In this document: in pieces, positions 1 to 64,000 of the stretch
How the letters are laid out: each line of letters opens with the position of its first letter
How positions within the stretch are numbered: position 1 is the first letter of the stretch
Source: a phage
Direction: 5' to 3' (one strand)
Assembly (NCBI GenBank): GCA_017003895.1
Contig: GCA_017003895.1_4520.1
Length of the DNA stretch: 64,000 bases
Translations under genes and position numbers: made by a program
The notes under the pieces: model-generated
Seen by the model: the letters and a program-made list of their open reading frames with translations, nothing else
Databases searched by the model: none
What the model was told of the DNA's origin: nothing

Positions 1-204
1 AAAGTTGTAGTTGATCCAGAAAGCTTGCAACCGTCTATCGGATTATTGGTTAGATATGCTTTATCAGCAAATCCTTACACAGTAGCAAAAGATGAAAAAG
101 AAGCGAGAATAATTGATGGCGGGGACATGGATAAAATGGCAGGACGTTCAGACTTGTCTGTTTTATTAGGTGTTAAGCTACCAAAAATTATCATTGATGA
201 ATAA
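1..204 (+). CDS. 3' end of an upstream structural gene (partial; head vertex gp24-like by position only)
   Basis: Frame 1 is open from the window edge to TAA at 202-204 (…DMDKMAGRSDLSVLLGVKLPKIIIDE*); lies immediately upstream of rnlB/hoc as gene 24 does in T4. Confidence 0.4.
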   Translation, partial: KVVVDPESLQPSIGLLVRYALSANPYTVAKDEKEARIIDGGDMDKMAGRSDLSVLLGVKLPKIIIDE

Positions 205-232
205 AAAAAGGGACCTTACGGTCCCTTTTTTC
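205..232. terminator. bidirectional rho-independent terminator between the head gene (+) and rnlB (-)
   Basis: aaaaaaa GGGACC ttac GGTCCC tttttt: GC stem flanked by an A-run and a T-run. Confidence 0.7.
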
Positions 233-233
233 G

Positions 234-1232
234 TTATGATACTAATTCAATCCATGCAGGACGCAGAACATCTTGCACCATTCGGACTAATTCTTTCTTA
301 ACAAGATTCGGATTATCAGATGATGCTAATACAATACCTTCACGAGAAGTTTCTTCCAGAATATCTTGAACAGTCAGTCCCATCACTTTGCCAAAATCTT
401 TTGGCGTTACAACCCCAATCTTAGAAATCACATTATTAACACGATTTAATGTAACATAACAAGCTAGAACATCAAGCAAGTTTTTGTCAATTTCGGTTAA
501 TGGAACCTGAGTTTTAACAGGTTTATCAGACTTTTTCTTTTCACTGAATTTAGAGTTCTTGCACTTAATAGCAACACGAGTACCGTTTGGCAGCCATTTA
601 GGGAAACAAGGCTTCAGAACATAACCTTCTGCAGTATTATTACCAATAACATTAGCATCAAATACACAATTATTTGCTTCGACAAGGTCTTCTGACGCAG
701 TAGCATTATAAGCGGCTAAGACGGAATCAAGGTCATTTGGAATCATGATAAGAGAATCAAATGTTCCACGTCCAAGCATTGGTGCCATTTTAAAACCGAA
801 TTCATTACAGAAATCTTGCATTTCGTAATCGGTCAAATATGTATTATCACCACTTTCTGTATTGATAAGGATGTCGAACACATAAAAATCTTTTTCACCG
901 TAGTCAACACCTTTCTGGATTCCACCACCGGCGAATTCACCGAATACTTGATACGATACGGCTCGAGCTGTATACATGAATTCCTGAACGGCTTTAATAG
1001 CTTTATCATACTTCTTGAGTACGATTTCATAACCATAAAAATCTTCTGCTGGAAGAATAGGGCCTGTGCGCTTGGCGCATGTGACGTTGTCACGTTCAAT
1101 TATTAACGAGAAGTTGGTCCCATGGATTTTCTCACGTGCTACCCAAACACCAGTAGTCAAACCATTAGTGTAGAGTTTTTCAATAAACTTAGAGTTGTAG
1201 TGGTTTTCAAGACTGCTGTATTTCTTAAACAT
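234..1232 (-). CDS. rnlB: RNA ligase 2 (Rnl2)
   Basis: 332 aa; N-terminus [20 protein letters not shown]… with KIHGTNFS adenylation motif; near-colinear with T4 Rnl2 as recalled. Confidence 0.9.
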
Positions 1233-1351
1233 AAATCACCATTATAAATAATAATATCAAAATAATTAGCAGAGACTCTGTCTCCGACCAGATGTTTAAT
1301 TTGAATGGATAGAACCTAGATTCATTATACCATCAAAAAATGTAAAGCATA

Positions 1352-1603
1352 TTAGAACTTGATTTCTATCCAGTGCCCATCACGCTGGTCGTGATTAATT
1401 TTATACTGAAAGCCATTATCACGTAACCACTGACCGACTTGTTCGGTTATAGTTAAATCGTTCTTTGACGGGTAGTACGTGAATTGTGTCTGACCTTTGT
1501 CAGCAGCTTTCTCTGCCATCACAGAGAAGTTAGTAATAAAATCACTCAACAAATTAGCTTTAGTGGCCAGAGCCCTTTCTCTTAATTCCTGTGCAAAACT
1601 CAT
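1352..1603 (-). CDS. hypothetical small protein (position of T4 24.x ORFs)
   Basis: 83 aa ORF tightly packed between rnlB and the next ORF, stop/start overlap with 1600..1806. Confidence 0.5.
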   Translation of the reverse strand: MSFAQELRERALATKANLLSDFITNFSVMAEKAADKGQTQFTYYPSKNDLTITEQVGQWLRDNGFQYKINHDQRDGHWIEIKF

Positions 1604-1806
1604 TTCTTCACCTTTTTGTTAATCAAACGTTTACGGTATACAACTTTTTCTTTTGCTTTAAACTTTGACCGAGCTGTCTCGGCTTTAGTCCATAGTAATC
1701 CAACTTCTTTAGGTTGTAAACCGATTTTTTGAGCAATTTCTACGAATGAAAATCCCGCCTCATGTAATGTATAAACTTCAACCTCAGTTCTCATAATCAA
1801 TCTCAT
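1600..1806 (-). CDS. hypothetical small basic protein
   Basis: 68 aa ORF, Lys-rich C-terminus; ATGA-type overlap with downstream ORF. Confidence 0.5.
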   Translation of the reverse strand: MRLIMRTEVEVYTLHEAGFSFVEIAQKIGLQPKEVGLLWTKAETARSKFKAKEKVVYRKRLINKKVKK

Positions 1807-1860
1807 GTTATCGAGTTGGTGCCATTATATACATCAATCCCAAGTCGTGTTTTTATGCTT

Positions 1861-1889
1861 TAAAAACGAAGAAAGGGGCCGAAGCCCCT
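1861..1889 (-). terminator. rho-independent terminator downstream of hoc
   Basis: Stem AGGGGC cgaa GCCCCT (1874-1889) followed on the minus strand by a T-run. Confidence 0.6.
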
Positions 1890-1894
1890 TACGA

Positions 1895-3313
1895 TTATGG
1901 ATATGTATAGATGATACCAGTTTCCAAAGCAGTTTTATGGATGATATATCCATTACGCGATTCTTGAACATCAACTTCTGGATAATCTTTCATCATCTTC
2001 TGGAGAGTGTAACGATGCAGGTAGTATTTACTATCTGGGTCGTCAATTTTCCAATCTTTACCTTCTTCAGTCATTTTTTGGATTTCATCCATAACCCACC
2101 AACCGCACCAGATGTAAGCTGAAGTACGATGTGGAAGAGGATGGACATAAGGCAATTCACCTTCTGGTTCCGGAGCAACTTTATCAGTTACCTGAACTTG
2201 ACCCGTCGTTTTAACTGTTTTACTATCATAATCGGTTGCAGTAACAACTGCAGTAACTTCAATAGTTTGACTTCCAACAGATGAGGTATCAACTGTATAC
2301 ACATTAGTCGATCCTTCTACAGGAGAAGAATCTTTCTTCCATGAATAAGTAATTTGTGCCGATTCTGGTGCACCAGTCACATTAGCAGTAAATGTAGCCG
2401 AAGCATCTTGCTGGACATTAATAGAAGGAGGAGTCAATGTAACCTGTGGATTCATTGTCTTCTTATTAACAGTCAGTGACACTTCATTAGAAGTAACTTC
2501 TTTTGCATTATAATCATCAGCAGTTACTTGGGCTACGCATTTAATTCTTTTGACTCCATTCGTAGTTGGAGTATAGTTAAATGTAGAGTTAGTTTCTCCA
2601 CCAACTTGAGAATCATCTACATACCATTGATATGTAGCAGACGCTCCAGCAGGTTGAGAAGCTAAGGCCGCAGTAAATTTAACCGGGGTTCCAATTACTC
2701 CAGCTGAAGGACTAGCAGGAGTTACTGCCAATGTAGTGGTCTGCGTCTTTTTATTAACAGTCAGTGATACTTCATTAGAAGTAACGCTCAGCGCATCATA
2801 ATTTGCTGCAGTTACTTGAGCTACACACTTGATTTTTTTAACTCCGCTTGTGGTAGGAGTGTAATTGAATGTAGCGCTAGTCGCTTCGCTCACAGGAGAA
2901 TCGTCAACATACCATTGATACGTAGCAGATGCACCTGATGGCTGCGAAGCCAAAGCAGCAGTAAATTTAACAGCTGTTCCAATTACTCCTGCTGGAGGAC
3001 TATTGGGAGTTACGGCTAATGTAGTCGTCTGAGTTTTGTTTTTGACTGTAATAGTTGTAGTAGCTTCTGCTGTTTCAGCATCAGTATCTGGGACTGTGTT
3101 TGTTGCAACTACTTTAATAGTCTTTTGTCCAGCAGGACCCTTTAATACATAACTAAAAGTTGCTTCAGCTCCATCTTGTGGAGCATCGTCTACAGTCCAA
3201 GCATAAGTAATAGTTCCACCTCCAGTTTCACCACTGGGCGTAGCAGTAAACTGCTTAGTCTGATCTATAACTCCAGTAGGCGTTTTAGGAGTTATATCAA
3301 CTGTAAAAGCCAT
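1895..3313 (-). CDS. hoc: highly immunogenic outer capsid protein Hoc with four Ig-like domains
   Basis: 472 aa; Thr/Ser-rich Ig-like repeats (…YQWYVDDS…FNYTPTT…KCVAQVTA…), conserved C-terminal capsid-binding segment; position next to inh. Confidence 0.8.
   Translation of the reverse strand: MAFTVDITPKTPTGVIDQTKQFTATPSGETGGGTITYAWTVDDAPQDGAEATFSYVLKGPAGQKTIKVVATNTVPDTDAETAEATTTITVKNKTQTTTLAVTPNSPPAGVIGTAVKFTAALASQPSGASATYQWYVDDSPVSEATSATFNYTPTTSGVKKIKCVAQVTAANYDALSVTSNEVSLTVNKKTQTTTLAVTPASPSAGVIGTPVKFTAALASQPAGASATYQWYVDDSQVGGETNSTFNYTPTTNGVKRIKCVAQVTADDYNAKEVTSNEVSLTVNKKTMNPQVTLTPPSINVQQDASATFTANVTGAPESAQITYSWKKDSSPVEGSTNVYTVDTSSVGSQTIEVTAVVTATDYDSKTVKTTGQVQVTDKVAPEPEGELPYVHPLPHRTSAYIWCGWWVMDEIQKMTEEGKDWKIDDPDSKYYLHRYTLQKMMKDYPEVDVQESRNGYIIHKTALETGIIYTYP
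2462..3040. repeat. tandem direct repeat (2 x ~288 bp) inside hoc encoding two near-identical Ig-like domains
   Basis: DNA blocks starting ~2462 and ~2750 are highly similar (e.g. ttattaacagtcagtga(c/t)acttcattagaagtaac at both); the protein shows two ~95 aa repeats KKTQTTTLAVTP…VSLTVNKK. Confidence 0.8.
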
Positions 3314-3322
3314 AAGTTATCC

Positions 3323-3991
3323 TTATTTTAATGTTACGAAAGAAGAATTACGAGTTTCGCGAATTAGAACTGATCCATCGCGATTAATATAATAAATTAA
3401 GCTAAATAGTGTTTGGTGTGCCGACGCATGTTCAAAACTGGTTGGGCGAGATTTCCAATCAGGTGTTTCGGCTATCCATTGATAAATCCACCAAGGAACA
3501 GTAACATACCCTGGGCCTTTGCCTAATTTAATGAGTGTAGGACTAAAATTTTCAGGCAGAACAAATTTTACTTCTTTATTTACTTCTGGCTCAGGCTCTT
3601 TTTCAGATTCAACAACCTGAGTAATTGCTTCTTCAAATTTATCATGGTCGAATTCTATTTCTTGTTCGACAACTTCTAATACTTCAACTTGTTCTGCCGG
3701 AGAATCAAACAACAGAATAGCTTCTTCTTTAACTTCTTCGTTGGTGAAATTAACACCGTCCACATCATCTGCGGCAGTAATTAAATCGGTGATAGATAAT
3801 CCATCAGTTTCAGGTAATGGTTCATTAGCCAGTGCGTTAAGAGCTTCTTCGATATCAATAACAATATTATCGAATGATTTTGTTTTCTTAACACTAATAC
3901 CAAATTGTGCCGCATATTCAAACAGTTTAGCTTTGGCTTCCTTTTTATCAGAGAGAGCACGTAACTCTTCAATATAGTCTTTATCGATCAT
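3323..3991 (-). CDS. inh: inhibitor of prohead protease (Inh-like)
   Basis: 222 aa acidic protein immediately upstream of hoc, same position and size as T4 Inh. Confidence 0.6.
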   Translation of the reverse strand: MIDKDYIEELRALSDKKEAKAKLFEYAAQFGISVKKTKSFDNIVIDIEEALNALANEPLPETDGLSITDLITAADDVDGVNFTNEEVKEEAILLFDSPAEQVEVLEVVEQEIEFDHDKFEEAITQVVESEKEPEPEVNKEVKFVLPENFSPTLIKLGKGPGYVTVPWWIYQWIAETPDWKSRPTSFEHASAHQTLFSLIYYINRDGSVLIRETRNSSFVTLK

Positions 3992-4004
3992 GGTATTTCC
4001 TCAT

Positions 4005-4012
4005 TATAAATA
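4005..4012 (+). promoter_or_regulatory. late promoter (TATAAATA) for uvsW
   Basis: Exact TATAAATA 30 nt upstream of the uvsW ATG in the inh/uvsW divergent spacer. Confidence 0.5.
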
Positions 4013-4041
4013 TAACTATATTTATTACATGGTAATTTGAC

Positions 4042-5556
4042 ATGACTGACATTAAAGTACATTTTTATGATTTTAGTCACGTGCGCATTGAATGCGACGA
4101 AAGTACGTTTTACGAACTTCGTGACTTTTTTAGCTTTGAAGCTGACGGGTATAAATTTAACCCAAAATATCGCTATGGGCAATGGGATGGTAGAATTCGT
4201 CTTTTAGATTACAACCGTTTGTTACCATATGGGCTTGTAGGACAAATAAAAAAGTTCTGTAACAATATGAGTTATTCTGTATGGATTGACCCTAAAATCT
4301 TTGAGACTGAAGACCTTACCAGGGAAGATTTTGACGCATGGCTTTCTAAACAAGAAATTTATTCAGGCAACACCAAAATCGAACCACATTGGTATCAAAA
4401 AGATGCAGTATATGAAGGACTAGTTAATCGTCGTCGAATTTTAAACCTTCCAACATCAGCAGGTAAATCACTAATCCAAGCACTTTTAGCTCGATATTAT
4501 CTAGAGAACTATGAAGGTAAAATTCTCATTATCGTCCCTACAACAGCATTGACAACCCAGATGGCTAATGATTTTGTCGATTATCGCTTGTTTAGTCATT
4601 CGATGATTAAGAAAATCGGCGGTGGTGCTGATAAAGCGGACAAATCCAAAAACGACGCTCCAATTATTGTTGGCACATGGCAAACGGTAGTTAAGCAGCC
4701 TAAAGAATGGTTCTCTCAGTTCGGTATGATGATGAACGATGAATGCCACTTAGCAACAGGCAAAAGTATTTCTTCAATAATCTCAGGATTAAATAATTGC
4801 ATGTTTAAATTCGGTTTATCTGGCTCATTAAGAGACGGAAAAGCCAATGTAATGCAGTACGTAGGTATGTTCGGCGAAATCTTCCGTCCTGTTAGCACGT
4901 CTAAATTAATGGAAGACGGACAGGTAACTGAGCTTAAGATTAATAGTATTTTCCTTCGTTATCCGGACGAATTCGCCATTAAATTAAAAGGTAAAACATA
5001 CCAAGAAGAAGTTAAAATTATTACCGGACTAAAACGACGTACAAAGTGGATTGCTCAACTTTCAGTCAAATTAGCTAAGAAAGACGAGAACGCCTTTGTA
5101 ATGTTTAAACACGTTACACATGGTAAAGAAATATTTGAAGCTATTAAAGAGCTTGGATACGAAAAAGTTTATTACGTATCAGGTGAAGTTGATACCGAAA
5201 CACGTAACGCGCTTAAAGTCATGGCAGAAAATGGTAAAGGCATTATTATTGTCGCATCATATGGAGTATTCTCTACTGGTATTTCAGTCAAGAATCTTCA
5301 TCATGTTATTTTTGCCCATGGTGTTAAATCAAAAATTATCGTACTTCAAACCGTAGGTCGCGTGCTTCGTAAGCATGGTTCTAAAGCTGTTGCTACAGTT
5401 TGGGATCTCATCGATGACGCAGGTGTAAAACCTAAATCATTAAATACTAAAAAGAAGTATACTCATCTTAATTACTTGTTAAAACACGGTATTGATCGTA
5501 TCCAACGTTACGCTGATGAGAAATTTAACTATGTAATGAAAACAATTAATTTATAA
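4042..5556 (+). CDS. uvsW: UvsW RNA-DNA/DNA-DNA helicase (SF2)
   Basis: 504 aa; Walker A (PTSAGKS), DEAH-like box (MMMNDECH), helicase C motifs; N-terminus MTDIKVHFYDFSHVRIE as in T4 UvsW. Confidence 0.9.
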   Translation: MTDIKVHFYDFSHVRIECDESTFYELRDFFSFEADGYKFNPKYRYGQWDGRIRLLDYNRLLPYGLVGQIKKFCNNMSYSVWIDPKIFETEDLTREDFDAWLSKQEIYSGNTKIEPHWYQKDAVYEGLVNRRRILNLPTSAGKSLIQALLARYYLENYEGKILIIVPTTALTTQMANDFVDYRLFSHSMIKKIGGGADKADKSKNDAPIIVGTWQTVVKQPKEWFSQFGMMMNDECHLATGKSISSIISGLNNCMFKFGLSGSLRDGKANVMQYVGMFGEIFRPVSTSKLMEDGQVTELKINSIFLRYPDEFAIKLKGKTYQEEVKIITGLKRRTKWIAQLSVKLAKKDENAFVMFKHVTHGKEIFEAIKELGYEKVYYVSGEVDTETRNALKVMAENGKGIIIVASYGVFSTGISVKNLHHVIFAHGVKSKIIVLQTVGRVLRKHGSKAVATVWDLIDDAGVKPKSLNTKKKYTHLNYLLKHGIDRIQRYADEKFNYVMKTINL

Positions 5557-5581
5557 GGGCTTCGGCCCTTAGGAGATAAAA

Positions 5582-5812
5582 ATGGTACTTGAATTTAAAC
5601 AATTTTTATACGAAGCATCTATTGACGAATTCATGGGTAAAATTGCTAGTTGTCATACCTTAGAAGGGCTTGAAGAATTGGAAGCTTATTATAAGAAACG
5701 TATAAAAGAAACGGAATTAAAAGATACAGATGATATTTCTGTCAGGGATGCCTTAGCAGGTAAGCGTGCCGAACTTGAAGGCGATGATGAGGATGTGGAA
5801 GAAGACTTCTAA
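5582..5812 (+). CDS. uvsW.1: UvsW.1-like small acidic protein
   Basis: 76 aa ORF directly after uvsW with its own RBS (aggag at 5571-5575). Confidence 0.7.
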   Translation: MVLEFKQFLYEASIDEFMGKIASCHTLEGLEELEAYYKKRIKETELKDTDDISVRDALAGKRAELEGDDEDVEEDF

Positions 5813-5813
5813 T

Positions 5814-5848
5814 TAAAAAAAAAAGGCCCGACCTTTTTGGAAGGGCCA
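5814..5848 (-). terminator. candidate terminator at the end of the uvsY-side minus-strand transcript
   Basis: GGCCC…GGGCC stem preceded on the plus strand by an 11-nt A-run (T-run on the minus strand). Confidence 0.4.
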
Positions 5849-5874
5849 AAAACCATAGGCAAAAAAGGTAACAC

Positions 5875-6042
5875 TATAGTAAAAGTTGGGTTTCGTTCAA
5901 TTGCTCTTCTGAACTTTCTGAAACCGGTAATTGTTGGACATAATTATAACAAGGACCAGGATGTGCTGGACCTTTGTCTGTTTCAACAACCAATGCAGAA
6001 TCGATTGGAGTTTTACAGACAACACAAATCTTATCTGACATG
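5875..6042 (-). CDS. small Cys-rich (zinc-ribbon-like) protein, 55 aa
   Basis: Hand-translated ORF below the 60-aa track cutoff: MSDKICVVCKTPIDSALVVETDKGPAHPGPCYNYVQQLPVSESSEEQLNETQLLL; GGAGG RBS (rc of 6048-6052) 5 nt upstream of the ATG. Confidence 0.4.
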
Positions 6043-6073
6043 ATTGCCTCCTAAGTTGAAATTACATATCTAT

Positions 6074-6298
6074 TTATACAACTCGCATGCACATATCGAT
6101 ACCCATATCTTTTGTATAAAAATACTCGTCGATGTACCCAGCAAACTTCCCTTTAATATAAAGGACGTCTTCGCCACAAGGGTGGTCTGCCAGAATACGA
6201 ATATCCTGGCGACGTAGACGATACTTTTCCATTAAGAATTTAATTTCAGTTTCAAATTCTTCATCATTATTAAAGGCATCTTCAATTGAATAACGCAT
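6074..6298 (-). CDS. hypothetical protein (uvsY-proximal small ORF)
   Basis: 74 aa ORF; ATGA-type overlap with uvsY stop at 6298. Confidence 0.55.
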   Translation of the reverse strand: MRYSIEDAFNNDEEFETEIKFLMEKYRLRRQDIRILADHPCGEDVLYIKGKFAGYIDEYFYTKDMGIDMCMRVV

Positions 6299-6711
6299 TA
6301 TTGCCCCGCTTCAAATTCTCGCATATCCTGGATATGTTTAAGTGCAAAACTACGAGACTTAACTGCGTCAAGTGCACCACTACAGAACTCAAGTAAAATT
6401 CCCCAGTATTGTAAAGTAGTCTCTATTTTAAGCACATCTTTATCTGCGGCCAAGACAGTTTTCATTTCAGATTTCTCGTATCGGTCCATACTGAATTCAT
6501 CACCGTCACCTCGTCCCGAGTAGTAGTCTAATCTTGCTTTTAGAGCAGTTTTCTTCTGAGTCTCTATACGCAACATTTCTTTACGAATAAATGAGTGCTT
6601 ACGTAGCCATTTGCTGTATAACTTAACATTATTCGCCGTCTCATATTGCAACTTTGTCATATCAATAGCTAAGTCTGCGTCTAACTCTTCCTGTAAATCT
6701 TCCAGCTTCAT
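6298..6711 (-). CDS. uvsY: recombination mediator UvsY
   Basis: 137 aa (same length as T4 UvsY), coiled-coil-rich; position between uvsW and gene 25; MotA-type promoter upstream. Confidence 0.85.
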   Translation of the reverse strand: MKLEDLQEELDADLAIDMTKLQYETANNVKLYSKWLRKHSFIRKEMLRIETQKKTALKARLDYYSGRGDGDEFSMDRYEKSEMKTVLAADKDVLKIETTLQYWGILLEFCSGALDAVKSRSFALKHIQDMREFEAGQ

Positions 6712-6765
6712 AATATTCTCTCTTTAACTAATAATCTCCCGGCTGTATCGGAAGGACCTAAAACC

Positions 6766-6792
6766 ATTATACATAGGTCGCCTTGAAGCATT
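6766..6792 (-). promoter_or_regulatory. MotA-dependent middle promoter upstream of uvsY
   Basis: Minus strand reads aaTGCTTCA-(12 nt)-TATAAT, matching the MotA box/-10 architecture; overlaps the gp25 stop. Confidence 0.5.
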
Positions 6793-7189
6793 ACACTCTA
6801 TTGCTTGACGCTAACTGAAGTTTAATTTGTTCAATATCGTCAGGGTTGTCTACGACCGAAAATCTAATCTCTACTATAACCGTATAGTCGTCATATACTG
6901 GCGTTACACTTACAGAAAGTTTGTCAATGCGCGGCTCATAGTTACGGACGGCTGCCTGGATATTACGCTCAATCGTATCGGCTGTAAGCGGTGTCATGTT
7001 CTCGAAAAGTTCGTCAACCAAATCGCATCCAAATTCAGGGTCGAAGGGGCGTGAGCCTTTTCTAGTTGTTACTATGCCAAGAAGACTATTTTTAATAGAA
7101 CGAAGTCCTACAGAACGAGCAACGTCCTTGTTCCAATCCATACGCATTTCTGGGTCGATATCTGAATAAAGTTTATTGATATTAGACAT
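6791..7189 (-). CDS. 25: baseplate wedge protein gp25
   Basis: 132 aa; N-terminus MSNINKLYSDIDPEMRMDWNKD… matches T4 gp25 as recalled; synteny. Confidence 0.85.
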   Translation of the reverse strand: MSNINKLYSDIDPEMRMDWNKDVARSVGLRSIKNSLLGIVTTRKGSRPFDPEFGCDLVDELFENMTPLTADTIERNIQAAVRNYEPRIDKLSVSVTPVYDDYTVIVEIRFSVVDNPDDIEQIKLQLASSNRV

Positions 7190-7815
7190 TATAGTAACTC
7201 AAAGAATTCTTTGAGGCCTCGTATTGTGTGAACGTGTGACGCCCCACATTTGGGACATTTAATAGGGGTTGCCAGATAAATTGATGGCGATACTAAAAGA
7301 TTTTTAATATTGATCATGTCATCTTCTGTTATAAGGCCGTAAAGGTCGTTTATTTCTGCTTCAGTTAAATCTTCAACAGGGATGGACTCTCCATTGACAA
7401 AAACGGCCTCAATACATGAAGCAATCATTAATGCGATATTTTTATCGTCAAATAATTTAGGTTGACGGAACTTAATTTTAATACCACTAAACGAATACCA
7501 GGGATCGGCCTGTTCATCTAATTGAGTGTGCAATAAATTCATATAGACTTGAAATGAATGCCCACAGGAACAATTCCAGGTGTGTTCTTGATTCACTTCA
7601 CCTAATGAATGTGCCCAAAGATTTACCAACAATAACTCGGCTTCTTGTTTAGTCAAGTTTTTAGCATTAGAGCAATTAGTGATAATATTGTTCACTGCGG
7701 ATTCAATAGTACCGGTAGCCCGCGCACCTATGAGTCCTAAATATTCTTTTAAAGTAAAGGCTCTACAATTCACTTCTTTATCGCCTAAACGTACGGTAAA
7801 CGTATATTTGTACAT
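7189..7815 (-). CDS. 26: baseplate hub subunit gp26
   Basis: 208 aa; synteny 25-26-51; start 18 nt from a late promoter. Confidence 0.75.
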   Translation of the reverse strand: MYKYTFTVRLGDKEVNCRAFTLKEYLGLIGARATGTIESAVNNIITNCSNAKNLTKQEAELLLVNLWAHSLGEVNQEHTWNCSCGHSFQVYMNLLHTQLDEQADPWYSFSGIKIKFRQPKLFDDKNIALMIASCIEAVFVNGESIPVEDLTEAEINDLYGLITEDDMINIKNLLVSPSIYLATPIKCPKCGASHVHTIRGLKEFFELL

Positions 7816-7833
7816 GTTAACTCCTTTATTGTG

Positions 7834-7845
7834 TATTTATAAATA
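7834..7845. promoter_or_regulatory. palindromic late promoter block serving divergent genes 26 (-) and 51 (+)
   Basis: tatttataaata is its own reverse complement, so TATAAATA reads on both strands; 18 nt from each start codon, with an AGGAG-type RBS on each side. Confidence 0.55.
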
Positions 7846-7862
7846 ATAGAAAAGGAGTAATT

Positions 7863-8615
7863 ATGGCTAATATAATTCGTTGTAAATTACCGGATGGTGT
7901 TCATCGTTTTAAGCCGTTCACTGTGGCGGATTATAGAGACTTTTTACTAGTTAGAAATGATATCGAACATCGTTCGCCGCAAGAACAAAAAGAAATAATT
8001 GCCGATCTGATTGATGATTATTTTGGCGAGTACCCTAAAACATGGCAACCATTTATATTCCTGCAAGTTTTTGCAGGCTCTATAGGCAAAACAAAAGTTC
8101 CCGTTATTTTCACTTGCCCTAAATGCTCTAAAGAAAAAACTGCACCATTTGAGATATATCAAAAAGAACTAGTCGAACCTGAACTTGATGTTGCTGGTAT
8201 AAAAATACGTTTTTCTTTCCCTGAAAAGTTTTATGACAATAAAGCATTAATGATAAGTGAAAACATAAAAGAAATATATTATAATGATGAATGGTACCCA
8301 TGGAATGATTTGACTGAAGAGAACCAAATCCAAGTAATAGAAGCAATAGACATTGACTCGCTCGAGAAGGTTATTGCTTCTATGAACCCTATTAATTTGA
8401 CCCTTAGATTAGGTTGTTGTGAACGTCATGTTAAAACATATACTGATATCTTAGAGGTTTTTAAATTGTTAGTTAACCCTGATGAGATTTTTACATTCTA
8501 TCAGATAAACCATTCACTAGTAAAGAGTCAATACACATTGGATTCTATTATGCAAATGATTCCTGTTGAACGTGGTATTGCTTTAACATTAGTAGAAAAG
8601 GACCATAAAAAATGA
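7863..8615 (+). CDS. 51: baseplate hub assembly protein gp51
   Basis: 250 aa, divergent from gene 26; late promoter TATAAATA and RBS aaaggag upstream. Confidence 0.75.
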
Positions 8616-9784
8616 CAGTATTCCAACGTCCAGGATATCCTAACTTAAGCGTTAAATTATACCAAGATTATTCGGCTTGGCAAGAAAATAGATACGTTGA
8701 ACTCGCAGCAACAATAACAACTTTAACCATGCGAGATTCGCTATATGGAAGAAATGAAGGGATTCTTCAATTTTATGACACTAAAAACATCCACACTAAA
8801 ATGGATGGTAGACAGATAGTCCAAATCTCTGTTTCAAATTCAAACACGCCTCTCCAAGTTAGAACTCGAATTTACGGATGTAGACATTATTCCGTGTCTG
8901 TGGACTCAAAAGGTGACAATATTATTGCAATTGAGCTTGGAACAATACATTCTATAGAGAACCTTAAATTTGGACGACCATTCTTCCCAGACGCAGGAGA
9001 ATCTATACGTGAAATGTTAGGTGTCATATACAAAGACCGTGCGTTAATTACTCCGCCAATAAACACTATTAATGCTTATGTTCCTGATATTCCTTGGACA
9101 AGCACATTTGATGATTATTTGGCATATGTCAGAGAATTAGGACTTGCTACAGCGAGTGATAAGTTCGTATTCGTATGGCAAGATATTTTAGGCGTAAACA
9201 TGATTGACTATGATACTCTTATTGGTCAGGAAGGCATTAAGATGATTGTAGGCGAGCCAAATACCGTAGGTCAGTATATTCAAGAGCTTGAGTATCCATT
9301 AGTATGGGATTTCACCTGGATGACTAAAGCTAACCAATTTACAAGAGACCCTATTAAAAACGCCACGATATTCGCCCATTCATTTTTAGATACATCTATT
9401 CCGGTTATTGTTACAGGCGATGGTGATAATGCTATTGTTGTGTCAAGATCTGGTGGATATTCCGAAATGACCTATCGTAATGGATTTGAAGAAGCAAGTC
9501 GTCTTCAGACAATGGCTCAATATGACGGATATGCTAAATGCACTACTACAGGTAATTTTAACATAACGCCTGCTACTAAAATTATATTTGTCGACCAAAA
9601 GAACCAATTCAAATCCGAATTTTACGTAGATGAAGTTATTCATGAGTTATCAAATAACAACTCACAAACTCATCTGTACATGTTTACCAACTCAATGGTG
9701 TTAGAACCTGTTAACCCAGTTAAGGTTAAAAATGAACTTAAATCTGATTCTACCTCTAAAGAAAATAATTCTACCACAGTCTAA
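8612..9784 (+). CDS. 27: baseplate hub subunit gp27
   Basis: 390 aa (T4 gp27 ~391 aa); ATGA overlap with gene 51. Confidence 0.8.
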
Positions 9785-10265
9785 TAAAAAGGTAATGATT
9801 CCCAAATTAGGGCTCAAACATTATAATCTTTTAAAGGACGTTAAAGGCCCTGATGAAAACATGAAAATCTTAGCTGATTCTATTTGTAAAAATATGAGTC
9901 CCGCAGATTTTGATTTTGCATGTCTACACATATTGGAATTTAATAACAAACTTAAGTCTGAAGTTGAAAAAGATGGATTCACTTATAAACTAGATGACGT
10001 CTATGTATGCCAACGAACAGAATTCCAATTCCAAGGTAATACTTTTTATTTTAGACCCCCAGGCAAATTTGAACAATTCGCTACAATCAGTGAAATGCTA
10101 TCAAATTGCTTAATAAAAGTTAATGACGAAGAGAAAGAAATTTCTTTCCTTGAGATGCCTGCTTTTGTAATCAAATGGGCAGAAGACCTTTCGACAACTA
10201 TTGCTATTCCAGGCCCTAATGGTCCTATTAAGGGTATAGCAGAAATTATTGGATTGCTTGAATGA
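9732..10265 (+). CDS. 28: baseplate hub distal subunit gp28
   Basis: 177 aa from the first ATG (AAGG RBS at 9722-9725); overlaps gp27 3' end by 53 nt; start could be an internal Met. Confidence 0.65.
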
Positions 10266-12034
10266 AACCTGAAGAAATGAAATCCATGCGTAGAAATAAG
10301 GTCATTGCCGATAATAAACCACAAAAAGTAGCTGCAACAGCAGCTACCGATTCATTAGAAGCATTGAATGACATTTCATCAAAACTAGACGATGTCCAAG
10401 CCGCGTCTGAACTCACATCACAAAGTGTAGAAGATAAAGGCAATGGAATCATTGAATCAATTGGAGACTTAAAGAATTCGACAGATAATACTGCTGAAGG
10501 CACAGAGCTTATCGCAGAAGTTATTGAAAAACAAACTGAAGTCACTAAAAGTATAAACGAAGTTTCTAGTGCAATAAGCTCTAAGTTAGACCGATTAGCT
10601 ACATTATTAGAGCAAAAATTACAAACATCTACCGCTATTCAAAATACAGGAGGCACCTCTCTTGAAGTAATTGAGAACGCAATACCTGTTAAAGTGGTTG
10701 AGAATGAAACTTCTGATGAGTTGTTTAAAGCATTCCCTACACCTGAAAAGATTGATAATAAGCCAGACGAAGATTTCTTCCCAGCACCGGTTCAAGAAAG
10801 TGCTAATTCTACTTCCGATTCTAAAGGCGGAATTAGCTTTAAATTGAGCGATAAAATTGCAATGCTCACCAAAACAGTTCAAACCGGGTTTAATAAATCA
10901 ATATCAATTTCAGACAGAATTGCTGGAATGCTTTTCAAATACACTATAACGGCTGCTATTGAAGCAGCAAAAATGGCCGCACTTATTCTTGGTATTGTTA
11001 TCGGTATTGATTTATTGATAGTCCATTTCAAATATTGGACAGACAAGTTCACTTCTGCCTGGGATTTATTTGATGAAAACTTTACTAAATTCTCCGATGA
11101 AGCTAAAGAGTGGGGTAAATTCTTAAGCGATATATTCACCTCTGTTGACTCGATAAAACAATTATGGGAAGCTGGAGACTGGGGTGGTTTAACCGTTGCT
11201 ATTGTCAAAGGTGTAGGAACAGCATTAATGAACTTAGGTGAACTAATTCAATTAGGAATGGCTAAACTCTCTGCTTCTATATTGCGTGCTATAGGTTTTG
11301 GTGATACAGCGGACGAAATAGAAGGACGTGCTTTAGAAGGATTCCAAGAAACTACTGGGAACAAATTAAAGAAAGAAGACCAAGAGAAAGTCGCTAAATA
11401 TCAAATGAAACGTGACGATGGGGAATTAGGAACCGTTTCTAAAGGTCTTGATATGTTACAACGCGGCAAAACATTCGTTACTAACTGGGTTCGTGGTAAT
11501 GACAATAAAGAAGAGTTTAGTACAAGCGATGAGCGTGCTGCGGAATCAGCAAAATTAAAAGAGTTACCTGAAGAGGAGCGTAAAGAGGCGTATATAAAAG
11601 CTAATGAAACTCGTGCGGCACTGGTTAGATTTGAGGATTATATCGATAAAATCGATATGACTAATCCAGAAAATGCTAAAAACGTCGAGAAGTCTTATGC
11701 TGATTTAAGTAAACTTATTAAAGACCCTGAACTTAATAAAACTCCTGTTGTTAAAAAGGAATTAGATGCTAGATTTGAAAAGCTAAATAATAAAATGGCT
11801 GAAGCCAAAAAGGCTCAGACCACAGTTAAGCCTGAATCTTCGTCTAAATCTCCGGAAGCAAAACAAGTTCAGTCAATAGAGAAAGGACGTGCTTCTGAAT
11901 CTAAACAACAGCAACCGGTAGCGGCGATTAGTAACACAAATAATGTCGTCAAAAAGAATACCGTAGTCCAGAATATGACCCCTGTAACAAGTACAACGGC
12001 TCCTGGAATTTTCCATGCCACCGGTGTTAATTAA
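10262..12034 (+). CDS. 29: baseplate hub / tail-length determinator gp29
   Basis: 590 aa (T4 gp29 ~590), coiled-coil-rich with central hydrophobic segment; ATGA overlap with gene 28. Confidence 0.8.
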   Translation: MKPEEMKSMRRNKVIADNKPQKVAATAATDSLEALNDISSKLDDVQAASELTSQSVEDKGNGIIESIGDLKNSTDNTAEGTELIAEVIEKQTEVTKSINEVSSAISSKLDRLATLLEQKLQTSTAIQNTGGTSLEVIENAIPVKVVENETSDELFKAFPTPEKIDNKPDEDFFPAPVQESANSTSDSKGGISFKLSDKIAMLTKTVQTGFNKSISISDRIAGMLFKYTITAAIEAAKMAALILGIVIGIDLLIVHFKYWTDKFTSAWDLFDENFTKFSDEAKEWGKFLSDIFTSVDSIKQLWEAGDWGGLTVAIVKGVGTALMNLGELIQLGMAKLSASILRAIGFGDTADEIEGRALEGFQETTGNKLKKEDQEKVAKYQMKRDDGELGTVSKGLDMLQRGKTFVTNWVRGNDNKEEFSTSDERAAESAKLKELPEEERKEAYIKANETRAALVRFEDYIDKIDMTNPENAKNVEKSYADLSKLIKDPELNKTPVVKKELDARFEKLNNKMAEAKKAQTTVKPESSSKSPEAKQVQSIEKGRASESKQQQPVAAISNTNNVVKKNTVVQNMTPVTSTTAPGIFHATGVN

Positions 12035-12042
12035 GGATTATT

Positions 12043-13152
12043 ATGATTAGTGTAAAAGAAATAGTAGTAGATGCAAAGGATTTAAATAAAGCAATCCCAG
12101 TCTCAGAAAGTGCTGGGCAAAGCACTAAAACCGAAACAACTACTAAAACTTATGTTGCCCAATTTCCTACAGGAAGAGCAGCCGGAAATGACTCCACAGG
12201 AGACTTCCAGGTAACGGACCTTTATAAGAATGGATTATTATTTACCGCGTACAATATGTCTGCACGCGATTCAGGATCCCTCAGGAATTTACGTCCGGCG
12301 TATGCCGGGACTTCATCTAATGGTATCATATCAGATTTAACTGATAACGTGAAAGATGCAGTGACTAAATTCTCAAATGGCTTGCTTCCTGCCGGAGCTA
12401 ATAAATCTACTATAAATAAAACTCCTGTTGCTAATATACTTTTGCCACGTTCCAAATCTGACGTCGATACAACTTCACATCGTTTTAATGATATCGGTGA
12501 TAGCCTTATTACTAAAGGTGGAGGTACTGCTACGGGTGTTTTAAGTAACATTGCTTCTACTGCAGTCTTTGGTGCATTAGATTCTATTACTCAAGGGCTT
12601 ATGGCTGATAATAACGAACAGATTTATACGACTTCTCGTAGTATGTACGGTGGTGCTGAGAACCGTACCAAAGTCTTTACATGGGATTTAACTCCGCGTT
12701 CAACTGAAGACCTTATGGCTATTATAAACATTTACCAGTATTTTAACTATTTCTCATATGGTGAGACCGGTAAATCACAGTACGCCCAAGAGATTAAAAG
12801 TTATTTAGACGAATGGTACCGTTCAACGTTTATTGAGCCTATGACGCCAGATGATGCAGTAAAAAATAAGACATTGTTTGAAAAGATTACTGCGTCATTA
12901 ACAAATGTATTAGTTGTAAGCAACCCTACAATTTGGATGGTTAAAAACTTTGGTTATACATCTAAATTTGATGGATTAACTGATGTATTTGGTCCATGCC
13001 AAATTCAAAGCGTACGTTTTGATAAAACTCCAAATGGACAATTTAATGGTCTTGCTGTTGCTCCTAACTTACCGTCAACATTTACGTTAGAGATAACAAT
13101 GCGAGAAATTATTACATTAAACCGTTCTTCACTTTATGCGGGGACTTTCTAA
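12043..13152 (+). CDS. 48: baseplate tail-tube junction protein gp48
   Basis: 369 aa; synteny 29-48-54. Confidence 0.8.
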   Translation: MISVKEIVVDAKDLNKAIPVSESAGQSTKTETTTKTYVAQFPTGRAAGNDSTGDFQVTDLYKNGLLFTAYNMSARDSGSLRNLRPAYAGTSSNGIISDLTDNVKDAVTKFSNGLLPAGANKSTINKTPVANILLPRSKSDVDTTSHRFNDIGDSLITKGGGTATGVLSNIASTAVFGALDSITQGLMADNNEQIYTTSRSMYGGAENRTKVFTWDLTPRSTEDLMAIINIYQYFNYFSYGETGKSQYAQEIKSYLDEWYRSTFIEPMTPDDAVKNKTLFEKITASLTNVLVVSNPTIWMVKNFGYTSKFDGLTDVFGPCQIQSVRFDKTPNGQFNGLAVAPNLPSTFTLEITMREIITLNRSSLYAGTF

Positions 13153-14114
13153 TGTACTCTTTAGAAGAATTTAATAACCAAGCTATAAATGCAGATTTCC
13201 AACGAAACAATATGTTTAGTTGTGTATTTGCTACTACACCATCGACTAAATCATCTTCACTAATTTCGTCAATTGGTAGTTTTGCTTATAATAACTTAGG
13301 GTTGGATTCTGATTGGTTAGGATTGACTCAAGGTGATATCAATCAGGGCGTAACAACCCTGATTACAGCAGGAACACAGAAATTAATTCGAAAATCAGGT
13401 GTAAGTAAATATCTGATTGGAGCAATGAGTCAACGTACGGTACAAAGCTTGTTAGGTGAGTTCACAGTAGGAGCTTATCTGATAGACTTCTTCAATATGG
13501 CATATAATAATACAGGTTTAATGATTTATTCTGTAAAAATGCCTGAGAACCGATTATCTTATGAAACGGATTTCAACTATAACTCCCCGAACATCCGAAT
13601 TACCGGTCGAGAAATGGACCCGTTAGTAATAAGCTTTAGAATGGATTCCGAAGCATCCAACTTTAGAGCAATGCAGGACTGGGTAAACTCAGTCCAAGAC
13701 CCTGTAACAGGTCTTCGCGCTTTACCACAAGACGTCGAAGCAGATATTCAGGTTAATTTACATGCACGAAATGGTTTACCGCATACCGCTGTCATGTTCA
13801 CCGGATGTATTCCTGTTAGTGTCTCTTCTCCTGAGTTAACGTATGATGGTGATAATCAGATAACAGTTTTTGATGTAACATTTGCTTATCGCGTTATGCA
13901 ATCAGGTGCTGTAAATAGACAGGCTGCTTTAGAATGGTTGGAATCAGGACTTATTAGTAGTGTTTCAGGAATGTTTGGAAATAATCAGAATGATTCTGGT
14001 CTAGGAAGTGCAGTATCAAGACTTTCTAGATTAGGTGGGACCGCTGGAGGTGTGTCTAATATAAACACATTGACAGGTGTGGTGAATTCTACATCAAGAG
14101 TTTTAGGACTATAA
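13152..14114 (+). CDS. 54: baseplate tail-tube initiator gp54
   Basis: 320 aa (T4 gp54 ~320); ATGA overlap with gene 48; followed by a strong terminator. Confidence 0.8.
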   Translation: MYSLEEFNNQAINADFQRNNMFSCVFATTPSTKSSSLISSIGSFAYNNLGLDSDWLGLTQGDINQGVTTLITAGTQKLIRKSGVSKYLIGAMSQRTVQSLLGEFTVGAYLIDFFNMAYNNTGLMIYSVKMPENRLSYETDFNYNSPNIRITGREMDPLVISFRMDSEASNFRAMQDWVNSVQDPVTGLRALPQDVEADIQVNLHARNGLPHTAVMFTGCIPVSVSSPELTYDGDNQITVFDVTFAYRVMQSGAVNRQAALEWLESGLISSVSGMFGNNQNDSGLGSAVSRLSRLGGTAGGVSNINTLTGVVNSTSRVLGL

Positions 14115-14146
14115 GAAAAAAGGGAGACAACGTCTCCCTTTAGGGT
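14111..14146. terminator. bidirectional terminator between gene 54 (+) and the alt-proximal ORF (-)
   Basis: aaaaaa GGGAGAC aac GTCTCCC tttagggttt. Confidence 0.65.
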
Positions 14147-14440
14147 TTATTTACGGAATGAAAGGAATGCTGGTGCTCGGAATGGAGTATCATCTTTAGA
14201 GTATTTAACTAATACGACCATTGGTACCTCTGTTTCTAAATGTCCTGTCAATACACCGATAAAAATTTGATCAGTGTGCTCAGGGACACGAAAGTTTTTA
14301 AGAGGTTCCATAGCAATATGGAATGCACCTGGGAATACTCGATTCAATTCGTCAATCACAGCTTCGTTAAAAACATCATCCGCTGGGATAACATCTTCAA
14401 CTACTAGTTCTTGACCATTAAAGCGAAGCATAGATTTCAT
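14147..14440 (-). CDS. hypothetical protein (alt-proximal small ORF)
   Basis: ORF trimmed to internal Met (MKSMLRFNGQ…, 97 aa) so that it does not overlap alt; its own early promoter lies at 14470-14499. Confidence 0.5.
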   Translation of the reverse strand: MKSMLRFNGQELVVEDVIPADDVFNEAVIDELNRVFPGAFHIAMEPLKNFRVPEHTDQIFIGVLTGHLETEVPMVVLVKYSKDDTPFRAPAFLSFRK

Positions 14441-14469
14441 AACGTTTTCCTCATGTTGTTGATGGGATG

Positions 14470-14499
14470 ATAGTATCACACATCCATGTGTTTGTAAAC
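14470..14499 (-). promoter_or_regulatory. early (sigma70-type) promoter inside the last codons of alt
   Basis: Minus strand GTTTAC (rc 14494-14499), 18 nt, TACTAT (rc 14470-14475); drives the ORF starting at 14440. Confidence 0.45.
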
Positions 14500-16586
14500 T
14501 ATCCTTGGACAAATTTAAACGGAACTGATTCTAAATCCATTAAAGATGCTAACAATTTCAAACCTTTAGGTGCACTAGTTTTTTCTACAAATGAGGAGAA
14601 CGATACCGGCTCATCCGATTCGATTTCACCCGTCATAGCAACCACCTCGCCCGTTTCCATGAGAACATCACCATCATAAATGACGGCTTCATCCAACTGG
14701 TCTGAGGACATGACTTCAGCTTGAATAAATTTAAGGTTGGATTCTAAACCTGCACCGGTGTCAGATGACGCATCTGTAATTTTATTTATCTGCAAGAGAA
14801 TGCCTCTAGGCAAAATAATTTCTTGCTCATTAGGGTGATTACTCAACTGTCCTGGATAAATCACGTTAACTTTATGGGCGCCATCAATAGCCCATCCAAC
14901 GTTAACACGGATTTGTTCTGGAGCATGCATAGCTGTTCTTACTTGACTAGGAGAAATAGTAACACCTTCGTCATTATTGTCAATGTTAAGCTCTTTGCGA
15001 ACTTCTTCAGGAGCAAGTCCAAGGGCAACGTTCTCTTTAAACCCGCCGAAAATAATAGGAGCTAGTGAAGTGGAAACATAGTTTCTGAAGTAGAATACCT
15101 TATTTTTAACCATTGCTTCGTAAATAGGCATTCTGATAGACTGAGCTCTATATAACGTTAGTCCTTCAGGTAAACGGTCTCCATTTAAAAACGCCGAATC
15201 AAGACCATCAATAGCGCGTTTAACTTCATCTTCATCTGCAACATCGTAAAAATCTGGTTTATAACGACCCAACAACATATTATTGATATCTGTATACGCA
15301 GAAGAGGCATATTCACGAATAGCTCGTTTTTCAGCAACAGAGTATTGTTTAGGGTCACGATTCATTGTTATATTAAAGGTGCCTCTAGCTGATTCTCGTG
15401 CATAAGTATACATCACATTAGACAAGAACGCTGATTTACGTTGTTTCCAAGTTCTTTCAGATACTTCAGCTAAAACGTCGTCAGGCAGTTGGAAATTATC
15501 ACGTCTAAAATCTTCAAACCATTCGTCTTTAATAGAGTCTGCAATTTCATTTGCAGCTTCAACAAAAGCAGCTAATGCTTTAACAGATGTTGTTTTTTCG
15601 GTTTTAATTTTCTTAGCAAACTTTTCTAAAGTCGGCTTAATAACACTACCATAAGAAACTTCATCGGCAAATTTAAAGGATTCATCAATACGATTATAAA
15701 TCTTATTTTCGATATCAGCAACTAAAGTGCCTTTTGCTGTGGACGATGCTTGGGCTAGTACGATTTCATATGCTTCAGGAAGTAATTCGGCTGTAGCCGG
15801 GCCACTAACTTCTTTAGCAGAATTTTCGTATTTCTGGAATAACTCACCTTCTTGACGGTCAGCTTCTAAAGATTGACTTGCTGCAATAGCACGACGAGAA
15901 ATTTTAGTGCGAGCAATAACAGGCTTATCTTTACGTTTTTCTTCTACCGCGGCAATAGAACCAGCGATAGCCGTTTCTTTGGTGACCTTTTCACCGGTCT
16001 TTTTACTCACATAAACTTCGCCAACATCAGAATCTACTTTCGTGTACAACTCTGTGTTAATGTTAGGGATGCCTTTAATATCTTCAATGTTGGCATTTTT
16101 ACGAACCATCATCACATAGGTGTGTTTACCGGTGAATTGATACATTGCCGACAATACTTTAAAACGACCACCGGTTTTAGTAGAAACTAAACGAGCAAGA
16201 AGAGTTTGAAGCTGCTGTCCACGTCCTTTCAATTTCTTGGTAGGGAATCTGAACAGAACCGCATCCATACGAAGAGCTTTAACCTGTTCATATACTGTAT
16301 TGAAAATGGTGTTGATTGCATCAATAGGAGCAGGACCAAGGCCGTTTTTCAATTCAGCGAGATTACCCTTTTCAGACAGACTCATAATAACAACATGGGC
16401 ATATTTGTCGCCAAGTTTAACTTGTTTTACAGCATCGCCTTCAGAAAGGTAAGAGAATAAGCGAACTACGATGTTTGTATCGATATCACCAATTTTCCAG
16501 ACTTGTGGAACTTTAGCTTTAGGGTTCAAATTGACGACAGGAAGACTGCCTTCAGATTCAAACACTTCATTTAATTGTTCAGACAT
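14499..16586 (-). CDS. alt: Alt ADP-ribosyltransferase (packaged, modifies host RNA polymerase in T4)
   Basis: 695 aa; C-terminal ART core …YRAQSIRMPIYEAMVKNKVFYFRNYVSTSLAPIIFGG… (R / STS motifs); position between 54 and 30. Confidence 0.85.
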   Translation of the reverse strand: MSEQLNEVFESEGSLPVVNLNPKAKVPQVWKIGDIDTNIVVRLFSYLSEGDAVKQVKLGDKYAHVVIMSLSEKGNLAELKNGLGPAPIDAINTIFNTVYEQVKALRMDAVLFRFPTKKLKGRGQQLQTLLARLVSTKTGGRFKVLSAMYQFTGKHTYVMMVRKNANIEDIKGIPNINTELYTKVDSDVGEVYVSKKTGEKVTKETAIAGSIAAVEEKRKDKPVIARTKISRRAIAASQSLEADRQEGELFQKYENSAKEVSGPATAELLPEAYEIVLAQASSTAKGTLVADIENKIYNRIDESFKFADEVSYGSVIKPTLEKFAKKIKTEKTTSVKALAAFVEAANEIADSIKDEWFEDFRRDNFQLPDDVLAEVSERTWKQRKSAFLSNVMYTYARESARGTFNITMNRDPKQYSVAEKRAIREYASSAYTDINNMLLGRYKPDFYDVADEDEVKRAIDGLDSAFLNGDRLPEGLTLYRAQSIRMPIYEAMVKNKVFYFRNYVSTSLAPIIFGGFKENVALGLAPEEVRKELNIDNNDEGVTISPSQVRTAMHAPEQIRVNVGWAIDGAHKVNVIYPGQLSNHPNEQEIILPRGILLQINKITDASSDTGAGLESNLKFIQAEVMSSDQLDEAVIYDGDVLMETGEVVAMTGEIESDEPVSFSSFVEKTSAPKGLKLLASLMDLESVPFKFVQG

Positions 16587-16611
16587 AGTGTTTTCCTTTT
16601 AGTAATAATTT

Positions 16612-16642
16612 ATATTTATGCCAAAAAGAGCCCGAAGGCTCT
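16612..16642 (-). terminator. rho-independent terminator between the gene 30 operon and alt
   Basis: Stem AGAGCC cgaa GGCTCT (16627-16642), T-run on the minus strand; last stem base overlaps the upstream stop codon. Confidence 0.55.
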
Positions 16643-16830
16643 TAATCCACAATCGGGAGCAAAGTACGATAAACTTCAAAATTAGGGCCTTTTTCGTACT
16701 TATCGAAATTGTCCATAAAAATATGATAGGAATCGTTATTAGGAAAATCTAATATAATCTGAGAGCAAGAGGTGGAAACATCTCCACCATCCTTCTTAGC
16801 TACAATAACTGTTTCTAAATAAGCTTTCAT
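16642..16830 (-). CDS. hypothetical protein
   Basis: 62 aa from internal Met (MKAYLETVIV…); ATG overlaps gp30 stop (TAATG). Confidence 0.5.
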   Translation of the reverse strand: MKAYLETVIVAKKDGGDVSTSCSQIILDFPNNDSYHIFMDNFDKYEKGPNFEVYRTLLPIVD

Positions 16831-18323
16831 TATAAACCTGTCTGGGACCACGGTCCAAATACGTCTTCAAACGAATCCGCTTCTGTTTTATCAAAACGGA
16901 ACCCTTTAATAATTGGAAGGAAAATACCTACAGTACCTTCACGGCCTTTAGAATGAACCCAACCATTACATTCACAATCAGCGATACGTCCAATTAATTT
17001 ACCTTCACGAGCTTCGGTCATTAATCGTTCACGGTCCAAATCATGACGCTCATCTAAAGGAATAAGAACCTTTACACCGTCAACTGTTTTATGAGTTGTA
17101 TCTTTAAAACCTGAACCACAATCAGTTGTAATACGACGACAACGTGATACGAGTTCGACACCACCTAATTTGTTAGGGTCTTTAGAGTGTTCATAGTATC
17201 CTACAACTTCTAAAGCGATATCAATAACTTCTTTAAATTTAATTAGGTTCTTAGAGCGTTTGTTTTCCCAGTATGAATCACGGTTTTTAAGGATAATACC
17301 TTCAAGACCTTGGTCAACATATTTTTTATAAACCACTTTAGCTTCATCAAGATTACGAACTATCTGGTTTTCGATAGGTTCAATTCGTTTAAAGCCTTCA
17401 GCCATATTTTCAAGAGCAGCAAAACGAACATCGTATTTCTGACCTTTAATTTTGCCGTCAGAATAGACTTCATCTAAAGGAACATAGTCCCAGGCTTGAA
17501 GAACCATACCTTCCGCTTCTTTAGGAGAAATAGTCCCTTGAAGAGATTTATTTGCTAAACCATTTGAAGTGCTACGGTCTGCAACTTGTACTTCTTCGGA
17601 TTCTTCATTATCACCAAATAAGAACGACAGGTCATTTCCTGAGCTCACAGCCTTTTTAATATCAAATGAATGATAAACTAATTCACCGTCGATTAAAACC
17701 CCATTAGGGTGTCTTTCACGAGCTTCTTTAGTCATTTCCATTAGTTCATCTGCTAATAGAGTAAGACCATGGTATTCATTACCTGCACGAGAAAAGAATT
17801 GAACACCATCATCGCGAACTTCAGCGAAACAACGAGCACCATCGGCTTTTAATTGAGCAAATGCGGGCCATTTAATATTTTTAGTAATCAATTTCTCGTC
17901 ATATGCAGATGCTAACATCTGTGGTTGCAATTGAATAAGTCCAGGCCACACCTTATTCGCGATAGACACTGAAGCACCTACTTCAAGGTCGCGCATCATT
18001 ACACGACGAAGGACTTCTACATCATCAGGTTTACCGTCAGCGATATAACCCATGAGCTCTTTAATTGCCGCATTACCGGTGAGTTTACGAGTGGCTAATG
18101 TGAACTCAATAAAATCCAACATGTCATCTAATTCAAGAAGACCATACGCTTGAGACCTTTCACCTGGTCCTGGCCATTTCTTAATATAATACTGGATACC
18201 ACGTGCATATGTTAAACGATACACACGTTCAAGTAATTTGTTGTCCTTATTTTTCTTAAGGATTTCCTGTTTTGTTTTAGTAGAACCGATCGCAGCTATT
18301 TGGTTTAAAATATCTAAAATCAT
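16830..18323 (-). CDS. 30: ATP-dependent DNA ligase gp30
   Basis: 497 aa; adenylation lysine motif KADGAR, N-terminus MILDILNQIAAIGSTKTKQEILKKNKDNKLLERVYRLTY… close to T4 DNA ligase. Confidence 0.92.
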   Translation of the reverse strand: MILDILNQIAAIGSTKTKQEILKKNKDNKLLERVYRLTYARGIQYYIKKWPGPGERSQAYGLLELDDMLDFIEFTLATRKLTGNAAIKELMGYIADGKPDDVEVLRRVMMRDLEVGASVSIANKVWPGLIQLQPQMLASAYDEKLITKNIKWPAFAQLKADGARCFAEVRDDGVQFFSRAGNEYHGLTLLADELMEMTKEARERHPNGVLIDGELVYHSFDIKKAVSSGNDLSFLFGDNEESEEVQVADRSTSNGLANKSLQGTISPKEAEGMVLQAWDYVPLDEVYSDGKIKGQKYDVRFAALENMAEGFKRIEPIENQIVRNLDEAKVVYKKYVDQGLEGIILKNRDSYWENKRSKNLIKFKEVIDIALEVVGYYEHSKDPNKLGGVELVSRCRRITTDCGSGFKDTTHKTVDGVKVLIPLDERHDLDRERLMTEAREGKLIGRIADCECNGWVHSKGREGTVGIFLPIIKGFRFDKTEADSFEDVFGPWSQTGL

Positions 18324-18589
18324 TTGATGTCCTCGATTTTGGTTACGGTTCTATTATAAGCCACTTCATCTAGAAGCGATTTCAGCGTTTTCTGATAAGT
18401 TGTAATCCATTTACCGAGTCCTTCAACATAATATTCTGAAATGTAGATGAACCCTTGTTCAACACACTCTTTAAATATTTCTGCGTCTTTTACTGAACGA
18501 AACAATGGCCAGTCTCGAAAGAACATGTTAACGTGACCGTAGTCACGTGTGGTATTTTTGCCATCTGTAATATCATGAACTACAAACAT
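18320..18589 (-). CDS. hypothetical protein (30.1 position)
   Basis: 89 aa; ATGA overlap with gene 30. Confidence 0.55.
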   Translation of the reverse strand: MFVVHDITDGKNTTRDYGHVNMFFRDWPLFRSVKDAEIFKECVEQGFIYISEYYVEGLGKWITTYQKTLKSLLDEVAYNRTVTKIEDIK

Positions 18590-18598
18590 AATTAACCC

Positions 18599-19423
18599 TT
18601 AACAATTTATAGACCAAGTCCATTTAGACGAATCTAAAGGAAAGTTTTGAATCGTCCACCACGGCTGCATATCAGTTGGTCCTGGGGTTCGCCAGGTATA
18701 TGGAGTACGTGTTGTCGAGGGGCCACCAATTTGATTAGGCCATGCACCTGGACTTGTTGCACCAGATTCTTTAAGCAAATCCGCCAATCGTTTTAAAAGG
18801 TCTTCACGATCTGAATCTGAATTATTCTTAGGCAGAACCAAACGAGATTCAATATCATCCCACGTGTGTACACGTTGTGCAGTACGAGGAATGGCATCAC
18901 GTTCACCACGAGCCAACCAATAAATCGGTACATTAAGAATTTCTGCCGCATGGTCACAATGATGAGCTAAATCGTCAACGTAACAAATTACGTTATATTT
19001 TGTTTTAGCTAGTTCGAATAATTGTTCCTTTGAAGAATCATGACCACACATCATTACTTCAGAGAAAGCGCCTGGGAACAAAGCATTCAAATTAAATTGT
19101 CTATTCAATCGAGCATCAATTGAATCACCTAGCGCCGTCACGGCTACAAAATTATAGTCTTCTTTTAGTTTATTGATAACTCGAAGAGCATCAGAATAAG
19201 GCGCTAAGTAACGAATAAAATCAGAGCTATTATATTTTTCTATTAATTGTTTACCAAGGTTATCGTCGGTATTGAACAGTTTACCAGGAGAAATAAATTT
19301 TTCGTCCTGAATCATTTTTAAAATATGTTCTAATGGAAGGTTATATTTTTGGGCAAAATAAGGAAGTCCAGATTGCCAGCTTAAACATACACCATCAATA
19401 TCAGTCAAAATAGTAGGCTTCAT
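18599..19423 (-). CDS. HAD-superfamily hydrolase (putative nucleotidase/phosphatase)
   Basis: 274 aa; N-terminal HAD motif I LTDIDGV and C-terminal Asp-rich motif (YVDDL). Confidence 0.6.
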   Translation of the reverse strand: MKPTILTDIDGVCLSWQSGLPYFAQKYNLPLEHILKMIQDEKFISPGKLFNTDDNLGKQLIEKYNSSDFIRYLAPYSDALRVINKLKEDYNFVAVTALGDSIDARLNRQFNLNALFPGAFSEVMMCGHDSSKEQLFELAKTKYNVICYVDDLAHHCDHAAEILNVPIYWLARGERDAIPRTAQRVHTWDDIESRLVLPKNNSDSDREDLLKRLADLLKESGATSPGAWPNQIGGPSTTRTPYTWRTPGPTDMQPWWTIQNFPLDSSKWTWSINC

Positions 19424-19887
19424 AAAGAGTCTCTTAATAGGTTTAACACGTCAATAAATTCATCTTCAGTTAGTATTGTATCATCTTTTGTTAGGTGGCT
19501 GGCCATGCTGTGCTTCAAAATTTTTCCTTTAGAGGCTTGTAAGGCATCACGAAACCCCTTATTTTGGATCGCGGCTTCAAAATATGCATTTGTGTATAAT
19601 TCTTTCCACGCTTCGGAGTATCTTGAAAATGGAACTCCTAACCAGAAGAGAGTCCCACGGTCCTGAGCTCTTGCGTAAGACCTTCCAGCTTGCTGTGCAG
19701 CCAATCCAGACAACCCAAATATACGTCTTTGTTGTTCAACATTTTTCACCTTACATCCTTGGAGAAATCCTTCAAGACCTCCGAATTGAATACCATCCAT
19801 AACAAAAGGCCATTGAGCAAAGTTACTTAATGCACATGACGGCCATTTGAAATTACTTCTTATTTCTAATTCAGACATCTTTAACAC
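19420..19887 (-). CDS. NADAR/YbiA-like domain protein (putative ADP-ribose N-glycosidase)
   Basis: 155 aa; …LSNFAQWPFVMDGIQF…EGFLQGCK… resembles the YbiA/NADAR core (FSNFA..WP…DG); motif-level assignment only. Confidence 0.5.
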   Translation of the reverse strand: MLKMSELEIRSNFKWPSCALSNFAQWPFVMDGIQFGGLEGFLQGCKVKNVEQQRRIFGLSGLAAQQAGRSYARAQDRGTLFWLGVPFSRYSEAWKELYTNAYFEAAIQNKGFRDALQASKGKILKHSMASHLTKDDTILTEDEFIDVLNLLRDSL

Positions 19888-20083
19888 TTATAATTTCAAC
19901 ATCAGCCCAATGTCCATAAGCCGGTAGACGGTCTTTGATAGATAATCCACCGTCATATTTCAGCATTTTAATTGTTTTAGTATATGGTTCAACTTTTCGG
20001 GCCCATGGGCTTACATCAGTCACACGATAAGTAACTTCAACCATTTCTGTACCTAACAATTTCTGAATTAATTTCTTTAACAT
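19871..20083 (-). CDS. hypothetical protein
   Basis: 70 aa ORF in the 30.x cluster. Confidence 0.45.
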   Translation of the reverse strand: MLKKLIQKLLGTEMVEVTYRVTDVSPWARKVEPYTKTIKMLKYDGGLSIKDRLPAYGHWADVEIISVKDV

Positions 20084-20084
20084 A

Positions 20085-20279
20085 TTATCCTCGCTTTAAA
20101 GATTTGATTACAGACAGTTCACCACCCATGCGAACGTCTTCAGTTCCATCGACCCATAGGACGGTGTAGGCTTCTTTAATAGTAGAATTACCTAATTTAA
20201 AAGCAGGTAAAACCTTTGAAATCATTCCGGGGATACCTATACCTTTTAACTGGACAGTTTGTGATAAGAATAGTTGCAT
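20085..20279 (-). CDS. hypothetical protein
   Basis: 64 aa ORF, start overlaps upstream stop. Confidence 0.45.
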   Translation of the reverse strand: MQLFLSQTVQLKGIGIPGMISKVLPAFKLGNSTIKEAYTVLWVDGTEDVRMGGELSVIKSLKRG

Positions 20280-20566
20280 TAGAACCTCATCTGAAAGCCG
20301 TGCGATTTAACATTACCGCCATAAATGTCGGAGGTATTGACTTCACGTGCGGCGCTAGGGTCGATGTTAATAACATGGTTGAGCTTAGTGATTGCTAAGG
20401 TATCACGACCGTTAACAGTACGGAATTCTACCGGGCACACAACATCAGCATAAGCCTTAATGGATTCACGAGTGGGCTGTTTGTCGGCAGGAACATCTTT
20501 ACCCGCTTTAGAGAAAACAACTTCACAGAAATTTTTACGAGTATCAAAATAAGTGGTCATAAACAT
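20279..20566 (-). CDS. hypothetical protein
   Basis: Start moved to Met12 of the track ORF (MFMTTYFDTRKN…): GAGGAAAA RBS precedes it, and the longer N-terminus would read through an intergenic hairpin. Confidence 0.5.
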   Translation of the reverse strand: MFMTTYFDTRKNFCEVVFSKAGKDVPADKQPTRESIKAYADVVCPVEFRTVNGRDTLAITKLNHVINIDPSAAREVNTSDIYGGNVKSHGFQMRF

Positions 20567-20607
20567 AATATTTTCCTCAAAGGAGGCCGAAGCCTCCATT
20601 TTTAAGA

Positions 20608-20973
20608 TTAAATATCGAATTCGTTCAGAACTACATCAAAGATTGCTTCTAGGTGTTCAGGTTTAGCTCGGTTACTCAGGATATGACGAATCCAAGTTTT
20701 AACCAGAAGTTTACGATTAACACCATTCCAGCAAGGATGAGTACCTAAATCACGCTGACGGAAATCATCATCTAATGCAATTTTAAAATTTGAACCTTCC
20801 ATCGTGATTGAAACCGTGATACCATTTTCAAATCGCATATAAACGTAATTAGGAGTCATGCACTGTTCGATTTCACAAACTGTACCGTTTTCGTGTTTCC
20901 ATAAGCAAATAACTTCAGAAGAACCAGCAATACCGTTAGAAACATATTTACGTTCGAAGTTGATGTAGTTCAT
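20608..20973 (-). CDS. hypothetical protein; likely paralog of 21048..21416
   Basis: 121 aa; shares size and a …C(M)TP… motif with the neighbouring 122 aa ORF; own early promoter. Confidence 0.55.
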   Translation of the reverse strand: MNYINFERKYVSNGIAGSSEVICLWKHENGTVCEIEQCMTPNYVYMRFENGITVSITMEGSNFKIALDDDFRQRDLGTHPCWNGVNRKLLVKTWIRHILSNRAKPEHLEAIFDVVLNEFDI

Positions 20974-21014
20974 TTTATTCTCCAGATGTTTAAGTTGTTT
21001 ATTGGTACAGGTCT

Positions 21015-21043
21015 ATAATAACATAACCTGTACCAAAGTAAAC
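21015..21043 (-). promoter_or_regulatory. early promoter for the ORF starting at 20973
   Basis: GTTTAC (rc 21038-21043), 17 nt, TATTAT (rc 21015-21020); embedded in inverted repeat ggtacagg…cctgtacc. Confidence 0.45.
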
Positions 21044-21047
21044 TGTT

Positions 21048-21416
21048 TTATGCAACTTTAATCCAATTGTCTAAATTTAAAACACCTTTGGCTTTCATTT
21101 TTTCTATCAGGTTATCTGCTGTAATGCGTCCATTTTGATACCATGTAACATCTTCAGAGTAACCAGTTTCTTCGTCAACATATGTTTCTGAACGAATTTT
21201 ACCGGTAATAATAGTTTTTAATTCGTATGTGTCACCTGTGAAAAAGTTTGCTAACACAATTTTCCAAGAGAAATCATCAGAAGGACCTTCAGGGGTCATA
21301 CAACCTACGAACTCAAATTGCTCTTTGTATAACATCCACTGGAATTCTTTAATTTCGATAGCTTTATAACCATCGTGGTCTTTACATTTGATGTATGAGT
21401 TCAGATTGATTTTCAT
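21048..21416 (-). CDS. hypothetical protein; likely paralog of 20608..20973
   Basis: 122 aa; own early promoter at 21459-21487. Confidence 0.55.
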   Translation of the reverse strand: MKINLNSYIKCKDHDGYKAIEIKEFQWMLYKEQFEFVGCMTPEGPSDDFSWKIVLANFFTGDTYELKTIITGKIRSETYVDEETGYSEDVTWYQNGRITADNLIEKMKAKGVLNLDNWIKVA

Positions 21417-21458
21417 TTTGTTCTCCAGGTTGTTTTATTGATTAGGTGGTACAAGTCT

Positions 21459-21487
21459 ATAGTAACACATCCTACAGGAGAGTAAAC
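21459..21487 (-). promoter_or_regulatory. early promoter for the ORF starting at 21416
   Basis: GTTTAC (rc 21482-21487), 17 nt, TACTAT (rc 21459-21464). Confidence 0.45.
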
Positions 21488-21510
21488 ATCTTTTTAAACT
21501 TTTTCTGCCC

Positions 21511-21541
21511 TAAACGCACAAAAGGGAGACCGAAGTCTCCC
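21511..21541 (-). terminator. rho-independent terminator after the small basic ORF
   Basis: GGGAGAC cgaa GTCTCCC (21524-21541), T-run on the minus strand; same stem-loop as at 36925-36942. Confidence 0.65.
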
Positions 21542-21546
21542 TAAAA

Positions 21547-21726
21547 TTATGCAACAACCTTTCCAAAACGAGAAGCATCATCTCGAAGAACTGCACGTGC
21601 TCTGCGCATGATCTTCTCAACTGTTTGATTAATACGAGAGTTCGACCCACGCTTGTATCCAGCGCGTTTAGAGGTACCATCAACTTTCTTTTCAACTGCT
21701 TTCTTTGCTTTAGCTTGTTTTGCCAT
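21547..21726 (-). CDS. small Lys/Arg-rich protein, 59 aa
   Basis: Hand-translated: MAKQAKAKKAVEKKVDGTSKRAGYKRGSNSRINQTVEKIMRRARAVLRDDASRFGKVVA; followed by a terminator at 21511-21541. Confidence 0.4.
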   Translation of the reverse strand: MAKQAKAKKAVEKKVDGTSKRAGYKRGSNSRINQTVEKIMRRARAVLRDDASRFGKVVA

Positions 21727-22021
21727 TATAAATTCTCTTTAAATGAAAATGCAGGACTTATTGACATTGCCTGCGCAAGCCCTCAAGGGGAACATAGGTT
21801 TTGGATATTTAACGACAGGATAACCATAAACCCGTCATCATACCAACCACGACTTAGACAGATAACCTTTTTCTGACGCGTGATAGTACAAAATACATTC
21901 AAGAGGTACACCGTAAAACTGCCGGGGCCTTAAAACTATAATGATTCGCAAATCATTAATCAGACAGTTCGACGGCTCCTCGATTTTCTAGCCGCACTTA
22001 AGGTAGCGAATCACCTAAAAC

Positions 22022-22270
22022 TTATTTAAGGGTAATAACAAAATGACGTACTGCTTTACGAGCTGCAGAAGCCAAAGGCTTAGCATATTTCAGTTCATCT
22101 TTTGCTTCCAGTTCAGAGGCCAAAGCTGCCTGTACCGGGTTCAGATGTTTGAAATAATGCAGGATTTCCAGTGCTTCGGCTTCAACATCAATCGACGCGC
22201 CGTAGTTTTCGTGACCGTTATTCCATGCGTTTCGTTGCAGTTCAAGAGCGTGTTGTAATTGTTTAATCAT
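22022..22270 (-). CDS. rIII: rIII lysis-inhibition accessory protein
   Basis: 82 aa (T4 rIII is 82 aa), N-terminus MIKQLQHALELQRNAW…; upstream of gene 31. Confidence 0.75.
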   Translation of the reverse strand: MIKQLQHALELQRNAWNNGHENYGASIDVEAEALEILHYFKHLNPVQAALASELEAKDELKYAKPLASAARKAVRHFVITLK

Positions 22271-22386
22271 TTTAAATTCTCAATTCGAGATAATATTTAG
22301 TAGCCACGTTCGTCTGAATTTCACCTTCTTTCGACAAGTCTCTCAGTTGTAGGCTACCGCTTAGAAGAGTGTTCTCTTCATATAGT

Positions 22387-22394
22387 TATTTATA
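22387..22394 (-). promoter_or_regulatory. candidate late promoter (TATAAATA) between gene 31 and rIII
   Basis: Plus strand tatttata = minus strand TATAAATA, immediately after the gene 31 stop. Confidence 0.35.
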
Positions 22395-22727
22395 TCACTT
22401 ATAAAGACACGGAATAGCTTTATAGTGGCATGTTACGAATTTCTGTTTAATTTCTTTAGGTTGTTTAAGTCCCAAAGCCACAAATGGATGTGGAACATTT
22501 CGAATTTGTCCAACTGGTAGTGGAGTCAAATCACCGACTTCAACAAAACCTTCAGGAACATCAGGACCTACAGAATGAACTACACATAGTTCAGGAACTT
22601 CACCTTGAACACGTTTACCAATCACAAGTCCTGATTCGGTAACTTCTTCATCACCTGCTTGAGCGGGTTCAGAAACCAGAATGACATATTCACCAACAGC
22701 ACGAATTGGGAGTTGTACTTCAGACAT
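22395..22727 (-). CDS. 31: co-chaperonin gp31 (GroES analogue for capsid folding)
   Basis: 110 aa; [54 protein letters not shown]… near-identical to T4 gp31 as recalled. Confidence 0.85.
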
Positions 22728-22784
22728 CTTATTTCCTTGTTGTTTGACGATAGATTAATAATACCATACTATTCGTAAAGCATA

Positions 22785-23093
22785 TTACATAAGAAGCAAA
22801 CGTTCTACCGGAGTACCATCAACCGAAATTACTTTATCAAGGCGGAAAGAACGCCACTGACCTAACTTGGTATCGAATGCTCGAACTGATTCACGAGGTT
22901 CAGAACGAACTTCTGATGCCGGATTGTTATTTTCATATTTGACTTCAAGTTCATCGCGAGAAGCAAACATAGTGCGTACCTCACCGTTAGCCTTTTCAAA
23001 TACAACACAATGAACGCCTACAGACAGAATAGTTTTAATACGTTCACGAAGAACCATAGTTTCTTGTTCAGTTAAAATCATATTATTCACCAC
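22785..23093 (-). CDS. hypothetical protein (31.1 position)
   Basis: 102 aa ORF between gene 31 and cd. Confidence 0.55.
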   Translation of the reverse strand: MVNNMILTEQETMVLRERIKTILSVGVHCVVFEKANGEVRTMFASRDELEVKYENNNPASEVRSEPRESVRAFDTKLGQWRSFRLDKVISVDGTPVERLLLM

Positions 23094-23664
23094 AAAAGTT
23101 TCGGATTTGTTCCCAATTCAGAGAACGAAGATTATTACGAGAGTACTGAATTACTTCAATACCGGCTTGTTTTAGAATGTCTGCCCAATTTTCAGGAGAT
23201 CGGTCGTATAATTCTGCATATACAACCTTTTTAATACCTGACTGTGTAATAGCTTTAGTGCAATCAGGACACGGAGAAAGCGTCGTATATAACGTAGCAC
23301 CTTCAATAGAATTACCTTTACGAGCTGCAAATAAAATTGCATTCAGTTCAGCATGGATTTCATTATTAGCAGACCATGCACTATGAGCGGCCCGATGTTC
23401 TTTAGCCAAAACAAAATTATCCACCCGTCCAAATGCTGTAGTGCCTTCTTTATGCCCAGCAACGATGACCGGGCTTGGTTTATTCTTCAACCAACCGTTT
23501 TCGGATGCATGTTCGCAACAGTTTGTACCACCTGAAGGAGAGCCATTATAACCTGTAGAAATAATGCGTCCATCTTTTTCAATGACGGCACCAACTTTCC
23601 ATGAACAACATTTTGATTCTTGAGAAATCAAATAAGCAATTTGAAGATATGTGCTAGCTTTCAT
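23083..23664 (-). CDS. cd: dCMP deaminase
   Basis: 193 aa; cytidine/deoxycytidylate deaminase zinc motifs HAELNAI … PCPDC. Confidence 0.9.
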   Translation of the reverse strand: MKASTYLQIAYLISQESKCCSWKVGAVIEKDGRIISTGYNGSPSGGTNCCEHASENGWLKNKPSPVIVAGHKEGTTAFGRVDNFVLAKEHRAAHSAWSANNEIHAELNAILFAARKGNSIEGATLYTTLSPCPDCTKAITQSGIKKVVYAELYDRSPENWADILKQAGIEVIQYSRNNLRSLNWEQIRNFCGE

Positions 23665-24656
23665 TATTGAACCTTATTAATATAAGTTAACAGCTCTTTA
23701 GTTTGTTCCCAACTGATGCACGCATCGGTAACGGAAACGCCATAGGACATATTATCAGAAATTTTTTGATTTCCTTCATGTAGGAATGATTCTATCATAA
23801 TTCCTTTGACCAAATCATTAGCTGCTAAATTTTTACCAATACCAATTTGATTGCTATAATGCCCAGCAGCGTTTGCATGGCTACAGTCAACCATTACATA
23901 ATGATTCAGACCTACTGCACTTGCTTTGTTAGAAGCTTCTTGAATATCAGAAGAATGATAGTTCGGGCCGTTGGTCCCGCCACGCAATACGATATGCGTA
24001 TTCTGATTACCTTCAGCTTCAACAATGCCTACAGTACCATCGACGTCCATACCCATATACCGATGAGGCCTGGCGGCACTATACATCGCGTCTGTAGCTA
24101 CTTTAATAGAACCATTGGTTGCGTTCTTGAAGCCTACGCACATCGGTAGACCTGAAGCAATTTCACGATGTGTCTGACTTTCAGTCGTACGGGCGCCAAT
24201 AGCAACCCATGAGAAAATACCAGAAAGATACTTAATCGTGAATGGGTCTAATACTTCAGTTGCTAATGGAAGTCCCATACGTAGAAGTTTACGACACAAT
24301 GTTCGTGCAACTATAAGACCGTGGTTCATATCAAAACTTCCGTCAAGATATGGATCATTTACAAGACCTTTCCAACCTACGGTAGTTCGAGGCTTTTCAA
24401 AATAAACGCGCATCACTAACAGAACATTAGGAAGACGAGTTTGAAGTTCAGCCAGACGTTTGCCGTATTCAACAGCAGCAATAGGGTCATGAATTGAACA
24501 AGGACCTACAACGATAAGTTTGCGTGGGTCTTCACCGTTCATAATCGAATTAACTTGTTCGCGATGAGAAGCCACTTGTGATGCGTAAGCTTCCGACAAA
24601 GGAATAATCTCAGCCAGTTCTTTTGGAGAAATAAGTTTTCTGACGACAGGTAACAT
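23664..24656 (-). CDS. 3-deoxy-D-arabino-heptulosonate-7-phosphate (DAHP) synthase, class I (AroG/F/H-like)
   Basis: 330 aa; signature blocks GPCSIHD, RVYFEKPRTTVGWKGL, GARTTESQ, VGFKN, LRGG, DCSHAN, EGNQ, TDAC; stop overlaps the cd start codon. Confidence 0.9.
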   Translation of the reverse strand: MLPVVRKLISPKELAEIIPLSEAYASQVASHREQVNSIMNGEDPRKLIVVGPCSIHDPIAAVEYGKRLAELQTRLPNVLLVMRVYFEKPRTTVGWKGLVNDPYLDGSFDMNHGLIVARTLCRKLLRMGLPLATEVLDPFTIKYLSGIFSWVAIGARTTESQTHREIASGLPMCVGFKNATNGSIKVATDAMYSAARPHRYMGMDVDGTVGIVEAEGNQNTHIVLRGGTNGPNYHSSDIQEASNKASAVGLNHYVMVDCSHANAAGHYSNQIGIGKNLAANDLVKGIMIESFLHEGNQKISDNMSYGVSVTDACISWEQTKELLTYINKVQ

Positions 24657-24776
24657 AACAATCCTTAGGAGATATAAACAGATTCTGATTCAACAATACC
24701 TTTAACCGGATTAGACAGGCTAAGTTGGTAGTGCTCAGATTTATGACCATTCTCGATAGTAATGAGATAGCTCTCA

Positions 24777-25013
24777 TTATAGTGTTCCATATACTCGAGT
24801 TGCTTCAACAAGACCATCACTGCCTAATTTAAGATTAGTAATTTGGTCACCATCTTTAGGATTAACGATTATGAGAAAAGAACGTGGAGATTCTTGAATA
24901 ACTCGTAATGTTGCATCTTGGAAACGTTCAGACACTTTATTGATGAGTGCTTGAGCAAATTCTTTTACTTTAATCTGAAATTCGTGTACTGTAATTGGGT
25001 TTTCACTTAGCAT
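24777..25013 (-). CDS. hypothetical protein
   Basis: 78 aa; early promoter at 25041-25070. Confidence 0.5.
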   Translation of the reverse strand: MLSENPITVHEFQIKVKEFAQALINKVSERFQDATLRVIQESPRSFLIIVNPKDGDQITNLKLGSDGLVEATRVYGTL

Positions 25014-25040
25014 TTCTATTTCCTCATTTGTTGGTAGAGT

Positions 25041-25070
25041 TATAGTATCACAACTCCACCACGTTGTAAA
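25041..25070 (-). promoter_or_regulatory. early promoter for the ORF starting at 25013
   Basis: GTTTAC (rc 25065-25070), 18 nt, TACTAT (rc 25041-25046). Confidence 0.45.
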
Positions 25071-25073
25071 CCA

Positions 25074-25349
25074 TTAAATTGCTTTGCATTCAATTTTTTG
25101 TGTACCGAAATTGATATCACATTGGATAACTAAATCGCCGTCAAGATCAAATACCACGATGACGTGTGCAGACCCAGGGAGAAGAGTAATAGCAATAGAA
25201 TCTACTTGGTCTGGGAGCAAAGCATTGAGTACATGAGTTACTTGAGCATGAACTCTGAGTTCGGCTGCATTATCAAGCACTTCAAACATATTATTAGCAA
25301 TAATCTGACTGAAGACTACCTTTACAATTTCAGAATAAGTTGGGAACAT
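25074..25349 (-). CDS. hypothetical protein
   Basis: 91 aa ORF in the cd-pseT interval. Confidence 0.5.
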   Translation of the reverse strand: MFPTYSEIVKVVFSQIIANNMFEVLDNAAELRVHAQVTHVLNALLPDQVDSIAITLLPGSAHVIVVFDLDGDLVIQCDINFGTQKIECKAI

Positions 25350-25356
25350 AATTACC

Positions 25357-25581
25357 TCAGTGCACAGTATTTACTTTAACTCGAACAACAAATCGCTCGG
25401 TTGGTTCACCTACAGGAACAAACTCTACATGATATTCACCTTTGTAACGAGTATTCAGATCATTACGAATTCCTGCGAGTTTGTTGATTAATGTAGGACT
25501 CATATTAAGTCCCACTAGTTTACGAAGCATTTTGTATGCTTCATCTTCGATTTCATGATGTTTATCGTACATAGTTTTCAT
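25357..25581 (-). CDS. hypothetical protein
   Basis: 74 aa ORF. Confidence 0.5.
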   Translation of the reverse strand: MKTMYDKHHEIEDEAYKMLRKLVGLNMSPTLINKLAGIRNDLNTRYKGEYHVEFVPVGEPTERFVVRVKVNTVH

Positions 25582-25753
25582 TTAACCATTCAATTGCCTG
25601 GTCGACGTTATCAAATATACCGCCGTCCAAACGTTCTTCATGCTCATAGTCCAGCACATCAATACCGAACTGTCCATTTACTAAAGGCCAGGCAACAAAC
25701 AAATATTCTTTATGCTGTTCGATGGCCTCAATCACTTCATATAATCGTTTCAT
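25562..25753 (-). CDS. hypothetical protein
   Basis: 63 aa acidic ORF abutting the pseT start. Confidence 0.45.
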   Translation of the reverse strand: MKRLYEVIEAIEQHKEYLFVAWPLVNGQFGIDVLDYEHEERLDGGIFDNVDQAIEWLNENYVR

Positions 25754-26840
<1,087 letters not shown>

Positions 26841-26841
<1 letters not shown>

Positions 26842-27140
26842 TATTTGATTCCTAAGAAAGCTTCAAGAATACGAATGTTGAGTTCGCGCCGGTCTTTATT
26901 AATTTCAGCAACGTTTTTATTAATTGACGTACTTCTAACGTTTGAAGAAATAAATTTAATCATATGACTTTTGAGTTGTTGCAAATCCAACCCTTTTTCT
27001 TTAGCAGCTTTACGAAGAGCTTTACCTGCTTCATCTAGTGCCTTTGCTGCATCTTTGTCATAATCTACAAGTGTCATTCCACGGCAGATATCAATATACT
27101 CATCAGACCGTTTGATGTAATTCTCTAGTAATGTTTTCAT
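26841..27140 (-). CDS. hypothetical protein
   Basis: 99 aa; early promoter at 27169-27198. Confidence 0.5.
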
Positions 27141-27168
27141 TTAGATTTCCTCAATTATCCATAGGAGC

Positions 27169-27198
27169 ATTATACTCTGCTCCCGAGAGTTTGTAAAC
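27169..27198 (-). promoter_or_regulatory. early promoter for the ORF starting at 27140
   Basis: GTTTAC (rc 27193-27198), 18 nt, TATAAT (rc 27169-27174); shares a ~25-nt core with the ndd promoter. Confidence 0.5.
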
Positions 27199-27422
27199 TA
27201 TTTTACTAAAGATTCAATATACTCATGAAGAGCTTTAGTCGCTACTGCCCACTTATTCTGATATTCATTTTTCAGATTAGCACGAGACTGAACTAACAAG
27301 CGGTCATTAGTCGGAGGCAAAGATTCTAATCGTTGAATCTGGCGTCCATAAATCATAGCCGCCATTTCAGATTCATAGATAAGCCCTTTAATGTATTCAT
27401 GCTGTTCTTTAGTCATTGGCAT
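27198..27422 (-). CDS. hypothetical protein
   Basis: 74 aa ORF. Confidence 0.5.
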   Translation of the reverse strand: MPMTKEQHEYIKGLIYESEMAAMIYGRQIQRLESLPPTNDRLLVQSRANLKNEYQNKWAVATKALHEYIESLVK

Positions 27423-27703
27423 TTTTCCTCTTTTAAACCACTACGATAATAACATAACATAGTCTTCTGGTCATGTATATATCTTTTTACGTCGTTTAAC
27501 CAGATACGAAATTCTTGAGAGTCTTCAAATGGCATTCCAACCCACGGATTACCATCAATAACCTTTACTTGCCATTTCTGGTTGTATTCGGAAATAGGCG
27601 TAGGCCATGAAGGATGTAAAGTTTCTTTAGGGCTTACTGGCACATCCTGAGTACATCCAACTAGGAGACCAATAGATAATACAGCCACAGTTAATTTAAT
27701 CAT
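27413..27703 (-). CDS. o-spanin (outer-membrane lipoprotein; T4 PseT.2-like)
   Basis: 96 aa; signal peptide plus lipobox LLVGC, Cys near C-terminus; overlaps the i-spanin gene. Confidence 0.65.
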   Translation of the reverse strand: MIKLTVAVLSIGLLVGCTQDVPVSPKETLHPSWPTPISEYNQKWQVKVIDGNPWVGMPFEDSQEFRIWLNDVKRYIHDQKTMLCYYRSGLKEEKCQ

Positions 27704-28056
27704 TCTGAGAGCTTCCTGAGGTCTTCTGCAAAGGAATCGAAGGACCTGTTGATTTGTTTTTCGACCAATCCTGGTTTACTTGCCACCACGTTCTTCTTCT
27801 TCGAATCCTTACGGAGCTTTTCATTTTCGGCCTTAAGTTGGTCAACTAAAACACGGTTCTTATAAGTCATTTCTTCGATTGACTGATATTGAACCTTGAA
27901 GTCGTCTAATACTTTAGCATTGTTTTTAGCTGTATCTTTGACAGAAGCTAATTCAGTATTCAACGAATCAACTTTGTTGTTTAAGACCACTATTGTTACA
28001 GTAGAAACTAGAGCAAAAGCTGCCGCTATAGCATAAATCGGATTTACTTTAAGCAT
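27700..28056 (-). CDS. i-spanin (inner-membrane; T4 PseT.3-like)
   Basis: 118 aa; N-terminal TM helix (IYAIAAAFALVSTVTIVVL) followed by coiled-coil. Confidence 0.65.
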   Translation of the reverse strand: MLKVNPIYAIAAAFALVSTVTIVVLNNKVDSLNTELASVKDTAKNNAKVLDDFKVQYQSIEEMTYKNRVLVDQLKAENEKLRKDSKKKNVVASKPGLVEKQINRSFDSFAEDLRKLSE

Positions 28057-28544
28057 GTTTTAATAATCTCAATGATTTCATCTCGGGATAATCCATTGAT
28101 AAGAACGGTTTTCAAACCATCACACTGGATTTTGTACGATTCAAACAATACACACAACTCTTCTGCTGTATGATACGGACTTGAAATTCCGAGGCGGTTG
28201 AATTTGTCGGTAAGAGGGTCGCAAATGATGTAGAATTTTATACCTGCGATATGTACGTTTGGTTGACTAATATTAATGAACACATTAGCGTCATATTTAG
28301 TCAAATTGTTTTGAAGAAATTCTACCATGGCATTAACTGCTTCCGGCATCGCTTCGCGTTTCTCTTCAGCGTATCGGGTGGAATACTCTTTTTGTTTTAC
28401 TTTCTTTTTAAGATTTTTGGCCAGTGTAACACGTAGGTCAGTAAGATAACCAACTGGACGTCCTTTCTTAAAGACCCGGATTCCGTCAGTTGTGTCTCCA
28501 AAAGCGGTTACGACCATATCGTTAGTAATCAATTGCATATTCAT
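28044..28544 (-). CDS. alc: Alc transcription terminator for unmodified (dC) DNA
   Basis: 166 aa (T4 Alc 167 aa); position between the pseT block and rnlA; own early promoter. Confidence 0.65.
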   Translation of the reverse strand: MNMQLITNDMVVTAFGDTTDGIRVFKKGRPVGYLTDLRVTLAKNLKKKVKQKEYSTRYAEEKREAMPEAVNAMVEFLQNNLTKYDANVFINISQPNVHIAGIKFYIICDPLTDKFNRLGISSPYHTAEELCVLFESYKIQCDGLKTVLINGLSRDEIIEIIKTCLK

Positions 28545-28574
28545 AATTTTCTCCTCGTATTGTTGATAAAAGCC

Positions 28575-28604
28575 ATAGTAACACCTTCCTTGGTGTTTGT
28601 AAAC
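28575..28604 (-). promoter_or_regulatory. early promoter for alc
   Basis: GTTTAC (rc 28599-28604), 18 nt, TACTAT (rc 28575-28580). Confidence 0.45.
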
Positions 28605-28606
28605 CG

Positions 28607-29740
<1,134 letters not shown>

Positions 29741-29756
29741 TCAGTTAGTTTTTTAA

Positions 29757-29786
29757 ATTGTACCACAATCCTTGTGGTGTGTAAAC
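29757..29786 (-). promoter_or_regulatory. early promoter for rnlA
   Basis: GTTTAC (rc 29781-29786), 18 nt, TACAAT (rc 29757-29762); spacer holds inverted repeat accacaa…ttgtggt; overlaps the denA stop. Confidence 0.45.
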
Positions 29787-30196
29787 TACTTTTTCTTATG
29801 TTGGATATTCCAAGGCGGGTTGAACTTTTTGATAAAAAGTGGTTCTTCAAGGTCCATTGTTGCGATGGTCATTGAACCAAGTTCGTTGGTGACTGAAAGG
29901 TCAAAACATTGGCGGGCCCAGAATTCAACCTTTTTGCCTTGCATTAAGGCATCCAAAATCATAAGTGATTTTCTTGAATCTGAAGTCTGGTCTTTTCGAT
30001 TTATGGCTGTTCGATAATAGTTAATGCGTTTCTTTAAATTCTTGGTTTTACCAATATACACAAGTTCGTCATCTATAGCAATAGCGTATATGACATTTTT
30101 CTTATTAGGGACATCAACTGTTTTAATTGTTGCATCTTCTAATAGCTCCAATTCTGTATATTTAATAAAGGAATATTCGGCGGCAATATCTTTCAT
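29786..30196 (-). CDS. denA: endonuclease II (GIY-YIG family)
   Basis: 136 aa (T4 DenA 136 aa); GIY-YIG-like core VIYAIAI…LVYIGKT…NLKKRINYY; position next to nrdB. Confidence 0.7.
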   Translation of the reverse strand: MKDIAAEYSFIKYTELELLEDATIKTVDVPNKKNVIYAIAIDDELVYIGKTKNLKKRINYYRTAINRKDQTSDSRKSLMILDALMQGKKVEFWARQCFDLSVTNELGSMTIATMDLEEPLFIKKFNPPWNIQHKKK

Positions 30197-30204
30197 AATA
30201 AAGT

Positions 30205-30218
30205 GGGACCGAAGTCCC
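30205..30218 (-). terminator. stem-loop between nrdB and denA (terminator/attenuator)
   Basis: GGGAC cgaa GTCCC lying between the nrdB stop (30223) and denA start (30196). Confidence 0.4.
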
Positions 30219-30222
30219 GTCC

Positions 30223-31401
30223 TTAGAAATATTTTTTGTATGAATTAATTACATTTTGGTCTACATCATTATCAATTTGTGCGACAAGATAAGAACTGAT
30301 TTCAACTTCCTGAGGAGCTGCTTGAACTAAATCAGAGTTCAGATATTCACGAATCCAAGGATACGGATGTTTGGTCGGAGCATCAGTGATTGGGCATGGC
30401 AAACCACACTGTTTCATACGAGACACAGTCAAGTAATCAACAAAAGCACACATACTCTGCGTATTGATACCCGGACATGTACCGTCTTTAAAGAGGTGTG
30501 CAGCCCATTCCTTCTCTTGTCTATTTACTTCCATAAAAATGTCAACTGCTTCTTGTTCACATTCTTTAGCAATTTGAACCCACTCATCACCATCGGTACC
30601 GGACTGAAGTTGACGGATAATGTACTGAGTACCCTTGAGGTGGAGTTGTTCGTCACGAGCAATGAACTTCATAATCTTTGCATTACCTTCCATAATTTCC
30701 ATATTTTTATGGAAGTTGAAAGTACATGCAAATGATACGTAAAAACGAATAGCTTCTAAGGCGTTGATAACATGCAAACAGAGATAAAGAGATTTCATTA
30801 GCTCACGCTTCCAATATGTCTCATGCTCAATAGCATCTTCAATAACGTCTTCGTCTGCATTAATTTCTTTTTGGTATTCGATATCAGCTTTAGCGTTTTC
30901 CCAATAACGAGTTTTAACCAGAACATCATCGTAATATTTACCTATTGATTCAGCTCGTTTCATGATTGCTTCATCTAATACAATCTCATCAAATACTTTG
31001 GATGGATCAGTATAAAGATTTCGCATAATATGTGTATATGAACGAGAGTGAATAGTTTCACTGAATGTCCATGTTGCAACCCACGTATCTAATGAAGGGT
31101 CAGAAATCAGTGCCATAAGTACCGCAGATGGGGCCCTGCCTTGGATAGAATCTAATAATGATTGATACTTAAGATTGTTTGTAAAGATGTCCTGTTGGAA
31201 CTGAGGAAGCTTATTGAACTGAGCAGAGTCCAACATCAAGTTTACCTCTTCGGGGCGCCAGAAAAATGACAATTGCTTTTCGGTCAAATCTTCAAAAACT
31301 TTATGGCGTTGAATATCATAACGCGCAATACCGAGTCCAGAACCAAAGAACATCGGTTCGTTCAAAACATCGACTTGTTGTGTGTTAAAAACTGTACTCA
31401 T
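30223..31401 (-). CDS. nrdB: aerobic ribonucleotide reductase small subunit (uninterrupted)
   Basis: 392 aa; class Ia R2 fold with di-iron and tyrosyl-radical region; no intron gap. Confidence 0.9.
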   Translation of the reverse strand: MSTVFNTQQVDVLNEPMFFGSGLGIARYDIQRHKVFEDLTEKQLSFFWRPEEVNLMLDSAQFNKLPQFQQDIFTNNLKYQSLLDSIQGRAPSAVLMALISDPSLDTWVATWTFSETIHSRSYTHIMRNLYTDPSKVFDEIVLDEAIMKRAESIGKYYDDVLVKTRYWENAKADIEYQKEINADEDVIEDAIEHETYWKRELMKSLYLCLHVINALEAIRFYVSFACTFNFHKNMEIMEGNAKIMKFIARDEQLHLKGTQYIIRQLQSGTDGDEWVQIAKECEQEAVDIFMEVNRQEKEWAAHLFKDGTCPGINTQSMCAFVDYLTVSRMKQCGLPCPITDAPTKHPYPWIREYLNSDLVQAAPQEVEISSYLVAQIDNDVDQNVINSYKKYF

Positions 31402-31455
31402 TATATTTTCTCACTTAGTTTTAACTCATCCATGAGTAAATTATAATCAAAAGTC

Positions 31456-33711
31456 TTAAAGCTTACAAGCAGAACAATCTTCAGCTTTAGGTGTTTCTAA
31501 TTCATAGTCATCTGTACCTGACCCATCACGGGTGTTATGATAGTAGAGGTTTTTTCCGCCAAAGTACCAGAAGTAAAGCAGATCGTCAAGCATTACTGAC
31601 ATTGGCACTTTACCTTTCTCAAATACTGCAGGGTCATAGTAAGTATTAGCAGAAGCAGATTGGCACACCCATTTCAACATGATAGCAACTTGGGTCAAAT
31701 AAGGTTTATTACCTTTCTTAGCAAGTTTCCACGCGTAGTCGTAAAGACCCATGTTATGTTCTATATTAGGAACAACCTGACGGAAGTTGCCTTCTTTAGA
31801 TTCTTTAATACTCACTGGACCACGTGGGGGCTCAATCCCGTTTGTAGAGTTCGATACTTGACTGCTTGACTCACAAGGCATGAGTGCAGACAACGTTGAG
31901 TTACGAATTCCATGTTCTTTGAGTTCAGCTCGAAGTTCTTCCCAGTCACAGACATAGTTCGGGGCTGCGATTTGGTCAATCTTTTTATTGTACCAGTCGA
32001 TAGGTAATTCGCCTCTAGACCATTTAGTGTCTGAATAATACTCACAAGGTCCTTTTTCTTTGGCGAGTTTGATTGATGCTTTGATAAGGCCATATTGCAA
32101 TCTCTCGAACAATTCATGGGTCAAATCGTTAGCGTCTTCATATGAAGCAAAGTTAGAAGCTAACCATGCAGCATAGTTCGTCACACCAACACCGAGATTT
32201 CGACGCTTTTTAGCTTTTAAAGCTTCTGGAACCGGATAATCTTGATAGTCTAACAGGTTATCAAGTGCACGTACTTGTACTTCAGCAAGTTCATTAATTT
32301 TATCTTGGTCTTGCCAATCAAATTTATCTAATACAAAAGCAGATAATGTGCATAAACCAATTTCAGCATCAGGACCATTCACATCATTAGTTGGAATAGC
32401 GATTTCACAACATAAGTTACTCTGACGAATTGGAGCTTTTTCACGAATAAATGGAGTGTAGTTATTTGTGTTATCAACAAACTGTGGATAAATTCGAGCA
32501 GTACCAGAACGTTCAGTCATGAACAATTCAAAGAGTTCTAGTGCTTTGATTCTTTTCTTTCTGATTGTTGGGTCTTTTTCAGCTTTCTCATAAAGCTCAC
32601 GGAATTTATCTTGATCTTCAAAGAACGAGTAGTATAGTTCGCCTGACATTTCGTGAGGGCTAAATAAAGTAATATAATCATTTTTACCAAGGCGTTCCAT
32701 CATAAGGTCATTAATCTGAATTCCGTAGTCCATATGTCGAATACGGTTTTCATCCACGCCTTTGTTATTTTTCAGAACTAATAGGTTCTCTACTTCTAAG
32801 TGCCACATCGGATAATACGCTGTAGCAGCACCACCACGAATACCACCTTGAGAACAAGATTTTACTGCAGTTTGGAAATGTTTCCAGAATGGAATAACAC
32901 CTGTATGTCGAACTTCACCCATACCGATCTTAGAACCTTCTGCACGAAGCATGCCGACGTTGATACCGATACCAGCTCGTTTAGAAATATATTCAATAAT
33001 TGATGCTGAAGTTTTGTTAATAGATTTTAACGAATCACCGGCTTCAATAACTACACAACTAGAGAACTGGCGAGTCGGAGTACGAGCACCTGCCATAATT
33101 GGGGTTGGCAATGAAACTTGATGAGTAGAAACAGCATCATAAAAACGAATAATATGTTTCAAACGGTCGTGAGTTTCGTCTTGATGTAAGGCCATACCAA
33201 TAGCCATGATAGCAAACTGGGGAGTTTCATAAATCTTACCAGTTGTTTTATCTTTAACCAGGTATTTTTCTTTAAGCTGCATAGCACCAGCATAAGTCAG
33301 GTCAAAGTCTCGTTCATGTTTAATCTGTGAATCGAGATAAATGATTTCTTCTGCAGAATATCTAGACAACAGCTCAGGGTCGTATTTGCCTTCATTAACA
33401 CAGTAAGAAATATGGTCGATAAAAGCAGGTGGTTCAAACTGCCCATATACATCTTTACGAAGTGCAAACATTAATCCTTTAGCAGCAACATATTGATAAT
33501 CAGGTTCTTCGACAGAAATCGAGTTAGCTGCAACTTTAATACAAATCTTCTGAATATCTTTGGTGCTCATCCCATCGACAAGATGGGTCTTAATTTCTTC
33601 GTACAATTCATATGGGTCGATTTGTGTTCCTTCACATTGCCAAGTTAAGACTTGAATAATTTTCTGTGCATCAAAATTTTGGGATACACCACTGCTCTTA
33701 GTTACTTGCAT
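31456..33711 (-). CDS. nrdA: aerobic ribonucleotide reductase large subunit
   Basis: 751 aa; N-terminal ATP-cone, active-site NLCCEI, C-terminal redox Cys pair (CSACKL). Confidence 0.9.
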   Translation of the reverse strand: MQVTKSSGVSQNFDAQKIIQVLTWQCEGTQIDPYELYEEIKTHLVDGMSTKDIQKICIKVAANSISVEEPDYQYVAAKGLMFALRKDVYGQFEPPAFIDHISYCVNEGKYDPELLSRYSAEEIIYLDSQIKHERDFDLTYAGAMQLKEKYLVKDKTTGKIYETPQFAIMAIGMALHQDETHDRLKHIIRFYDAVSTHQVSLPTPIMAGARTPTRQFSSCVVIEAGDSLKSINKTSASIIEYISKRAGIGINVGMLRAEGSKIGMGEVRHTGVIPFWKHFQTAVKSCSQGGIRGGAATAYYPMWHLEVENLLVLKNNKGVDENRIRHMDYGIQINDLMMERLGKNDYITLFSPHEMSGELYYSFFEDQDKFRELYEKAEKDPTIRKKRIKALELFELFMTERSGTARIYPQFVDNTNNYTPFIREKAPIRQSNLCCEIAIPTNDVNGPDAEIGLCTLSAFVLDKFDWQDQDKINELAEVQVRALDNLLDYQDYPVPEALKAKKRRNLGVGVTNYAAWLASNFASYEDANDLTHELFERLQYGLIKASIKLAKEKGPCEYYSDTKWSRGELPIDWYNKKIDQIAAPNYVCDWEELRAELKEHGIRNSTLSALMPCESSSQVSNSTNGIEPPRGPVSIKESKEGNFRQVVPNIEHNMGLYDYAWKLAKKGNKPYLTQVAIMLKWVCQSASANTYYDPAVFEKGKVPMSVMLDDLLYFWYFGGKNLYYHNTRDGSGTDDYELETPKAEDCSACKL

Positions 33712-33798
33712 ATATTCCTCAGTATAGGTTGATAGACATTACTCCAAACGGGATAGTATTTATCCCGTTAATTTATTATACACTTTTAAACTGAAGCG

Positions 33799-34053
33799 TT
33801 AATTATTCTTAGCAATAATTTCTTTGTATTCTTTAGGAGTCAAGACCGTAATATTGAAATAAACCACTGGTTCTTTTTCCATACCGTAACCACCACAAAA
33901 TTCAAGATATTCATAAATTCGTTCGTGTGAATAGCAAATAAATCGTTCACCTTTAACTGTGATTTCACTATTCGGCGAAGGGATATCCAGTTCGGTAGGA
34001 TTTTTCATTTCAAAAATTGTGGTGCCATATGAATTAATAAAACGTAAAATCAT
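33799..34053 (-). CDS. hypothetical protein (nrdA-td spacer ORF)
   Basis: 84 aa; stop adjacent to the td start. Confidence 0.5.
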   Translation of the reverse strand: MILRFINSYGTTIFEMKNPTELDIPSPNSEITVKGERFICYSHERIYEYLEFCGGYGMEKEPVVYFNITVLTPKEYKEIIAKNN

Positions 34054-34054
34054 T

Positions 34055-34915
34055 TTATACCGCCATTTTAGCTTTGATAGCTGGATGTGATTCGTAATTT
34101 TTAAGAATAAAGTCTTTAGGACGAAGTTTTAATACATATTCGATTTGTTCTTCGGTTGATAGATGCCTAAATTTGTATGGTAATCCGTTAATAACTAATT
34201 CACACAGTTCTTTAGGCTCACGACGTAAAACTTCTTTGCATTGCTCTACGTGGTTGCTGTAGATATGCGTGTTGCCGCCTGAGAACACCAAATCACCCGG
34301 GATAAGATTACACATCTTAGCTACAATATGAGTCAAGGCGGCGTACGAGGCAATGTTGAATGGCAAGCCTAAGAAAACATCTACACTGCGTTGATACCAT
34401 TGTAAATCAAGATGCCCATTACGCACATTAAATTGATAGAACATATGACAAGGAGGAAGAGCCATTTGATTTATTTCGGCTGGATTCCAGGCAGAAACAA
34501 TTTGACGACGGTCAGTTGGTAATTTTTTAATACGGTCAATTGTTTCAACTAATTGGTCCACACCACTGAAATCACGCCATTGTTTACCATATATGGGACC
34601 AAGTTCGCCGCTATGATATCCAAGGTCTTTTGCCTGATTTTCGTAATTATCGTCCCAAATAGTTTTACCTTCAATTAGACTACCATGAGTACGAAGACGT
34701 AATTCATTAACATTAGTAGAACCGGACATGAACCACAATAACTCGGCAATACAAGCTTTCCATGCTAATTTCTTAGTTGTTACTGCAGGGAATCCTTTAG
34801 TCAGGTCCCAACGTAATTTAGTTCCGAACAGGGCAATAGTGCCGGTACCTGTACGGTCATCTGTTTCGTAGCCGTTTTCAAGGATATTTTTAATTAAATC
34901 TTGGTATTGTTTCAT
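34055..34915 (-). CDS. td: thymidylate synthase (uninterrupted, no intron)
   Basis: 286 aa; ThyA active site PPCH and folate-binding blocks; single continuous ORF. Confidence 0.92.
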   Translation of the reverse strand: MKQYQDLIKNILENGYETDDRTGTGTIALFGTKLRWDLTKGFPAVTTKKLAWKACIAELLWFMSGSTNVNELRLRTHGSLIEGKTIWDDNYENQAKDLGYHSGELGPIYGKQWRDFSGVDQLVETIDRIKKLPTDRRQIVSAWNPAEINQMALPPCHMFYQFNVRNGHLDLQWYQRSVDVFLGLPFNIASYAALTHIVAKMCNLIPGDLVFSGGNTHIYSNHVEQCKEVLRREPKELCELVINGLPYKFRHLSTEEQIEYVLKLRPKDFILKNYESHPAIKAKMAV

Positions 34916-34928
34916 TTAGCACCTATAA

Positions 34929-35886
<958 letters not shown>

Positions 35887-36168
35887 TCAAAACCCCTTTT
35901 CAATAAACCATTCAGTGGCTTTATTAGCGTCAAAGAATAACTCTTCATATGTCTTTTCTTTGTTTTCAAAAACTGTCACACAAACACGTTGACATTCTCC
36001 ACAGTATTCTTCTGACATACTCAAAGCGTCAGAAAACATTTCATTAAATTCACTTAAATCGGGATTATGCAATGCGTTAAAAATTGCATAATCGAATTCG
36101 TCATTCATAAATTCAAATACAAAAATCATATTATTTTTCCTCAAACAGACTTTTTCACAATTTTCCAA
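35887..36168 (-). CDS. hypothetical protein (frd.1 position)
   Basis: 93 aa acidic ORF. Confidence 0.5.
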   Translation of the reverse strand: MENCEKVCLRKNNMIFVFEFMNDEFDYAIFNALHNPDLSEFNEMFSDALSMSEEYCGECQRVCVTVFENKEKTYEELFFDANKATEWFIEKGF

Positions 36169-36383
36169 TCAGCTTTAAACTGATCGACGTCAGAATGATA
36201 AATCCAGAATCCTGCGCTTTCTCCATCTTCATAAAGAGGGCATTCATCACATTCATCTTCCCATCCCATATCACGTAAAAGATGTTCAGCTTTTTCAACA
36301 AGTTCAGAATCTTTACCAATGATATTAAAATACCATTTACCTCTAACTTCTGAATCTTTGATGCTCTGGCGTTGTAATCTCAT
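36141..36383 (-). CDS. hypothetical protein (frd.2 position)
   Basis: 80 aa; early promoter at 36419-36448. Confidence 0.5.
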   Translation of the reverse strand: MRLQRQSIKDSEVRGKWYFNIIGKDSELVEKAEHLLRDMGWEDECDECPLYEDGESAGFWIYHSDVDQFKADWKIVKKSV

Positions 36384-36418
36384 TTTATTCTCCGCTTCAC
36401 TTTTGATTTGATAGGGCT

Positions 36419-36448
36419 ACTATAACATAGCCCTATCTTGTTATAAAC
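36419..36448 (-). promoter_or_regulatory. early promoter for the ORF starting at 36383, embedded in a hairpin
   Basis: GTTTAT (rc 36443-36448), 18 nt, TATAGT (rc 36419-36424); -10 lies inside inverted repeat tagggcta…tagcccta (36412-36435). Confidence 0.4.
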
Positions 36449-36849
36449 TACTTTTTAAAAGTTTTTTGCAAAAGTTCGATGATTTCGTCGACGTTGGTTT
36501 CATCTACGATACAATGGATTTTTGTTACACCTAAAGTTATACCTTCGTTAGTAGGTTGAGGCTTTTCTAAAGTTACCTCAGTAAAGTATTTGAATTCTTC
36601 AGAGTAAATCTCAAAATACGTCTCAAGTGGGCCACCAGCCGTGTATTCAGTGCCATCTTCCATAGTTACACGTACCACACATTCACCAGCACAATCATCA
36701 CTTTCCATTTCATCTACAACAAAACTAGGTCCGTGCTTCTCTATTAAATTTAGCATCATTACATTGCAACGGCACTCGTTAGCAAAGTCATTTTTTAAAT
36801 AAAGGGTTAATGATATAAGATTTTCCGATTTCCATTTTGATTTCCTCAT
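36448..36849 (-). CDS. hypothetical protein (frd.3 position)
   Basis: 133 aa; early promoter at 36865-36893. Confidence 0.5.
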   Translation of the reverse strand: MRKSKWKSENLISLTLYLKNDFANECRCNVMMLNLIEKHGPSFVVDEMESDDCAGECVVRVTMEDGTEYTAGGPLETYFEIYSEEFKYFTEVTLEKPQPTNEGITLGVTKIHCIVDETNVDEIIELLQKTFKK

Positions 36850-36864
36850 GTTGTTGATAAGTCT

Positions 36865-36893
36865 ATACTAACACATCCAGGGAAGAAGTAAAC
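36865..36893 (-). promoter_or_regulatory. early promoter for the ORF starting at 36849 (frd/td operon)
   Basis: GTTTAC (rc 36888-36893), 17 nt, TAGTAT (rc 36865-36870); just downstream of the gene 32 terminator. Confidence 0.45.
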
Positions 36894-36910
36894 AACTTTT
36901 TCGGCAATTT

Positions 36911-36942
36911 ACAGATACTCAAAAGGGAGACCGAAGTCTCCC
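36911..36942 (-). terminator. rho-independent terminator of gene 32
   Basis: GGGAGAC cgaa GTCTCCC (36925-36942), T-run on the minus strand; identical stem-loop to 21524-21541. Confidence 0.7.
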
Positions 36943-36948
36943 AATTTA

Positions 36949-37851
36949 TTATAGACCGGCTAACAGGTCATCGAGGTCACCATCATCAGAGGACGAGGTA
37001 GAGCTCATGAAGTCATCTTCAGTTTTTGCAGAACTAAAGGCTTCCATGTCTTTATCAAAATCGTCAAGGTCAGAAGCAACTTTATCTGCAACAGAAGCTG
37101 CGGCAGCTGCTGCACCGCCCAGAGCGGCAGTACCAAGAACCTTAGCGAAAGATTCATTTAATTTTTCAAAGGATTTGAACCGGTCTTTAGCCGTCAAAGT
37201 AGTAAGGTCTACCATCTGGTCATACAGTTCTTTCTGGAATGCTTCGTCATTAATACGAGGAATTTCAGATTGACCCAAGAATTTAGATTCGTCATAGTTG
37301 CTAAAACCTGAAACCTGCTTAGCTTTCAGAACAAAGTTAGCACCTTCAAACGGACAAGTAACGTCAACTGGAGTTTCACCCATTTCGGTATCAACTGCAA
37401 TCATTGCATTGATTTTGTCCCAAATCTTTTTACCAAAACGATATTTAAATACTTTACCTTCGTTATCTGGAGCTTGAGGGTCTTTAACAACCAGAATATT
37501 AGCCCAATAAGAAGTTTTACGTTTCAGTTGAGAATATTCAGCTTTGTTGGTATTGTACAGGTCATTTTTACTAATGTACTGACATACAGGACAAGAGTCA
37601 TAATCACCATGTGTAGAAGAGCAATTTTCAATATACCATTTACCATTTTTCTTGAAACCGTGGTTAACAAGAATTGCAAATGGTAGTGCATCATCAGTTT
37701 TTGCTGGCAAGAAACGAATTACCGCTTGACCATTACCGGATGCATCTAACTTCAGCTTCCATTCGCCTTTATCTTCTGAAGAGAAACCTTTGTTACCATT
37801 CAGTTTAGCCATTTGAGCAGCGAGGTCAGCAGTAGATTTACGTTTAAACAT
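36949..37851 (-). CDS. 32: single-stranded DNA-binding protein gp32
   Basis: 300 aa; zinc-binding H/C cluster (…[14 protein letters not shown]…), acidic C-terminus [14 protein letters not shown]; N-terminus [23 protein letters not shown] as in T4. Confidence 0.92.
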
Positions 37852-37930
37852 TATATTTACCTTTATTTAGATTATTTAATTTATTTACAGTTGGTTGCTA
37901 CGACACTTATACCTCGTAGCTGGTATGATT
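37852..37930 (-). promoter_or_regulatory. gene 32 mRNA leader: A/U-rich translational operator plus upstream hairpin
   Basis: Minus-strand leader reads AAATAAATTAAATAATCTAAATAAAGGTAAATATAATG, preceded by stem GCTACGA…TCGTAGC (37897-37920), matching the gp32 autoregulatory site architecture. Confidence 0.55.
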
Positions 37931-37938
37931 TATTTATA
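37931..37938 (-). promoter_or_regulatory. late promoter (TATAAATA) for gene 32
   Basis: Plus strand tatttata = minus strand TATAAATA, ~80 nt upstream of the gene 32 ATG; a MotA-box-like aGCTTTA lies just upstream. Confidence 0.45.
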
Positions 37939-37967
37939 AAGTAATTTTAACACACAAGAAATAAAGC

Positions 37968-38621
37968 TTAATACTTACATGATTTGATTGTTTCTATGAA
38001 CAATTTCTTAGCAGCATTTCCATCGATTTGAAGTATTTTTCGATATGCCTTTAATTTGGTAGAATAATTTTGCCAGACTAAGTTATCGGTAAGTTCGTCG
38101 TGCTTATCTATAATATTCAAGAATGAATCCAACAACAAGAAGGTTTCAAACGAAATTATATTGCTTTGTAGCAATTTAAATATGTAGCTCGACTGAACTT
38201 TATTATTATAATCAAATATCTCTTGAAGCGCACTAACTTCCACTTTCTTACTGAAATAGTAGATGTTACGCACATCTTCAGCAAACGTCTCCTTGGCTTG
38301 TTTGAGACGTCCAATATATTCCCTATAGAAAACTAATGCATCAGCGTCTGATATCTCACCAATCCATGCATCTTGGTTAGCAACTAAGTTGCTTATGAAT
38401 ATCAAGGTGAGTTCCTTTAATTTATATTTCTCTGCCAGTTTTTCAAAGAAATATTTATCTCGGCGTTTTTGATACGCATTATCCGAAACACGCATGCACC
38501 AGTTATATTTGATTACGTCATACCGACCATTAAAATGTTGTTTGCACATCAAGTATAGTTTGTATACCGATTTTCCGTTAATATAACGTTCTCCGTCAGG
38601 AGGCATGCGTATTTTAATCAT
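37968..38621 (-). CDS. 59: helicase loader gp59
   Basis: 217 aa (same as T4 gp59); MIKIRMPPDGERYINGKSVYKLYLMCKQH… colinear with T4 as recalled. Confidence 0.88.
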   Translation of the reverse strand: MIKIRMPPDGERYINGKSVYKLYLMCKQHFNGRYDVIKYNWCMRVSDNAYQKRRDKYFFEKLAEKYKLKELTLIFISNLVANQDAWIGEISDADALVFYREYIGRLKQAKETFAEDVRNIYYFSKKVEVSALQEIFDYNNKVQSSYIFKLLQSNIISFETFLLLDSFLNIIDKHDELTDNLVWQNYSTKLKAYRKILQIDGNAAKKLFIETIKSCKY

Positions 38622-38956
38622 AATAAGAAATCTAACGTATTAGTTTTTTCACCACGAGCAACTGATGGGCGAAGCATGTTTTCGTCAATTGCTTCGCTTG
38701 TAATTTTTTCAACAATTCCTGTAGGAATAAATTTAGCAAATTGTGTTTCTGGAATAGAATTTTCTTCCAAGAAAGCAGTTGTTGCTTCTAAATAAGACAT
38801 ACCAAATTGTTCAACCATGGATTCGATAATGAATCCGTTTTCTTGTCGGTCAAGCAATTTAGCGATATCATCTTTATCGTGTTTTACTGCTAATTCTTGT
38901 TCAGATAAACCGGCCTCATCAACCGGTTTAATATCACTTAGTGAAAACTGTGTCAT
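38618..38956 (-). CDS. 33: late transcription co-activator gp33
   Basis: 112 aa (same as T4 gp33); ATGA overlap with gene 59. Confidence 0.75.
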   Translation of the reverse strand: MTQFSLSDIKPVDEAGLSEQELAVKHDKDDIAKLLDRQENGFIIESMVEQFGMSYLEATTAFLEENSIPETQFAKFIPTGIVEKITSEAIDENMLRPSVARGEKTNTLDFLL

Positions 38957-39221
38957 AAAGCTCGACTACCTCTTCGTTTTCGGCTTCAAATTGGTCACGA
39001 GCGTCTTTATGATAAAGAGCTAACAAACGATTAAACATTTTTCCATCGACACCAAGCTCTTCTTTAGCACGAGTACGAATGTCTTTAATCAGTTCATTAT
39101 AACCAGAAATTTTAAGTTTGTTATCGGAAGCTTCCTTGACTAGTTTAGCCAGTTCTTCACCATGCACATCTTGATTAAATTCAACTGCTTCTTTCTTAGC
39201 CATGTTTACCTCAGAATTCAT
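38934..39221 (-). CDS. dsbA: dsDNA-binding protein DsbA
   Basis: 95 aa; position between gene 33 and rnh. Confidence 0.65.
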   Translation of the reverse strand: MNSEVNMAKKEAVEFNQDVHGEELAKLVKEASDNKLKISGYNELIKDIRTRAKEELGVDGKMFNRLLALYHKDARDQFEAENEEVVELYDTVFTK

Positions 39222-40128
39222 TAATTACACTTGTTAATTTAGAAAGACCAGATTTTACAAAGTATGAATAAATCTTGCCTTTAGGTTGTGGTTTATATGA
39301 ATTATAATACTCTATAATGGTTGAAGCAATATTATCAGGGATATAATCAAAATCAATGAGAACCAAATTTTCTTGATACCGTTTATATTCTTCTGCACTT
39401 AATAATACTTCAGCTTGAGAACGGTCATTGGCAATTGCTTCAATAATCGATGTTTTCATACTCGGAGTTCGTTCACCATCAACTCTGGTAAACCAGAAGT
39501 CGCCACGAACTCGAACAGATGCAACACCATCCTTACGGTCACCTTTAAGAATTTTAGTCATGCAATCAATTTCAGCAGAACCGTTCTTAATTTTAACCCA
39601 TTTTTTCTGTGGTGGCGACCACTGTTTAACGTTAGGATATTTGTGTAATTGTGTAAAGTCACCATCTGATGCAACAATACATACTTTATGTCCAGCTAAT
39701 GACAAATATTTAGTTAATACACCGATATGGTCATCCGCTTCATACTTGTCAATATCCATTACAACGTATGGCATGTATTTCTTAATCTCATCAACAACTT
39801 GATGGAGTGCAGTAAAATATCCTTCCCAATCCCACTTTGAAGCTTCACGATCGGTTTTACGATTTTTCTTGTAATAGTAAGCAAAGTCACGACGCCAATA
39901 ACCCGAAGTAGCATTATCCATACACAATACAAATTTTGTATAGCCTTGCTTACGGAACATCACTACGTTTTTACGAATTGAATTCAAGATTACATGGCGA
40001 ACCATCGGAACGGTAATTTTATCGCCGTCTTCAAAGTTGTTTAATGCGGCTGCCAATGCAATGTTACTAAAGTCGGCAAGTGCAATACCTTCTTTGTAAT
40101 CTTCATCCAACATCATTTCTAAATCCAT
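39211..40128 (-). CDS. rnh: RNase H (5'-3' flap exonuclease)
   Basis: 305 aa (same as T4 RNase H); FEN-1-type acidic clusters; position upstream of gene 34. Confidence 0.8.
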   Translation of the reverse strand: MDLEMMLDEDYKEGIALADFSNIALAAALNNFEDGDKITVPMVRHVILNSIRKNVVMFRKQGYTKFVLCMDNATSGYWRRDFAYYYKKNRKTDREASKWDWEGYFTALHQVVDEIKKYMPYVVMDIDKYEADDHIGVLTKYLSLAGHKVCIVASDGDFTQLHKYPNVKQWSPPQKKWVKIKNGSAEIDCMTKILKGDRKDGVASVRVRGDFWFTRVDGERTPSMKTSIIEAIANDRSQAEVLLSAEEYKRYQENLVLIDFDYIPDNIASTIIEYYNSYKPQPKGKIYSYFVKSGLSKLTSVINEF

Positions 40129-40160
40129 ATGAACCTCTTGTTCAGTTAGTCAACTTGTCT

Positions 40161-40190
40161 ATAGTAACACACTCATTTGAAAGCGTAAAT
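40161..40190 (-). promoter_or_regulatory. early promoter for rnh
   Basis: ATTTAC (rc 40185-40190), 18 nt, TACTAT (rc 40161-40166). Confidence 0.4.
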
Positions 40191-40205
40191 AGTCTTTTAC
40201 TCATT

Positions 40206-40213
40206 TATAAATA
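40206..40213 (+). promoter_or_regulatory. late promoter (TATAAATA) for gene 34
   Basis: Exact TATAAATA 34 nt upstream of the gene 34 ATG. Confidence 0.6.
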
Positions 40214-40247
40214 GTAAAATAGAACACATAATGATAAGAGGACTACC

Positions 40248-43200
40248 ATGGTTGACATCAAACGTAAGTTCAGGGCCGAAGATGGTCTTGATGCAGGCGG
40301 TGATAAGATAGTTAACGTTGCGCTTGCCGACCGCACAGTTGGCACCGATGGCGTGAACGTTGACTTTTTGGTGCAAGAAAACACCGTACAGAATTATGAC
40401 GATACGCGCGCGTATACAAAAGATTTTATTGTTCTTTATAATAATCGTTTTTATCAAGCTTTAAGCGATATTCCAGCTCCGGCAGGCCCTTTCTCTTTGG
40501 TTAAATGGAAGGCAACTCGTGCAGATGCAGAATGGATTACAGTTCAAGGCGGAGATTTCCAATTATCAGTAGGTAACTCTATTGCGGTTGATACTTCAGC
40601 TGGCACTGATATTAATTTCACTTTGCCTCAAAATCCTTTAGATGGCGATACAGTTATTTTGTCTGATATTGGTGGTAGAGTAGGCTATGTAAAAGTTCAA
40701 ATTACTGCAGCGGCTCAAAGTATTGTAAACTTTAGAGGACAACAGGTTCGTTCAGTTTTAATGACGCACCCAAAATCTAAAATGGTCTTCATTTTTAGCA
40801 ACCGCCTATGGCAAATGTATGTTTCTGATTACGAACGTAATGCAGTCACAGTAACTCCTGCTACGCCATATCAAGCACAACCTAATGATTTTATCATTCG
40901 ACGTTTTACATCAGCCGCTCCTATTAATATTACATTGCCTCGTAATGCTAATAATGGCGATATTATTAATTTAGTGGATTTAGACAAATTAAACCCATTA
41001 TATCACACAATTGTCAAAACTTACGATGATACAACTTCTATACGAGAAGCTGGTGTTCATGTAGCAGAAGGACGTAATTTTGCTGATGCTCTTTTTATTT
41101 TTGATGCAGCATCTAGTTTGTGGAGAGTTTGGGAAGGTGACCAGAAATCTCGTTTACGTATAGTTCGTAATGATACTGATTTACGCCCTAATGAAGAAGT
41201 TCTTGTTTTTGGAACTGATAATAATACAATCTCGACCGTAAATCTTACTTTGCCTACAGATATTTTGTCTGGCGATACTGTTAAAATATCGTTGAATTAT
41301 ATGCGTAAAGGGCAAACTGTAAAAATTAAAGCTGCTGAAGGCGATACAATTGCTAGCAGTATTTCTTTATTACAGTTCCCAAAACGTTCGGAGTATCCAC
41401 CTGATGCACAATGGGTTTCTGTTAGTGAGCTGGAATTTAATGGCGATACTTCGTATGTACCTGTACTTGAGCTAGCTTATATAGAAGATTATTCATCTGA
41501 AACAAAATATTGGGTAGTTCAACAAAACACCGTAACCGTCGAACGAGTCGATGCATCGAGCAATACAACTCGAGCTCGTTTAGGTGTTATTGCTCTTGCT
41601 TCTCAAGCGCAAGCAAATGTTGATTTAGAAAATGCTCCTGGTAAAGAACTGGCTATTACTCCGGAAACATTAGCAAATCGTACAGCAACTGAAACTCGTC
41701 GTGGTATTGCTCGTATTGCAACAACTGCACAAGTTAACCAGAATACCGATTTTGCATTCCAAGACGACTTGATTATTTCTCCTAAGAAATTGAACGAACG
41801 TACAGCAACTGAAACCCGTAGAGGTGTTGCTGAAGTTGCAACTCAGGCTGAAACTAATGCTGGAACAGATGATACCACTATTATTACTCCTAAGAAATTG
41901 GATGCCCGTCAAGGTTCTGAAGTTTTATCTGGTATTGTAAAATACACATCTACGACTGGTACTACAGCTGCTACTATTCGCGGTAATGCTGGGACTAACG
42001 TTTATAACAAAGCCGTAGATAATTTAACTATTTCTCCAAAGGCCCTTGACCAATATAAAGCTACCCCTACTCAGCAGGGTGCAGTAATTCTTGCTATTGA
42101 AAGCGAAGTTATCGCTGGCGAATCACAAGCTGGTTGGGCTAATGCTGTAGTGACCCCTGAAACTCTGCATAAGAAAACTTCTACTGATGGACGTATTGGT
42201 TTAATTGAAATTGCTACGCAAGCAGAAACTAACACTGGAACTGATTATACTAGAGCAGTAACGCCTAAGACGTTAAATGATAGGAAAGCTACGGAAGGAT
42301 TATCTGGCATAGCCGAAATTGCTACGCAAGTTGAATTTGATACTGGAACTGACGATACTCGTATCTCGTCTCCACTGAAAATTAAAACTCATTTTGATTC
42401 TTCTGACCGTACCAGTGTTAATTCTGATTCCGGACTTATTGAAGAAGGAACCTTGTGGAACCATTATACTCTTGATATTTCTAAAGCAAATGAAACACAA
42501 CGTGGTACACTTCGTGTAGCGACCCAGGCAGAATCTAATGCAGGAACTTTAGATGATGTTCTTATTACTCCTAAAAAGCTTTTAGGTACTAAGTCCACTG
42601 AAACGTCTGAAGGCGTAATTAAGGTTGCTACTCAGGCTGAAACTGTAACAGGAACTTCTGCTAATACTGCTGTATCACCTAAGAATTTAAAATGGATTGT
42701 TCAATCAGAACCATCATGGACTGCTACTACGGCAATTCGTGGATTCGTTAAAACTTCATCTGGTTCTATTACATTTGTTGGTAATGATACAGTTGGTTCA
42801 ACACAATCTTTAGAATCATATGAGAAAAATAGCTATGCGGTATCACCATATGAATTAAACCGTGTACTTGCTAACTACTTGCCGTTGAAAGCTAAAGCAG
42901 CTGATAGTAATTTGTTAGATGGTCTAGATTCTCTTCAGTTCATCCGTAGAGACATCGACCAGACGGTTAATGGTTCTTTAAGTCTTACTAAACAGACCAA
43001 CCTGAGTGCTCCTTTAGTATCTACAAGCACTGCTTCTTTTGGTTCCGAAGCATCTGTTACTCGTAGATTAACTCTTAATGATTCTAGCGGTTCCGAAATA
43101 ATTTTCACTAAAGGAACCCAATCTCTTAGTAATAAAGAGAATTTCGTTGTTAGAGCATGGGGTAATAGCGCTACAGATGGTGCCCGCGATACAGTATTTG

Positions 43201-44081
43201 AAGCTGGTGACGAAACCGGATACCATTTCTATTCTCAGCGCGCTGCTGATAATAGAGTATCATTTAATATTAATGGAACACTTTATTCAACAGGTATTGT
43301 TTCTACAAATGGATTAAATGTTACAGGTGTTTCTACCTTTACAGGGCCTATTAGTGCTACAGGCGAAATTGTTTCTAGTTCTCCTATTGCATTCAGAGCT
43401 ATTAATGGTAACTATGGTGTTATGCTTTATAATGCTGGTAACAGTTCTTATATTGCATTAACTAACTCAGGTGACCAGACCGGGACGTTTAATAACTTAC
43501 GCCCGATCACGATTAACAACGCCACAGGCTTAGTTCGTCTTGACAATGGTGTTCAAATCACAAGTGGTGCAACAATAACTACCGGTGGGTTAAATGTAAA
43601 TAACAGAATTATTTCTAACGGCGTTAAAACTGCCACTGTTTATACCGATAAACCAACAGCTTCTACTGTAGGTTTTTGGTCTATTGACATTAACGATTCT
43701 GCTGTATATAGCCAATTCCCTGGATACTGGACGCGTGATAACAAAGGTAACCGTGACCAAGAAATTAAATATCCTGGTACTTTGACTCAATTCGGCAATA
43801 GCTTAGATTCGCTTTATCAGGATTGGATTTGTTATCCTACAGGTGCAAATGGCGGTAGCATTCGATATACTCGTACCTGGCAGAAAAATAAAGATGCTTG
43901 GACTTCATTTGCAATGGTATTTGATAGTGGCAACCCACCTTCACCTAGCGATGTCGGTGCTATCCCGTCTGATAATGCTGTTATTGGAAACCTTACTATT
44001 CGAGACTTCTTACAATTAGGAAATGTGAGAATTGTTCCAGACCCGGTTAACAAAACCGTTAAATTTATATGGGTTGAATAA
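40248..44081 (+). CDS. 34: long tail fiber proximal subunit gp34
   Basis: 1277 aa; internal fibre repeats (…TPKKL…, …IATQAETN…); late promoter upstream. Confidence 0.85.
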   Translation: MVDIKRKFRAEDGLDAGGDKIVNVALADRTVGTDGVNVDFLVQENTVQNYDDTRAYTKDFIVLYNNRFYQALSDIPAPAGPFSLVKWKATRADAEWITVQGGDFQLSVGNSIAVDTSAGTDINFTLPQNPLDGDTVILSDIGGRVGYVKVQITAAAQSIVNFRGQQVRSVLMTHPKSKMVFIFSNRLWQMYVSDYERNAVTVTPATPYQAQPNDFIIRRFTSAAPINITLPRNANNGDIINLVDLDKLNPLYHTIVKTYDDTTSIREAGVHVAEGRNFADALFIFDAASSLWRVWEGDQKSRLRIVRNDTDLRPNEEVLVFGTDNNTISTVNLTLPTDILSGDTVKISLNYMRKGQTVKIKAAEGDTIASSISLLQFPKRSEYPPDAQWVSVSELEFNGDTSYVPVLELAYIEDYSSETKYWVVQQNTVTVERVDASSNTTRARLGVIALASQAQANVDLENAPGKELAITPETLANRTATETRRGIARIATTAQVNQNTDFAFQDDLIISPKKLNERTATETRRGVAEVATQAETNAGTDDTTIITPKKLDARQGSEVLSGIVKYTSTTGTTAATIRGNAGTNVYNKAVDNLTISPKALDQYKATPTQQGAVILAIESEVIAGESQAGWANAVVTPETLHKKTSTDGRIGLIEIATQAETNTGTDYTRAVTPKTLNDRKATEGLSGIAEIATQVEFDTGTDDTRISSPLKIKTHFDSSDRTSVNSDSGLIEEGTLWNHYTLDISKANETQRGTLRVATQAESNAGTLDDVLITPKKLLGTKSTETSEGVIKVATQAETVTGTSANTAVSPKNLKWIVQSEPSWTATTAIRGFVKTSSGSITFVGNDTVGSTQSLESYEKNSYAVSPYELNRVLANYLPLKAKAADSNLLDGLDSLQFIRRDIDQTVNGSLSLTKQTNLSAPLVSTSTASFGSEASVTRRLTLNDSSGSEIIFTKGTQSLSNKENFVVRAWGNSATDGARDTVFEAGDETGYHFYSQRAADNRVSFNINGTLYSTGIVSTNGLNVTGVSTFTGPISATGEIVSSSPIAFRAINGNYGVMLYNAGNSSYIALTNSGDQTGTFNNLRPITINNATGLVRLDNGVQITSGATITTGGLNVNNRIISNGVKTATVYTDKPTASTVGFWSIDINDSAVYSQFPGYWTRDNKGNRDQEIKYPGTLTQFGNSLDSLYQDWICYPTGANGGSIRYTRTWQKNKDAWTSFAMVFDSGNPPSPSDVGAIPSDNAVIGNLTIRDFLQLGNVRIVPDPVNKTVKFIWVE

Positions 44082-44089
44082 GAGGTTAT

Positions 44090-45214
44090 ATGGAAAAATT
44101 TATGGCAAGGTTTGGACAGGGATACGTCCAAACGCCGTTTTTATCGGAAAGCAATTCAGTTAGATTTAAGCTAAGTATAGCGGGCTCATGCCCGCTTTCA
44201 ACAACTAATCCGTATATTTTGTTCCAAAACGAGCCTTTAGGGTTGCAGTCTTTTGGTATTGGACTAAATGTTAGGGTGATAAATCCGGAAAATGGAACTA
44301 TAGTTGATAGTAAATTATACAATTTTGCGCCTACAAATAATGCAACTTCAGCTGCATTTATTTCGTTTGTTAATACGTACGCAGATAATTTCATTTTCGC
44401 ATTTATTTCTAATAACAAATTTAATTTGCCACCAGAAATAATTGAATGGTTTAAAGCTGCTGGGAGTTCAGTTATACCGTCAATTGAAGTTGCTAGTCTT
44501 GTTGATATTTCATATTCGGCGTTTTATGTTTCAGGTAAAAATACTATTGCATTAGAACACATAAAATACAGTAATAAGAAAACAATTTCTGATTACGCAA
44601 CTCCATTAGATATTGTATATGACTCTATTGCTGATATAGGTGCTACCGGCTATCCTAGACGTACATATGAAGCTCTAGAAACGTTTTTATCTCCTGTTGG
44701 AGGAACTAACAATGAAATAAAAAGGATGCCTACATCATCCCTTGTTACTCCTATCGCAAACTATGGATTAAAGCCTACAGATTTTCTCTATTTGAAATTT
44801 CAATTAATGGCTGATGAAGAATTATTAGAGGAAGGAACCACAAGACTTTCAATTCGTTTCTTTAAGTCTCCATCTAGCTCTCCTATATCATCTAAAGATA
44901 TAAACTTTGATGGAACTGCCCGGGAGTGGAAGCTATATGAAGAATACGTTGAAATACCAGCTGAAGCTGATGGCTTTACAGTATATTGTTACCGTACGGC
45001 CTCAGCCGGTCAAGGTGGACTAAGAAATGTTATTTTCACTGAAGTATCATGTAACGGAAGTATAGCAAAACCCGCTGAGTTTGGTATAAACGGTATTCGT
45101 GTTAATTACATTGATGAATCGTTAACAGGTAATGATATAATGGACTTGCCTACTCAGTTATCTAACGACACAGGTAAGGTATTTGGGCAGGAATTTAAAG
45201 AGTACACAGAATAA
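44090..45214 (+). CDS. 35: long tail fiber hinge protein gp35
   Basis: 374 aa (T4 gp35 ~372); synteny 34-35-36-37. Confidence 0.75.
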   Translation: MEKFMARFGQGYVQTPFLSESNSVRFKLSIAGSCPLSTTNPYILFQNEPLGLQSFGIGLNVRVINPENGTIVDSKLYNFAPTNNATSAAFISFVNTYADNFIFAFISNNKFNLPPEIIEWFKAAGSSVIPSIEVASLVDISYSAFYVSGKNTIALEHIKYSNKKTISDYATPLDIVYDSIADIGATGYPRRTYEALETFLSPVGGTNNEIKRMPTSSLVTPIANYGLKPTDFLYLKFQLMADEELLEEGTTRLSIRFFKSPSSSPISSKDINFDGTAREWKLYEEYVEIPAEADGFTVYCYRTASAGQGGLRNVIFTEVSCNGSIAKPAEFGINGIRVNYIDESLTGNDIMDLPTQLSNDTGKVFGQEFKEYTE

Positions 45215-45215
45215 A

Positions 45216-45235
45216 GGAGACTTCGGTCTCCTTTT
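45216..45235 (+). terminator. rho-independent terminator after gene 35
   Basis: GGAGAC ttcg GTCTCC followed by TTTT, 2 nt after the gene 35 stop. Confidence 0.65.
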
Positions 45236-45239
45236 CGCG

Positions 45240-45247
45240 TATAAATA
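45240..45247 (+). promoter_or_regulatory. late promoter (TATAAATA) for gene 36/37
   Basis: Exact TATAAATA 26 nt upstream of the gene 36 ATG. Confidence 0.6.
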
Positions 45248-45273
45248 CTTTAATATTAATAAGGAGACACGAA

Positions 45274-45930
45274 ATGGCCGATTTAAAAGCCGGAAGTACA
45301 GTTGGTGGTTCCGTCATATGGCATCAAGGCAATTTTCCTTTAATGCCAGCTGGCGATGACATCCTATATAAAACATTTAAATTATACACCGAATATAACA
45401 AGCCAAAAGCGGCTGATAACGATTTCGTATCTAAAGCAAATGGTGGGACATATCTCAAAAAGGTAATCTTTAACGAAGGTATTGCAGTCAAAACAGCAGA
45501 TGACCAAACGAATGGTATTTTTTCTGGTGGTGGTGACGCCGCGACATTCGACCAAACAAACATGGATATTGTTTCGTGGTACGGTGTTGGGTTTAAATCA
45601 TCTCAAGGTACAGGTGAAAGAACTGTTGTAATTGATACTCACACCGGTAATATAAGTTCTAAAGGTGTTATTGAAGCATCTCAATTCAGAGCCACAACGT
45701 TAGCACCTTTAAATAATTACGACCTTACTCGCAAAGATTATGTTGATAGTCAAATAAATACAGTTAATGCTAATGCAAACAGTCGTGTACTCCGTTCAGG
45801 AGATACGATGACCGGCGCGCTAACCGCCCCAAACTTTTTCTCACAGAATCCTGCATCTCAACCCTCGCATGTTCCACGATTTGACCAAATTGTTATTAAG
45901 GATTCTGTTCAAGATTTCGGCTATTATTAA
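45274..45930 (+). CDS. 36: long tail fiber distal connector gp36
   Basis: 218 aa (T4 gp36 ~221); late promoter at 45240-45247. Confidence 0.75.
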   Translation: MADLKAGSTVGGSVIWHQGNFPLMPAGDDILYKTFKLYTEYNKPKAADNDFVSKANGGTYLKKVIFNEGIAVKTADDQTNGIFSGGGDAATFDQTNMDIVSWYGVGFKSSQGTGERTVVIDTHTGNISSKGVIEASQFRATTLAPLNNYDLTRKDYVDSQINTVNANANSRVLRSGDTMTGALTAPNFFSQNPASQPSHVPRFDQIVIKDSVQDFGYY

Positions 45931-45938
45931 GAGGACTT

Positions 45939-48900
45939 ATGGCTACTTTAAAACAAATACAATTTAAAAGAAGCAAAACTGCAGGAGCACGTCCTGCCGC
46001 TTCAGTATTAGCCGAAGGTGAATTGGCTATAAACTTAAAAGACCGTGTGCTTTTTACTAAAGATGACCAAGGAAATATTATTGATCTGGGTTTTGCTAAA
46101 GGTGGTAGCATTGACGGGAATGTTATTCATACTGGCAATTATAACCAAACTGGCGATTATACTTTAAATGGCACCTTCACTCAAATTGGCGATTTCAATC
46201 TCAAGGGTATTGCTCGCGTAACTCGTGATATTATTGCTGCGGGTCAGATAATGACCCATGGTGGCGAACTTATTACAAAAAGTTCAGGTACAGCACATGT
46301 TCGTTTTCATGATTCAGCTGACCGTGAACGTGGAATCATTTTTTCTCCTGCTAATGATGGATTAACTACACAAGTTCTTAATATTAGAGTTCAAGATTAC
46401 AAAGCTGGTTCAGAAAGCACTTTCGCTTTTAATGGAAATGGTTTGTTTTCTTCACCAGAAGTTTTTGGGTGGAAATCTGTATCAACTCCGGTAATTTATA
46501 CCAATAAAGTTATCACCAATAAAAAAGTTAAAGATGATTATGACATCTATTCGATGGCAGACAATGTTCCATTGTCTGAAAGCACTACTGCTATTAATCA
46601 TCTCCGTGTTATGCGCAATGCTGTAGGCGCTGGTGTATTCCATGAAGTTAAAGATAATGATGGAATAACTTGGTATACCGGAGATGGCTTAGACACTTAT
46701 CTTTGGTCGTTTACCTGGTCCGGTGGATTGAAAGCAGGCCATTCTATTTCTGTTGGTACTCCTGGTGGCAATAAAGGATACTCTGAATTAGGGACTGCTT
46801 CAATTTCTCTTGGTGATAATGATACTGGATTTAAATGGCATCAGGATGGATATTTCCATACAGTAAACAACGGAACAAGAACTTTCATTTACGGTCCTGC
46901 GGAAACACAAAGCCTTAGAAAAATGGTTATGGGTTATTCTCCGGATGGTGTTCTTATGACAACGCCACCGACAGAAAACTATGCTTTGGCTACTGTTGTT
47001 ACTTACCATGATAATAATGCATACGGCGATGGTCAAACACTTTTAGGATATTATCAAGGTGGTAATTACCACCACTATTTCCGTGGTAAAGGCACTACAA
47101 ATATTAACACTGCAGGCGGATTGTTAGTTACTCCAGGCAATATTGACGTTATTGGTGGTTCTGTTAATATCGATGGTAGAAATAATTCTTCTACGCTGAT
47201 GTTTAGAGGTAACACAACAGGATACAGCTCAGTTGATAATATGGATATTAAAGTTTGGGGTAATACGTTTGTTGATCCAAGCGGAGGTATCCGTAAAAAC
47301 ATTATGGAAATTTCTGATGCAACTAGCTGGATGAGCTATATTCAAAGACTTACTACTGGCGAAGTAGAAATGAACGTTAATGGTTCATTTGAATCATCTG
47401 GTGTTACTGCTGGAGATAGAGGAGTTCACACAACAGGTGAAATTTCATCTGGAGCAGTGAATGCTCTTCGTATTTGGAACGCAGATTATGGAGCCATTTT
47501 TAGACGTTCAGAAGGAAGTCTTCATATTATTCCAACTGCTTATGGCGAAGGCAAAGATGGCGATATCGGTCCACTTCGCCCATTTAGTATGGCTTTAGAT
47601 ACTGGTAAAGTTACTATTCCAGATTTACAATCAAGTTACAATACGTTCGCTGCTAACGGTTATATTAAATTTGTTGGTCACGGAGCGGGTGCCGGCGGTT
47701 ATGACATTCAATATGCTCAAGCGGCTCCTATTTTCCAGGAAATTGATGATGATGCTGTAAGCAAATATTATCCTATTGTTAAACAGAAGTTTTTAAACGG
47801 TAAATCTGTTTGGTCTTTAGGTACCGAAATTGAATCAGGTACATTCGTTATTCATCATCTGAAAGAAGATGGTTCACAAGGCCATACATCAAGATTTAAT
47901 ATGGATGGTACAGTTAATTTCCCTGATAATGTTCTGGTCGGTGGTGGTGAAGCTGCTATTGCTCGTAATGGTAATATTTTCTCGGATATTTGGAAAACGT
48001 TTACTTCTGCAGGCGACGTAACTAATATTCGCGATGCAATAGCTACTCGTGTTGCCAAAGAAGGTGATACGATGACCGGCACTCTTTGGATTAATAAAGA
48101 TGCTGCTGGAATAGTTCTTAATCCTCCTTTGGCCAGTGATTCATCATTTATTCGTTCCGATACGGCCGGGGTCAATAATTGGTATATTGGTAAAGGCGGT
48201 GCCGACAACGGTCTAGGTTTTTACAGTTATGTTACACAAGGCGGTGTATATATAACAAATAACGGAGAAATATCACTTTCTCCTCAAGGCCAAGGAACAT
48301 TTAATTTTAATAGAGACCGCCTCCATATAAACGGTACACAATGGACCGCACACCAGGGAGGTGGTTGGGGAAATCAATGGAATCAAGAAGCACCGGTATT
48401 TGTAGATTTTGGTAATGTTGGTAATGATAGTTATTATCCTATTATTAAAGGAAAATCCGGTATTACTAATGAAGGATACATATCTGGTGTAGATTTTGGT
48501 ATGCGACGCATTACTAATACATGGGCACAAGGTATTATTCGTGTAGGTAATCAGGAAAACGGTTACGACCCACAAGCTGTATATGAATTCCATCATAACG
48601 GTACTTTTTATGCTCCAAGCTTACTTAAGAGCAGTAGAGTATCAGCTGGTGGTGGTGACCCTGCATGGGGCGGGCCGTGTATTGTACTTGGAGATAACGA
48701 CACCGGTTTGCTTTGGGAAAACGATGGTATTTTCAACGCATATGCAAACGGCCAAGGTGTGTTTAGTTTTAGACCTGGTTTAGCTCAGACATTCGGTGAT
48801 GTTAACTTCCACTGTAATGCAGGTATGTATGTTCGTGATAACATTGATGTTAACGACGTTTATATTCGTTCTGATATTCGTTGTAAGTCGGAAATTAAGC

Positions 48901-49190
48901 TTATTAAGAACGCTCAAGAGAAATCTAAACTATTGGGCGGTTATACTTATCTGCTTAAAAACTCTGTTACAGACGAAGTTAAACCGTCCGCAGGTTTAAT
49001 TGCTCAGGAAGTTCAAGAAGTATTACCTGAACTTGTTTCTGAAGATAAAGAGACCGGACTGCTTCGTTTGAACTATAACGGTATTATTGGTTTAAATATA
49101 GCTACAATCAACGAGCATACTGACGAAATCAAGGAATTGAAATCTGAAATTGCTGAATTGAAAGCATTAATTAAATCATTGATAAAATAA
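45939..49190 (+). CDS. 37: long tail fiber distal subunit gp37 with C-terminal chaperone-like domain
   Basis: 1083 aa; Gly-rich fibre body; C-terminal ~110 aa (…SDIRCKSEIKLIKN…LIAQEVQEVLPELV…) with terminal coiled-coil resembles a self-cleaving intramolecular chaperone. Confidence 0.85.
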   Translation: MATLKQIQFKRSKTAGARPAASVLAEGELAINLKDRVLFTKDDQGNIIDLGFAKGGSIDGNVIHTGNYNQTGDYTLNGTFTQIGDFNLKGIARVTRDIIAAGQIMTHGGELITKSSGTAHVRFHDSADRERGIIFSPANDGLTTQVLNIRVQDYKAGSESTFAFNGNGLFSSPEVFGWKSVSTPVIYTNKVITNKKVKDDYDIYSMADNVPLSESTTAINHLRVMRNAVGAGVFHEVKDNDGITWYTGDGLDTYLWSFTWSGGLKAGHSISVGTPGGNKGYSELGTASISLGDNDTGFKWHQDGYFHTVNNGTRTFIYGPAETQSLRKMVMGYSPDGVLMTTPPTENYALATVVTYHDNNAYGDGQTLLGYYQGGNYHHYFRGKGTTNINTAGGLLVTPGNIDVIGGSVNIDGRNNSSTLMFRGNTTGYSSVDNMDIKVWGNTFVDPSGGIRKNIMEISDATSWMSYIQRLTTGEVEMNVNGSFESSGVTAGDRGVHTTGEISSGAVNALRIWNADYGAIFRRSEGSLHIIPTAYGEGKDGDIGPLRPFSMALDTGKVTIPDLQSSYNTFAANGYIKFVGHGAGAGGYDIQYAQAAPIFQEIDDDAVSKYYPIVKQKFLNGKSVWSLGTEIESGTFVIHHLKEDGSQGHTSRFNMDGTVNFPDNVLVGGGEAAIARNGNIFSDIWKTFTSAGDVTNIRDAIATRVAKEGDTMTGTLWINKDAAGIVLNPPLASDSSFIRSDTAGVNNWYIGKGGADNGLGFYSYVTQGGVYITNNGEISLSPQGQGTFNFNRDRLHINGTQWTAHQGGGWGNQWNQEAPVFVDFGNVGNDSYYPIIKGKSGITNEGYISGVDFGMRRITNTWAQGIIRVGNQENGYDPQAVYEFHHNGTFYAPSLLKSSRVSAGGGDPAWGGPCIVLGDNDTGLLWENDGIFNAYANGQGVFSFRPGLAQTFGDVNFHCNAGMYVRDNIDVNDVYIRSDIRCKSEIKLIKNAQEKSKLLGGYTYLLKNSVTDEVKPSAGLIAQEVQEVLPELVSEDKETGLLRLNYNGIIGLNIATINEHTDEIKELKSEIAELKALIKSLIK

Positions 49191-49195
49191 TAAAA

Positions 49196-49209
49196 GGGCC
49201 TTCGGGCCC
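49196..49209 (+). promoter_or_regulatory. stem-loop between genes 37 and 38 (no U-tract)
   Basis: GGGCC ttcg GGCCC directly followed by the gene 38 RBS (tGGAGGtttatATG); no T-run, so not a classic terminator. Confidence 0.4.
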
Positions 49210-49220
49210 TGGAGGTTTAT

Positions 49221-50000
49221 ATGGCAGTAGTAGGAATTCCTGGTTGGATTGGGACTTCAGCCGTCGCTGAAACCGGGCAAAGATGGATGTCGGCCGCTTC
49301 TAGAGAATTGCGTCTTGGTAACCCATCCTGGATGTCACAATTTGCTGGACGCTCAAGAGAAATTATTCATACACTTGGAGCAGACCATAACTTCAATGGT
49401 CAATGGTTCCGAGATAGATGTTTTGAGGCAGGTAGTGCACCTATAGTGTTTAATATCACCGGAAATTTGGTATCATATAGTAAAGATGTTCCATTATTCT
49501 TTATGTATGGCGATACGCCAAATGAATATGTTACTTTGAATATTCATGGTGGGGTTCATATGTGGGGACGAGGTGGTAACGGTACTGTAAACGGAAACCC
49601 AGGCACAAATGGCGGTGATGTAATCCAAAATGATATCGGCGGAAGACTTCGTATTTGGAACTATGGCGTTATTGCATCAGGTGGTGGTGGTGGTGGTGCA
49701 GTGTCATTACAGAATAGCTGGGCGCCAAATGCTACAGCAGGTGGCGGTGGCGGCAGACCATTTGGCCTCGGCGGCGGTGGCGTTAATTGGCCTGGCGGTA
49801 ATGCTAGTTATGACGCCCCGGGCGGTGCCGGTTACACTTCCCAATTCGGCGGAGGCAATGGCGGTGATGCTGGAGGTCGGGGCGGAGATGGATGGGGTAA
49901 TCACTTATCTAGATCTGGCGGTGGTGCTCCTGGCAGAGCAGTATTCGGAAGTTCACCGTCATGGGGTGCTACAGGCACAATCTACGGCTCCTGGATTTAA
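49221..50000 (+). CDS. 38: tail fiber adhesin gp38 with glycine-rich motifs
   Basis: 259 aa; conserved N-terminal part and C-terminal poly-Gly blocks (GGGGGGA…[14 protein letters not shown]…) as in T2-type gp38. Confidence 0.75.
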
Positions 50001-50018
50001 ACGATAATACCTCTCAAT

Positions 50019-50026
50019 TATAAATA
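50019..50026 (+). promoter_or_regulatory. late promoter (TATAAATA) for holin t
   Basis: Exact TATAAATA 19 nt upstream of the preferred t start codon. Confidence 0.55.
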
Positions 50027-50045
50027 TTGATAAATGGGAGGTAAT

Positions 50046-50705
50046 ATGGCAGCACCAAAAGTATCATTTTCGCCTAGTGATATTTTATTTGGGTTGCTAG
50101 ACCGCATTTTCAAAGATAACGCCTCTGGAAATATTCTTATTTCAAGAGTTGCTGTTGTAGTTCTTTTGTTCCTAATGGCACTAATATGGTACAAAGGGAA
50201 TATTTTTATGGATTATTACGTGAGGTCGAAATATGATACTTACACAGAAGTAATTCAAAAAGAAAGAAATACACGATTTGAATCTGCGGCTTTAGAACAA
50301 CTACAAATAGTCCATGTCACATCAAGGGCGGATTTTAGTTCGGTGTATTCTTTCAGACCTAAAAATCTAAATTATTTCGTCGACCTTATTGCGTATGAAG
50401 GTAAGTTACCTAGCACAGTAACTGAAAAATCTATGGGAGGATTTCCTGTTGATAAAACGACAGCAGAATATTCGGTCCATTTAAGTGGACTTCACTTTAC
50501 TTCTAAAACAGATTTTGCTTTCTTACCAACCAAATCAAAAACTCCGGAACTGGCGTATATGTATAGTTGTCCTTACTTCAATTTAGATAACATATATGCG
50601 GGAACTGTTTCTATGTATTGGTATAAGGGGTCGGATGTGTTAAATGAAGAACGCTTGGCTGCAATATGCAACCAAGCAGCAAGGATATTAGGGCGGGCTA
50701 AATAA
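50046..50705 (+). CDS. t: holin T
   Basis: 219 aa from the second ATG (MAAPKVSFSPSDILFG…; GGGAGG RBS at 50035-50040); single N-terminal TM segment and large periplasmic domain. Confidence 0.85.
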   Translation: MAAPKVSFSPSDILFGLLDRIFKDNASGNILISRVAVVVLLFLMALIWYKGNIFMDYYVRSKYDTYTEVIQKERNTRFESAALEQLQIVHVTSRADFSSVYSFRPKNLNYFVDLIAYEGKLPSTVTEKSMGGFPVDKTTAEYSVHLSGLHFTSKTDFAFLPTKSKTPELAYMYSCPYFNLDNIYAGTVSMYWYKGSDVLNEERLAAICNQAARILGRAK

Positions 50706-50978
50706 TTAGTTGTTAGAATACATCGTCAAATGGCGATAAATATTTTCAAAACCTTCATTGAATTCACTAATCAGTGTTTTCTTTTCTTCGGCAGTTAAAT
50801 TTGTAATTAGTTTTCTGAACGAATTCTGATTTAGCTGCCGACCATCTTTTTTAATTCCAATCTCATTCAAGAATCCGATGAAATTTGCTCGGTCTTCAAC
50901 AATATCTTCCCTAGAGAATTTAATCAAAATAGAAGCAATAGTAATAATTTCACGTACGATTTCAATGTCTTTATTCAT
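50706..50978 (-). CDS. asiA: anti-sigma70 protein AsiA
   Basis: 90 aa; MNKDIEIVREIITIASILIKFSREDIVEDRANFIGFLNEIG… near-identical to T4 AsiA as recalled. Confidence 0.85.
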   Translation of the reverse strand: MNKDIEIVREIITIASILIKFSREDIVEDRANFIGFLNEIGIKKDGRQLNQNSFRKLITNLTAEEKKTLISEFNEGFENIYRHLTMYSNN

Positions 50979-51012
50979 AACGTTTTATTCATTCCACTTA
51001 GTTGATATGGAT

Positions 51013-51042
51013 ATAGTACCATTATCAGTGTTGATTGTAAAC
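51013..51042 (-). promoter_or_regulatory. early promoter for asiA
   Basis: GTTTAC (rc 51037-51042), 18 nt, TACTAT (rc 51013-51018). Confidence 0.45.
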
Positions 51043-51240
51043 ATCTTTTTCTACACTTTTAACGTAATTGGTGTAGTCTTCCTGTTCGTACGAGTGTAAG
51101 GCCAAGAACTGAACTAATAGTTCATTATAGACTAAAGCCTCACGCTCACGTTCGGCCTCTACTACGTTCTGAAGATTATGACTCATATCATTCCTTATAA
51201 CTATCAATATAGTCTTGTATGTCGAAGAATGACATTTCAT
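51025..51240 (-). CDS. hypothetical small protein
   Basis: 71 aa ORF; likely starts at an internal Met at 51186 (53 aa), which abuts the upstream stop. Confidence 0.4.
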   Translation of the reverse strand: MKCHSSTYKTILIVIRNDMSHNLQNVVEAEREREALVYNELLVQFLALHSYEQEDYTNYVKSVEKDVYNQH

Positions 51241-51562
51241 ATTCTAGGGCATTAAGAGCCCGTTCTTCAGTGTAGTCGGAACCAAAGACGATAGTGATTT
51301 CACCAGGCTTCATGTGATTGAAATCGACACTAAAAGGAATACGAGAACATACTTCATCTGCCATATCTGCAACAACACTACGATACACTTCTCGGTTAAC
51401 CTGATAAAGCTCTGCGAGTTCTTCGCAACGAATAACAAGTTCAGTGGCAGGATTTTCTTTGATTTTAGTAAGCATAGTCTTTACCCTTATGTTTTTGTTT
51501 GCGTTTAGATTGAAGTTCTGATTTCTTCTTGTCCTTATGGACAGAAGCCTTATTGAAATCAT
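51188..51562 (-). CDS. hypothetical acidic protein (possible Arn-like DNA mimic)
   Basis: 124 aa track ORF, or 95 aa from internal Met MLTKIKENPATE…; strongly acidic; sits in the asiA-motA small-gene block where T4 carries arn. Confidence 0.45.
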   Translation of the reverse strand: MISIRLLSIRTRRNQNFNLNANKNIRVKTMLTKIKENPATELVIRCEELAELYQVNREVYRSVVADMADEVCSRIPFSVDFNHMKPGEITIVFGSDYTEERALNALEYEMSFFDIQDYIDSYKE

Positions 51563-51774
51563 GTTTTGCTACAAGATTGTTCATAATGATTTATAACCTC
51601 ATTTAAACATTTATCAGTAAAAGAAAACTTTTTAGCCACAGAACATTCGATAATGTGTTCTTTCAAATCTTTAGAGTCAGTATAACCCATCTCAGTAATA
51701 AAGTGGCGAATTAAAGCTTTATTCTTATCATTAACAGAATTAAAATAATCTGCTTTAGAATCAATTATTCTCAT
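51559..51774 (-). CDS. hypothetical protein
   Basis: 71 aa ORF, ATGA overlap with the downstream gene. Confidence 0.45.
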   Translation of the reverse strand: MRIIDSKADYFNSVNDKNKALIRHFITEMGYTDSKDLKEHIIECSVAKKFSFTDKCLNEVINHYEQSCSKT

Positions 51775-52042
51775 CGTCTAATTTCCTTAATTGATATTGC
51801 AACGAGCTAATAATTTCTTCGTTAATTTTAATATACATGTCGCGCAAGAAAGGTTTTAACCCTTCACGAATAATTGCTAATGTATCACCTTTACATAAAT
51901 TAACCAAATAGGGATGGTCTAAAGCATCCCAACCAGGCTGATTAGCATACATACCATAGTTTTCTTCCATCATATGATTAAGACGTTTTATATCTTGGAT
52001 ACGTGATTCAATAGCATCTTTCTGGAGTTGTTTAATATTCAT
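51761..52042 (-). CDS. hypothetical protein
   Basis: 93 aa ORF. Confidence 0.45.
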   Translation of the reverse strand: MNIKQLQKDAIESRIQDIKRLNHMMEENYGMYANQPGWDALDHPYLVNLCKGDTLAIIREGLKPFLRDMYIKINEEIISSLQYQLRKLDDENN

Positions 52043-52503
52043 TAATAAAGGTCCTCTGAATAAAGTTCTTTCTCACTTCCACCACGTTCAATACGTACCT
52101 GTCCAGCATATGTTGCAATAATCATTGCTTCTTCACGCGTCCAGTAATTAGAGTATTGGTCAATAAAACCTTGGTCGTCACCACAAACTTGTTGCGAGAC
52201 TAATTGAGGACCAACTATATCAAGTACTTCAGCCATATCTTTAGAGTAATGACGAACTCCAGGAATAATCAGAGTTCCGCCGCTCTTCAATTTAAACCTA
52301 TTAGCTGCACATACTATAACACGTTGAACTTTTTGGTCATTGTTCCAATAGCACGTTTGCCAACAGATTTCAGGAACTTCATTCATTATATCATCAGCAG
52401 AATAATTATAACCGTAGGACTGGAATTTTTCTGCTAGACTTTCAGGAGTCTCACGAGACAAGGCCAAATCTAATAGCTCTAAACGTTCTTTAAATGATTT
52501 CAT
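52042..52503 (-). CDS. hypothetical protein
   Basis: 153 aa ORF, ATGA overlaps at both ends. Confidence 0.5.
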
Positions 52504-52829
52504 TTAAACCATTCCTTAATACGTTGCCAAATAGATTTTTGTGCTTGTTTATTTACACCAATCGAACGAATAACCGGTTGTGACTGCTGATATTCTTTAT
52601 AATCTTCTTTATAGATTTCGTAAGCTGCATCAACAAATGAACTGATCGCTGACATGTAGTTTTTACGAAGGCCAAATGGCGCGTCATTATTTTCACGAAT
52701 AACTGTATATTGGCCTGCTTTAATCTTTACAATTGTCCCTAAATAAGCCCCGTGGTACCAAATATCCCATCCTTCCTGAGTAGGTTCTGCACATTTACGA
52801 AGTTCGTTAATAATATTCAGCTTATTCAT
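52500..52829 (-). CDS. hypothetical protein (motA-proximal)
   Basis: 109 aa ORF. Confidence 0.5.
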
Positions 52830-52839
52830 TATGTATTCC

Positions 52840-53472
52840 TCACAGTACGTTAGTTACAAGGGTAATGATTTCTTTGGACACATTAGGGAAGTCAATGTAA
52901 GTATATTTACCACCGATCTTAATCTTAACATCATTTTCAAGAGAAGTAAACAGCTTTGATTCAGTTTCTGACATGTTGTATGCAAAGATTCTAAGAGCGC
53001 CATCTCGTCGAATTTCAATTTGGCGAATACCTAGAACTCGTTTTGCAAATCTAACTTCCAAGTTACTACGGTTTTCACCAATTTCCTTAACTTCAACTTT
53101 ATCTTTAATATTTTCAAAAACAAAGTTTGCTAGTTCATGCATTTCAGGAGTAACTCCACGTGCTTTTCTAGTGTTACGTTTCTGAAGAAGTTCTGGAGCA
53201 TTTTCTTGGGCAAAGAGGTCTGCAGCTTTTTGGATAATATCCATTGCTTCGCCGGTTGCCACAAGTCCATCACCAGATTTTTCGACTAAACCTTTCTTAA
53301 TCAATACACCAATGTTAGAGTTAACAACTGATGCATTGTATTCTGCTTCCAGAGCTTCACGGACATTGGCAGCAGTGGTGAAGTTGTTCTTAATGATATA
53401 AACCATTATTGCAGCAGTTTTTTCATTCAGAGCGTTTTCAGAAGCTTTGATGATGTAAGTAACTTTAGACAT
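52840..53472 (-). CDS. motA: middle-transcription activator MotA
   Basis: 210 aa from internal Met MSKVTYIIKAS… (T4 MotA 211 aa); the track ORF's extra 30 aa are probably not translated; early promoter at 53509-53537. Confidence 0.8.
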   Translation of the reverse strand: MSKVTYIIKASENALNEKTAAIMVYIIKNNFTTAANVREALEAEYNASVVNSNIGVLIKKGLVEKSGDGLVATGEAMDIIQKAADLFAQENAPELLQKRNTRKARGVTPEMHELANFVFENIKDKVEVKEIGENRSNLEVRFAKRVLGIRQIEIRRDGALRIFAYNMSETESKLFTSLENDVKIKIGGKYTYIDFPNVSKEIITLVTNVL

Positions 53473-53508
53473 TTTATTTCTCCAAATTAGTATTTGTTTT
53501 GATAGGTC

Positions 53509-53537
53509 TATAATATCATGTTTGAAGCACATGTAAA
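53509..53537 (-). promoter_or_regulatory. early promoter for motA
   Basis: GTTTAC (rc 53532-53537), 17 nt, TATTAT (rc 53509-53514); 37 nt upstream of the MSKV start. Confidence 0.5.
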
Positions 53538-53544
53538 CTGTTTT

Positions 53545-53579
53545 GTGAGAAAAAATGCACAAAAGGGAGCTTCGGCTCC
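53545..53579 (-). terminator. rho-independent terminator after gene 52
   Basis: GGGAGC ttcg GCTCCC (53564-53579), T-run on the minus strand. Confidence 0.65.
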
Positions 53580-53656
53580 CTAATCATGATTGTCCAACCA
53601 ATACAGCCAAATCACTAGTGCAGCTATTGCACCGAGAAATCCTAAGGCTAGGGCAC

Positions 53657-54982
53657 TCAAAGTGCCTCCAAGTCTTTAGTGTACTCTGTCACAACATCAG
53701 TAGACTTCCAATACTCATTTTCTTCTTTCTTAGCTTTAGCTTCTTCTGCTAGTTTACGTGCTTCATCGGAAGTGATATGGAAGATGTTAAGTCCTACCAG
53801 TTTATCGACATGTTCTTTATACATTTCGATTTGTGCTAGCTCTTCAGTCAAAGCTTTACGTGTCTTGCCCTGAATCACAATTTCGCCACTGATAACTTTT
53901 TTGATGAAGTGTGCCTTAGCAAAAGCAAGTTTAAATGCTTTTTCAGATTCAAGGATTTTGTTATCAATACGTTTCTGAACGTAAGTCTTACGGACTTCAA
54001 CAAAATCTTTGATTAAGTCCACTACGTTATCGTAGACCGCTAATTTACCCTTTTCATTAATCACTGTGATGTTTTGTGAACGACGTTCGATGAGACTAAA
54101 ATCTTTCATGATTTTTTCATGACGTAGCTCTTCATCGTCAGGAAGCGAGTACTCTTTACGGAACTTCACCTTAAATCCAAAGCCGTGTTCACCACAATCA
54201 TCTTCCCATGAGATTAGACCTTTGTCTTCCAACGGGTCAAGAACCTTACTCACATACGTTTCACGGTCGAATTTATATGGGATTTCAGTTATCTGCATTT
54301 GAGTGCGAGATGTGAACTTATATGTTCCGTGAATCTCATAACGCCCATCAACTTCATGCACTTCACCACGGAATTCCGGGAATTCAACTTTTGGTTTAGT
54401 GACATTTTTACCTTGAAGAGCTTGTAATACAGCCTTTTTGACCGATTTAAAACTATGAGGCAGAATATTTGTTGCGTAACCGGTTGCAATACCAGAGACG
54501 CCATTCAAAAGAACTGTCGGAATAATAGGAAGATAGAATTTTGGTGGAACGTGTTCTTTATCTTCATGTGCTGGAGCATATTCAGTATCTTTATATACGT
54601 TATAGAAATTTTTACTTACACGAGCAAAAATATAACGAGATGCTGCAGCCTTTTGGACTGTTCTAGAACCAAAGTTGCCTTGGCCATCTAACAGTGGATA
54701 GTTGTTATTCCATGTGTTAGCCATCAATGCACCTGCATCTTGTGCAGAAGATTCACCATGGTGATAACCTAAATCTGCAACACCTCCTGCAATTGACGCA
54801 AGTTTATGAAATTTTTCTTTATTACCACGAGCCAAATCTAATGCACGATGAACCACAAAACGTTGAACCGGCTTAAATCCATCAATCATGTTCGGGATTG
54901 CACGGTTTTCAACGGTGTACATCGCATATGCTAAGGCTTCGTTATCAATAATACTTTTTAGATTACGAGAATTCAATTGCAT
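53657..54982 (-). CDS. 52: DNA topoisomerase II medium subunit gp52
   Basis: 441 aa; GyrA-like catalytic region; MQLNSRNLKSIIDNEALAYAMYTVENRAIPNMIDGFKPVQRF… as in T4 gp52. Confidence 0.9.
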   Translation of the reverse strand: MQLNSRNLKSIIDNEALAYAMYTVENRAIPNMIDGFKPVQRFVVHRALDLARGNKEKFHKLASIAGGVADLGYHHGESSAQDAGALMANTWNNNYPLLDGQGNFGSRTVQKAAASRYIFARVSKNFYNVYKDTEYAPAHEDKEHVPPKFYLPIIPTVLLNGVSGIATGYATNILPHSFKSVKKAVLQALQGKNVTKPKVEFPEFRGEVHEVDGRYEIHGTYKFTSRTQMQITEIPYKFDRETYVSKVLDPLEDKGLISWEDDCGEHGFGFKVKFRKEYSLPDDEELRHEKIMKDFSLIERRSQNITVINEKGKLAVYDNVVDLIKDFVEVRKTYVQKRIDNKILESEKAFKLAFAKAHFIKKVISGEIVIQGKTRKALTEELAQIEMYKEHVDKLVGLNIFHITSDEARKLAEEAKAKKEENEYWKSTDVVTEYTKDLEAL

Positions 54983-54986
54983 ATTT

Positions 54987-55127
54987 TCACCATATTAATG
55001 AACGAATATCCATTATAACATCTGAAATGAAAAGCACTACTTGGATTAGCCCAAACATCACACCGTAGTACAGAACCGTAAGCAGCAACAAGAGCCCGAA
55101 GGCTCCTGCTAAGATTTTCTTAATCAT
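54987..55127 (-). CDS. hydrophobic micro-protein, 46 aa
   Basis: Hand-translated: MIKKILAGAFGLLLLLTVLYYGVMFGLIQVVLFISDVIMDIRSLIW; single TM helix; start overlaps upstream stop (TAATG). Confidence 0.35.
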   Translation of the reverse strand: MIKKILAGAFGLLLLLTVLYYGVMFGLIQVVLFISDVIMDIRSLIW

Positions 55128-55273
55128 TACTCGCCTTTTAACACGTTAAGAAGAGCTAAGACCGCTAAGGTACCTTGTGATATGGCCTGTTGAAATACTG
55201 TTGTTTCGCCTGTAACTAAAGTGTTAACGAATAAAAACGACCAACACAGCAATGCAATAATCCATGCTACCAT
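55127..55273 (-). CDS. hydrophobic micro-protein, 48 aa (position and size of T4 ac)
   Basis: Hand-translated: MVAWIIALLCWSFLFVNTLVTGETTVFQQAISQGTLAVLALLNVLKGE. Confidence 0.35.
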   Translation of the reverse strand: MVAWIIALLCWSFLFVNTLVTGETTVFQQAISQGTLAVLALLNVLKGE

Positions 55274-55284
55274 TTTAATTACCT

Positions 55285-55318
55285 CAAAAATAAATTAAAG
55301 GCCTAACTTAATAGGCCT
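55285..55318 (-). terminator. rho-independent terminator after ndd
   Basis: AGGCCT aacttaat AGGCCT stem-loop followed on the minus strand by a T-rich tract. Confidence 0.5.
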
Positions 55319-55325
55319 GTATAAA

Positions 55326-55772
55326 TTAATAACTCTGCAGAATGAATTTGAAATTATCTGCCAGAAGACGGTTCATTTCAGTGAGTGTTTGATATTCTGA
55401 TGTATGGTTGCGAGTGAATGCCAGAGCCAATTGACCTTTACCATAACCAGTGGTCAGTGGTTTCATGTTCTTAGCTGCAACAAAGATTACATCATATTCA
55501 ATATTGTTAGTGCCCATGGTACGGGCTAGTTGCGAACGGCCTTGACGAATGTGAGAAAGAATTGCATCCAACCCTTGTTTAGAACGTTGACGTCCTACAA
55601 AGAATCGTGCTGCTACTTGTCGCCAATCAGATGAACCTTTAACGAAGAAGTAAAAACCTTCACGAGAACGAAACTCTTTAGAAACTTCAGAACCGTATTC
55701 ACCATTACGAACTACTGCAACAACTTCACCGCCAACTGCCAGAAGGTCTTTACGAGTTAAATATTTGGACAT
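55326..55772 (-). CDS. ndd: nucleoid disruption protein Ndd
   Basis: 148 aa; …[31 protein letters not shown]…[40 protein letters not shown] matches T4 Ndd as recalled. Confidence 0.8.
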
Positions 55773-55816
55773 GCTAATTTCCTCAATTGATTAATGTTTT
55801 TGTAATCCATGAGAGC

Positions 55817-55846
55817 ATTATACTCTGCTCTCAAGAGTTTGTACAA
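55817..55846 (-). promoter_or_regulatory. early promoter for ndd
   Basis: TTGTAC (rc 55841-55846), 18 nt, TATAAT (rc 55817-55822). Confidence 0.45.
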
Positions 55847-55848
55847 TT

Positions 55849-56049
55849 TTATTCGGCCATATCAGAACGTTCAAAAAGCTCTTCAACAGTTAAACATTCA
55901 GTGTCATCCTCAATAAAGAATCGGGTCCAACACGTTGGGGCGATGCAGTTATGAGTTTGTCCAGCTATAGAAGCTACACGAATAAGCTGCTGTCCATTAT
56001 TCAGGACAAATTTTTCACCAATTTCAACATCTTTAAAAAGCTTAGCCAT
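55849..56049 (-). CDS. hypothetical protein
   Basis: 66 aa; early promoter at 56078-56107. Confidence 0.45.
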   Translation of the reverse strand: MAKLFKDVEIGEKFVLNNGQQLIRVASIAGQTHNCIAPTCWTRFFIEDDTECLTVEELFERSDMAE

Positions 56050-56077
56050 TTTGTGTTCCTCATGTTTCAGTAGGACT

Positions 56078-56107
56078 ACTATACCATAATCCTACTGTGT
56101 TGTAAAC
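56078..56107 (-). promoter_or_regulatory. early promoter (hairpin-embedded) for the ORF starting at 56049
   Basis: GTTTAC (rc 56102-56107), 18 nt, TATAGT (rc 56078-56083); -10 inside inverted repeat agtagga…tcctact (56069-56096). Confidence 0.45.
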
Positions 56108-56299
56108 AATTAAATTACATTAAAATATGTTAAAGCCAACCATGTTCCAGTGAACGAACATGCAATGTAAAAAACCGTATCACAAAATGTTCTTAGTACA
56201 ATAAGAAGTGCATTTTTCATAAGTACCTCAATGCAATTGAAAATATTATACAAATCATAGGGATACTAAGCAACCATATTCCGATCCACATTTTAGAGC

Positions 56300-56563
56300 T
56301 CATATCTCAACTTCCACGAGTTCCATATATCCTTTGTTGATAACCTCTTTAAGGTCTTTAGAAAGAATGACATTAAAATGGTCATTCATATGTCCATTAA
56401 CCAGACGAGTTATTTCGGCTTCAGATGACATATAAGGCACGTCCGAGTCCCAATGAGATAGTCCCAAATGGGTATAAATCATCCCTTCGTCGTCTGCAGT
56501 GTTGTACATTGAAACAAATTCGCCTGTTACTTTATGTTTTGCGTAGAAAAATTTAAATTTCAT
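56300..56563 (-). CDS. hypothetical protein
   Basis: 87 aa; early promoter at 56590-56619. Confidence 0.45.
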   Translation of the reverse strand: MKFKFFYAKHKVTGEFVSMYNTADDEGMIYTHLGLSHWDSDVPYMSSEAEITRLVNGHMNDHFNVILSKDLKEVINKGYMELVEVEI

Positions 56564-56589
56564 AATGTTATCCTCTTTTAGATAGGACT

Positions 56590-56619
56590 ACTATATCATA
56601 GTCCTACTTAGTTGTAAAC
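56590..56619 (-). promoter_or_regulatory. early promoter (hairpin-embedded) for the ORF starting at 56563
   Basis: GTTTAC (rc 56614-56619), 18 nt, TATAGT (rc 56590-56595); overlaps inverted repeat taggacta…tagtccta. Confidence 0.45.
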
Positions 56620-56631
56620 ACTTTTATGAAA

Positions 56632-57189
56632 TTAAAGATGAAGATACCACCCGTTGTAGTTGCTCTTGCGGACGATTTTCTTTAGGTCTTCATGGTCTCC
56701 CACGAACTTTATAGAATAAGAGAAGACGTCGGGTGAGGTTTCTTTGACATCTAATATAATAATGCAATCTGCGACTCGATGGTTCAAGAAGGGCCCTATA
56801 TTGATTCCATTACCACCCGGATAATCGCCGCTGTATCCTGTGGTAACCGAAATCCATTTAGAATCTACCTGGTGCGTCTTGACTTCGACACGCAACCCGC
56901 AGTATTTAGGATGAGCTAACACGTCCCATGCATACGTGTACGGGTCTTCTACGTCTTCAATACCTTTATTAACATATCCATCTAGCCAATTTGCTACTAC
57001 ATACTCTGCAAAGACTGCAACCTTACAACGTCGAACTACATCTTCTTTGTTTTGATCAGGATTTTGGCTCAGGGAATATCGAGCGGTGTCAGCAATCTTC
57101 ACCTTCATTTCACTAGTCAAAAACTCATTCGACAGGATAAATGTCGGAAGATTCTTCAGTCTCAACAGTCCCAAGTTCGTCTTTACCAT
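56632..57189 (-). CDS. denB: putative endonuclease IV (DenB-like), 185 aa
   Basis: Start set at internal Met preceded by a GAGG RBS; 185 aa equals T4 DenB length and the gene sits two ORFs from rIIB; assignment by position and size only. Confidence 0.45.
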   Translation of the reverse strand: MVKTNLGLLRLKNLPTFILSNEFLTSEMKVKIADTARYSLSQNPDQNKEDVVRRCKVAVFAEYVVANWLDGYVNKGIEDVEDPYTYAWDVLAHPKYCGLRVEVKTHQVDSKWISVTTGYSGDYPGGNGINIGPFLNHRVADCIIILDVKETSPDVFSYSIKFVGDHEDLKKIVRKSNYNGWYLHL

Positions 57190-57412
57190 AGATACCTCTG
57201 ATGTGTAGTTCGCCAAAATAAATGCGGTCACCTTCTTCAAGATATTCTGCATCTACCGGTGGGATTTCAATAACAACTTCGTCGCATTCTAACCAGCCGT
57301 AGTGTGCATCACCAGGATGTTTTACCAATTTAGCACAATAAACTGATTTACACTTATGATGACCACGAAGATTAGCAATTTTGGATTCTGATACGTCAAA
57401 TGGATGAATCAT
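57125..57412 (-). CDS. hypothetical protein (denB.1 position)
   Basis: 95 aa; AGGGG RBS; 3' end overlaps the denB-like start. Confidence 0.4.
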   Translation of the reverse strand: MIHPFDVSESKIANLRGHHKCKSVYCAKLVKHPGDAHYGWLECDEVVIEIPPVDAEYLEEGDRIYFGELHIRGIYGKDELGTVETEESSDIYPVE

Positions 57413-57420
57413 AATTACCC

Positions 57421-57448
57421 CTAAAGAAAAAAGGGGACCGAAGTCCCC
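57421..57448 (-). terminator. rho-independent terminator after rIIB
   Basis: GGGGAC cgaa GTCCCC (57433-57448), then TTTTTT on the minus strand. Confidence 0.65.
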
Positions 57449-57453
57449 AATTA

Positions 57454-58389
57454 TTATTCTGCAAATAATTCAGTAACGTCTGAAATTACTTCATACCGAC
57501 AAGTACGCATCTTAGCATCGCCATAGTCAACTGGGATGGATACAACATCACGTGGATGAACTTTAACCTTAACAACTTTATCTGAGCTAGAACCAAAGTA
57601 ACGAATATATGATTTAGCACAAACATGTAGACCACGGGAGCAGGTTTGAGTATCATCATCGTTAACACGAGTACGAGGCATTGAAACAACTTTACCAGGC
57701 GAGTTATCAAATGTGCCACTATAGCAATCTAAATAGTCTTTACGAACTACTTTCCATGCATAGAAATACCCATCTTCAGTGATTTCAATATCGTTTGCAA
57801 CCAAGAAGTCGAATAAACGTTGTACAGCTTTTTCGCTTGGGTTTTCTAACAGGTTTTCAAGGAACGGCAGGTAGAATTTAAAGTCTTCGCCTTTTTCCAT
57901 GGAATCAATAATACGGTTAACCAGTCCTGAACGAATTTCTATACCTTGATAAAATAAACTACCACCTTCAATAGTAACATTACCATCAACAAACTTACTA
58001 ATAGCTTTCTTGATGTTAATAAGTTCGACAGCTTTACTAAGGTTTCCTGCGACCAAATTAGCTTTAATTTCTTCAAAATTTGCATGACTTGATGGGGTCG
58101 CATTGTATGCTACGCGTCCTTCAATGATTGAAATAAATTTAGATGACGCGTTCCATACTATTTCAGGACGGTGTCCGCCGATAATAGGTTCATCATTTTC
58201 TGGGACCTGTTCTTCGTCTTCAAATTCAGCTGCTTTCTCTTCAGCTTTAAAATTCTTAACAATCTTACGAAGAGTATCTGTTGAAATGTCAAAGTAATCG
58301 GCAATTTCTTTACGGGTCCATTTGCCTGATTCAACCAGCCCGTAAGCTTCTAACTGTTCTTCTTGGGACAAGCATTTGATATTGTACAT
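57454..58389 (-). CDS. rIIB: rIIB membrane-associated protein
   Basis: 311 aa; MYNIKCLSQEEQLEAY… and C-terminal …GKVVSMPRTRVNDDDTQTCSRGLHVC… as in T4 rIIB. Confidence 0.9.
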   Translation of the reverse strand: MYNIKCLSQEEQLEAYGLVESGKWTRKEIADYFDISTDTLRKIVKNFKAEEKAAEFEDEEQVPENDEPIIGGHRPEIVWNASSKFISIIEGRVAYNATPSSHANFEEIKANLVAGNLSKAVELINIKKAISKFVDGNVTIEGGSLFYQGIEIRSGLVNRIIDSMEKGEDFKFYLPFLENLLENPSEKAVQRLFDFLVANDIEITEDGYFYAWKVVRKDYLDCYSGTFDNSPGKVVSMPRTRVNDDDTQTCSRGLHVCAKSYIRYFGSSSDKVVKVKVHPRDVVSIPVDYGDAKMRTCRYEVISDVTELFAE

Positions 58390-58398
58390 AATGTTTCC

Positions 58399-60612
58399 TT
58401 ATTTGGCCGCTTCCACGGCCTTCATGAATTTAACGATTTGAGCGACCTGTTCTTTGGAAAGAGTACCACGTCGTCCCATGTATTCTGACACAATATGATA
58501 ATTGGTTTCGAATTCAATAACCATTTTATCATCATTATCGTAAGCATTATCTTTAAGCTTATCGAAAATTTTAGCACATAATTCTAACTTCTTATTCAGG
58601 TCTCTGTTATCAGCACCTGCGAATCGATTCCATCCCCAGCGATTATTTACTGTTGAGAGTTTTGCAAAGTCTTTACTGATTTCTTTGTTCTTAGAGCTAA
58701 AATACTTACTAAGGAAGTTAAGCTCTTCATTACGAGTAATATGGTTTAGATAGGGCTGTGCTCTACGACTTGGTGATACATACTCATCATAATCTACTTT
58801 ATCGATTAGCGTAATATAGTCATTAATTGATTTTTCGAACAAGCATTCTACTTCGCCAAGTTTACGAACTTTCTTAGCAATCTGTGGGCGAACTACAGTG
58901 AACTCTTTAATACCTGACAAATCAGCAATACGAGTCAAGAAATTAGAGTCATAGTTTAACCAACCTTTATCTGCGACAAGACATTCAGCATTAGAACGAT
59001 TACGAATTACAACATAACCTTGAATCTCATCAGCTTTACTAGCCGGAATAAAGAGATCTTCTGATACCCAAACATCGTTTTCATTCTTAAAGAACCGATG
59101 AGCACTTGGGGATTTAGGACGAGGCTGCGATGAACGTTCTTTAACTTCAATCCATGGTTTAACTAATGCAAGAATTTCAGAGGTCTTATAAAATTTAAGG
59201 CTATCACCAGCGAAAATAACCTTTAATCGTTCCAGAAGTTTCATTGCAACTTCATCTTCCGGGTTAATGAATAATACGCTACTACCATATCCAGAAGGAA
59301 CCTTATCAACGAGTGTTGATGCATCTGTGGAAGTCAAAGCATCGTTCAGAGCACGCATCATTGGTACGCGGCCTTTCACATCATCAATAACAATATCAAT
59401 ATGCTTACGACTAATACCTAGCAGGCTATTAATTGAAATAGTTGTAGACGAGCTTCCGCTTTCACGAATACGACGAAGTCGTGGGTCTGAAACGATATCA
59501 TATACAACACCAAGGTTGCACCATTCAGGTCCCATTTTAAAACGTTTGTACAACTCAGAATAAGTTAGTTGTTCTTTAGAATATTTCAGTGATTCAATAT
59601 TAGAACCGGCTTTTTCCATGTATTTACGAGCAGAGTAACCAAGAGAATCGATTTCACGGAATACATGACGTGGATATTCACAATCAATCCATTTCTTAGA
59701 ATCTTCAGCAAATAATTTTGCATCGATTTCTGCAACGCGTTTATGGATATTTGCTACTGTACGTTTATCAAATGACAATGCTTCACGAGACGGGGCTACA
59801 TCTAGTTCACCCATAGGGAATTTAATATAAGCTGTAGTGCATCGCGTCATCATCCATGTTTGTTCTTTAATAACACTTCCGATTGGATATACAATACCAC
59901 CATAAACAGCCATGATATTACCACGTTCACCCCATGGAGCTTCCTTGGCTAAATATACATCGTCAAATTCAGGAAAGTATTTAATATCTTTAACACCGCG
60001 AACTTCTGCAATATCACCTAGAGGACGCATAACATAAGCAATTTCGGATGCGAACTTTTCAAAATCTTCTGGGTTAACAGGCACAACTACTTCAACGCCG
60101 GTTCGGTCATCAGGACCCATCTTATCTACAAAGGTTGGCTTAATTTGTGGACCACTGTCATCTTGATAAATTACATAACCACGAACTTCACCATTATGAT
60201 AAGAAGTAATGTTAAACGTATCAGTATATGCTAATGGAGCTTTAGAACCGAGACCGAAACCACCAATGAAATCGTTACTCGATGTTTTAGTTGAAGCAAA
60301 ATATGAGTTATAGATTCCTGGCTCTTCGTCGTTACCTCGAATGGTGAAATCACTCATACCAGGACCAAAGTCTCGAACTACAAAACGTGGGTCTAAACGA
60401 CCTGGAGCCTGAACAATAAACTTATCAGTGCAACCATTAAGAATTTGTCCATCGATACAGTTTGTGATTAATTCACGTACACAAGCCAATTCTTTGTTTG
60501 TATAAAGGTCATTAGACAAAATCTTATAAACTTTGCTATTGCCTTGAATAGTGAATGCTGTGCTCTTACCGCCTGAACCAATAATCGTTTCTTTAGCCGT
60601 TTCAATAATCAT
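58399..60612 (-). CDS. rIIA: rIIA protein
   Basis: 737 aa; N-terminal GHKL-type ATPase-like region; adjacent to rIIB. Confidence 0.88.
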   Translation of the reverse strand: MIIETAKETIIGSGGKSTAFTIQGNSKVYKILSNDLYTNKELACVRELITNCIDGQILNGCTDKFIVQAPGRLDPRFVVRDFGPGMSDFTIRGNDEEPGIYNSYFASTKTSSNDFIGGFGLGSKAPLAYTDTFNITSYHNGEVRGYVIYQDDSGPQIKPTFVDKMGPDDRTGVEVVVPVNPEDFEKFASEIAYVMRPLGDIAEVRGVKDIKYFPEFDDVYLAKEAPWGERGNIMAVYGGIVYPIGSVIKEQTWMMTRCTTAYIKFPMGELDVAPSREALSFDKRTVANIHKRVAEIDAKLFAEDSKKWIDCEYPRHVFREIDSLGYSARKYMEKAGSNIESLKYSKEQLTYSELYKRFKMGPEWCNLGVVYDIVSDPRLRRIRESGSSSTTISINSLLGISRKHIDIVIDDVKGRVPMMRALNDALTSTDASTLVDKVPSGYGSSVLFINPEDEVAMKLLERLKVIFAGDSLKFYKTSEILALVKPWIEVKERSSQPRPKSPSAHRFFKNENDVWVSEDLFIPASKADEIQGYVVIRNRSNAECLVADKGWLNYDSNFLTRIADLSGIKEFTVVRPQIAKKVRKLGEVECLFEKSINDYITLIDKVDYDEYVSPSRRAQPYLNHITRNEELNFLSKYFSSKNKEISKDFAKLSTVNNRWGWNRFAGADNRDLNKKLELCAKIFDKLKDNAYDNDDKMVIEFETNYHIVSEYMGRRGTLSKEQVAQIVKFMKAVEAAK

Positions 60613-60624
60613 ATTTTTCTCTCA

Positions 60625-60825
60625 TCACAAGTTACGTTTAAAAATTTCTGCTACTTCAAGAAGTTCTTCTTTAGTAGCTGTATCGGTTTGTATTTTATAT
60701 CGAATTTCTTTAAAGCGTTCTTTAAATGACTCTGCTGATTCGATATCAAAAAATCTTTGGATAAGTCGGAATTCCCGGAGCACCGCTTTATCAAAAAGTT
60801 CCAAGTCCACGTTATACGTTCTCAT
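60625..60825 (-). CDS. hypothetical protein (rIIA.1 position)
   Basis: 66 aa ORF upstream of rIIA. Confidence 0.5.
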   Translation of the reverse strand: MRTYNVDLELFDKAVLREFRLIQRFFDIESAESFKERFKEIRYKIQTDTATKEELLEVAEIFKRNL

Positions 60826-60917
60826 AATATTCTCTTCAGTAGATTGCTAGGGCACTATTACTAAAGACCATATAATTTATCATCTTATGTGTAATAGTGC
60901 CTCAGGCTATTCAGGAT

Positions 60918-62018
60918 TTACGCTGTGAAGATTTTATCCCACATCGCAACAACTGCATCTCGATTATACTTCTTCCATACTGCTTCAGCACGTTTAACTC
61001 GAGCTTCGTATGTGTCAGTGAATTCTAATACAGCTTTTGTGTAAAGCGCAACTACTTCTTTCTTAGGAGTGGAGGAATCAATTTCTACACGCACAGTATC
61101 TGGGTCGTATTCGAATGTCGCATGAGGATAATCCTTAAAAACTAACTGGATTACAGGGACACCTTTAGAGATGGCTTCAATAGAACTATTCTCTACCGTA
61201 CCTGTGTCAGGACATGTATTAATAAGTGCTTTAGCTGTTTTAAGACGTTCCATGATTTCACTGTGTGGAGCATCAATAATAACAGGATATTTAGCTGGTG
61301 GTGCCCATTTGCTTGGACAATAACCAATACCATTTTCGCCTAGTGCTTTAATTGCTTCAAGAGCAACATCAGTGCGACGCATCTTAGTGTCATAACGTTG
61401 AGCACTAATAATCAAATCAGTTGCCGGGAGAACTTCTGGCTTTTCAGACAAACAAATAACCGGGTAGTCATCAGGTTCAAATAATGGATTTTCACGCCAG
61501 TAGTCATAATCAATTTTGTCAGTAAGAGCTGAAGTCATATGACAATATTTACGTTCAAATTCACGGAATGCTTTAGTAGGAGCATAGCTCTTCCCACCGT
61601 TCTTGTGAATCTGGATAGTCTGATCCCAAATTTGAACAATACCACGAGACACAGGTTCAAACGGCGTAGCCATAAAATTCTTATGAACTTTAGAGAGTCC
61701 AGCATCTTTAATTGCCTGAACGGTTAGTTTAGTCGGTTCCATAGTAACAACAAAATCGTATTCATGGATGCCGGCTAGTTCAACAATCTTACGAGCCATA
61801 GTATAACTCATACCTAGACTGAATTTAGTCAGATGACCAACAGGATGGTGTGTAACTTTCCAGTCACCAAACGTGTCATTATCAAAGCCGATATAATCAA
61901 TATCAGCACCGATGGACACAAGATATTTCAACACATTTAAATGTACTGCTTCAAGTCCACCTTGTACACGGTCAGGATTAAATGGGACTGCACGAGATGG
62001 GATAAACATAACTTTCAT
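60918..62018 (-). CDS. putative GT-B-fold (GT4-like) glycosyltransferase
   Basis: 366 aa; N-terminal MKVMFIP…GGLEAV (GT4-like donor-domain start) and C-terminal E-x7-E-like block …ENSSIEAISKGVPVI…; sits between rIIA.1 and gene 39. Confidence 0.6.
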   Translation of the reverse strand: MKVMFIPSRAVPFNPDRVQGGLEAVHLNVLKYLVSIGADIDYIGFDNDTFGDWKVTHHPVGHLTKFSLGMSYTMARKIVELAGIHEYDFVVTMEPTKLTVQAIKDAGLSKVHKNFMATPFEPVSRGIVQIWDQTIQIHKNGGKSYAPTKAFREFERKYCHMTSALTDKIDYDYWRENPLFEPDDYPVICLSEKPEVLPATDLIISAQRYDTKMRRTDVALEAIKALGENGIGYCPSKWAPPAKYPVIIDAPHSEIMERLKTAKALINTCPDTGTVENSSIEAISKGVPVIQLVFKDYPHATFEYDPDTVRVEIDSSTPKKEVVALYTKAVLEFTDTYEARVKRAEAVWKKYNRDAVVAMWDKIFTA

Positions 62019-62029
62019 AATTAAGCCTT

Positions 62030-62060
62030 ATTAAAATTAAAATGAAGCTCCCGAAGGAGC
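62030..62060 (-). terminator. stem-loop/terminator between gene 39 and the glycosyltransferase gene
   Basis: GCTCC cgaa GGAGC (62047-62060) abutting the gene 39 stop, T-rich tract on the minus strand. Confidence 0.5.
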
Positions 62061-63878
62061 TTAGGACATCCATTCTTTACGAAGTTCTGAATCATCACCC
62101 ATCAACATTTCAAATAGTTCTTTCCAATTTTCAGGAAGTTTAACTACGTCGTACACAGGGTTCTGAATCATTTCACGATATTCTGACTTTTCAAGGGAGC
62201 CTAATCCCTTGATGTATCGAATACTATGCTTAGGCAGTGTATCTTTAACTTCTTCATACTCAGCTACAGTATAAAACCATTTTTGAGTTTTGCCAATTTG
62301 TGCAATAATTACAGGCGTTTTAACAAAGCGAATACGTCCCTGTTCAAACAATTCAGGCCAATTACTAAAGAAAGCAAGCAAAGCCGGATAAATACTTCCA
62401 AGACCGTCATGATCGGCATCGGTCATAATTGCAATATTACGATAGTTCGTATTCTCTGCCTTTTCGCCAAGAATAAGACCTGTGATAGCACAGATATCAA
62501 AGAGCTCTTTGTTCTTCATCATATCAGCATATGACATACCCCAGCTATTCATCACCTTACCACGTAACGGGAATCCACCGTGTAGTTCACGGTCACGAAC
62601 ATCAATGAGATAACCAATTGCCGAATCACCTTCTGTTAAGAACAATGTCGTATCTGCATCTTTACCGCATTGGTTAGCTTTAATATGCTTATGAACCTTA
62701 GCTTTAGTTGCCTTTTTAGCTGCTTTAGTTTCTGCAGCCTTTTCTGCTGCCAATTTACGAGCTAATGCTGCTTCAACAATAGGCATAATCAAGGCTTCGT
62801 TTTTAAGAAGTGCCTGAGCAATTTTCTTAGCATCTAATTGGATATGATTACGAATATCACCATACGTTGACGTTAAACGTTCTTTAGTCTGAGAATCAAA
62901 ACGCATATTGCTCATGTCTCTAATAAACATCAACATTGTGAGGCATTCTTTAACACGAGCTTTAGTGACTTCAATACCCTTATATTTCTTTTTAATACCT
63001 GGCAAAAGATGTTCGCAGATATCATCCATTACACATTCAACATGATGACCACCATTTTTAGTATGGATGTTATTCACATAAGTTAAATGACGGAAGCCAT
63101 CTGGTGATGTTGTGAATGCTATAGAGACTTTATCATTTTCTTGAATGATGTTATCTTCACCAAATTGTTTAGCAAATCGTTTAAAATTACCATCAACCTT
63201 TTTACCATTAAATGTGAACTTGATATCAGGATAAACGACTGCCAATGTTTGAAGTCGGTCTAAAGTAATATCTAAATAAATTTGAGATAAATTATGCTCT
63301 TCAAATGAAGAGAAATCAGGAGTGAAGATTACTTTAGTGCCTTTACCTTTAGATTTCTTAGAAGACCATGATTTGTTTTCCATTCCGTTTGAACAGTTAA
63401 CAGTGATTTCGTTTTCGCCATCTGACGTGATGCCTGTAAACAACGTAGAGAAGATATTAGTTAAACTACTCCCGACGCCGTTCATACCACCAGTCTTGCG
63501 TTCAGAGTCATCACCAAAGTTACCACCGGCCTTTGGAATAGTCCAGGCTGCTACAGGCCCAGGAATTTGTTCACCTGTTTGGTCAGTAACTAAACCTTGA
63601 GGAATACCACGCCCGTTATCTTCCACCGAAACTTGATTATTTTTAATTTGCACATCAATTTTATTTGCAAACTTAAATGATGTACGAATAGCTTCATCAA
63701 CCGAGTTGTCAATAATCTCATCGATTAATTTAACCAGACCAGGAACATATTCAACTTGTTGATATTTACCAAACAAAAAACGCTCATGTGCTTCTTTAGC
63801 AGAAGAACCAATATACATACCACTACGTTTCTTAATATGTTCTACATCTGACAATACCTTAATTTCATTTTTAATCAT
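62061..63878 (-). CDS. 39: DNA topoisomerase II large subunit (colinear gene 39+60 equivalent)
   Basis: 605 aa; GyrB-like ATPase and TOPRIM regions in one uninterrupted ORF (T4 splits this into gp39 ~516 aa and gp60 ~160 aa). Confidence 0.88.
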   Translation of the reverse strand: MIKNEIKVLSDVEHIKKRSGMYIGSSAKEAHERFLFGKYQQVEYVPGLVKLIDEIIDNSVDEAIRTSFKFANKIDVQIKNNQVSVEDNGRGIPQGLVTDQTGEQIPGPVAAWTIPKAGGNFGDDSERKTGGMNGVGSSLTNIFSTLFTGITSDGENEITVNCSNGMENKSWSSKKSKGKGTKVIFTPDFSSFEEHNLSQIYLDITLDRLQTLAVVYPDIKFTFNGKKVDGNFKRFAKQFGEDNIIQENDKVSIAFTTSPDGFRHLTYVNNIHTKNGGHHVECVMDDICEHLLPGIKKKYKGIEVTKARVKECLTMLMFIRDMSNMRFDSQTKERLTSTYGDIRNHIQLDAKKIAQALLKNEALIMPIVEAALARKLAAEKAAETKAAKKATKAKVHKHIKANQCGKDADTTLFLTEGDSAIGYLIDVRDRELHGGFPLRGKVMNSWGMSYADMMKNKELFDICAITGLILGEKAENTNYRNIAIMTDADHDGLGSIYPALLAFFSNWPELFEQGRIRFVKTPVIIAQIGKTQKWFYTVAEYEEVKDTLPKHSIRYIKGLGSLEKSEYREMIQNPVYDVVKLPENWKELFEMLMGDDSELRKEWMS

Positions 63879-63920
63879 GTTGTCTCCTCGTTATGAAGGT
63901 ATTCTATCATCCGAAATCTA

Positions 63921-63947
63921 AAGCAAAAAGGGCCGAAGCCCTTATTT
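63921..63947. terminator. bidirectional-type terminator upstream of gene 39
   Basis: aaaaa GGGC cgaa GCCC ttattt, flanked by A- and T-runs. Confidence 0.5.
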
Positions 63948-64000
63948 AAATTTAATTTTCTGAAGTGCATCAATTGCAGCTAAACGCCCTTGTTCACTTT
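63942..64000 (-). CDS. 3' end of an upstream minus-strand gene (partial)
   Basis: Only one reverse frame is open to the window edge (…SEQGRLAAIDALQKIKFK*); stop at 63942-63944 abuts a terminator. Confidence 0.3.
   Translation of the reverse strand, partial: SEQGRLAAIDALQKIKFK

Follow-up and report, generated by a model that had tools for sequence, protein, structure and literature searches.

Hoc, the highly immunogenic outer capsid protein that decorates the head of T4-like phages, is employed as a scaffold for display, and the model of phage adherence to mucus is built on it. In the DNA considered here, a stretch of 64,000 nucleotides that we call the window, the hoc gene encodes a protein that is longer than the Hoc of T4. 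An earlier note, made from the sequence of this DNA alone, gave 472 aa against ~376 aa in T4, both of which are right, and read the excess as a recent in-frame duplication of one immunoglobulin (Ig)-like domain. The locus thus raises the questions of how many Ig-like domains this Hoc has, how old the repeat is, and whether the repeat is peculiar to the phage from which the window comes.

The hoc gene and its neighborhood

The gene is an intact frame of 472 aa in the list of open reading frames (Table 1). Its assignment to hoc is borne out by the match to T4 Hoc (E 2.9e-218 in a search of PDB sequences), by the near-identity of the C-terminal domain (residues 377-472 against T4 281-376, with only a few substitutions) and by the gene order. 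Annotated hoc genes found by megablast match it over the full length at 97% identity. The order inh-hoc-24.3-24.2-rnlB, with RNA ligase 2 downstream and uvsW beyond inh, is the one annotated in PTK, KMB38, Shf125875, T4, AlbertHofmann and RB27. The source genome is of the Mosigvirus type, with 96-98% identity over 25 kb to KMB38, Shf125875 and PhAPEC2; among the matches listed, KMB38 is the closest genome over this length (97.7%), and PTK carries the closest hoc (97.0%).

Terminators are annotated in Aplg8, fPS-65 and fPS-90 at the same place as the one after the window hoc (Table 1). No exact copy of the T4 late-promoter motif TATAAATA was found on the minus strand between hoc and uvsW (3313-4042), the nearest copy on that strand being at 6071-6078, and sigma-70-like matches in the hoc region were at or below shuffle expectation. 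On the other side of inh lies a helicase gene (4042-5556, plus strand), followed by a separate ORF of 76 aa (5582-5812, plus strand); PTK annotates the two as uvsW_1 and uvsW_2, that is, a split uvsW/uvsW.1 arrangement.

Table 1. Features of the hoc locus, with their coordinates in the window and the evidence for each
Feature	Coordinates	Strand	Evidence and remarks
hoc CDS	1895..3313 (stop codon 1895-1897)	-	ORF list, T4 Hoc match, megablast
Ig-like domain 1 (D1), aa 1-92	3038..3313	-	Aligns with T4 Hoc 1-92; all-beta AlphaFold2 model, pLDDT ~90
Repeat unit 1, Ig-like, aa 93-188	2750..3037	-	Repeat finding; Pfam Ig_2/BiPBP_C/PKD
Repeat unit 2, Ig-like, aa 189-284	2462..2749	-	Aligns with T4 domain 2; Pfam PKD, best stretch 197-253
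Last Ig-like domain (D3), aa 285-378	2180..2461	-	Equivalent of T4 domain 3; Pfam Ig_3/I-set 289-356; all-beta model
C-terminal capsid-binding domain, aa 379-472	1898..2179	-	Nearly identical to T4 Hoc 283-376; low pLDDT
288-nt tandem repeat array	2457..3031	.	Tandem Repeats Finder: 2.0 copies, 78% matches, no indels, score 721
GATTCTC in unit 1, interval of the KMB38-type crossover	2896..2902	-	Crossover scan; identical 7-mer in unit 2 at 2608-2614
Ribosome-binding site AAGGA	3320..3324	-	Sequence read; 6 nt upstream of the hoc ATG, overlaps the inh stop
Intrinsic terminator after hoc, AAGGGGC-TTCG-GCCCCTT, then T-rich tail	1863..1890	-	Sequence; hairpin search

Domain layout of the protein

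Residues 1-103 of the window Hoc align with T4 1-103, and residues 189-472 with T4 93-376, so that one unit of 96 aa is left over. In such a linear alignment the extra unit is repeat unit 1, T4's own unit being mostly unit-2-like. The protein matches the Pfam families PKD, Ig_2, Ig_3 and PKD_4 above their cut-offs. In an AlphaFold2 model computed from 21 sequences, four domains are all-beta, with block pLDDT mostly of 85-95 (~90), and the C-terminal domain that follows them is of lower confidence. Foldseek against the PDB places strings of four Ig domains at the top of the matches (Sidekick Ig1-4, Dscam and ICAM-5 D1-D4) and also returns the RB49 Hoc fragment 3shs.

Judged by sequence and predicted structure, the product of the window hoc consists of four Ig-like domains and a capsid-binding domain like that of T4. 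The count of four Ig-like domains in place of three, which had been proposed from the letters alone, held; in full, it is four plus the capsid-binding domain here, and three plus one in T4. Pfam, the T4 alignment, the model and Foldseek likewise uphold the tandem, in-frame duplication of a single Ig-like domain, which corresponds to T4 domain 2.

Anatomy of the tandem repeat

The sole array that Tandem Repeats Finder reported has a period of 288 and spans the two units (Table 1). A gap-free repeat search found the same register, pairing 2505-2761 with 2793-3049 at 77% identity, and 2457-2497 with 2745-2785, the 41 nt at the 3' ends of the units, at 95%. Block starts near 2462 and 2750 with a period of ~288 bp, as given in the earlier note, agree with both programs. 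At the protein level, 79 of the 96 residues are identical between units 1 and 2 (82%), whereas either unit shares only 28-38% with the two remaining Ig-like domains of this Hoc, so the two are on alignment much closer to each other than to the rest. Chance similarity of the units was considered and ruled out by this difference and by the Tandem Repeats Finder score (721). The wording of the earlier note was nevertheless too strong on likeness: units called near-identical in protein differ by 17 substitutions, and DNA called highly similar is 78% identical, with third-position identity of 54%.

A repeat that was collapsed or expanded during assembly of the genome would be the most trivial explanation, and tandem repeats can indeed mis-assemble, which is as specific as the case for it becomes. 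With 64 differences between the units over 288 nt, reads can be placed unambiguously; the reading frame is intact; and the same gene of 1419 nt has been sequenced independently in dozens of phages. The chance that the repeat is an artefact is close to nil.

Divergence is unevenly spread along the units. The last 41 nt of each (2457-2497 and 2745-2785) encode VTSNEVSLTVNKKT and are 95% identical in DNA, while identity falls to 73% in the unit core (unit nt 129-246), where pS is 0.74. The excess of identity at the ends over the core suggests either gene conversion or exchange there, or constraint at the nucleotide level.

Age of the two units

Units 1 and 2 are 90% identical at codon positions 1 and 2, and 54% at position 3. 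The Nei-Gojobori method gives a dS of 1.10, a dN of 0.11 and a dN/dS of 0.10, the dS being near saturation and hence imprecise (pS is 0.74 in the central third of the unit). The window is not exceptional in this respect: in all ten two-unit alleles whose DNA was compared, the units are 76-79% identical, with a dS of 0.66-1.12 and a dN/dS of 0.10-0.25. Over the flanking D1, D3 and C-terminal domain, dS between any two of 25 hoc alleles, T4 included, is 0.59 at most, and the inter-unit dS of ~1.1 exceeds this maximum among the sampled alleles.

Comparison across phages points the same way. In DNA, identity of the window's unit 1 to its counterparts in RB30, RB27, PTK and AlbertHofmann is 92-99% (99% in PTK), and that of unit 2 to unit 2 of the same phages is 95-98%, whereas identity across units is 76-79%; for RB30, the values are 92% for unit 1, 95% for unit 2 and 76-78% across. 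Unit 1 has its nearest counterpart in unit 1 of other phages (0.89) and unit 2 in their unit 2 (0.86), the value between the two positions being 0.80. The same diverged units stand in the same order in RB30, RB27, PP01, PTK, AlbertHofmann and one IMG/VR contig. At the 14 near-fixed paralogue-specific sites, all of which lie within unit nt 131-240, the units are clean positional orthologues ('1...1' and then '2...2') in eight of the ten sampled two-unit alleles, and in the window all 14 agree with the RB30-type two-unit allele. With the diagnostic sites confined to this interval, the 5' part of the unit is not assignable to a type; its 130 nt hold zero paralogue-fixed differences, so that exchange between the units blurs the dating.

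Because dS is high and the units are positionally orthologous across phages, the two units are to be read as old paralogues, both evidently under purifying selection. The reading of the earlier note, in which one Ig domain was duplicated in frame only recently in the lineage of the window's phage, would account for two units that are adjacent, in frame and far closer to each other in protein than to the remaining Ig domains, and for 3' ends that are 95% identical. It conflicts with the overall DNA identity of 78%, with the identities by codon position and the Nei-Gojobori dS and dN, on which it was rejected, with an inter-unit dS above the allelic maximum, and with the presence of orthologous units in relatives; we regard it as highly improbable. 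Part of the high inter-unit dS could, however, predate the joining of two different single-unit alleles, a point to which we return below.

Distribution among relatives and earlier annotation

Megablast of the window hoc found 663 matching records among 50,697 phage records, and prevalence was counted on 60 of the 663, spread over the ranks. A contiguous match of 1419 nt, the four-Ig form, was found in 22 of the 60, a match of ~1131 nt, T4 included, in 29, and a match of 852 nt in two (KIT06 and AV112); the remaining seven were partial. The four-Ig hoc is therefore present in about a third of these related phages. This comparison of lengths, together with annotation of the form since AY101183, is further evidence against 'recent'. 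A protein search also found three-unit forms of 568 aa, for example in phage UGKSEcP1. A scan of IMG/VR gave 21 loci, few of them close, so the DNA comparison rests on individual GenBank records. Among its distant Hoc homologues, ~2 to ~5 Ig-like domains are indicated by gene length: one locus (L016, 2706796453) has a match of 1641 nt, two (L007 and L008) have matches of ~1410 nt at ~50% identity, and two (L013 and L018) of ~835 nt.

The repeat had been seen long before. The RB30 hoc record AY101183 (2002), which labels Hoc a 'non-essential protein', carries a repeat_region noted as an intragenic repeat that gives an additional immunoglobulin-like domain. Hoc homologues are described as having 1 to 10 Ig-like domains (PMC10385173; PMC13435897), and a Hoc variant without D3 has been published for phiPNJ-9 (PMC11853027). 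Since the RB30 record annotates the repeat and papers report a varying Ig number, the four-Ig feature is already known. In the literature on RB30 Hoc and on additional or four Ig-like domains, we found no paper on the RB30-type four-Ig Hoc, just general remarks on varying domain number and the paper on the D3-less variant. The feature is, in short, a common long allele of hoc, already annotated and not specific to the window's phage.

Two classical relatives depart from the intact lengths. In T2 (NC_054931.1) the hoc match, of 1117 nt, falls on two CDSs annotated as 'Hoc-like head decoration', and in T6 (MH550421.1) it is 1132 nt, without an annotated feature. As neither 1117 nor 1132 is a multiple of three, a frameshifted or otherwise disrupted hoc is suggested in both.

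Loss of units, recombination and mosaicism

The clearest single event is provided by two close relatives of the window. Removing exactly one 288-nt period from PTK hoc (1419 nt) gives KMB38 hoc (1131 nt), with 0 mismatches in 1131 nt. All one-period deletions of PTK hoc that are possible were built and compared one by one with KMB38; the best has its crossover inside a 7-mer, GATTCTC, that occurs in both units (unit nt 135-141, scan interval 135-142), whereas removal of the whole of unit 1 or unit 2 leaves 26 or 35 mismatches. The single unit of KMB38 starts as unit 1 and switches to unit 2 after about 135 nt. The step from the PTK type to KMB38, which shortens the protein from 472 to 376 aa, was a very recent deletion, because duplication of the KMB38 unit could not give the PTK units, which are only 79% identical. 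This exact deletion shows that unequal crossing-over operates on very short time scales. The description of the repeat as a recombination hotspot was therefore apt in that the repeats serve as a substrate of length change; the direction that is documented is loss.

Single-unit alleles are of several kinds. For these, classing by protein alone proved too coarse, and the DNA diagnostic sites were used instead. Unit-1-type alleles occur in Aplg8, in the IMG/VR locus L006, in the P0084 contig and, largely, in Shf125875; unit-2-type alleles occur in AV120, KIT03, L004 and PhiZZ6 and, for the most part, in T4; and teqhad (1-to-2 polarity), RB18 (2-to-1) and Sf24 (mosaic) are chimeric. The pattern fits repeated loss and exchange.

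The window gene itself is composite. In DNA, its D1 (3038-3313) has 100% identity to the D1 of the P0084 contig and of Logan contig L031, 97.5% to that of Shf125875, and only 90.6% to that of PTK, KMB38 and AlbertHofmann, and the rest of the gene (units 1 and 2, D3 and the C-terminal domain, 1895-3037) is 97.6-99% identical to PTK. As D1 and the remainder match different alleles, the gene is a mosaic at the level of domains, and a recombination breakpoint near the boundary of D1 and unit 1 is implied.

With a probability of about 90%, we consider the window hoc to be a common long allele with an ancient repeat, whose unit number has been changed by unequal recombination. On this reading, the 288-bp direct repeats are natural substrates for unequal recombination, by which the number of units is altered in frame; forms with one, two and three units exist, the clearest documented event being a loss.

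How the two-unit state arose in the first place is a further question. Unequal recombination at co-infection could have joined two diverged single-unit alleles, one of the unit-1 type and one of the unit-2 type. Pure alleles of both types exist (Aplg8, L006 and the P0084 contig on the one side, AV120, KIT03 and L004 on the other), hoc is mosaic at the scale of domains (D1 of the window matching one allele at 100% and the rest another at 98-99%), and 2-to-1 chimeras such as RB18 and, in part, T4 are not simple deletion products. If so, the age that dS indicates may be too high for the arrangement, and single-unit alleles of the T4 kind could be ancestral and not derived. Against this origin, the only unambiguous direction of change is the loss from the PTK type to KMB38, teqhad also fits a deletion of 1-to-2 polarity, and the order is unit 1 then unit 2 in eight of the ten two-unit alleles; even so, the arrangement would be widespread and not phage-specific. 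We hold such a joining to be unlikely, although it deserves some weight. The converse, that a two-unit (or longer) state is ancestral for T-even hoc, that many three-Ig alleles, possibly T4's among them, are recurrent products of crossing-over, and that fiber length is a standing, reversible polymorphism, is a tentative proposal to which we give somewhat less than even odds. If the four-Ig form is ancestral, selection on adhesion to mucus and surfaces could act on a fiber-length polymorphism of one, two and three units.

Implications for the capsid fiber

In T4, Hoc is anchored by its C-terminal domain at the center of the gp23 hexamers, one to each and 155 to a capsid, and its Ig domains extend from there as a fiber of 180 A; the protein is dispensable for growth (PMC10385173). 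By analogy with T4, the window Hoc would be present in about 155 copies at the hexamer centers, bound through a C-terminal domain whose near-identity to that of T4 is the ground for expecting this position. An additional Ig domain would lengthen the fiber by roughly a quarter and might offer one more variable-loop surface for weak adhesion to glycans or other surfaces. Binding of Hoc to mucin glycans has been reported for T4 and relatives (PMC11150434, PMC11853027).

Across 160 units from 116 proteins, variability is concentrated at positions 12, 15, 22, 30, 34, 48-54, 61-63 and 78-84. When the variability string is set against the DSSP assignment of the AlphaFold2 model, most of these positions lie in predicted loops between strands, which gives the unit a conserved framework with variable loops.

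Comparisons of adhesion or immunogenicity among T-even phages should take into account that about a third of them have a four-Ig fiber. PTK and KMB38 form a natural near-isogenic pair, with hoc differing by one Ig unit, and are suited to mucus-adherence tests of fiber length or domain number.

Comparison with known Hoc proteins

T4 Hoc (376 aa; PDB 5vf3, 8t1x and others) aligns with the window Hoc end to end and at high identity over D1, D3 and the capsid-binding domain, and differs in having one copy of the repeated unit instead of two. That copy resembles unit 2 over most of its length and unit 1 at its 3' end. The Hoc of RB30 and RB27 (AY101183 / AAM52483.1; KM607000), at 472 aa, has the same length, five-domain layout and repeat register as that of the window; nucleotide identity is 92% over the whole gene (~8% divergence), and units 1 and 2 are orthologous. 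Their D1 differs, that of RB30 belonging to another allele group with 86% identity to the window D1, and the two phages are members of Tequatrovirus, whereas the window belongs to a Mosigvirus-type genome. Within Mosigvirus, the Hoc of the Escherichia phages vB-Eco-KMB38 and PTK has 376 and 472 aa, respectively, and the window retains both units.

Longer and shorter forms belong to the same family. The three-unit Hoc of Escherichia phage UGKSEcP1 (568 aa) shares the unit, its register and the flanking domains with the window but has one unit more, which makes five Ig-like domains; the third unit combines diagnostic sites of unit 1 with those of unit 2 in a mosaic. The short Hoc of KIT06 and AV112 (283 aa) represents another in-frame change of domain number, in which D3 is gone and not a repeated unit. 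In this deletion, the '...SNEVSL' that ends the unit is followed directly by 'TVT(D/A)KVAPEPEG' from the end of D3, which makes it a second kind of in-frame loss in the gene. More distantly, the Hoc proteins of RB49 (PDB 3SHS), Serratia phage Muldoon (1174 aa) and Klebsiella phage PMBT63 are far from the window Hoc in sequence, and share with it a plan in which Ig-like domains are strung on a capsid-binding domain that is conserved.

Follow-up and report, generated by a model that had tools for sequence, protein, structure and literature searches.

The region described here is very probably the standard T-even block 30.4-30.3-30.2-30.1-30-alt.1-alt, whose AdfN ortholog, HAD phosphatase and Alt transferase have three independent functions; as a feature, Alt, gp30.2 and gp30.3 together are ordinary and are explained by earlier published work. 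The window, i.e., the whole 64,000 nucleotide stretch that was analysed, comes from a Mosigvirus-type T-even phage with 97.6% identity to PTK and AlbertHofmann/Bas47. Its minus strand carries, in ascending coordinates, alt, alt.1, gene 30, 30.1, 30.2, 30.3 and 30.4 (Table 1). Transcription runs from high to low coordinates and hence 30.3 and 30.2 are upstream of the ligase gene, not downstream of it as the original prediction had it. The open reading frames of alt, 30.2 and 30.3 are all real and lie where they had been placed, apart from the start of 30.3. From alt to 30.3 the span is 5.4 kb, all on one strand, with three genes between alt and the 30.2/30.3 pair.

Table 1. Features of the 30.4 to alt region, in the order of transcription.
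Feature	Position	Strand	Description
gene 30.4	19871..20083	-	70 aa; PHROG 2042; stop overlaps 30.3 start
gene 30.3 / adfN	19420..19878	-	152 aa; NADAR-superfamily, predicted DNA ADP-ribosylglycohydrolase
gene 30.2	18599..19423	-	HAD phosphatase-like; start overlaps 30.3 stop (ATGA)
gene 30.1	18320..18589	-	DUF3045; PF11243 E=1.4e-26; between 30.2 and ligase gene
gene 30, ATP-dependent DNA ligase	16830..18323	-	PF01068 E=9e-27; PHROG 114
alt.1-alt intergenic signals	16607..16641	-	hairpin, T run, T4-late-promoter-like site; by eye
alt	14499..16586	-	Alt-family ADP-ribosyltransferase, 695 aa

By homology, gp30.3 of the window is an ortholog of T4 gp30.3/AdfN. It matches PF08010 (Phage_30_3, E=2e-69) and is 96% identical in amino acids to its T4 and RB51 counterparts, with a C-terminus, ...EFIDVLNLLRDSL, that is unchanged from T4. 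The six substitutions (K11R, E89P, I120V, M125I, H128G and D139A) are conservative or of surface type and spare the catalytic positions. The two proteins are alike in their place in 30.4-30.3-30.2, their length, their E36, K43 and H123, and their intact C-terminal helix, and what differs is the carrier genome, Mosigvirus-type here and Tequatrovirus for T4. The gene had been correctly picked out as a NADAR-like open reading frame, but its 5′ boundary was set at the GTG at 19887; translation almost certainly begins at the ATG at 19878, which is preferred because it overlaps the stop of 30.4 (ATGTCTGA) and because the same start is annotated in RB51, T4 and Bas47. Is the closeness to T4 due to recent horizontal transfer? 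That was ruled out by a nucleotide identity of 88.7%, with 40 synonymous codon differences; non-synonymous ones number 6, and the disparity indicates purifying selection on 30.3. The family is present in 1511 phage records (tblastn), which, like the count for the gp30.2 core given below, puts the genes well beyond a chance occurrence. In most deposited relatives gp30.3 is still a ‘hypothetical protein’.

The NADAR-like core that had been proposed from motif resemblance is borne out. Direct sequence searches of PDB, NCBIfam and PADLOC with gp30.3 found nothing, and taken alone the window protein has no match to PF08719 (NADAR) at E<=0.1, so the relationship is one that becomes visible by profiles or structure. 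Fourteen of 60 gp30.3-family members match PF08719 (best E=1.5e-7), the family profile aligns with that of YbiA (hhalign probability 93%, E=2.9e-7; hmmsearch of the family against YbiA, E=0.009), and the predicted fold is that of YbiA/NADAR, with E. coli YbiA among the best structural and profile matches. Lack of a NADAR/YbiA profile match together with a different fold, which would have spoken against the assignment, was looked for, and the outcome did not refute it. E36 and K43 (minus strand codons at 19771-19773 and 19750-19752) are invariant among 60 homologs and align with the E..FQ..K motif of YbiA. H123 (19510-19512), also invariant in 60 sequences, closes strand 120-123; published descriptions of the phage clade have His at this place of the last strand, where YbiA has Glu and BC4488 has Asp (PMC11125620, PMC11543638). 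Compared with the NADAR antitoxins associated with DarG1/DarT1 (the BC4488 subfamily; Geobacter lovleyi NADAR, 8bat), the window protein has no cognate DarT neighbour, no DarG1 N-terminal extension, and His rather than Asp in that strand. Its gene is an orphan that the phage carries for counter-defence, and does not encode an antitoxin.

What does such a protein do? That a phage NADAR could counter DarT-type ADP-ribosylation of DNA was a correct hypothesis, though not a new one, as it is already published and experimentally established for the T4 ortholog (PMC11825919, PMC11125620). [quoted passage not shown] In vitro it hydrolysed guanosine-linked ADP-ribose in DNA and not the thymidine-linked form (PMC11125620). 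In the published T4 transposon screen, whose table was taken to be the DarTG1 comparison because of the order of its sheets and because the main text describes the loss of adfN, insertions in 30.3 were lost (log2FC -7.25). The further proposal, that the NADAR protein trims the phage's own modifications, fares badly against that specificity for guanosine over thymidine, and the portions of these papers drawn on here report no activity on protein modifications of the Alt type. By extension from T4, gp30.3 would be a small stand-alone NADAR enzyme, produced during infection, that would cleave the N-glycosidic bond linking ADP-ribose to guanine in DNA and so would erase DarT1 marks from replicating phage DNA and permit growth on DarTG1 hosts. 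We infer that this activity and role hold for the window allele too, given its homology, fold and catalytic residues and its being full length. The last point is not trivial: the allele of RB69, also a Mosigvirus, is described as frameshifted and inactive with its C-terminal helix lost (PMC11825919), unlike the one here, which has no frameshift and whose helix 138-151 is confidently predicted.

The neighbouring gp30.2 is a predicted, active-looking HAD-fold phosphatase, and the earlier reading of it as a HAD-family hydrolase with a DxDGV motif stands. Motif I is D8-I-D10-G-V, and among 54 homologs D8, D10, K132, D150 and D151 are invariant while T96 is found in at least 90%. The predicted fold has a Rossmannoid HAD core (residues 1 to ~200) with a helical C1 cap inserted after motif I, followed by a disordered, hypervariable, Trp/Pro-rich tail (~223-274). 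Sequence searches of Pfam, NCBIfam, PADLOC and PDB gave sub-threshold HAD matches only. Motif I and the start of the cap align, with the Pfam and NCBIfam families below threshold, with mouse mdN, and the nearest named subgroup is that of the 5′(3′)-deoxyribonucleotidases (mdN/cdN, NT5C), which share with gp30.2 the HAD core, cap, DxDGV, T, K and DD but not the tail. The family is uncharacterised and mostly from T4-like phages: its core is present in 1442 phage records (tblastn), an exhaustive profile search gave ~1100 cluster representatives, and a literature search on ‘gp30.2’ found no paper. The few longer fusion proteins (P0238, P0278, P0183, P0228) have no recognisable partner domain, and the genomic surroundings of two distant members were uninformative. 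The gene is non-essential on K-12. Its product would act on some small phosphorylated compound, with a nucleotide the likeliest. Less probably, gp30.2 might act with ligase, e.g., in end clean-up or nucleotide turnover.

At the other end of the region, the ADP-ribosyltransferase that had been assigned to alt is upheld by PF03496 (ADPrib_exo_Tox, E=6.5e-28, residues 413-610) and, over its full length, by PHROG 802, ‘Alt-like RNA polymerase ADP-ribosyltransferase’ (E~1e-261; residues 1-694 on profile 1-674). On sequence grounds it is a diverged member of the Alt family of transferases whose C-terminal ART domain carries the catalytic motif R-S-ExE (R480, S505-T-S, E587-x-E589), and it is collinear end to end with RB51 Alt at 46% identity. 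In T4, Alt targets host proteins, RNA polymerase alpha being an example. The T4 protein is packaged into the head, injected, and modifies proteins (PMC9503650); with it the window Alt has in common a full-length collinear match, the R-S-ExE motif, and alt.1 and gene 30 as neighbours, though an alt.-2-type paralog is absent after the window alt and a 97-121 aa DUF5498 ORF is there instead. Inspection by eye of the gap between alt.1 and alt revealed a GC-rich hairpin, AGAGCC-TTCG-GGCTCT, then a T run, and, ~20 nt ahead of the start codon of alt, the T4-late-promoter-like TATAAATT, a 7/8 match. A rule-based terminator scan did not flag the hairpin, and an exact TATAAATA search did not find the site upstream of alt, nor was that motif enriched in the window. 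From what is known of T4, Alt would be a packaged and injected transferase; in the window its gene sits behind a late-promoter-like site of its own.

The tempting alternative is that the three genes form one coordinated module in which Alt writes the mark, the NADAR protein removes it, and the ADP-ribose or phosphate product set free is then processed by the HAD enzyme. Location on one strand within a few kilobases, the ATGA overlap of 30.3 with 30.2, and the presence of both families in much the same set of phage genomes (1511 versus 1442 records) would fit such a module, but the co-occurrence is confounded by common descent within the Straboviridae, and gene order tells otherwise. It is with the DNA ligase gene, rather than with the NADAR gene, that gp30.2 has a conserved genomic partnership. 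Of 78 viral loci with gp30.2, 71 have a ligase gene 0-1.5 kb downstream of it, while just 36 have a NADAR gene within 4 kb; conversely gp30.2 is within 4 kb of the NADAR gene in ~25 of 80 loci, and in several T4-like genera the two are ~60 kb apart, the genes being adjacent in T-even-type genomes only. In the same T4 comparison under DarTG1, insertions in alt (log2FC -0.01) and in 30.2 (71 sites; log2FC -0.12, p=0.61) were neutral. The hairpin and late-promoter-like site belong to alt alone, and the published T4 work has gp30.3 acting on guanine-linked ADP-ribose in DNA, whereas Alt acts on proteins. The synteny counts, the neutral insertions and the signals before alt are the grounds on which the three genes are considered independent; they contradict the ‘ADP-ribosylation gene set’ initially envisaged, and gp30.3 forms no working unit with the Alt or HAD genes. 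A joint module is largely refuted and its chance of being correct very slight.

Nor is it at all probable that gp30.3 is instead a housekeeping N-glycosidase of YbiA type, acting on riboflavin-pathway intermediates or soluble ADP-ribose derivatives and not on DNA. YbiA is described as a riboflavin-pathway housekeeping enzyme (PMC11825919) and ranks high among the structural and profile matches of gp30.3, but identity to it (2b3w; PF08719) is ~20%, and gp30.3, like its family, has His for the Glu that defines the YbiA subfamily. The T4 protein, so close in sequence, de-ADP-ribosylates DNA and counters DarTG1 by experiment, and in T4 loss of the gene has already been demonstrated to cost DarTG1 resistance. 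An additional activity on soluble substrates, besides that on DNA, may exist. With gp30.3 as a DNA-directed enzyme there is the question of assistance. T4 AdfN did not rescue uninfected cells from DarT1 toxicity and rescued non-T-even phages partially (PMC11825919, PMC11125620), an incompleteness outside T-even infection that suggests a further T-even factor may contribute. Could it be gp30.2? AdfN is described as fully effective only during T-even infection (PMC11825919) and in T-even-type genomes translation of 30.2 is coupled to that of 30.3. However, 30.2 insertions were unaffected where adfN insertions were lost, the adjacency is not kept beyond those genomes, and phosphomonoesterase chemistry has no obvious part in cleavage of an N-glycosidic bond; gp30.2 as helper was rejected on synteny and the published transposon data, and is highly improbable. 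A helper role for gp30.4, encoded beside adfN, is unlikely. Among the table rows covered, 30.4 is the sole gene besides adfN with significant depletion under DarTG1, and a moderate one (log2FC -1.79, q=0.014), for which a polar effect of insertion on adfN is the simpler explanation. In favour of a helper role, homologs of gp30.4 are upstream of the NADAR gene in T-even-type loci only; against it, gp30.4 is only ~45% identical between the window phage and T4, compared with 96% for AdfN.

For annotation, ‘hypothetical protein’ labels in relatives of gp30.3 can be upgraded, though little is gained beyond that, and 30.2 can be seen as a widespread T4-like HAD gene whose family adjoins the DNA ligase gene. 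With an intact adfN, and not the broken allele of RB69 type, this phage should plate on E. coli with DarTG1, and adfN status is useful in host-range prediction for phage-therapy collections.

Over positions 14000-21000 the window is 97.6% identical, at full length, to the Escherichia phages PTK, AlbertHofmann (Bas47; Straboviridae, Tevenvirinae, Mosigvirus) and vB-Eco-KMB38, and it matches 740 phage records in total. The minus-strand order 30.7 ... 30.4, 30.3, 30.2, 30.1, 30 (DNA ligase), alt.1, alt is that of the annotated T4-type block of RB51. The three ORFs named in the original prediction, encoding Alt, a HAD hydrolase and a NADAR-like protein, are where it put them; its placing of the latter two downstream of the ligase gene was mistaken, since the genes are read towards lower coordinates, which puts both 30.3 and 30.2 upstream of it. 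The NADAR-like ORF, proposed as 19420-19887, is real and is kept with a shifted start, as the likely initiation codon shares bases with the stop of 30.4 (ATGTCTGA) and RB51, T4 and Bas47 are all annotated with it.

Features of the window discussed in the text
Feature	Position	Strand	Remarks
30.4	19871-20083	minus	
30.3 (adfN)	19420-19878	minus	likely ATG start at 19878, 152 aa
30.2	18599-19423	minus	274 aa, DxDGV motif
gp30.2 tail, residues ~223-274	18599-18760	minus	disordered, pLDDT <55, Trp/Pro-rich
30.2 plus ligase gene	16830-19423	minus	
alt	14499-16586	minus	695 aa; ADPrib_exo_Tox and PHROG 802 matches
Hairpin	14119-14141		perfect 10-bp stem, 3-nt loop, T runs on both strands
Counterpart of Bas47 aldolase gene	~23727-24719		placed by offset only

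Between this Mosigvirus-type block and that of the Tequatrovirus RB51 conservation is very uneven from gene to gene: amino-acid identity across 14499-20083 is 96% for gp30.3, 94% for gp30.7, 85% for the gp30.2 core, 64% for ligase, 54% for gp30.1, only 46% for the collinear Alt and ~45% for gp30.4. In Bas47 a 330-aa ‘putative aldolase’ is annotated (23751-24743 of its locus) right after dCMP deaminase in transcriptional order, at the place that the small cd.1-cd.3 ORFs occupy in RB51, and two putative homing endonucleases are annotated further along. The hairpin listed in the table, flanked by the converging baseplate gene 54 (plus) and the DUF5498 ORF that follows alt (minus), resembles a terminator for both directions.

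Is the NADAR-like protein a NADAR? The ORF matches Pfam PF08010, ‘Bacteriophage protein GP30.3’ (E=2e-69), and as a single sequence it gave no match reaching Pfam NADAR, PDB sequences, NCBIfam or PADLOC. Its family does so: against PDB the family profile found E. coli YbiA (E=0.009, with the SNF...E..FQ..K motif aligned), hhalign with YbiA from MG1655 gave 93% probability (E=2.9e-7), and among 60 aligned homologs, in which P13, A16-L-S-N-F20, E36-G-F38, Q40, K43 and H123 are invariant, 14 individually match Pfam NADAR PF08719 (best E=1.5e-7). The top three Foldseek PDB matches of the AlphaFold2 model (pLDDT 92.8, pTM 0.88) are all of this fold: YbiA 2b3w and the NADARs of Phytophthora (8bau) and Geobacter lovleyi (8bat). 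With profile matches to YbiA and NADAR, and no different fold in the model, gp30.3 is, on profile and predicted structure, a NADAR enzyme. PHROG 652, which holds gp30.3, has a profile of 296 positions of which gp30.3 covers only 126-272, and several metagenomic homologs (e.g., P0029, P0033 and P0079) have 201-254 aa, so some family members carry an N-terminal extension or extra domain.

The proposal that a phage NADAR counters DarT defence was right, and was already demonstrated for T4; together with the gene assignments it is the published AdfN story. The published accounts report that NADARs undo the ADP-ribosylation of guanine by DarT1 and that phage NADARs have His at the position of the YbiA Glu (Schuller et al. 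2023, PMC11543638); that phage NADARs are named ‘gp30.3 proteins’ and T4 gp30.3 in vitro hydrolyses guanosine-ADPr, not thymidine-ADPr (2024 study, PMC11125620); and that 30.3, renamed adfN, is necessary and sufficient for T-even phage resistance to DarTG1 (Johannesman et al. 2025, PMC11825919). [quoted passage not shown] Transposon sequencing is also reported to show loss of 30.3 insertions under DarTG1 (2025 preprint, 10.1101/2025.11.20.689424).

The other two assignments also held. Alt matches Pfam ADPrib_exo_Tox (E=6.5e-28) and, over its full length, PHROG 802, ‘Alt-like RNA polymerase ADP-ribosyltransferase’, and it has R480, S505-T-S and E587-Q-E589. Some 20 nt before its ATG, TATAAATT is a 7/8 match to the T4 late-promoter consensus; a search for exact TATAAATA between alt.1 and alt found none, and a GC-rich hairpin with T run, read there by eye, was not flagged by a rule-based terminator scan. 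In gp30.2 the DxDGV motif lies at the protein start (MKPTILTDIDGV). None of 54 aligned homologs departs from D8, D10, K132, D150 or D151, and T96 is nearly invariant, giving the four HAD motifs, and the model (pLDDT ~95 at residues 1-195) has a helical cap between motifs I and II, so that gp30.2 is a predicted HAD-fold phosphatase. Its tail is hypervariable, in length as well as in sequence, and is missing from many homologs, which have only ~200 aa; some tails have short motifs in common, e.g., GTGIEYLxxQPT. Other matches by sequence were weak (HAD_2, E=0.014; mouse mdN 2jao, E=0.11). An exhaustive profile search yielded ~1100 cluster representatives at E<=1e-3, the fusion partners and genomic contexts of distant members gave no functional clue, and a literature search for ‘gp30.2’ found no paper. 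Our best guess is that it would act on a nucleotide or related small phosphoester.

Do these genes form an ADP-ribosylation gene set, as had been proposed? Synteny, neutral insertions and differing substrates all argue against a functional unit. Across diverse T4-like phages gp30.2 is directly upstream of the ligase gene, a linkage much tighter than to the NADAR gene. Of 78 viral loci collected by means of the gp30.2 profile, 71 have the ligase gene 0-1.5 kb downstream but only 36 a NADAR gene within 4 kb; Serratia phage X20 has ~60 kb between its NADAR and gp30.2 genes. The gp30.2 gene is thus tied to that for ligase, and the NADAR gene changes place independently of them. From the gp30.3 side, gp30.2 is within 4 kb in ~25 of 80 viral-contig loci, these being T-even-type and a few others. 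Occurrence of gp30.3 in 1511 phage records and of gp30.2 in 1442 reflects shared Straboviridae ancestry. Both T4 genes are non-essential on K-12, and under DarTG1 insertions in 30.2 and alt are neutral.

Insertions in T4 genes, from the published T4 transposon table with the adfN loss, taken, by sheet order and main text and not by its header, to be Control versus DarTG1
Gene	log2FC	Significance
30.3	-7.25	q=0
30.4	-1.79	q=0.014
61.2 (adfA)	-0.34	not significant
30.2	-0.12	p=0.61, 71 sites
30.1	-0.01	not significant
alt	-0.01	p=0.97, 178 sites

A writer-eraser pairing of Alt with gp30.3 is without support, since T4 gp30.3 was found active on guanine-ADP-ribose in DNA, whereas T4 Alt is reported to modify host proteins (PMC9503650). 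The proposed set is conserved T-even gene order and no functional system.

T4 AdfN reportedly fails to neutralise DarT1 in uninfected cells and rescues non-T-even phages only partly, for which reason the authors postulate an additional T-even factor (PMC11825919). If the transposon table is as we take it, gp30.2 is ruled out for this role, at least by necessity, and the simplest account of why 30.4 insertions are moderately depleted is polarity on adfN, whose start overlaps 30.4. That gp30.4 itself helps AdfN is a slim chance, kept because its homologs stand upstream of the NADAR gene in T-even-type loci only; against it, gp30.4 of this phage and of T4 are ~45% identical and AdfN 96%.

The allele in this phage differs from T4 AdfN by six substitutions (K11R, E89P, I120V, M125I, H128G and D139A). 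Compared with RB51, adfN has 88.7% DNA identity, with 40 synonymous versus 6 non-synonymous codon differences, which contradicts recent transfer and suggests unusually strong purifying selection. As all six substitutions spare the catalytic positions and the C-terminus is complete, we infer that this phage probably encodes a functional AdfN.

Follow-up and report, generated by a model that had tools for sequence, protein, structure and literature searches.

The carbon flux into the shikimate pathway, which leads to the aromatic amino acids, is set by its first enzyme, DAHP synthase, and the presence of a gene for such an enzyme in a lytic T4-like coliphage raises the question of what the phage gains from it and whether the gene product still obeys the feedback control to which the bacterial enzymes are subject. 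The gene (minus strand, 23664..24656, ATG start) encodes an AroF-like protein of 330 amino acids and is located in a stretch of phage DNA of 64,000 nucleotides, which was analysed as a whole and is referred to as the window.

Family assignment and genomic context

The 330-amino acid ORF is, judged by family profiles, a class I-alpha (AroF/G/H-type) DAHP synthase. A preliminary description of this DNA had reported a minus-strand ORF of this length with AroG/AroF/AroH signature blocks, and each of the motifs listed there (GPCSIHD, RVYFEKPRTTVGWKGL, GARTTESQ, VGFKN, LRGG, DCSHAN, EGNQ and TDAC) can be read in the translation. The search with the Pfam profile DAHP_synth_1 (PF00793) that had been proposed gave a match over nearly the full profile (positions 8-269 of 270; E 2e-75; 253.5 bits, cutoff 25.5). 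The NCBIfam models TIGR00034 (aroFGH equivalog; 428.8 bits, cutoff 173.2) and NF009395 (457.1 bits, cutoff 343) were matched above their cutoffs as well, while the scores for the isozyme-specific models stayed below theirs (365.6 versus 568 for AroG, 385.6 versus 463 for AroH). The family match is far beyond chance. No KdsA model was found among the NCBIfam matches, and all solved-structure matches (21 of 21) are DAHP synthases, the closest of which is AroF of E. coli (6AGM, E 4.8e-105).

AroF (PDB 6AGM/6AGL) and the phage enzyme share fold and family and are about 51% identical over the full length, with identical metal ligands, PEP site and KPRT motif. Furthermore, the Gly at AroG position 211, which is the Tyr/Phe-specificity position, and the Asp-Pro of AroF 147-148 are present in both. 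In contrast to AroF, the phage enzyme lacks residues 1-9 and contains Ile-Lys instead of P151-Q152, Pro instead of S181, Tyr instead of F210 and Gly instead of D156. The Phe-sensitive AroG and the Trp-sensitive AroH of E. coli belong to the same class I-alpha family and have the same catalytic residues, but are less similar to the phage enzyme than AroF (47% and 43% identity, respectively).

The gene is located between cd and pseT, where T4 was expected to carry only cd.1 to cd.5, which is borne out by the T4 annotation. Homologues of cd.2, cd.3 and cd.4 are kept in the window; cd.1 is absent and the synthase gene takes its place. The gene downstream is cd (dCMP deaminase, 193 amino acids; minus strand, 23083..23664), the product of which starts with MKASTYLQIAY and is 71.5% identical to T4 Cd over 193 amino acids. 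Upstream in the transcription unit, the next gene is the cd.2 homologue (DUF7320; minus strand, 24777..25013; 65% identical to T4 Cd.2), preceded by the cd.3 homologue (DUF7355; minus strand, 25074..25349; 80% identical to T4 Cd.3). The same-strand block around the synthase gene includes gp32, frd, td, nrdA, nrdB, rnlA, alc, pseT and cd, with td and frd about 10 kb upstream of the synthase gene in the window and 4-5.5 kb upstream in a metagenomic relative.

The TAA stop codon of the synthase gene and the ATG of cd share one base (23664; ...CAA TAA TGA AAG...), confirming the overlap described earlier. Translational coupling of both genes may be inferred from this arrangement. The T4 cd.1/cd pair overlaps likewise, which makes the stop/start overlap a general trait of this operon, and cd has a Shine-Dalgarno sequence of its own (AAGG, 7 nt upstream). 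A Shine-Dalgarno-like AAGGA (minus strand, 24662..24666) precedes the synthase ATG by 5 nt and overlaps the stop codon of a small upstream ORF. In the gap between cd.3 and cd.2, approximately 390 bp upstream of the synthase gene, a promoter-like sequence is located (TTTACA-17-TACTAT with extended TG; minus strand, 25042..25070), which aligns with the gap holding the T4-annotated early promoter Pe133295; it was called by homology and a consensus scan, the sites of which are no more numerous than in shuffled sequence. No terminator-like site was found on the coding strand. The proposed expression together with cd is in line with the 1-nt overlap, the coding strand free of terminator-like sites and the conserved copy of the T4 early promoter upstream.

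Compared to RB69, the window contains a clean 1,094-bp indel (23668..24761), comprising the synthase gene and about 105 bp upstream of it, while the RB69 flanks are approximately 96% identical to the window. The segment is bounded by an imperfect 19-nt direct repeat (16/19; family D6), of which the right copy (23649..23667) contains the cd start and the left copy (24762..24780) lies at the cd.2 stop and includes a vestigial cd-like start (ATGAGAGCTA). Since the repeat finder returned 14 similar short families within the same 1.7 kb, the repeat alone is not significant; it matters only through both copies coinciding exactly with the boundaries of the RB69 indel. No similarity of Cd.1 to anything in the window was detected. 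A degraded synthase remnant as the origin of T4 cd.1 was rejected, because true Cd.1 homologues are encoded between the synthase gene and cd in EcS1, CHI14 and SdyM_006.

Catalytic residues and the feedback-inhibitor pocket

The metal ligands of the window protein are C53, H260, E289 and D311, corresponding to C61, H268, E302 and D326 of AroG. The PEP-binding residues (R83, K88, G154, A155, R156, K177 and R225) are all identical to their AroG counterparts (R92, K97, G163, A164, R165, K186 and R234), and the E4P motif reads K88-P89-R90-T91 (KPRT). None of these 14 metal, PEP and E4P residues varies among 32 phage sequences; in 98 bacterial relatives 13 of them are likewise invariant, while the fourteenth, T100, is replaced by Ser in three. 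Loss of catalytic metal or PEP residues had been named beforehand as evidence against the assignment, and the careful alignment shows all of them retained. The phage synthase is predicted to be catalytically competent and metal-dependent, forming DAHP from PEP and erythrose-4-phosphate.

An unbiased scan for clade-discriminating sites, in which the phage clade was compared to the 98 bacterial relatives, identified only AroG positions 150, 151, 155, 156, 180, 209 and 223 as fixed differently in both groups. All seven are located in or beside the inhibitor pocket, and the clade-specific changes are P150I, Q151K, D155G, L156I, S180P, F209Y and T223A in AroG numbering (I141, K142, G146, I147, P171, Y200 and A214 in the window protein). 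On the minus strand, the codons of Ile141-Lys142, corresponding to AroG P150-Q151 and AroF P151-Q152, are found at 24231..24236, that of Pro171 at 24144..24146 in place of AroG Ser180 or AroF Ser181, the side chain of which binds the inhibitor main chain, and that of Tyr200, for AroG Phe209, at 24057..24059. Other pocket residues are kept, with the Gly at AroG position 211 representing the tyrosine-type residue. The alignment of allosteric-site residues, suggested earlier as a check, yielded phage-specific substitutions at AroG positions 150, 151, 180 and 209.

In the regulated enzymes, the inhibitor is contacted by Q151/Q152 and S180/S181 and the pocket is stabilised by D155/D156; AroG P150L, S180F, F209A/S and changes at Gln151 as well as Q166K of yeast ARO4 are documented feedback-resistant alleles (PMC9529685; PMC5879953). 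In an ungapped alignment, Aro4 Q166 is the equivalent of AroG Q151. The phage enzyme is naturally substituted at the same four positions as in the feedback-resistant aroG P150L, S180F and F209S and ARO4 Q166K, and in the case of ARO4 the Gln-to-Lys change is identical. However, each of these alleles carries one mutation obtained in the laboratory in a regulated enzyme, whereas four to seven changes are combined with an N-terminal deletion in the phage enzyme. Its insensitivity is deduced from the phenotypes of AroG and Aro4 single mutants rather than from this residue combination. The changes of the phage pocket would have been fixed by natural selection, and the resistant phenotype is a predicted one.

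Compared to AroG, AroF and AroH, the phage enzyme lacks about 9 residues at its N-terminus and does not contain AroG Asp6/Asp7. The N-terminal region of approximately 45 residues had been described as divergent, and it does differ, but by being about 9 residues shorter and not by mere divergence. Ahead of AroG position 12, only 1-5 residues are present in every member of the phage clade, with D6/D7 absent in all of them, compared to 9-46 residues in 97 of the 98 bacterial sequences (the exception, P0119, has 4). The shorter N-terminus is genuine, since an in-frame stop codon precedes the synthase ATG by 11 codons, with no ATG, GTG or TTG in between. A longer N-terminus via an upstream start is excluded by this stop codon, and all phage homologues share the same start. 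In the structural literature, a regulatory role is ascribed to residues D6, D7 and I10 of AroG/AroF as well as to the positions affected by N8K and the deletion of Ile11 in AroF. An intact pocket (AroG P150, Q151, S180 and F209) together with the N-terminal arm (D6, D7 and I10) is not found in the phage synthase.

A possible escape from host allosteric control had been considered in the preliminary description, and the truncated N-terminus and the clade-specific changes at inhibitor-contact and feedback-resistance positions argue for it. The rebuilt inhibitor pocket probably releases the synthase from host feedback control. Within the phage clade, the mean column identity is 0.97 for the rebuilt pocket and 0.74 for the whole protein, which is not what a simple loss of the binding site predicts; the conserved pocket could now bind something else.

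Distribution in phages and prior annotation

A homologue of the synthase is carried by 213 phage records, and most of the annotated ones name a DAHP synthase, with the labels phospho-2-dehydro-3-deoxyheptonate aldolase, DAHP synthase, AroF or AroG. The protein matches PHROG 5045 (E 3.2e-181; residues 1-330 on profile positions 8-337 of 341), which is categorized as 'moron, auxiliary metabolic gene and host takeover'. The homologues in PHROG 5045 are 58-100% identical to the window protein, from which nothing substantial sets it apart, and the protein of vB_EcoM_G2285 is 100% identical. In eight genera of T4-like phages the synthase gene is found in the pseT-to-cd slot, with an intact reading frame and invariant catalytic residues. 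Annotated homologues in this slot include those of Edwardsiella phage PEi20, Enterobacter phage CIP9 and Klebsiella phage KLB31, and the homologues of Escherichia phages JS09, APCEc01 and JK45 are located there as well. T4 and RB69 do not have the gene.

The sequence comparison and phylogeny proposed earlier gave AroF as the nearest E. coli enzyme, and the phage DAHP synthases were monophyletic in 100 of 100 NJ bootstraps. The best bacterial matches are approximately 50-55% identical, none exceeds 57%, and they are derived from scattered phyla. With a value of 0.30, the GC3 of the synthase gene is like that of the adjacent phage genes (E. coli aroF, 0.50). Low bacterial identity, phage-like GC3 and monophyly speak against a recent capture from the host, and the synthase gene appears to have resided for a long time, as an accessory gene, in T4-like phages of Enterobacterales. 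Viral-labelled records with less than 60% identity were omitted from the phage clade; the one that was translated, MT835504 (36% identity), encodes a different DAHP-synthase type. The genome record of a Salmonella and an Acinetobacter contig carrying the annotation aroF_1 were omitted as well. The sister group of the phage clade in the NJ tree is formed by P0109 and P0110, both in a bacterial chromosomal context, a placement that may be due to long-branch attraction and is not taken as a guide to a donor.

The gene is less novel than the preliminary description suggested: it is common, mostly labelled as DAHP synthase already and forms a PHROG family of its own, and its role as an auxiliary metabolic gene has been put forward before. 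In full-text searches of the literature open without subscription, no biochemical or genetic characterization of a phage DAHP synthase was found beyond annotation-level mentions, in agreement with the earlier statement that no role in infection is established, and no discussion of the regulatory site in phage homologues was found. While the annotation of the gene is known, the analysis of the regulatory site is what is added here.

Proposed role and alternative explanations

The reading favoured here, to which we assign a probability of about 0.62, is that of an early-expressed, deregulated and catalytically competent class I-alpha DAHP synthase. Transcription would occur early from the promoter in the cd.3/cd.2 gap, jointly with cd.2 and cd, the unit being placed inside the large same-strand nucleotide-metabolism block of the phage. 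The catalytic machinery would operate as in the bacterial enzymes, with a rebuilt feedback-inhibitor pocket, in which Ile-Lys, Pro and Tyr take the place of the Pro-Gln pair, the Ser and the Phe that contact the inhibitor. The missing N-terminal arm would be the part that caps the inhibitor site of the neighbouring subunit. Because of the rebuilt pocket and the missing arm, the enzyme is most likely insensitive to Tyr, Phe and Trp. In the infected cell, carbon would be forced into the shikimate/chorismate pathway whatever the level of aromatic amino acids, despite the shut-off of host gene expression, presumably to the benefit of the phage.

More tentatively, the enzyme may be more than a borrowed biosynthetic one and have evolved naturally into a deregulated or re-regulated form, with the conserved, rebuilt pocket serving a phage-specific purpose. 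This might be a forced supply of chorismate and folate or a drain of E4P and PEP that drives pentose phosphates toward nucleotide synthesis, independent of the aromatic status, or else control by a novel effector, e.g. a nucleotide. A pocket that was re-purposed, rather than lost, for regulation by a different ligand, e.g. a nucleotide or a phage-specific metabolite, is unlikely. The neighbouring Cd enzyme, controlled by hm-dCTP and dTTP, offers an analogy, the seven exchanged pocket residues are nearly invariant in a clade that diverged to approximately 55% identity, and a new positive charge (Lys) is present where Gln bound the inhibitor carboxylate. However, the conservation could equally reflect a role in the tight-dimer interface or residues locking the active state, and the absence of the N-terminal arm takes away part of the pocket wall.

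It is rather unlikely that the protein is an ordinary AroF-like, tyrosine-regulated enzyme, which tops up the host pool after transcription shut-off and in which the pocket changes are neutral lineage markers. Such regulation would fit AroF as the closest solved relative and the retention of the Tyr-type Gly at AroG position 211, of AroF D147-P148 and of G178 and L179. On the other hand, both residues that form hydrogen bonds to the inhibitor main chain (Q151 and S180) are replaced, as are P150 and F209, the N-terminal arm is gone, and single changes at such positions abolish inhibition in AroG and Aro4 (PMC9529685; PMC5879953). Neutral markers are at odds with the observation that clade-discriminating sites occur nowhere in the protein but at the pocket, for neutral drift predicts otherwise.

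An output other than aromatic amino acids, either chorismate for folate (pABA) or quinones at times when aromatic amino acids have shut down the host enzymes or a sink for E4P and PEP, is considered unlikely. It would agree with the position of the gene inside the nucleotide-metabolism block, abutting cd and with the folate-dependent td and frd upstream on the same strand. A sink would pull the non-oxidative pentose-phosphate pathway toward ribose-5-phosphate for nucleotide synthesis, and lost end-product control would be hard to explain if the end products were the goal. These arguments are purely inferential, though, and the location of a gene in a T4-like genome says little about its function; moreover, folate is needed in catalytic amounts only, and RB69 and T4 manage without the gene.

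A KDO8P synthase, or an enzyme of the DAHP-synthase fold that acts on a different substrate (arabinose-5-phosphate or some other aldose), is very improbable and effectively refuted by the sequence: PF00793 does span both DAHP and KDO8P synthases, but the aroFGH equivalog is passed without any KdsA match, AroF (6AGM) and other DAHP synthases account for all structure matches, and KPRT, the four metal ligands and all substrate-contact residues are exactly as in AroG/AroF. Inert cargo or a decaying pseudogene recently taken from the host, for which the polymorphic presence of the gene (absent from RB69 and T4) could be cited, is refuted by the conservation pattern, i.e. the intact frame and invariant catalytic residues in eight genera, the phage-like GC3, the monophyly and the bacterial identity of at most 57%.

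The removal of feedback inhibition is the first step in the construction of almost every engineered aromatic-overproducing strain. If the favoured reading of a deregulated enzyme is true, T4-like phages would supply a ready-made, evolution-tested deregulated DAHP synthase. They would also provide a tractable coliphage system, with RB69 and T4 as natural nulls, for the question of why a lytic phage wants shikimate flux during an infection of approximately 25 minutes.

The gene and its slot

The synthase ORF (23664..24656, minus strand, 330 aa, N-terminus MLPVVRKLISPKEL) is preceded by a Shine-Dalgarno sequence (AAGGA, minus strand) 5 nt upstream of its ATG, and all eight motif blocks quoted in the preliminary description were found in its translation. 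Its short N-terminus is genuine: the frame is closed by a stop 11 codons before the ATG, and ATG, GTG and TTG are all missing from the stretch between the two. As also described there, the stop codon overlaps the start of cd, base 23664 serving as last A of TAA and as A of the cd ATG. The cd gene encodes a 193-aa dCMP deaminase (71.5% identity to T4 Cd) and has its own Shine-Dalgarno sequence (AAGG). T4 cd.1 and cd likewise overlap, so the overlap is a generic trait of the cd operon. A candidate 51-aa ORF with a GTG start (24665-24820, minus strand) overlaps the cd.2 3' end and stops 8 nt before the synthase ATG; it is a hypothetical protein in the JK45 annotation, and some 97 of the 156 bases fall within the segment absent from RB69.

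The T4 gene order is pseT, cd.5, cd.4, cd.3, cd.2, cd.1, cd, and the synthase is absent. The window contains homologues of cd.4, cd.3 and cd.2, the synthase immediately upstream of cd, and 31.1 directly adjoining cd (22785-23664), while tblastn with the T4 locus (L001 7574-8700) revealed no cd.1 or 31.2 homologue in the window (best E 0.45). The gp31.1 homologue (22785-23093, minus strand) matches Pfam WYL_2 (Sm-like SH3 barrel) and is termed 'tail fiber protein' in several phage records, apparently a misannotation propagated via PHROG 10657. The synthase is found in the same slot in eight T4-like genera, including Mosigvirus (JK45), Kanagawavirus (CIP9, PEi20), Kagamiyamavirus (EcS1), Marfavirus (PhiKpNIH-6), Winklervirus (CHI14), Gualtarvirus (PSTRCR_121) and Bragavirus (SdyM_006), and also on one unclassified T4-like metagenomic contig. 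EcS1, CHI14 and SdyM_006 harbor a true cd.1 homologue between synthase and cd, which gives the fuller order cd.2, synthase, cd.1, cd. PSTRCR_121, a Providencia phage, has a homing endonuclease gene between synthase and cd (L008 3490-4056) and a SegD-like endonuclease 1.5 kb upstream. Mobile insertions appear to concentrate in this slot. No tRNA genes were detected by ARAGORN in the 64-kb window (1-64000).

RB69, the type Mosigvirus, lacks the synthase gene. Its flanks are approximately 96% identical to the window, from which it differs by a clean indel of 1,094 bp (23668-24761); an imperfect 19-nt direct repeat, in which the cd start codon lies, marks the two bounds. This makes the gene a presence/absence cassette, probably lost or gained via short-homology recombination. 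Just past the cd.2 stop, the cd start recurs in vestigial form (24610-24780, minus strand; ATGAGAGCTA compared to ATGAAAGCTA) and opens a 55-aa ORF (24610..24777) that extends into the synthase gene. This vestige resembles a scar left behind when recombination brought in or excised the 1.1-kb cassette. The RB69 cd (L019 6743-7252) is annotated with 169 aa, ending in ADILKPSWY, whereas the Cd proteins of the window and T4 continue with ADILKQAGIEVIQYS and reach 193 aa. The discrepancy has the appearance of a frameshift, or of an error in sequencing, close to the 3' end of the RB69 gene.

Distribution and origin of the phage enzyme

The gene is common and already annotated in phages, and its novelty is therefore low. 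PHROG 5045 ('phospho-2-dehydro-3-deoxyheptonate aldolase', auxiliary-metabolic-gene category) matches the synthase with E 3e-181, and tblastn detected homologues in 213 of 50,697 phage records, one at 100% identity (vB_EcoM_G2285) and 140 at 95% or more. Most annotated records with the gene label it DAHP synthase, AroF or AroG. Over the surrounding 5 kb, identity reaches 99.7% with phage vB_EcoM_G53 and 98-99% with JK45 and APCEc01, the latter two being Mosigvirus according to NCBI taxonomy. The homologue of Kanagawavirus KLB31 is put forward as a proposed amino-acid auxiliary metabolic gene (PMC11845039), and that of phiC120 is given as a domain hit in the genome paper (PMC8022965). Full-text literature searches retrieved no biochemical or genetic study of a phage DAHP synthase.

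All 32 phage-type sequences form one clade (100/100 neighbour-joining bootstraps), and the closest bacterial matches to the synthase share 50-55% identity and are scattered over several phyla. GC3 is 0.30 for the synthase, 0.24 for cd and 0.32 for pseT, compared to 0.50 and 0.57 for E. coli aroF and aroG. P0020 and P0022, the two most distant members of the clade that were checked, are located on T4-like phage contigs. Monophyly, bacterial identity, phage-like GC3 and these contigs place the enzyme in an old phage lineage and rule out a recent pickup from a host.

The sister of the clade in the neighbour-joining tree is bacterial and chromosomal: the class I-alpha DAHP synthases P0109 and P0110 (L017 6001-7083) have Pro at AroG Ser180, QPMAAG for DMITPQ and His for Phe209, and retain long N-termini. 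This placement may reflect long-branch attraction or independent remodelling of the regulatory site. Within the phage clade, P0022 (L015 2517-3515; present in a crustacean metagenome as well) diverges most. It keeps Pro at AroG 150 but has Lys151, Pro180 and Tyr209, and its gene is not adjacent to cd. P0022 may stand for an intermediate stage, or for another genomic setting among aquatic T4-like phages.

The feedback-inhibitor site

Only the regulatory site leads beyond the existing annotation. Ahead of AroG position 12, all phage-clade proteins have 1-5 residues, compared to 9-46 in all but one of 98 bacterial relatives (P0119, with 4). With such short starts, the phage proteins lack AroG Asp6/Asp7 (AroF Asn7/Asn8). 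The AroG-Phe structure and the AroF mutants N8K and deletion of Ile11 indicate that the inhibitor site is closed by an N-terminal arm, which the adjacent subunit contributes. A scan for alignment columns where at least 90% of phage sequences share one residue and at least 85% of bacterial ones share another yielded only seven sites, AroG P150I, Q151K, D155G, L156I, S180P, F209Y and T223A (I141, K142, G146, I147, P171, Y200 and A214 of the window protein). In AroG/AroF, Q151/Q152 and S180/S181 bind the main chain of the inhibitor, and a salt bridge formed by D155/D156 stabilises the pocket; AroG P150L, S180F and F209A/S confer feedback resistance, Gln151 being implicated as well (PMC9529685). 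Standard feedback-resistant alleles are aroG P150L, aroG F209S and yeast ARO4 Q166K (PMC5879953). Aro4 Q166 corresponds to AroG Q151 in an ungapped alignment, so that phage Lys142 is the same substitution as in the yeast allele.

Taken together, the short N-terminus, the seven sites in or beside the pocket, the known resistance alleles and the role of the arm predict that the synthase is most likely insensitive to Tyr, Phe and Trp. The earlier suggestion of an escape from host allosteric control is thereby strengthened. A caveat is that, within the phage clade, conservation is 0.97 for the rebuilt pocket and 0.74 for the whole protein; if the site had simply decayed, such a pattern would be less expected than with a locked active conformation or a new ligand. 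Re-purposing of the pocket for a new effector, which the same conservation would suit, is unlikely. An ordinary Tyr-regulated enzyme is improbable given the substitutions at known resistance positions, even with the Tyr-sensitive E. coli AroF as top solved-structure relative (6AGM, E 4.8e-105).

Expression, catalysis and probable role

In the T4 record, early promoter Pe133295 is annotated between cd.2 and cd.3. The cd.3/cd.2 gap of the window aligns with that of T4 and keeps GGTTTAC, 17 nt and TACTAT (25070..25042); from this site to cd, no terminator-like site was found on the coding strand. The synthase belongs to a same-strand block (gp59, gp32, frd, td, nrdA, nrdB, rnlA, alc, pseT, cd.x, synthase, cd, 31.1, 31). 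From promoter homology, uninterrupted strand and gene block, early co-transcription with cd can reasonably be inferred. We favor, with a probability of roughly 0.6, an early-expressed, catalytically normal and feedback-insensitive synthase, which would keep up carbon flow into chorismate after host shut-off at any aromatic amino-acid level. There is a small chance that the product serves chorismate-derived folate, or that drain of E4P and PEP feeds nucleotide synthesis, rather than aromatic amino acids; either role would be compatible with the favored explanation.

The assignment as class I DAHP synthase proved correct. The match to Pfam DAHP_synth_1 (E 2e-75) runs from one end to the other, and the NCBIfam equivalog aroFGH (TIGR00034, 429 bits, cutoff 173) and subfamily NF009395 (457, cutoff 343) are passed, while the AroG- and AroH-specific NCBIfam models remain below their cutoffs. 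After AroF, the next solved structures are Neisseria and E. coli AroG, and no KDO8P synthase is among the solved-structure matches. The synthase was aligned with seven phage homologues and with AroG, AroF and AroH of E. coli K-12; identity is complete at the metal ligands (AroG C61, H268, E302, D326), the PEP site (R92, K97, G163, A164, R165, K186, R234) and the E4P motif KPRT. These residues are unchanged over 32 phage and 98 bacterial sequences, except for T100, which is Ser in three bacterial ones. KDO8P synthesis or altered substrate use is therefore unsupported and very improbable. Inert cargo, for a gene that T4 and RB69 do without, is hardly credible beside such intact substrate sites. 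With its feedback-resistance signature and with RB69 and T4 as natural nulls, the synthase offers an easy and worthwhile experimental system.

Follow-up and report, generated by a model that had tools for sequence, protein, structure and literature searches.

The region analysed here very probably encodes the distal end of a long tail fibre organised on the T2/S16 plan, with which a T-even phage of the Mosigvirus type recognises its receptor, and this high confidence applies jointly to the reading of fibre assembly, adhesin docking, recognition of OmpF and the role of an intercistronic hairpin that is set out below. It lies within a window of 64,000 nt, i.e., the whole stretch of phage DNA that was studied, and its features are listed in Table 1. 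Gene 38 sits directly 3' of gene 37 and 5' of the holin gene t, a synteny kept in 19 related loci.

From a mechanistic point of view, gp37 would be made as a 1083-aa precursor, the last 106 residues of which would act as a Peptidase_S74 intramolecular chaperone. This domain would nucleate trimerisation of the fibre and would then remove itself by Ser978/Lys983 autoproteolysis between Arg977 and Ser978, exposing the DVYIR tip of the trimer. One gp38 would dock on that tip via its N-terminal domain (Trp9, Trp22, and Trp37), while its glycine-rich motifs would form polyglycine-II helices stacked in a rigid sandwich from which the variable segments would project as distal receptor-binding loops. 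By analogy with the S16 fibre, the expected gp37:gp38 stoichiometry would be 3:1.

Table 1. Features of the fibre-tip region, with positions in the window
Feature	Position	Strand	Basis
TATAAATA late-promoter-like motif upstream of gene 36	45240..45247	+	motif scan, 39-52 kb
Gene 37, long tail fibre distal subunit precursor	45939..49190	+	1083-aa ORF
Predicted autocleavage site Arg977|Ser978 (DVYIR^SDIRCK)	48867..48872	+	alignment to homologues' sites
Predicted gp37 C-terminal intramolecular chaperone, aa 978-1083 (106 aa)	48870..49187	+	Peptidase_S74
Heptad-patterned terminal chaperone helix (NEHTDEIKELKSEIAELKALIKSLIK)	49110..49187	+	hydrophobic spacing
C(UUCG)G stem-loop, A-GGGCC-UUCG-GGCCC-U	49195..49210	+	fold and conservation
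Gene 38 Shine-Dalgarno GGAGG, 5 nt before ATG (49221)	49211..49215	+	read from sequence
Gene 38, T2/S16-type tail-fibre adhesin, 259 aa	49221..50000	+	Pfam, PDB and T2 matches
gp38 N-terminal attachment domain, aa 1-42 (Trp9, Trp22, Trp37)	49221..49346	+	PF21721 Gp38_N, E 7.7e-21
gp38 receptor-binding (specificity) domain, aa 116-259	49566..49997	+	alignment to PP01 and S16 structures
gp38 variable segment 1, aa 121-133	49581..49619	+	low conservation, 17-sequence alignment
gp38 variable segment 2, aa 160-173	49698..49739	+	low conservation, 17-sequence alignment
gp38 variable segment 3, aa 185-211	49773..49853	+	low conservation, 17-sequence alignment
gp38 variable segment 4, aa 219-236, includes Arg220	49875..49928	+	low conservation, 17-sequence alignment

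The C-terminal domain of gp37

At the DNA level, gene 37 is 96-97% identical to its counterparts in Mosigvirus phages, and the records of relatives name the product long tail fibre distal subunit. The original prediction, made from the sequence alone, was that gp37 contains SDIRCKSEIKLIKNAQEKSKLLGGYTYLL and LIAQEVQEVLPELV and ends in a segment of about 110 aa resembling a self-cleaving chaperone, closed by a coiled coil. Both sequences were indeed found in the ORF, and the tail measures 106 aa from Ser978 to the end. A profile search with this C-terminus matched the S74 family (PF13884, chaperone of endosialidase) over aa 978-1033 (nt 48870-49037; E 8.6e-12), with 45.6 bits against a curated cut-off of 22 bits and coverage of profile positions 1-57 of 58. 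The domain extends from aa 978 to the stop codon and thus occupies the extreme C-terminus of the fibre protein, and the solved S16 gp37 (6f45_A) aligned up to the last residue (E 3.6e-30). In line with this, a profile of T2-type gp37 tails retrieved four solved structures, namely S16 gp37 as the best (4e-29), the MYRF autoprocessing domain (1.1e-10), the tail fibre 8jov (5.9e-9) and 3gud, the released chaperone of the GA-1 neck appendage (5e-5). With endosialidase-type chaperones as a whole (PF13884; K1F endoNF, GA-1 3GUD, T5 pb1, and MYRF), this domain has in common an S-D-x-R-x-K start with a Ser/Lys dyad, a G-(L/I)-IAQE core, a terminal helix and a C-terminal place on a trimeric fibre. Beyond the T-even group the likeness is distant, as seen from the MYRF and 3gud values above and from that of T5 pb1 (0.5).

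Cleavage between Arg977 and Ser978 is predicted from homologues. This site aligns with DLNVS^SDRRIKK of S16 and with DVYIR^SDGRLK of the fPS phages (PMC7917993), the residue before the cleaved Ser being Arg here and Ser in S16. Ser978 and Lys983, which open the domain with a spacing of five residues (SDIRCK), are unchanged in 17 T2-type gp37 tails, in which the motif RSDxRxK is invariant; it was not found in T4 gp37. The same stretch aligns with SDRRIK of S16, (A)DLRAK of MYRF and SDERHK of 3gud, whose chain has the aligned Ser as its first residue. The autocleavage site of S16 gp37 and its 113-aa chaperone are described in PMC7917993, citing Dunne 2018, and the catalytic Ser/Lys dyad is established knowledge (Schulz 2010 and Schwarzer 2007, cited in PMC7917993 and PMC7289586). 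As to the coiled coil, the heptad-patterned tail TDEIKELKSEIAELKALIKSLIK was found at the end of the protein, with hydrophobic residues spaced by 3-4 (I, L, I, L, L/I, L). This terminal helix aligned with the C-terminal helix of S16 gp37, and the GCN4 and kinesin coiled coils gave weak profile matches over it.

Transcription and the stem-loop between genes 37 and 38

On the + strand, scanned from 39 to 52 kb, the motif TATAAATA occurred only at 40206 (before gene 34), 45240 (before gene 36) and 50019 (before t), with no occurrence between genes 37 and 38. As is well established (quoted in PMC3014915), late promoters of T4 have this motif as their consensus, and a single transcript starting from the late promoter at 45240 probably covers genes 36-37-38.

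The junction between genes 37 and 38 carries a GGGCC-TTCG-GGCCC core at 49196-49209, which makes a 6-bp stem with the flanking A-U pair included. The predicted fold has an energy of -12.3 kcal/mol and holds 66% of the ensemble. For the pattern SSSSCTTCGGSSSS, 0.00 chance occurrences are expected in the window, which contains 14 C(UUCG)G hairpins including this one. Support for the hairpin is comparative, not thermodynamic: it is kept with compensatory changes at the same junction in 14 phages including T4 (95.6% of alignment cells paired; pair 18-25 being GC in six and CG in five), and its local fold energy is not exceptional relative to dinucleotide shuffles (z -1.2). These core coordinates agree with the original prediction, as does the lack of a U-tract on the + strand, where GGAGGUUUAU follows the stem. 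The hairpin had also been placed directly on the ribosome-binding site of gene 38, which did not hold, since the GGAGG adjoins it, beginning one base 3' of the core.

This hairpin is most likely a stem-loop of the generic kind that T-even phages carry between cistrons, with a role in stabilising or delimiting the mRNA, and it may modestly attenuate downstream expression, a putative effect. T4 has the same C(UUCG)G stem-loop at the same junction (GAGGGGC-UUCG-GCCCUUC; Nivinskas et al., 1999, reviewed in PMC3014915). According to that review, the T4 hairpin stands between the Shine-Dalgarno (GGAG, 5' of the stem) and the AUG, and brings a 22-nt spacer down to 5 nt. By contrast, here and in all T2-type phages compared, the hairpin lies 5' of a normally spaced Shine-Dalgarno, and the T4 spacer-shortening mechanism is therefore inapplicable. 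Indeed, the order in this phage is hairpin, Shine-Dalgarno, ATG, with a spacing that is already 5 nt, rather than the split ribosome-binding site of T4.

A role of the hairpin as a transcription terminator seems unlikely, whether leaky and on the + strand after gene 37, or on the - strand against early antisense transcripts running from asiA/motA through t and 38. Such a role would be in line with the annotation of the homologous hairpin of phage WFK as a "putative transcriptional terminator" and with the U-runs that come after many of the 14 C(UUCG)G hairpins of the window, and on the - strand the AGGGCCCGAAGGCCCT stem followed by TTTATTATTT was caught by a terminator scan as terminator-like (fold z-score -2.1). 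However, the + strand copy lacks a U-tract, and strong termination there would starve gp38 because gene 38 is without its own promoter. On the - strand, the U-rich tail is kept neither in T4, which has TCTCCTTATGC, nor in G9062 and RB14, which have TTGTTGTTAG, another terminator-like site lies nearer asiA (50678-50652), and the UUCG loop falls on the RNA of the + strand.

Repression of gp38 translation by a hairpin sitting on the ribosome-binding site, thereby setting the 37:38 ratio, appears more improbable still. A lower output of gp38 would make sense where one gp38 caps three gp37 chains, as PMC6851490 describes for S16, and by inspection of the sequence CCUUC (49199-49203) could pair with GGAGG if the main stem were melted. 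The main hairpin dominates the ensemble, however, and its stem ends at 49209/49210, ahead of a Shine-Dalgarno (49211-49215) that is unpaired, together with the AUG, in both the MFE and centroid structures. All T2-type relatives compared likewise place the Shine-Dalgarno 1-3 nt 3' of the stem, and the equivalent hairpin of T4 enhances gene 38 translation (PMC3014915). Masking of the ribosome-binding site is thus not what the predicted folds suggest, and the generic stem-loop is the reading retained here.

The gp38 adhesin and its predicted receptor

The product of gene 38 had been proposed to be a T2-type adhesin, and this was borne out. The GP38 adhesin family (PF05268) matched aa 47-259 over profile positions 1-218 of 218 (E 2.4e-83), and T2 gp38 was 49% identical, collinear and full length (E 2e-49). 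The solved structures of PP01 gp38 (9v85; E 1.7e-73) and S16 gp38 (6f45_D; E 8e-49 over aa 8-259) aligned collinearly across every glycine motif. By contrast, the 183-aa T4 gp38 showed no similarity, its best BLASTP match having an E of 0.97 over 14 residues. That gp38 might be an assembly chaperone of the T4 type, which would leave the fibre and let the gp37 tip bind the receptor, is effectively ruled out by sequence: several records of close relatives do label it "long tail fiber assembly chaperone/catalyst", but these labels are inherited through T4 gene numbering, as the T4 record itself states, T4 gp38 matches no Pfam family, and the T4 gp37 tail consists of fibre repeats and a collar domain, without an S74 chaperone.

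In an alignment of 17 adhesins, the second and third N-terminal Trp are conserved in nearly all sequences; CW742 and CGG4-1 have other residues at these positions, CGG4-1 additionally lacking the first. The S16 tip, as PMC6851490 describes it, has a (gp37)3-gp38 stoichiometry; three conserved Trp of gp38 serve as prongs that insert into three pockets on the gp37 trimer, and the variable loops lie at the distal end. The C-terminal half is rich in glycine (35% in residues 116-259 vs. 11% in residues 1-115), and G+C rises there to 55-62% from a background of roughly 35-40%. Several poly-glycine blocks had been anticipated in this 259-aa protein and all were found (153-160, 174-187, and 210-222), the full set of motifs being 115-121 (WGRGGNG), 153-159 (SGGGGGG, then A160), 174-187, 210-222 and 232-241. 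They are kept across the 17 adhesins, among them those of T2 and an S16-like phage, and the alignment to solved homologues points to a polyglycine-II sandwich fold for the receptor domain. Conserved blocks (113-120, 134-159, 174-184, 212-218, and 237-246) alternate with the variable segments of Table 1, in agreement with Trojet 2011 (PMC3157838). That host range would be set by loops between glycine blocks is also the published model for the family (PMC3157838; Dunne/Leiman, PMC6851490), with which the prediction and the pattern seen in the 17 adhesins agree. Contacts of the PP01 gp38 loops with its receptor OmpC were shown by cross-linking (PMC12892980).

The E. coli porin OmpF is most likely the primary receptor, a prediction made because the receptor-binding half is identical or nearly so to those of OmpF-linked Mosigvirus/Tequatrovirus adhesins. 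Over residues 116-259, identity is 100% with FL31, 99.3% with AlbertHofmann (Bas47) and AugustSocin (Bas38), and 98.6% with CEV1, within a range of 98.6-100% that also takes in TH12. Over the whole of gp38 it is 99.6% with TH12 and 98.5-98.8% with Bas47 and Bas38. The substitutions seen relative to these adhesins are S24T, A54E/T, S72G and R220W; Arg220, common to CEV1, TH12 and FL31, is the only receptor-domain difference from Bas38 and Bas47, which have Trp. The gp37 chaperone and hairpin of Bas38, Bas47 and TH12 are identical or nearly identical to those described here, and the Bas47 backbone is 97.9% identical. In FL31 and CEV1 this receptor domain is joined to another N-terminal attachment domain, about 80% identical to the one described here, and the gp37 tip with which it is paired differs as well. 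Bas47 targets OmpF, complementation included (PMC8594841), Bas38, Bas47 and CEV1 were assigned to OmpF (bioRxiv 10.64898/2026.07.23.740414), and FL31, FL33 and FL34 were grouped as OmpF/TolC-dependent (PMC12032242). In that last study, FL31 showed a drop of only one log on ompF and tolC mutants, under the study's threshold; dependence on OmpF may therefore be only partial, or LPS may act redundantly with it, the LPS core probably contributing to recognition. Presence in the virion and receptor binding of gp38 homologues have been demonstrated experimentally for PP01 (PMC12892980) and for Bas47, Bas38 and CEV1 (PMC8594841; bioRxiv 10.64898/2026.07.23.740414).

The tip of Salmonella phage S16 (PDB 6F45; Dunne et al., 2018; PMC6851490) is encoded in the same gene order, 37-38-t. 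Its gp37 ends in a self-cleaving chaperone, and its gp38 combines a polyglycine-II sandwich with a beta-helix and an attachment domain bearing three Trp, both as predicted for the present phage. Its variable loops differ, gp38 of the S16-like phage CGG4-1 being about 52-55% identical to the one described here, and its host is Salmonella, whereas that of this phage is E. coli. The gp38 proteins of T2, T6, Ox2, K3 and PP01 (Riede/Drexler/Henning; PMC3157838; 9v85, PMC12892980) likewise have four hypervariable segments set between five glycine-rich motifs. Their variable segments differ from those found here, as do their receptors, namely FadL for T2, Tsx for T6, OmpA for Ox2 and K3, and OmpC for PP01, compared with the OmpF predicted in this work. 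The module is an ordinary one: ends of T-even long tail fibres that recognise receptors in this way have been well described before, and everything seen here matches published knowledge.

Architecture of the gp37/gp38 fibre tip

The distal end of this long tail fibre is a textbook T2/S16-type tip, already known from near-identical published relatives, in which an S74 chaperone terminates gp37 and gp38 is predicted to act as an adhesin. All the strings quoted in the original prediction were found in place, and its reading of the gp37 tail as an S74-type intramolecular chaperone was borne out. Residues 978-1033 indeed match Pfam Peptidase_S74, "chaperone of endosialidase" (PF13884; E 8.6e-12, 45.6 bits for a cut-off of 22), and the last 175 residues align with the end of gp37 from Salmonella phage S16 (PDB 6F45; E 3.6e-30). 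A profile of seven divergent T2-type gp37 tails, searched against solved structures, retrieved S16 gp37 (4e-29), the MYRF autoprocessing domain (1.1e-10), the tail fibre 8jov (5.9e-9) and the released GA-1 neck appendage chaperone (3gud; 5e-5), residue 1 of which is a Ser aligning with gp37 Ser978. The motif (V/I)Y(I/V)R-S-D-x-R-x-K is kept in nearly all 17 T2-type gp37 compared, its Ser and Lys being invariant. By contrast, direct comparison found no such motif in T4 gp37, where fibre repeats with a collar domain take the place of the S74 chaperone in the tail.

From a mechanistic point of view, PMC7917993, citing Dunne 2018, reports autocleavage of S16 gp37 at DLNVS^SDRRIKK, whereby 113 residues are shed and the docking surface for gp38 is exposed. 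Alignment with S16 predicts cleavage at DVYIR^SDIRCK in the present protein, which would leave residues 1-977 as the mature chain and release a chaperone of 106 aa. The last ~23 residues of gp37 display a 3-4 hydrophobic repeat, consistent with a terminal helical bundle. Further upstream, residues 453-550 resemble Gp34_trimer (PF21446; E 1.2e-6, 29.4 bits vs 27), which points to a domain common to the proximal and distal half-fibres.

The assignment of gp38 to the T2-type adhesins also held. The protein covers the entire 218-position Pfam GP38 model (E 2.4e-83), matches Gp38_N (E 7.7e-21), and finds among solved structures the PP01 gp38 receptor domain fused to sfGFP (9v85, E 1.7e-73; PMC12892980) and S16 gp38 (6f45_D, E 8e-49, aa 8-259). 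It is collinear with T2 gp38 (49% identity, E 2e-49), whereas direct comparison with T4 gp38 gave no similarity (E 0.97); together with the comparison of the gp37 tails, this ruled out a T4-type gp38. In an alignment of 17 adhesins from Tequatro-, Mosig-, Dhaka-, Gelderland- and Karamvirus phages, an N-terminal attachment domain (Trp9, Trp22, Trp37) and a beta-helix part were conserved, as were the glycine-rich motifs WGRGGNG (115-121), SGGGGGG (153-159), GGGGGRPFG (174-182), GGNGGDAG (211-218) and PGRAV (237-241). Conservation was low between them, at 121-133, 160-173, 185-211 and 219-236. The variable segments expected between glycine blocks were thus recovered, in the architecture of glycine motifs and hypervariable segments described by Trojet et al. 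(PMC3157838), and the fold predicted from this plan is a polyglycine-II sandwich like that of S16. A single S16 gp38 sits on the trimer of gp37, and receptor binding has been proposed to occur at its distal variable loops (PMC6851490); in PP01, cross-linking and mutagenesis mapped OmpC contacts to the variable loops (PMC12892980).

In the glycine-rich half of gene 38, the G+C content rises to 55-62%, against a background of ~35%. A 125-aa open reading frame overlying it in an alternative frame is probably an artefact of stop-poor, GGN-rich sequence. In the deposited RB33 record (901-1341), gene 38 is cut to 146 aa and followed by a gap of ~390 nt before t, which suggests a frameshift or a sequencing error within this half.

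Features of the tail-fibre region and of related hairpins
Feature	Coordinates	Strand	Remark
C(UUCG)G hairpin	5554-5571	+	followed by GGAGATAAAAATG; directly before a Shine-Dalgarno, as at 37/38
gp34	40248-44081	+	ORF and Pfam assignment
gp35	44090-45214	+	ORF and Pfam assignment
C(UUCG)G hairpin	45213-45234	+	between genes 35 and 36
gp36	45274-45930	+	ORF and Pfam assignment
gp37	45939-49190	+	1083 aa
Gp34_trimer match	47295-47588		within gp37
gp37-tip/gp38 module	48339-50000		
Predicted chaperone product	48870-49187		within gp37
37/38 hairpin	49196-49209		GGGCC-UUCG-GGCCC
Gene 38 Shine-Dalgarno	49211-49215		GGAGG
gp38	49221-50000	+	259 aa; ATG at 49221
gp38 N-terminal domain	49221-49565		
gp38 receptor half	49566-49997		
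Alternative-frame ORF	49630-50007	+	probable artefact
Holin t	50034-50705	+	ORF and Pfam assignment
Terminator-like hairpin	50652-50678	-	12 bp, then TTCTTCATTT
asiA	50706-50978	-	convergent
C(UUCG)G hairpin	53564-53581	+	
C(UUCG)G hairpin	57433-57448	-	

Genomic setting, modular exchange and receptor prediction

The module lies on the + strand within the T-even long-tail-fibre operon. By sequence comparison, the backbone of the window is that of a Mosigvirus: AlbertHofmann (Bas47) is 97.9% identical over 50001-64000, and the Mosigvirus phages WFK and Bas47 share 96-97% identity with the fibre genes. The late-promoter motif TATAAATA occurs upstream of genes 34, 36 and t, and a search for a promoter of gene 38 itself found no such motif between genes 37 and 38, which argues for a 36-37-38 message. 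Sigma-70-like matches in the region (37, for a shuffle expectation of 26 +/- 5) are only ~2 standard deviations above chance. Two side observations concern the neighbouring genes. Residues 58-131 of gp35 resemble the ILEI domain (interleukin-like EMT inducer/FAM3 fold; PF15711) with E 6.5e-7, at a score barely over the curated threshold (30.2 bits vs 27). Within the 3' end of t, immediately downstream of asiA, lies a terminator-like hairpin that likely terminates the early asiA transcript.

The tip module is 97.1% identical to that of TH12 and 95.7% identical to that of AugustSocin (Bas38). The latter is classified as a Tequatrovirus, while the window has a Mosigvirus backbone, and its identity is consistent with a swap of the module between genera. 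Mosaicism is also seen within gene 38: in FL31 and CEV1, the receptor half is 98.6-100% identical to ours and the N-terminal domain only ~80%, and this differing attachment domain is accompanied by another gp37 tip and chaperone. Such adhesins illustrate the known modular exchange, and imply a recombination joint within the conserved middle of the gene.

Over gp38 residues 116-259, identity reached 100% with FL31 and TH12, 99.3% with Bas47 and Bas38 (R220W being the sole difference) and 98.6% with CEV1. The receptor of Bas47 is OmpF, as confirmed by complementation, and the LPS core is needed too (PMC8594841). Screens in K-12 and O157:H7 assigned Bas38, Bas47 and CEV1 to OmpF (bioRxiv 10.64898/2026.07.23.740414), and FL31 was placed among OmpF/TolC phages, with a decrease of its own of just one log on mutants (PMC12032242). 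Taken with these receptor data, the identity of the receptor half predicts OmpF as the primary receptor.

The stem-loop between genes 37 and 38

The hairpin proposed between the two genes is present, with 6 bp if the flanking A-U is counted and a predicted fold of -12.3 kcal/mol. Its supposed location directly on the ribosome-binding site had to be amended: it adjoins this site and leaves the Shine-Dalgarno uncovered, ending one base before it. It starts 5 nt past the UAA that ends gp37, behind which comes another UAA in the same frame. The original interpretation is otherwise supported.

A stem-loop was found at this junction in 19/19 related phages examined. In a 14-sequence alignment, 95.6% of cells were paired and one pair was G-C in 6 sequences and C-G in 5; pairing and covariation scores exceeded every shuffle, and all five measures exceeded every slid register. 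Energy significance was weak (z -1.2 in a 36-nt context, 0.04 in 81 nt), and the case for the hairpin rests on conservation and covariation, not on fold energy. A permissive Rfam scan of 44000-51000 gave no match at the hairpin, its only match being a chance hit to a miRNA model (50775-50848; E 0.14, 21 bits vs 60). Across the 64-kb window, 14 C(UUCG)G hairpins have stems of 5 bp or more (between 1873 and 63943), mostly at gene junctions, which makes the present one a member of a generic T-even class. Some of the 14 are followed by U-runs, as in terminators, and others lie immediately 5' of a Shine-Dalgarno.

Among the candidate roles, stabilising or delimiting the mRNA ranks first. A leaky or antisense terminator comes second: the - strand copy of the stem runs into TTTATTATTT and resembles a terminator by score, and the WFK record labels the homologous hairpin a putative terminator; the U-rich tail is not kept in other phages. 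Masking of the ribosome-binding site is least likely, as coordinates and predicted folds, in which the Shine-Dalgarno is unpaired, rule out its sequestration, and an alternative CCUUC:GGAGG pairing is conceivable on paper only.

T4 also has the hairpin at this junction, although the flanking coding sequences are non-homologous. There, it lies between Shine-Dalgarno and AUG and forms a "split" initiation region, bringing a 22-nt spacing down to 5 nt (PMC3014915). This mechanism cannot apply here, because the hairpin lies 5' of the Shine-Dalgarno, as in the T2-type phages compared (by 1-3 nt). The flanks are a fibre-repeat tip with a chaperone gp38 in T4 and an S74 chaperone with an adhesin gp38 in T2-type phages. 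A speculative and rather improbable combined reading is that the stem-loop is functionally selected and has persisted through replacement of these flanks, that it might set a 3:1 gp37:gp38 output in T2-type phages, and that the T4 split site would be a derived re-use. Such an output could arise if 3' ends formed on a fraction of the transcripts, if parts of the mRNA decayed at different rates, or if the element interacted with the ribosomes that finish gene 37 just 5 nt before it.

Implications for annotation and receptor use

The module leaves the current picture of T-even tail fibres unchanged. Its practical value is for annotating genes and making predictions. Numerous entries for close relatives in the databases still label gp38 an "assembly chaperone/catalyst" or a "hypothetical protein", when it is most probably the host-range determinant. 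Since phages already characterised carry an identical receptor half, receptor use (OmpF) becomes predictable from sequence, and such prediction aids the choice or engineering of phages.
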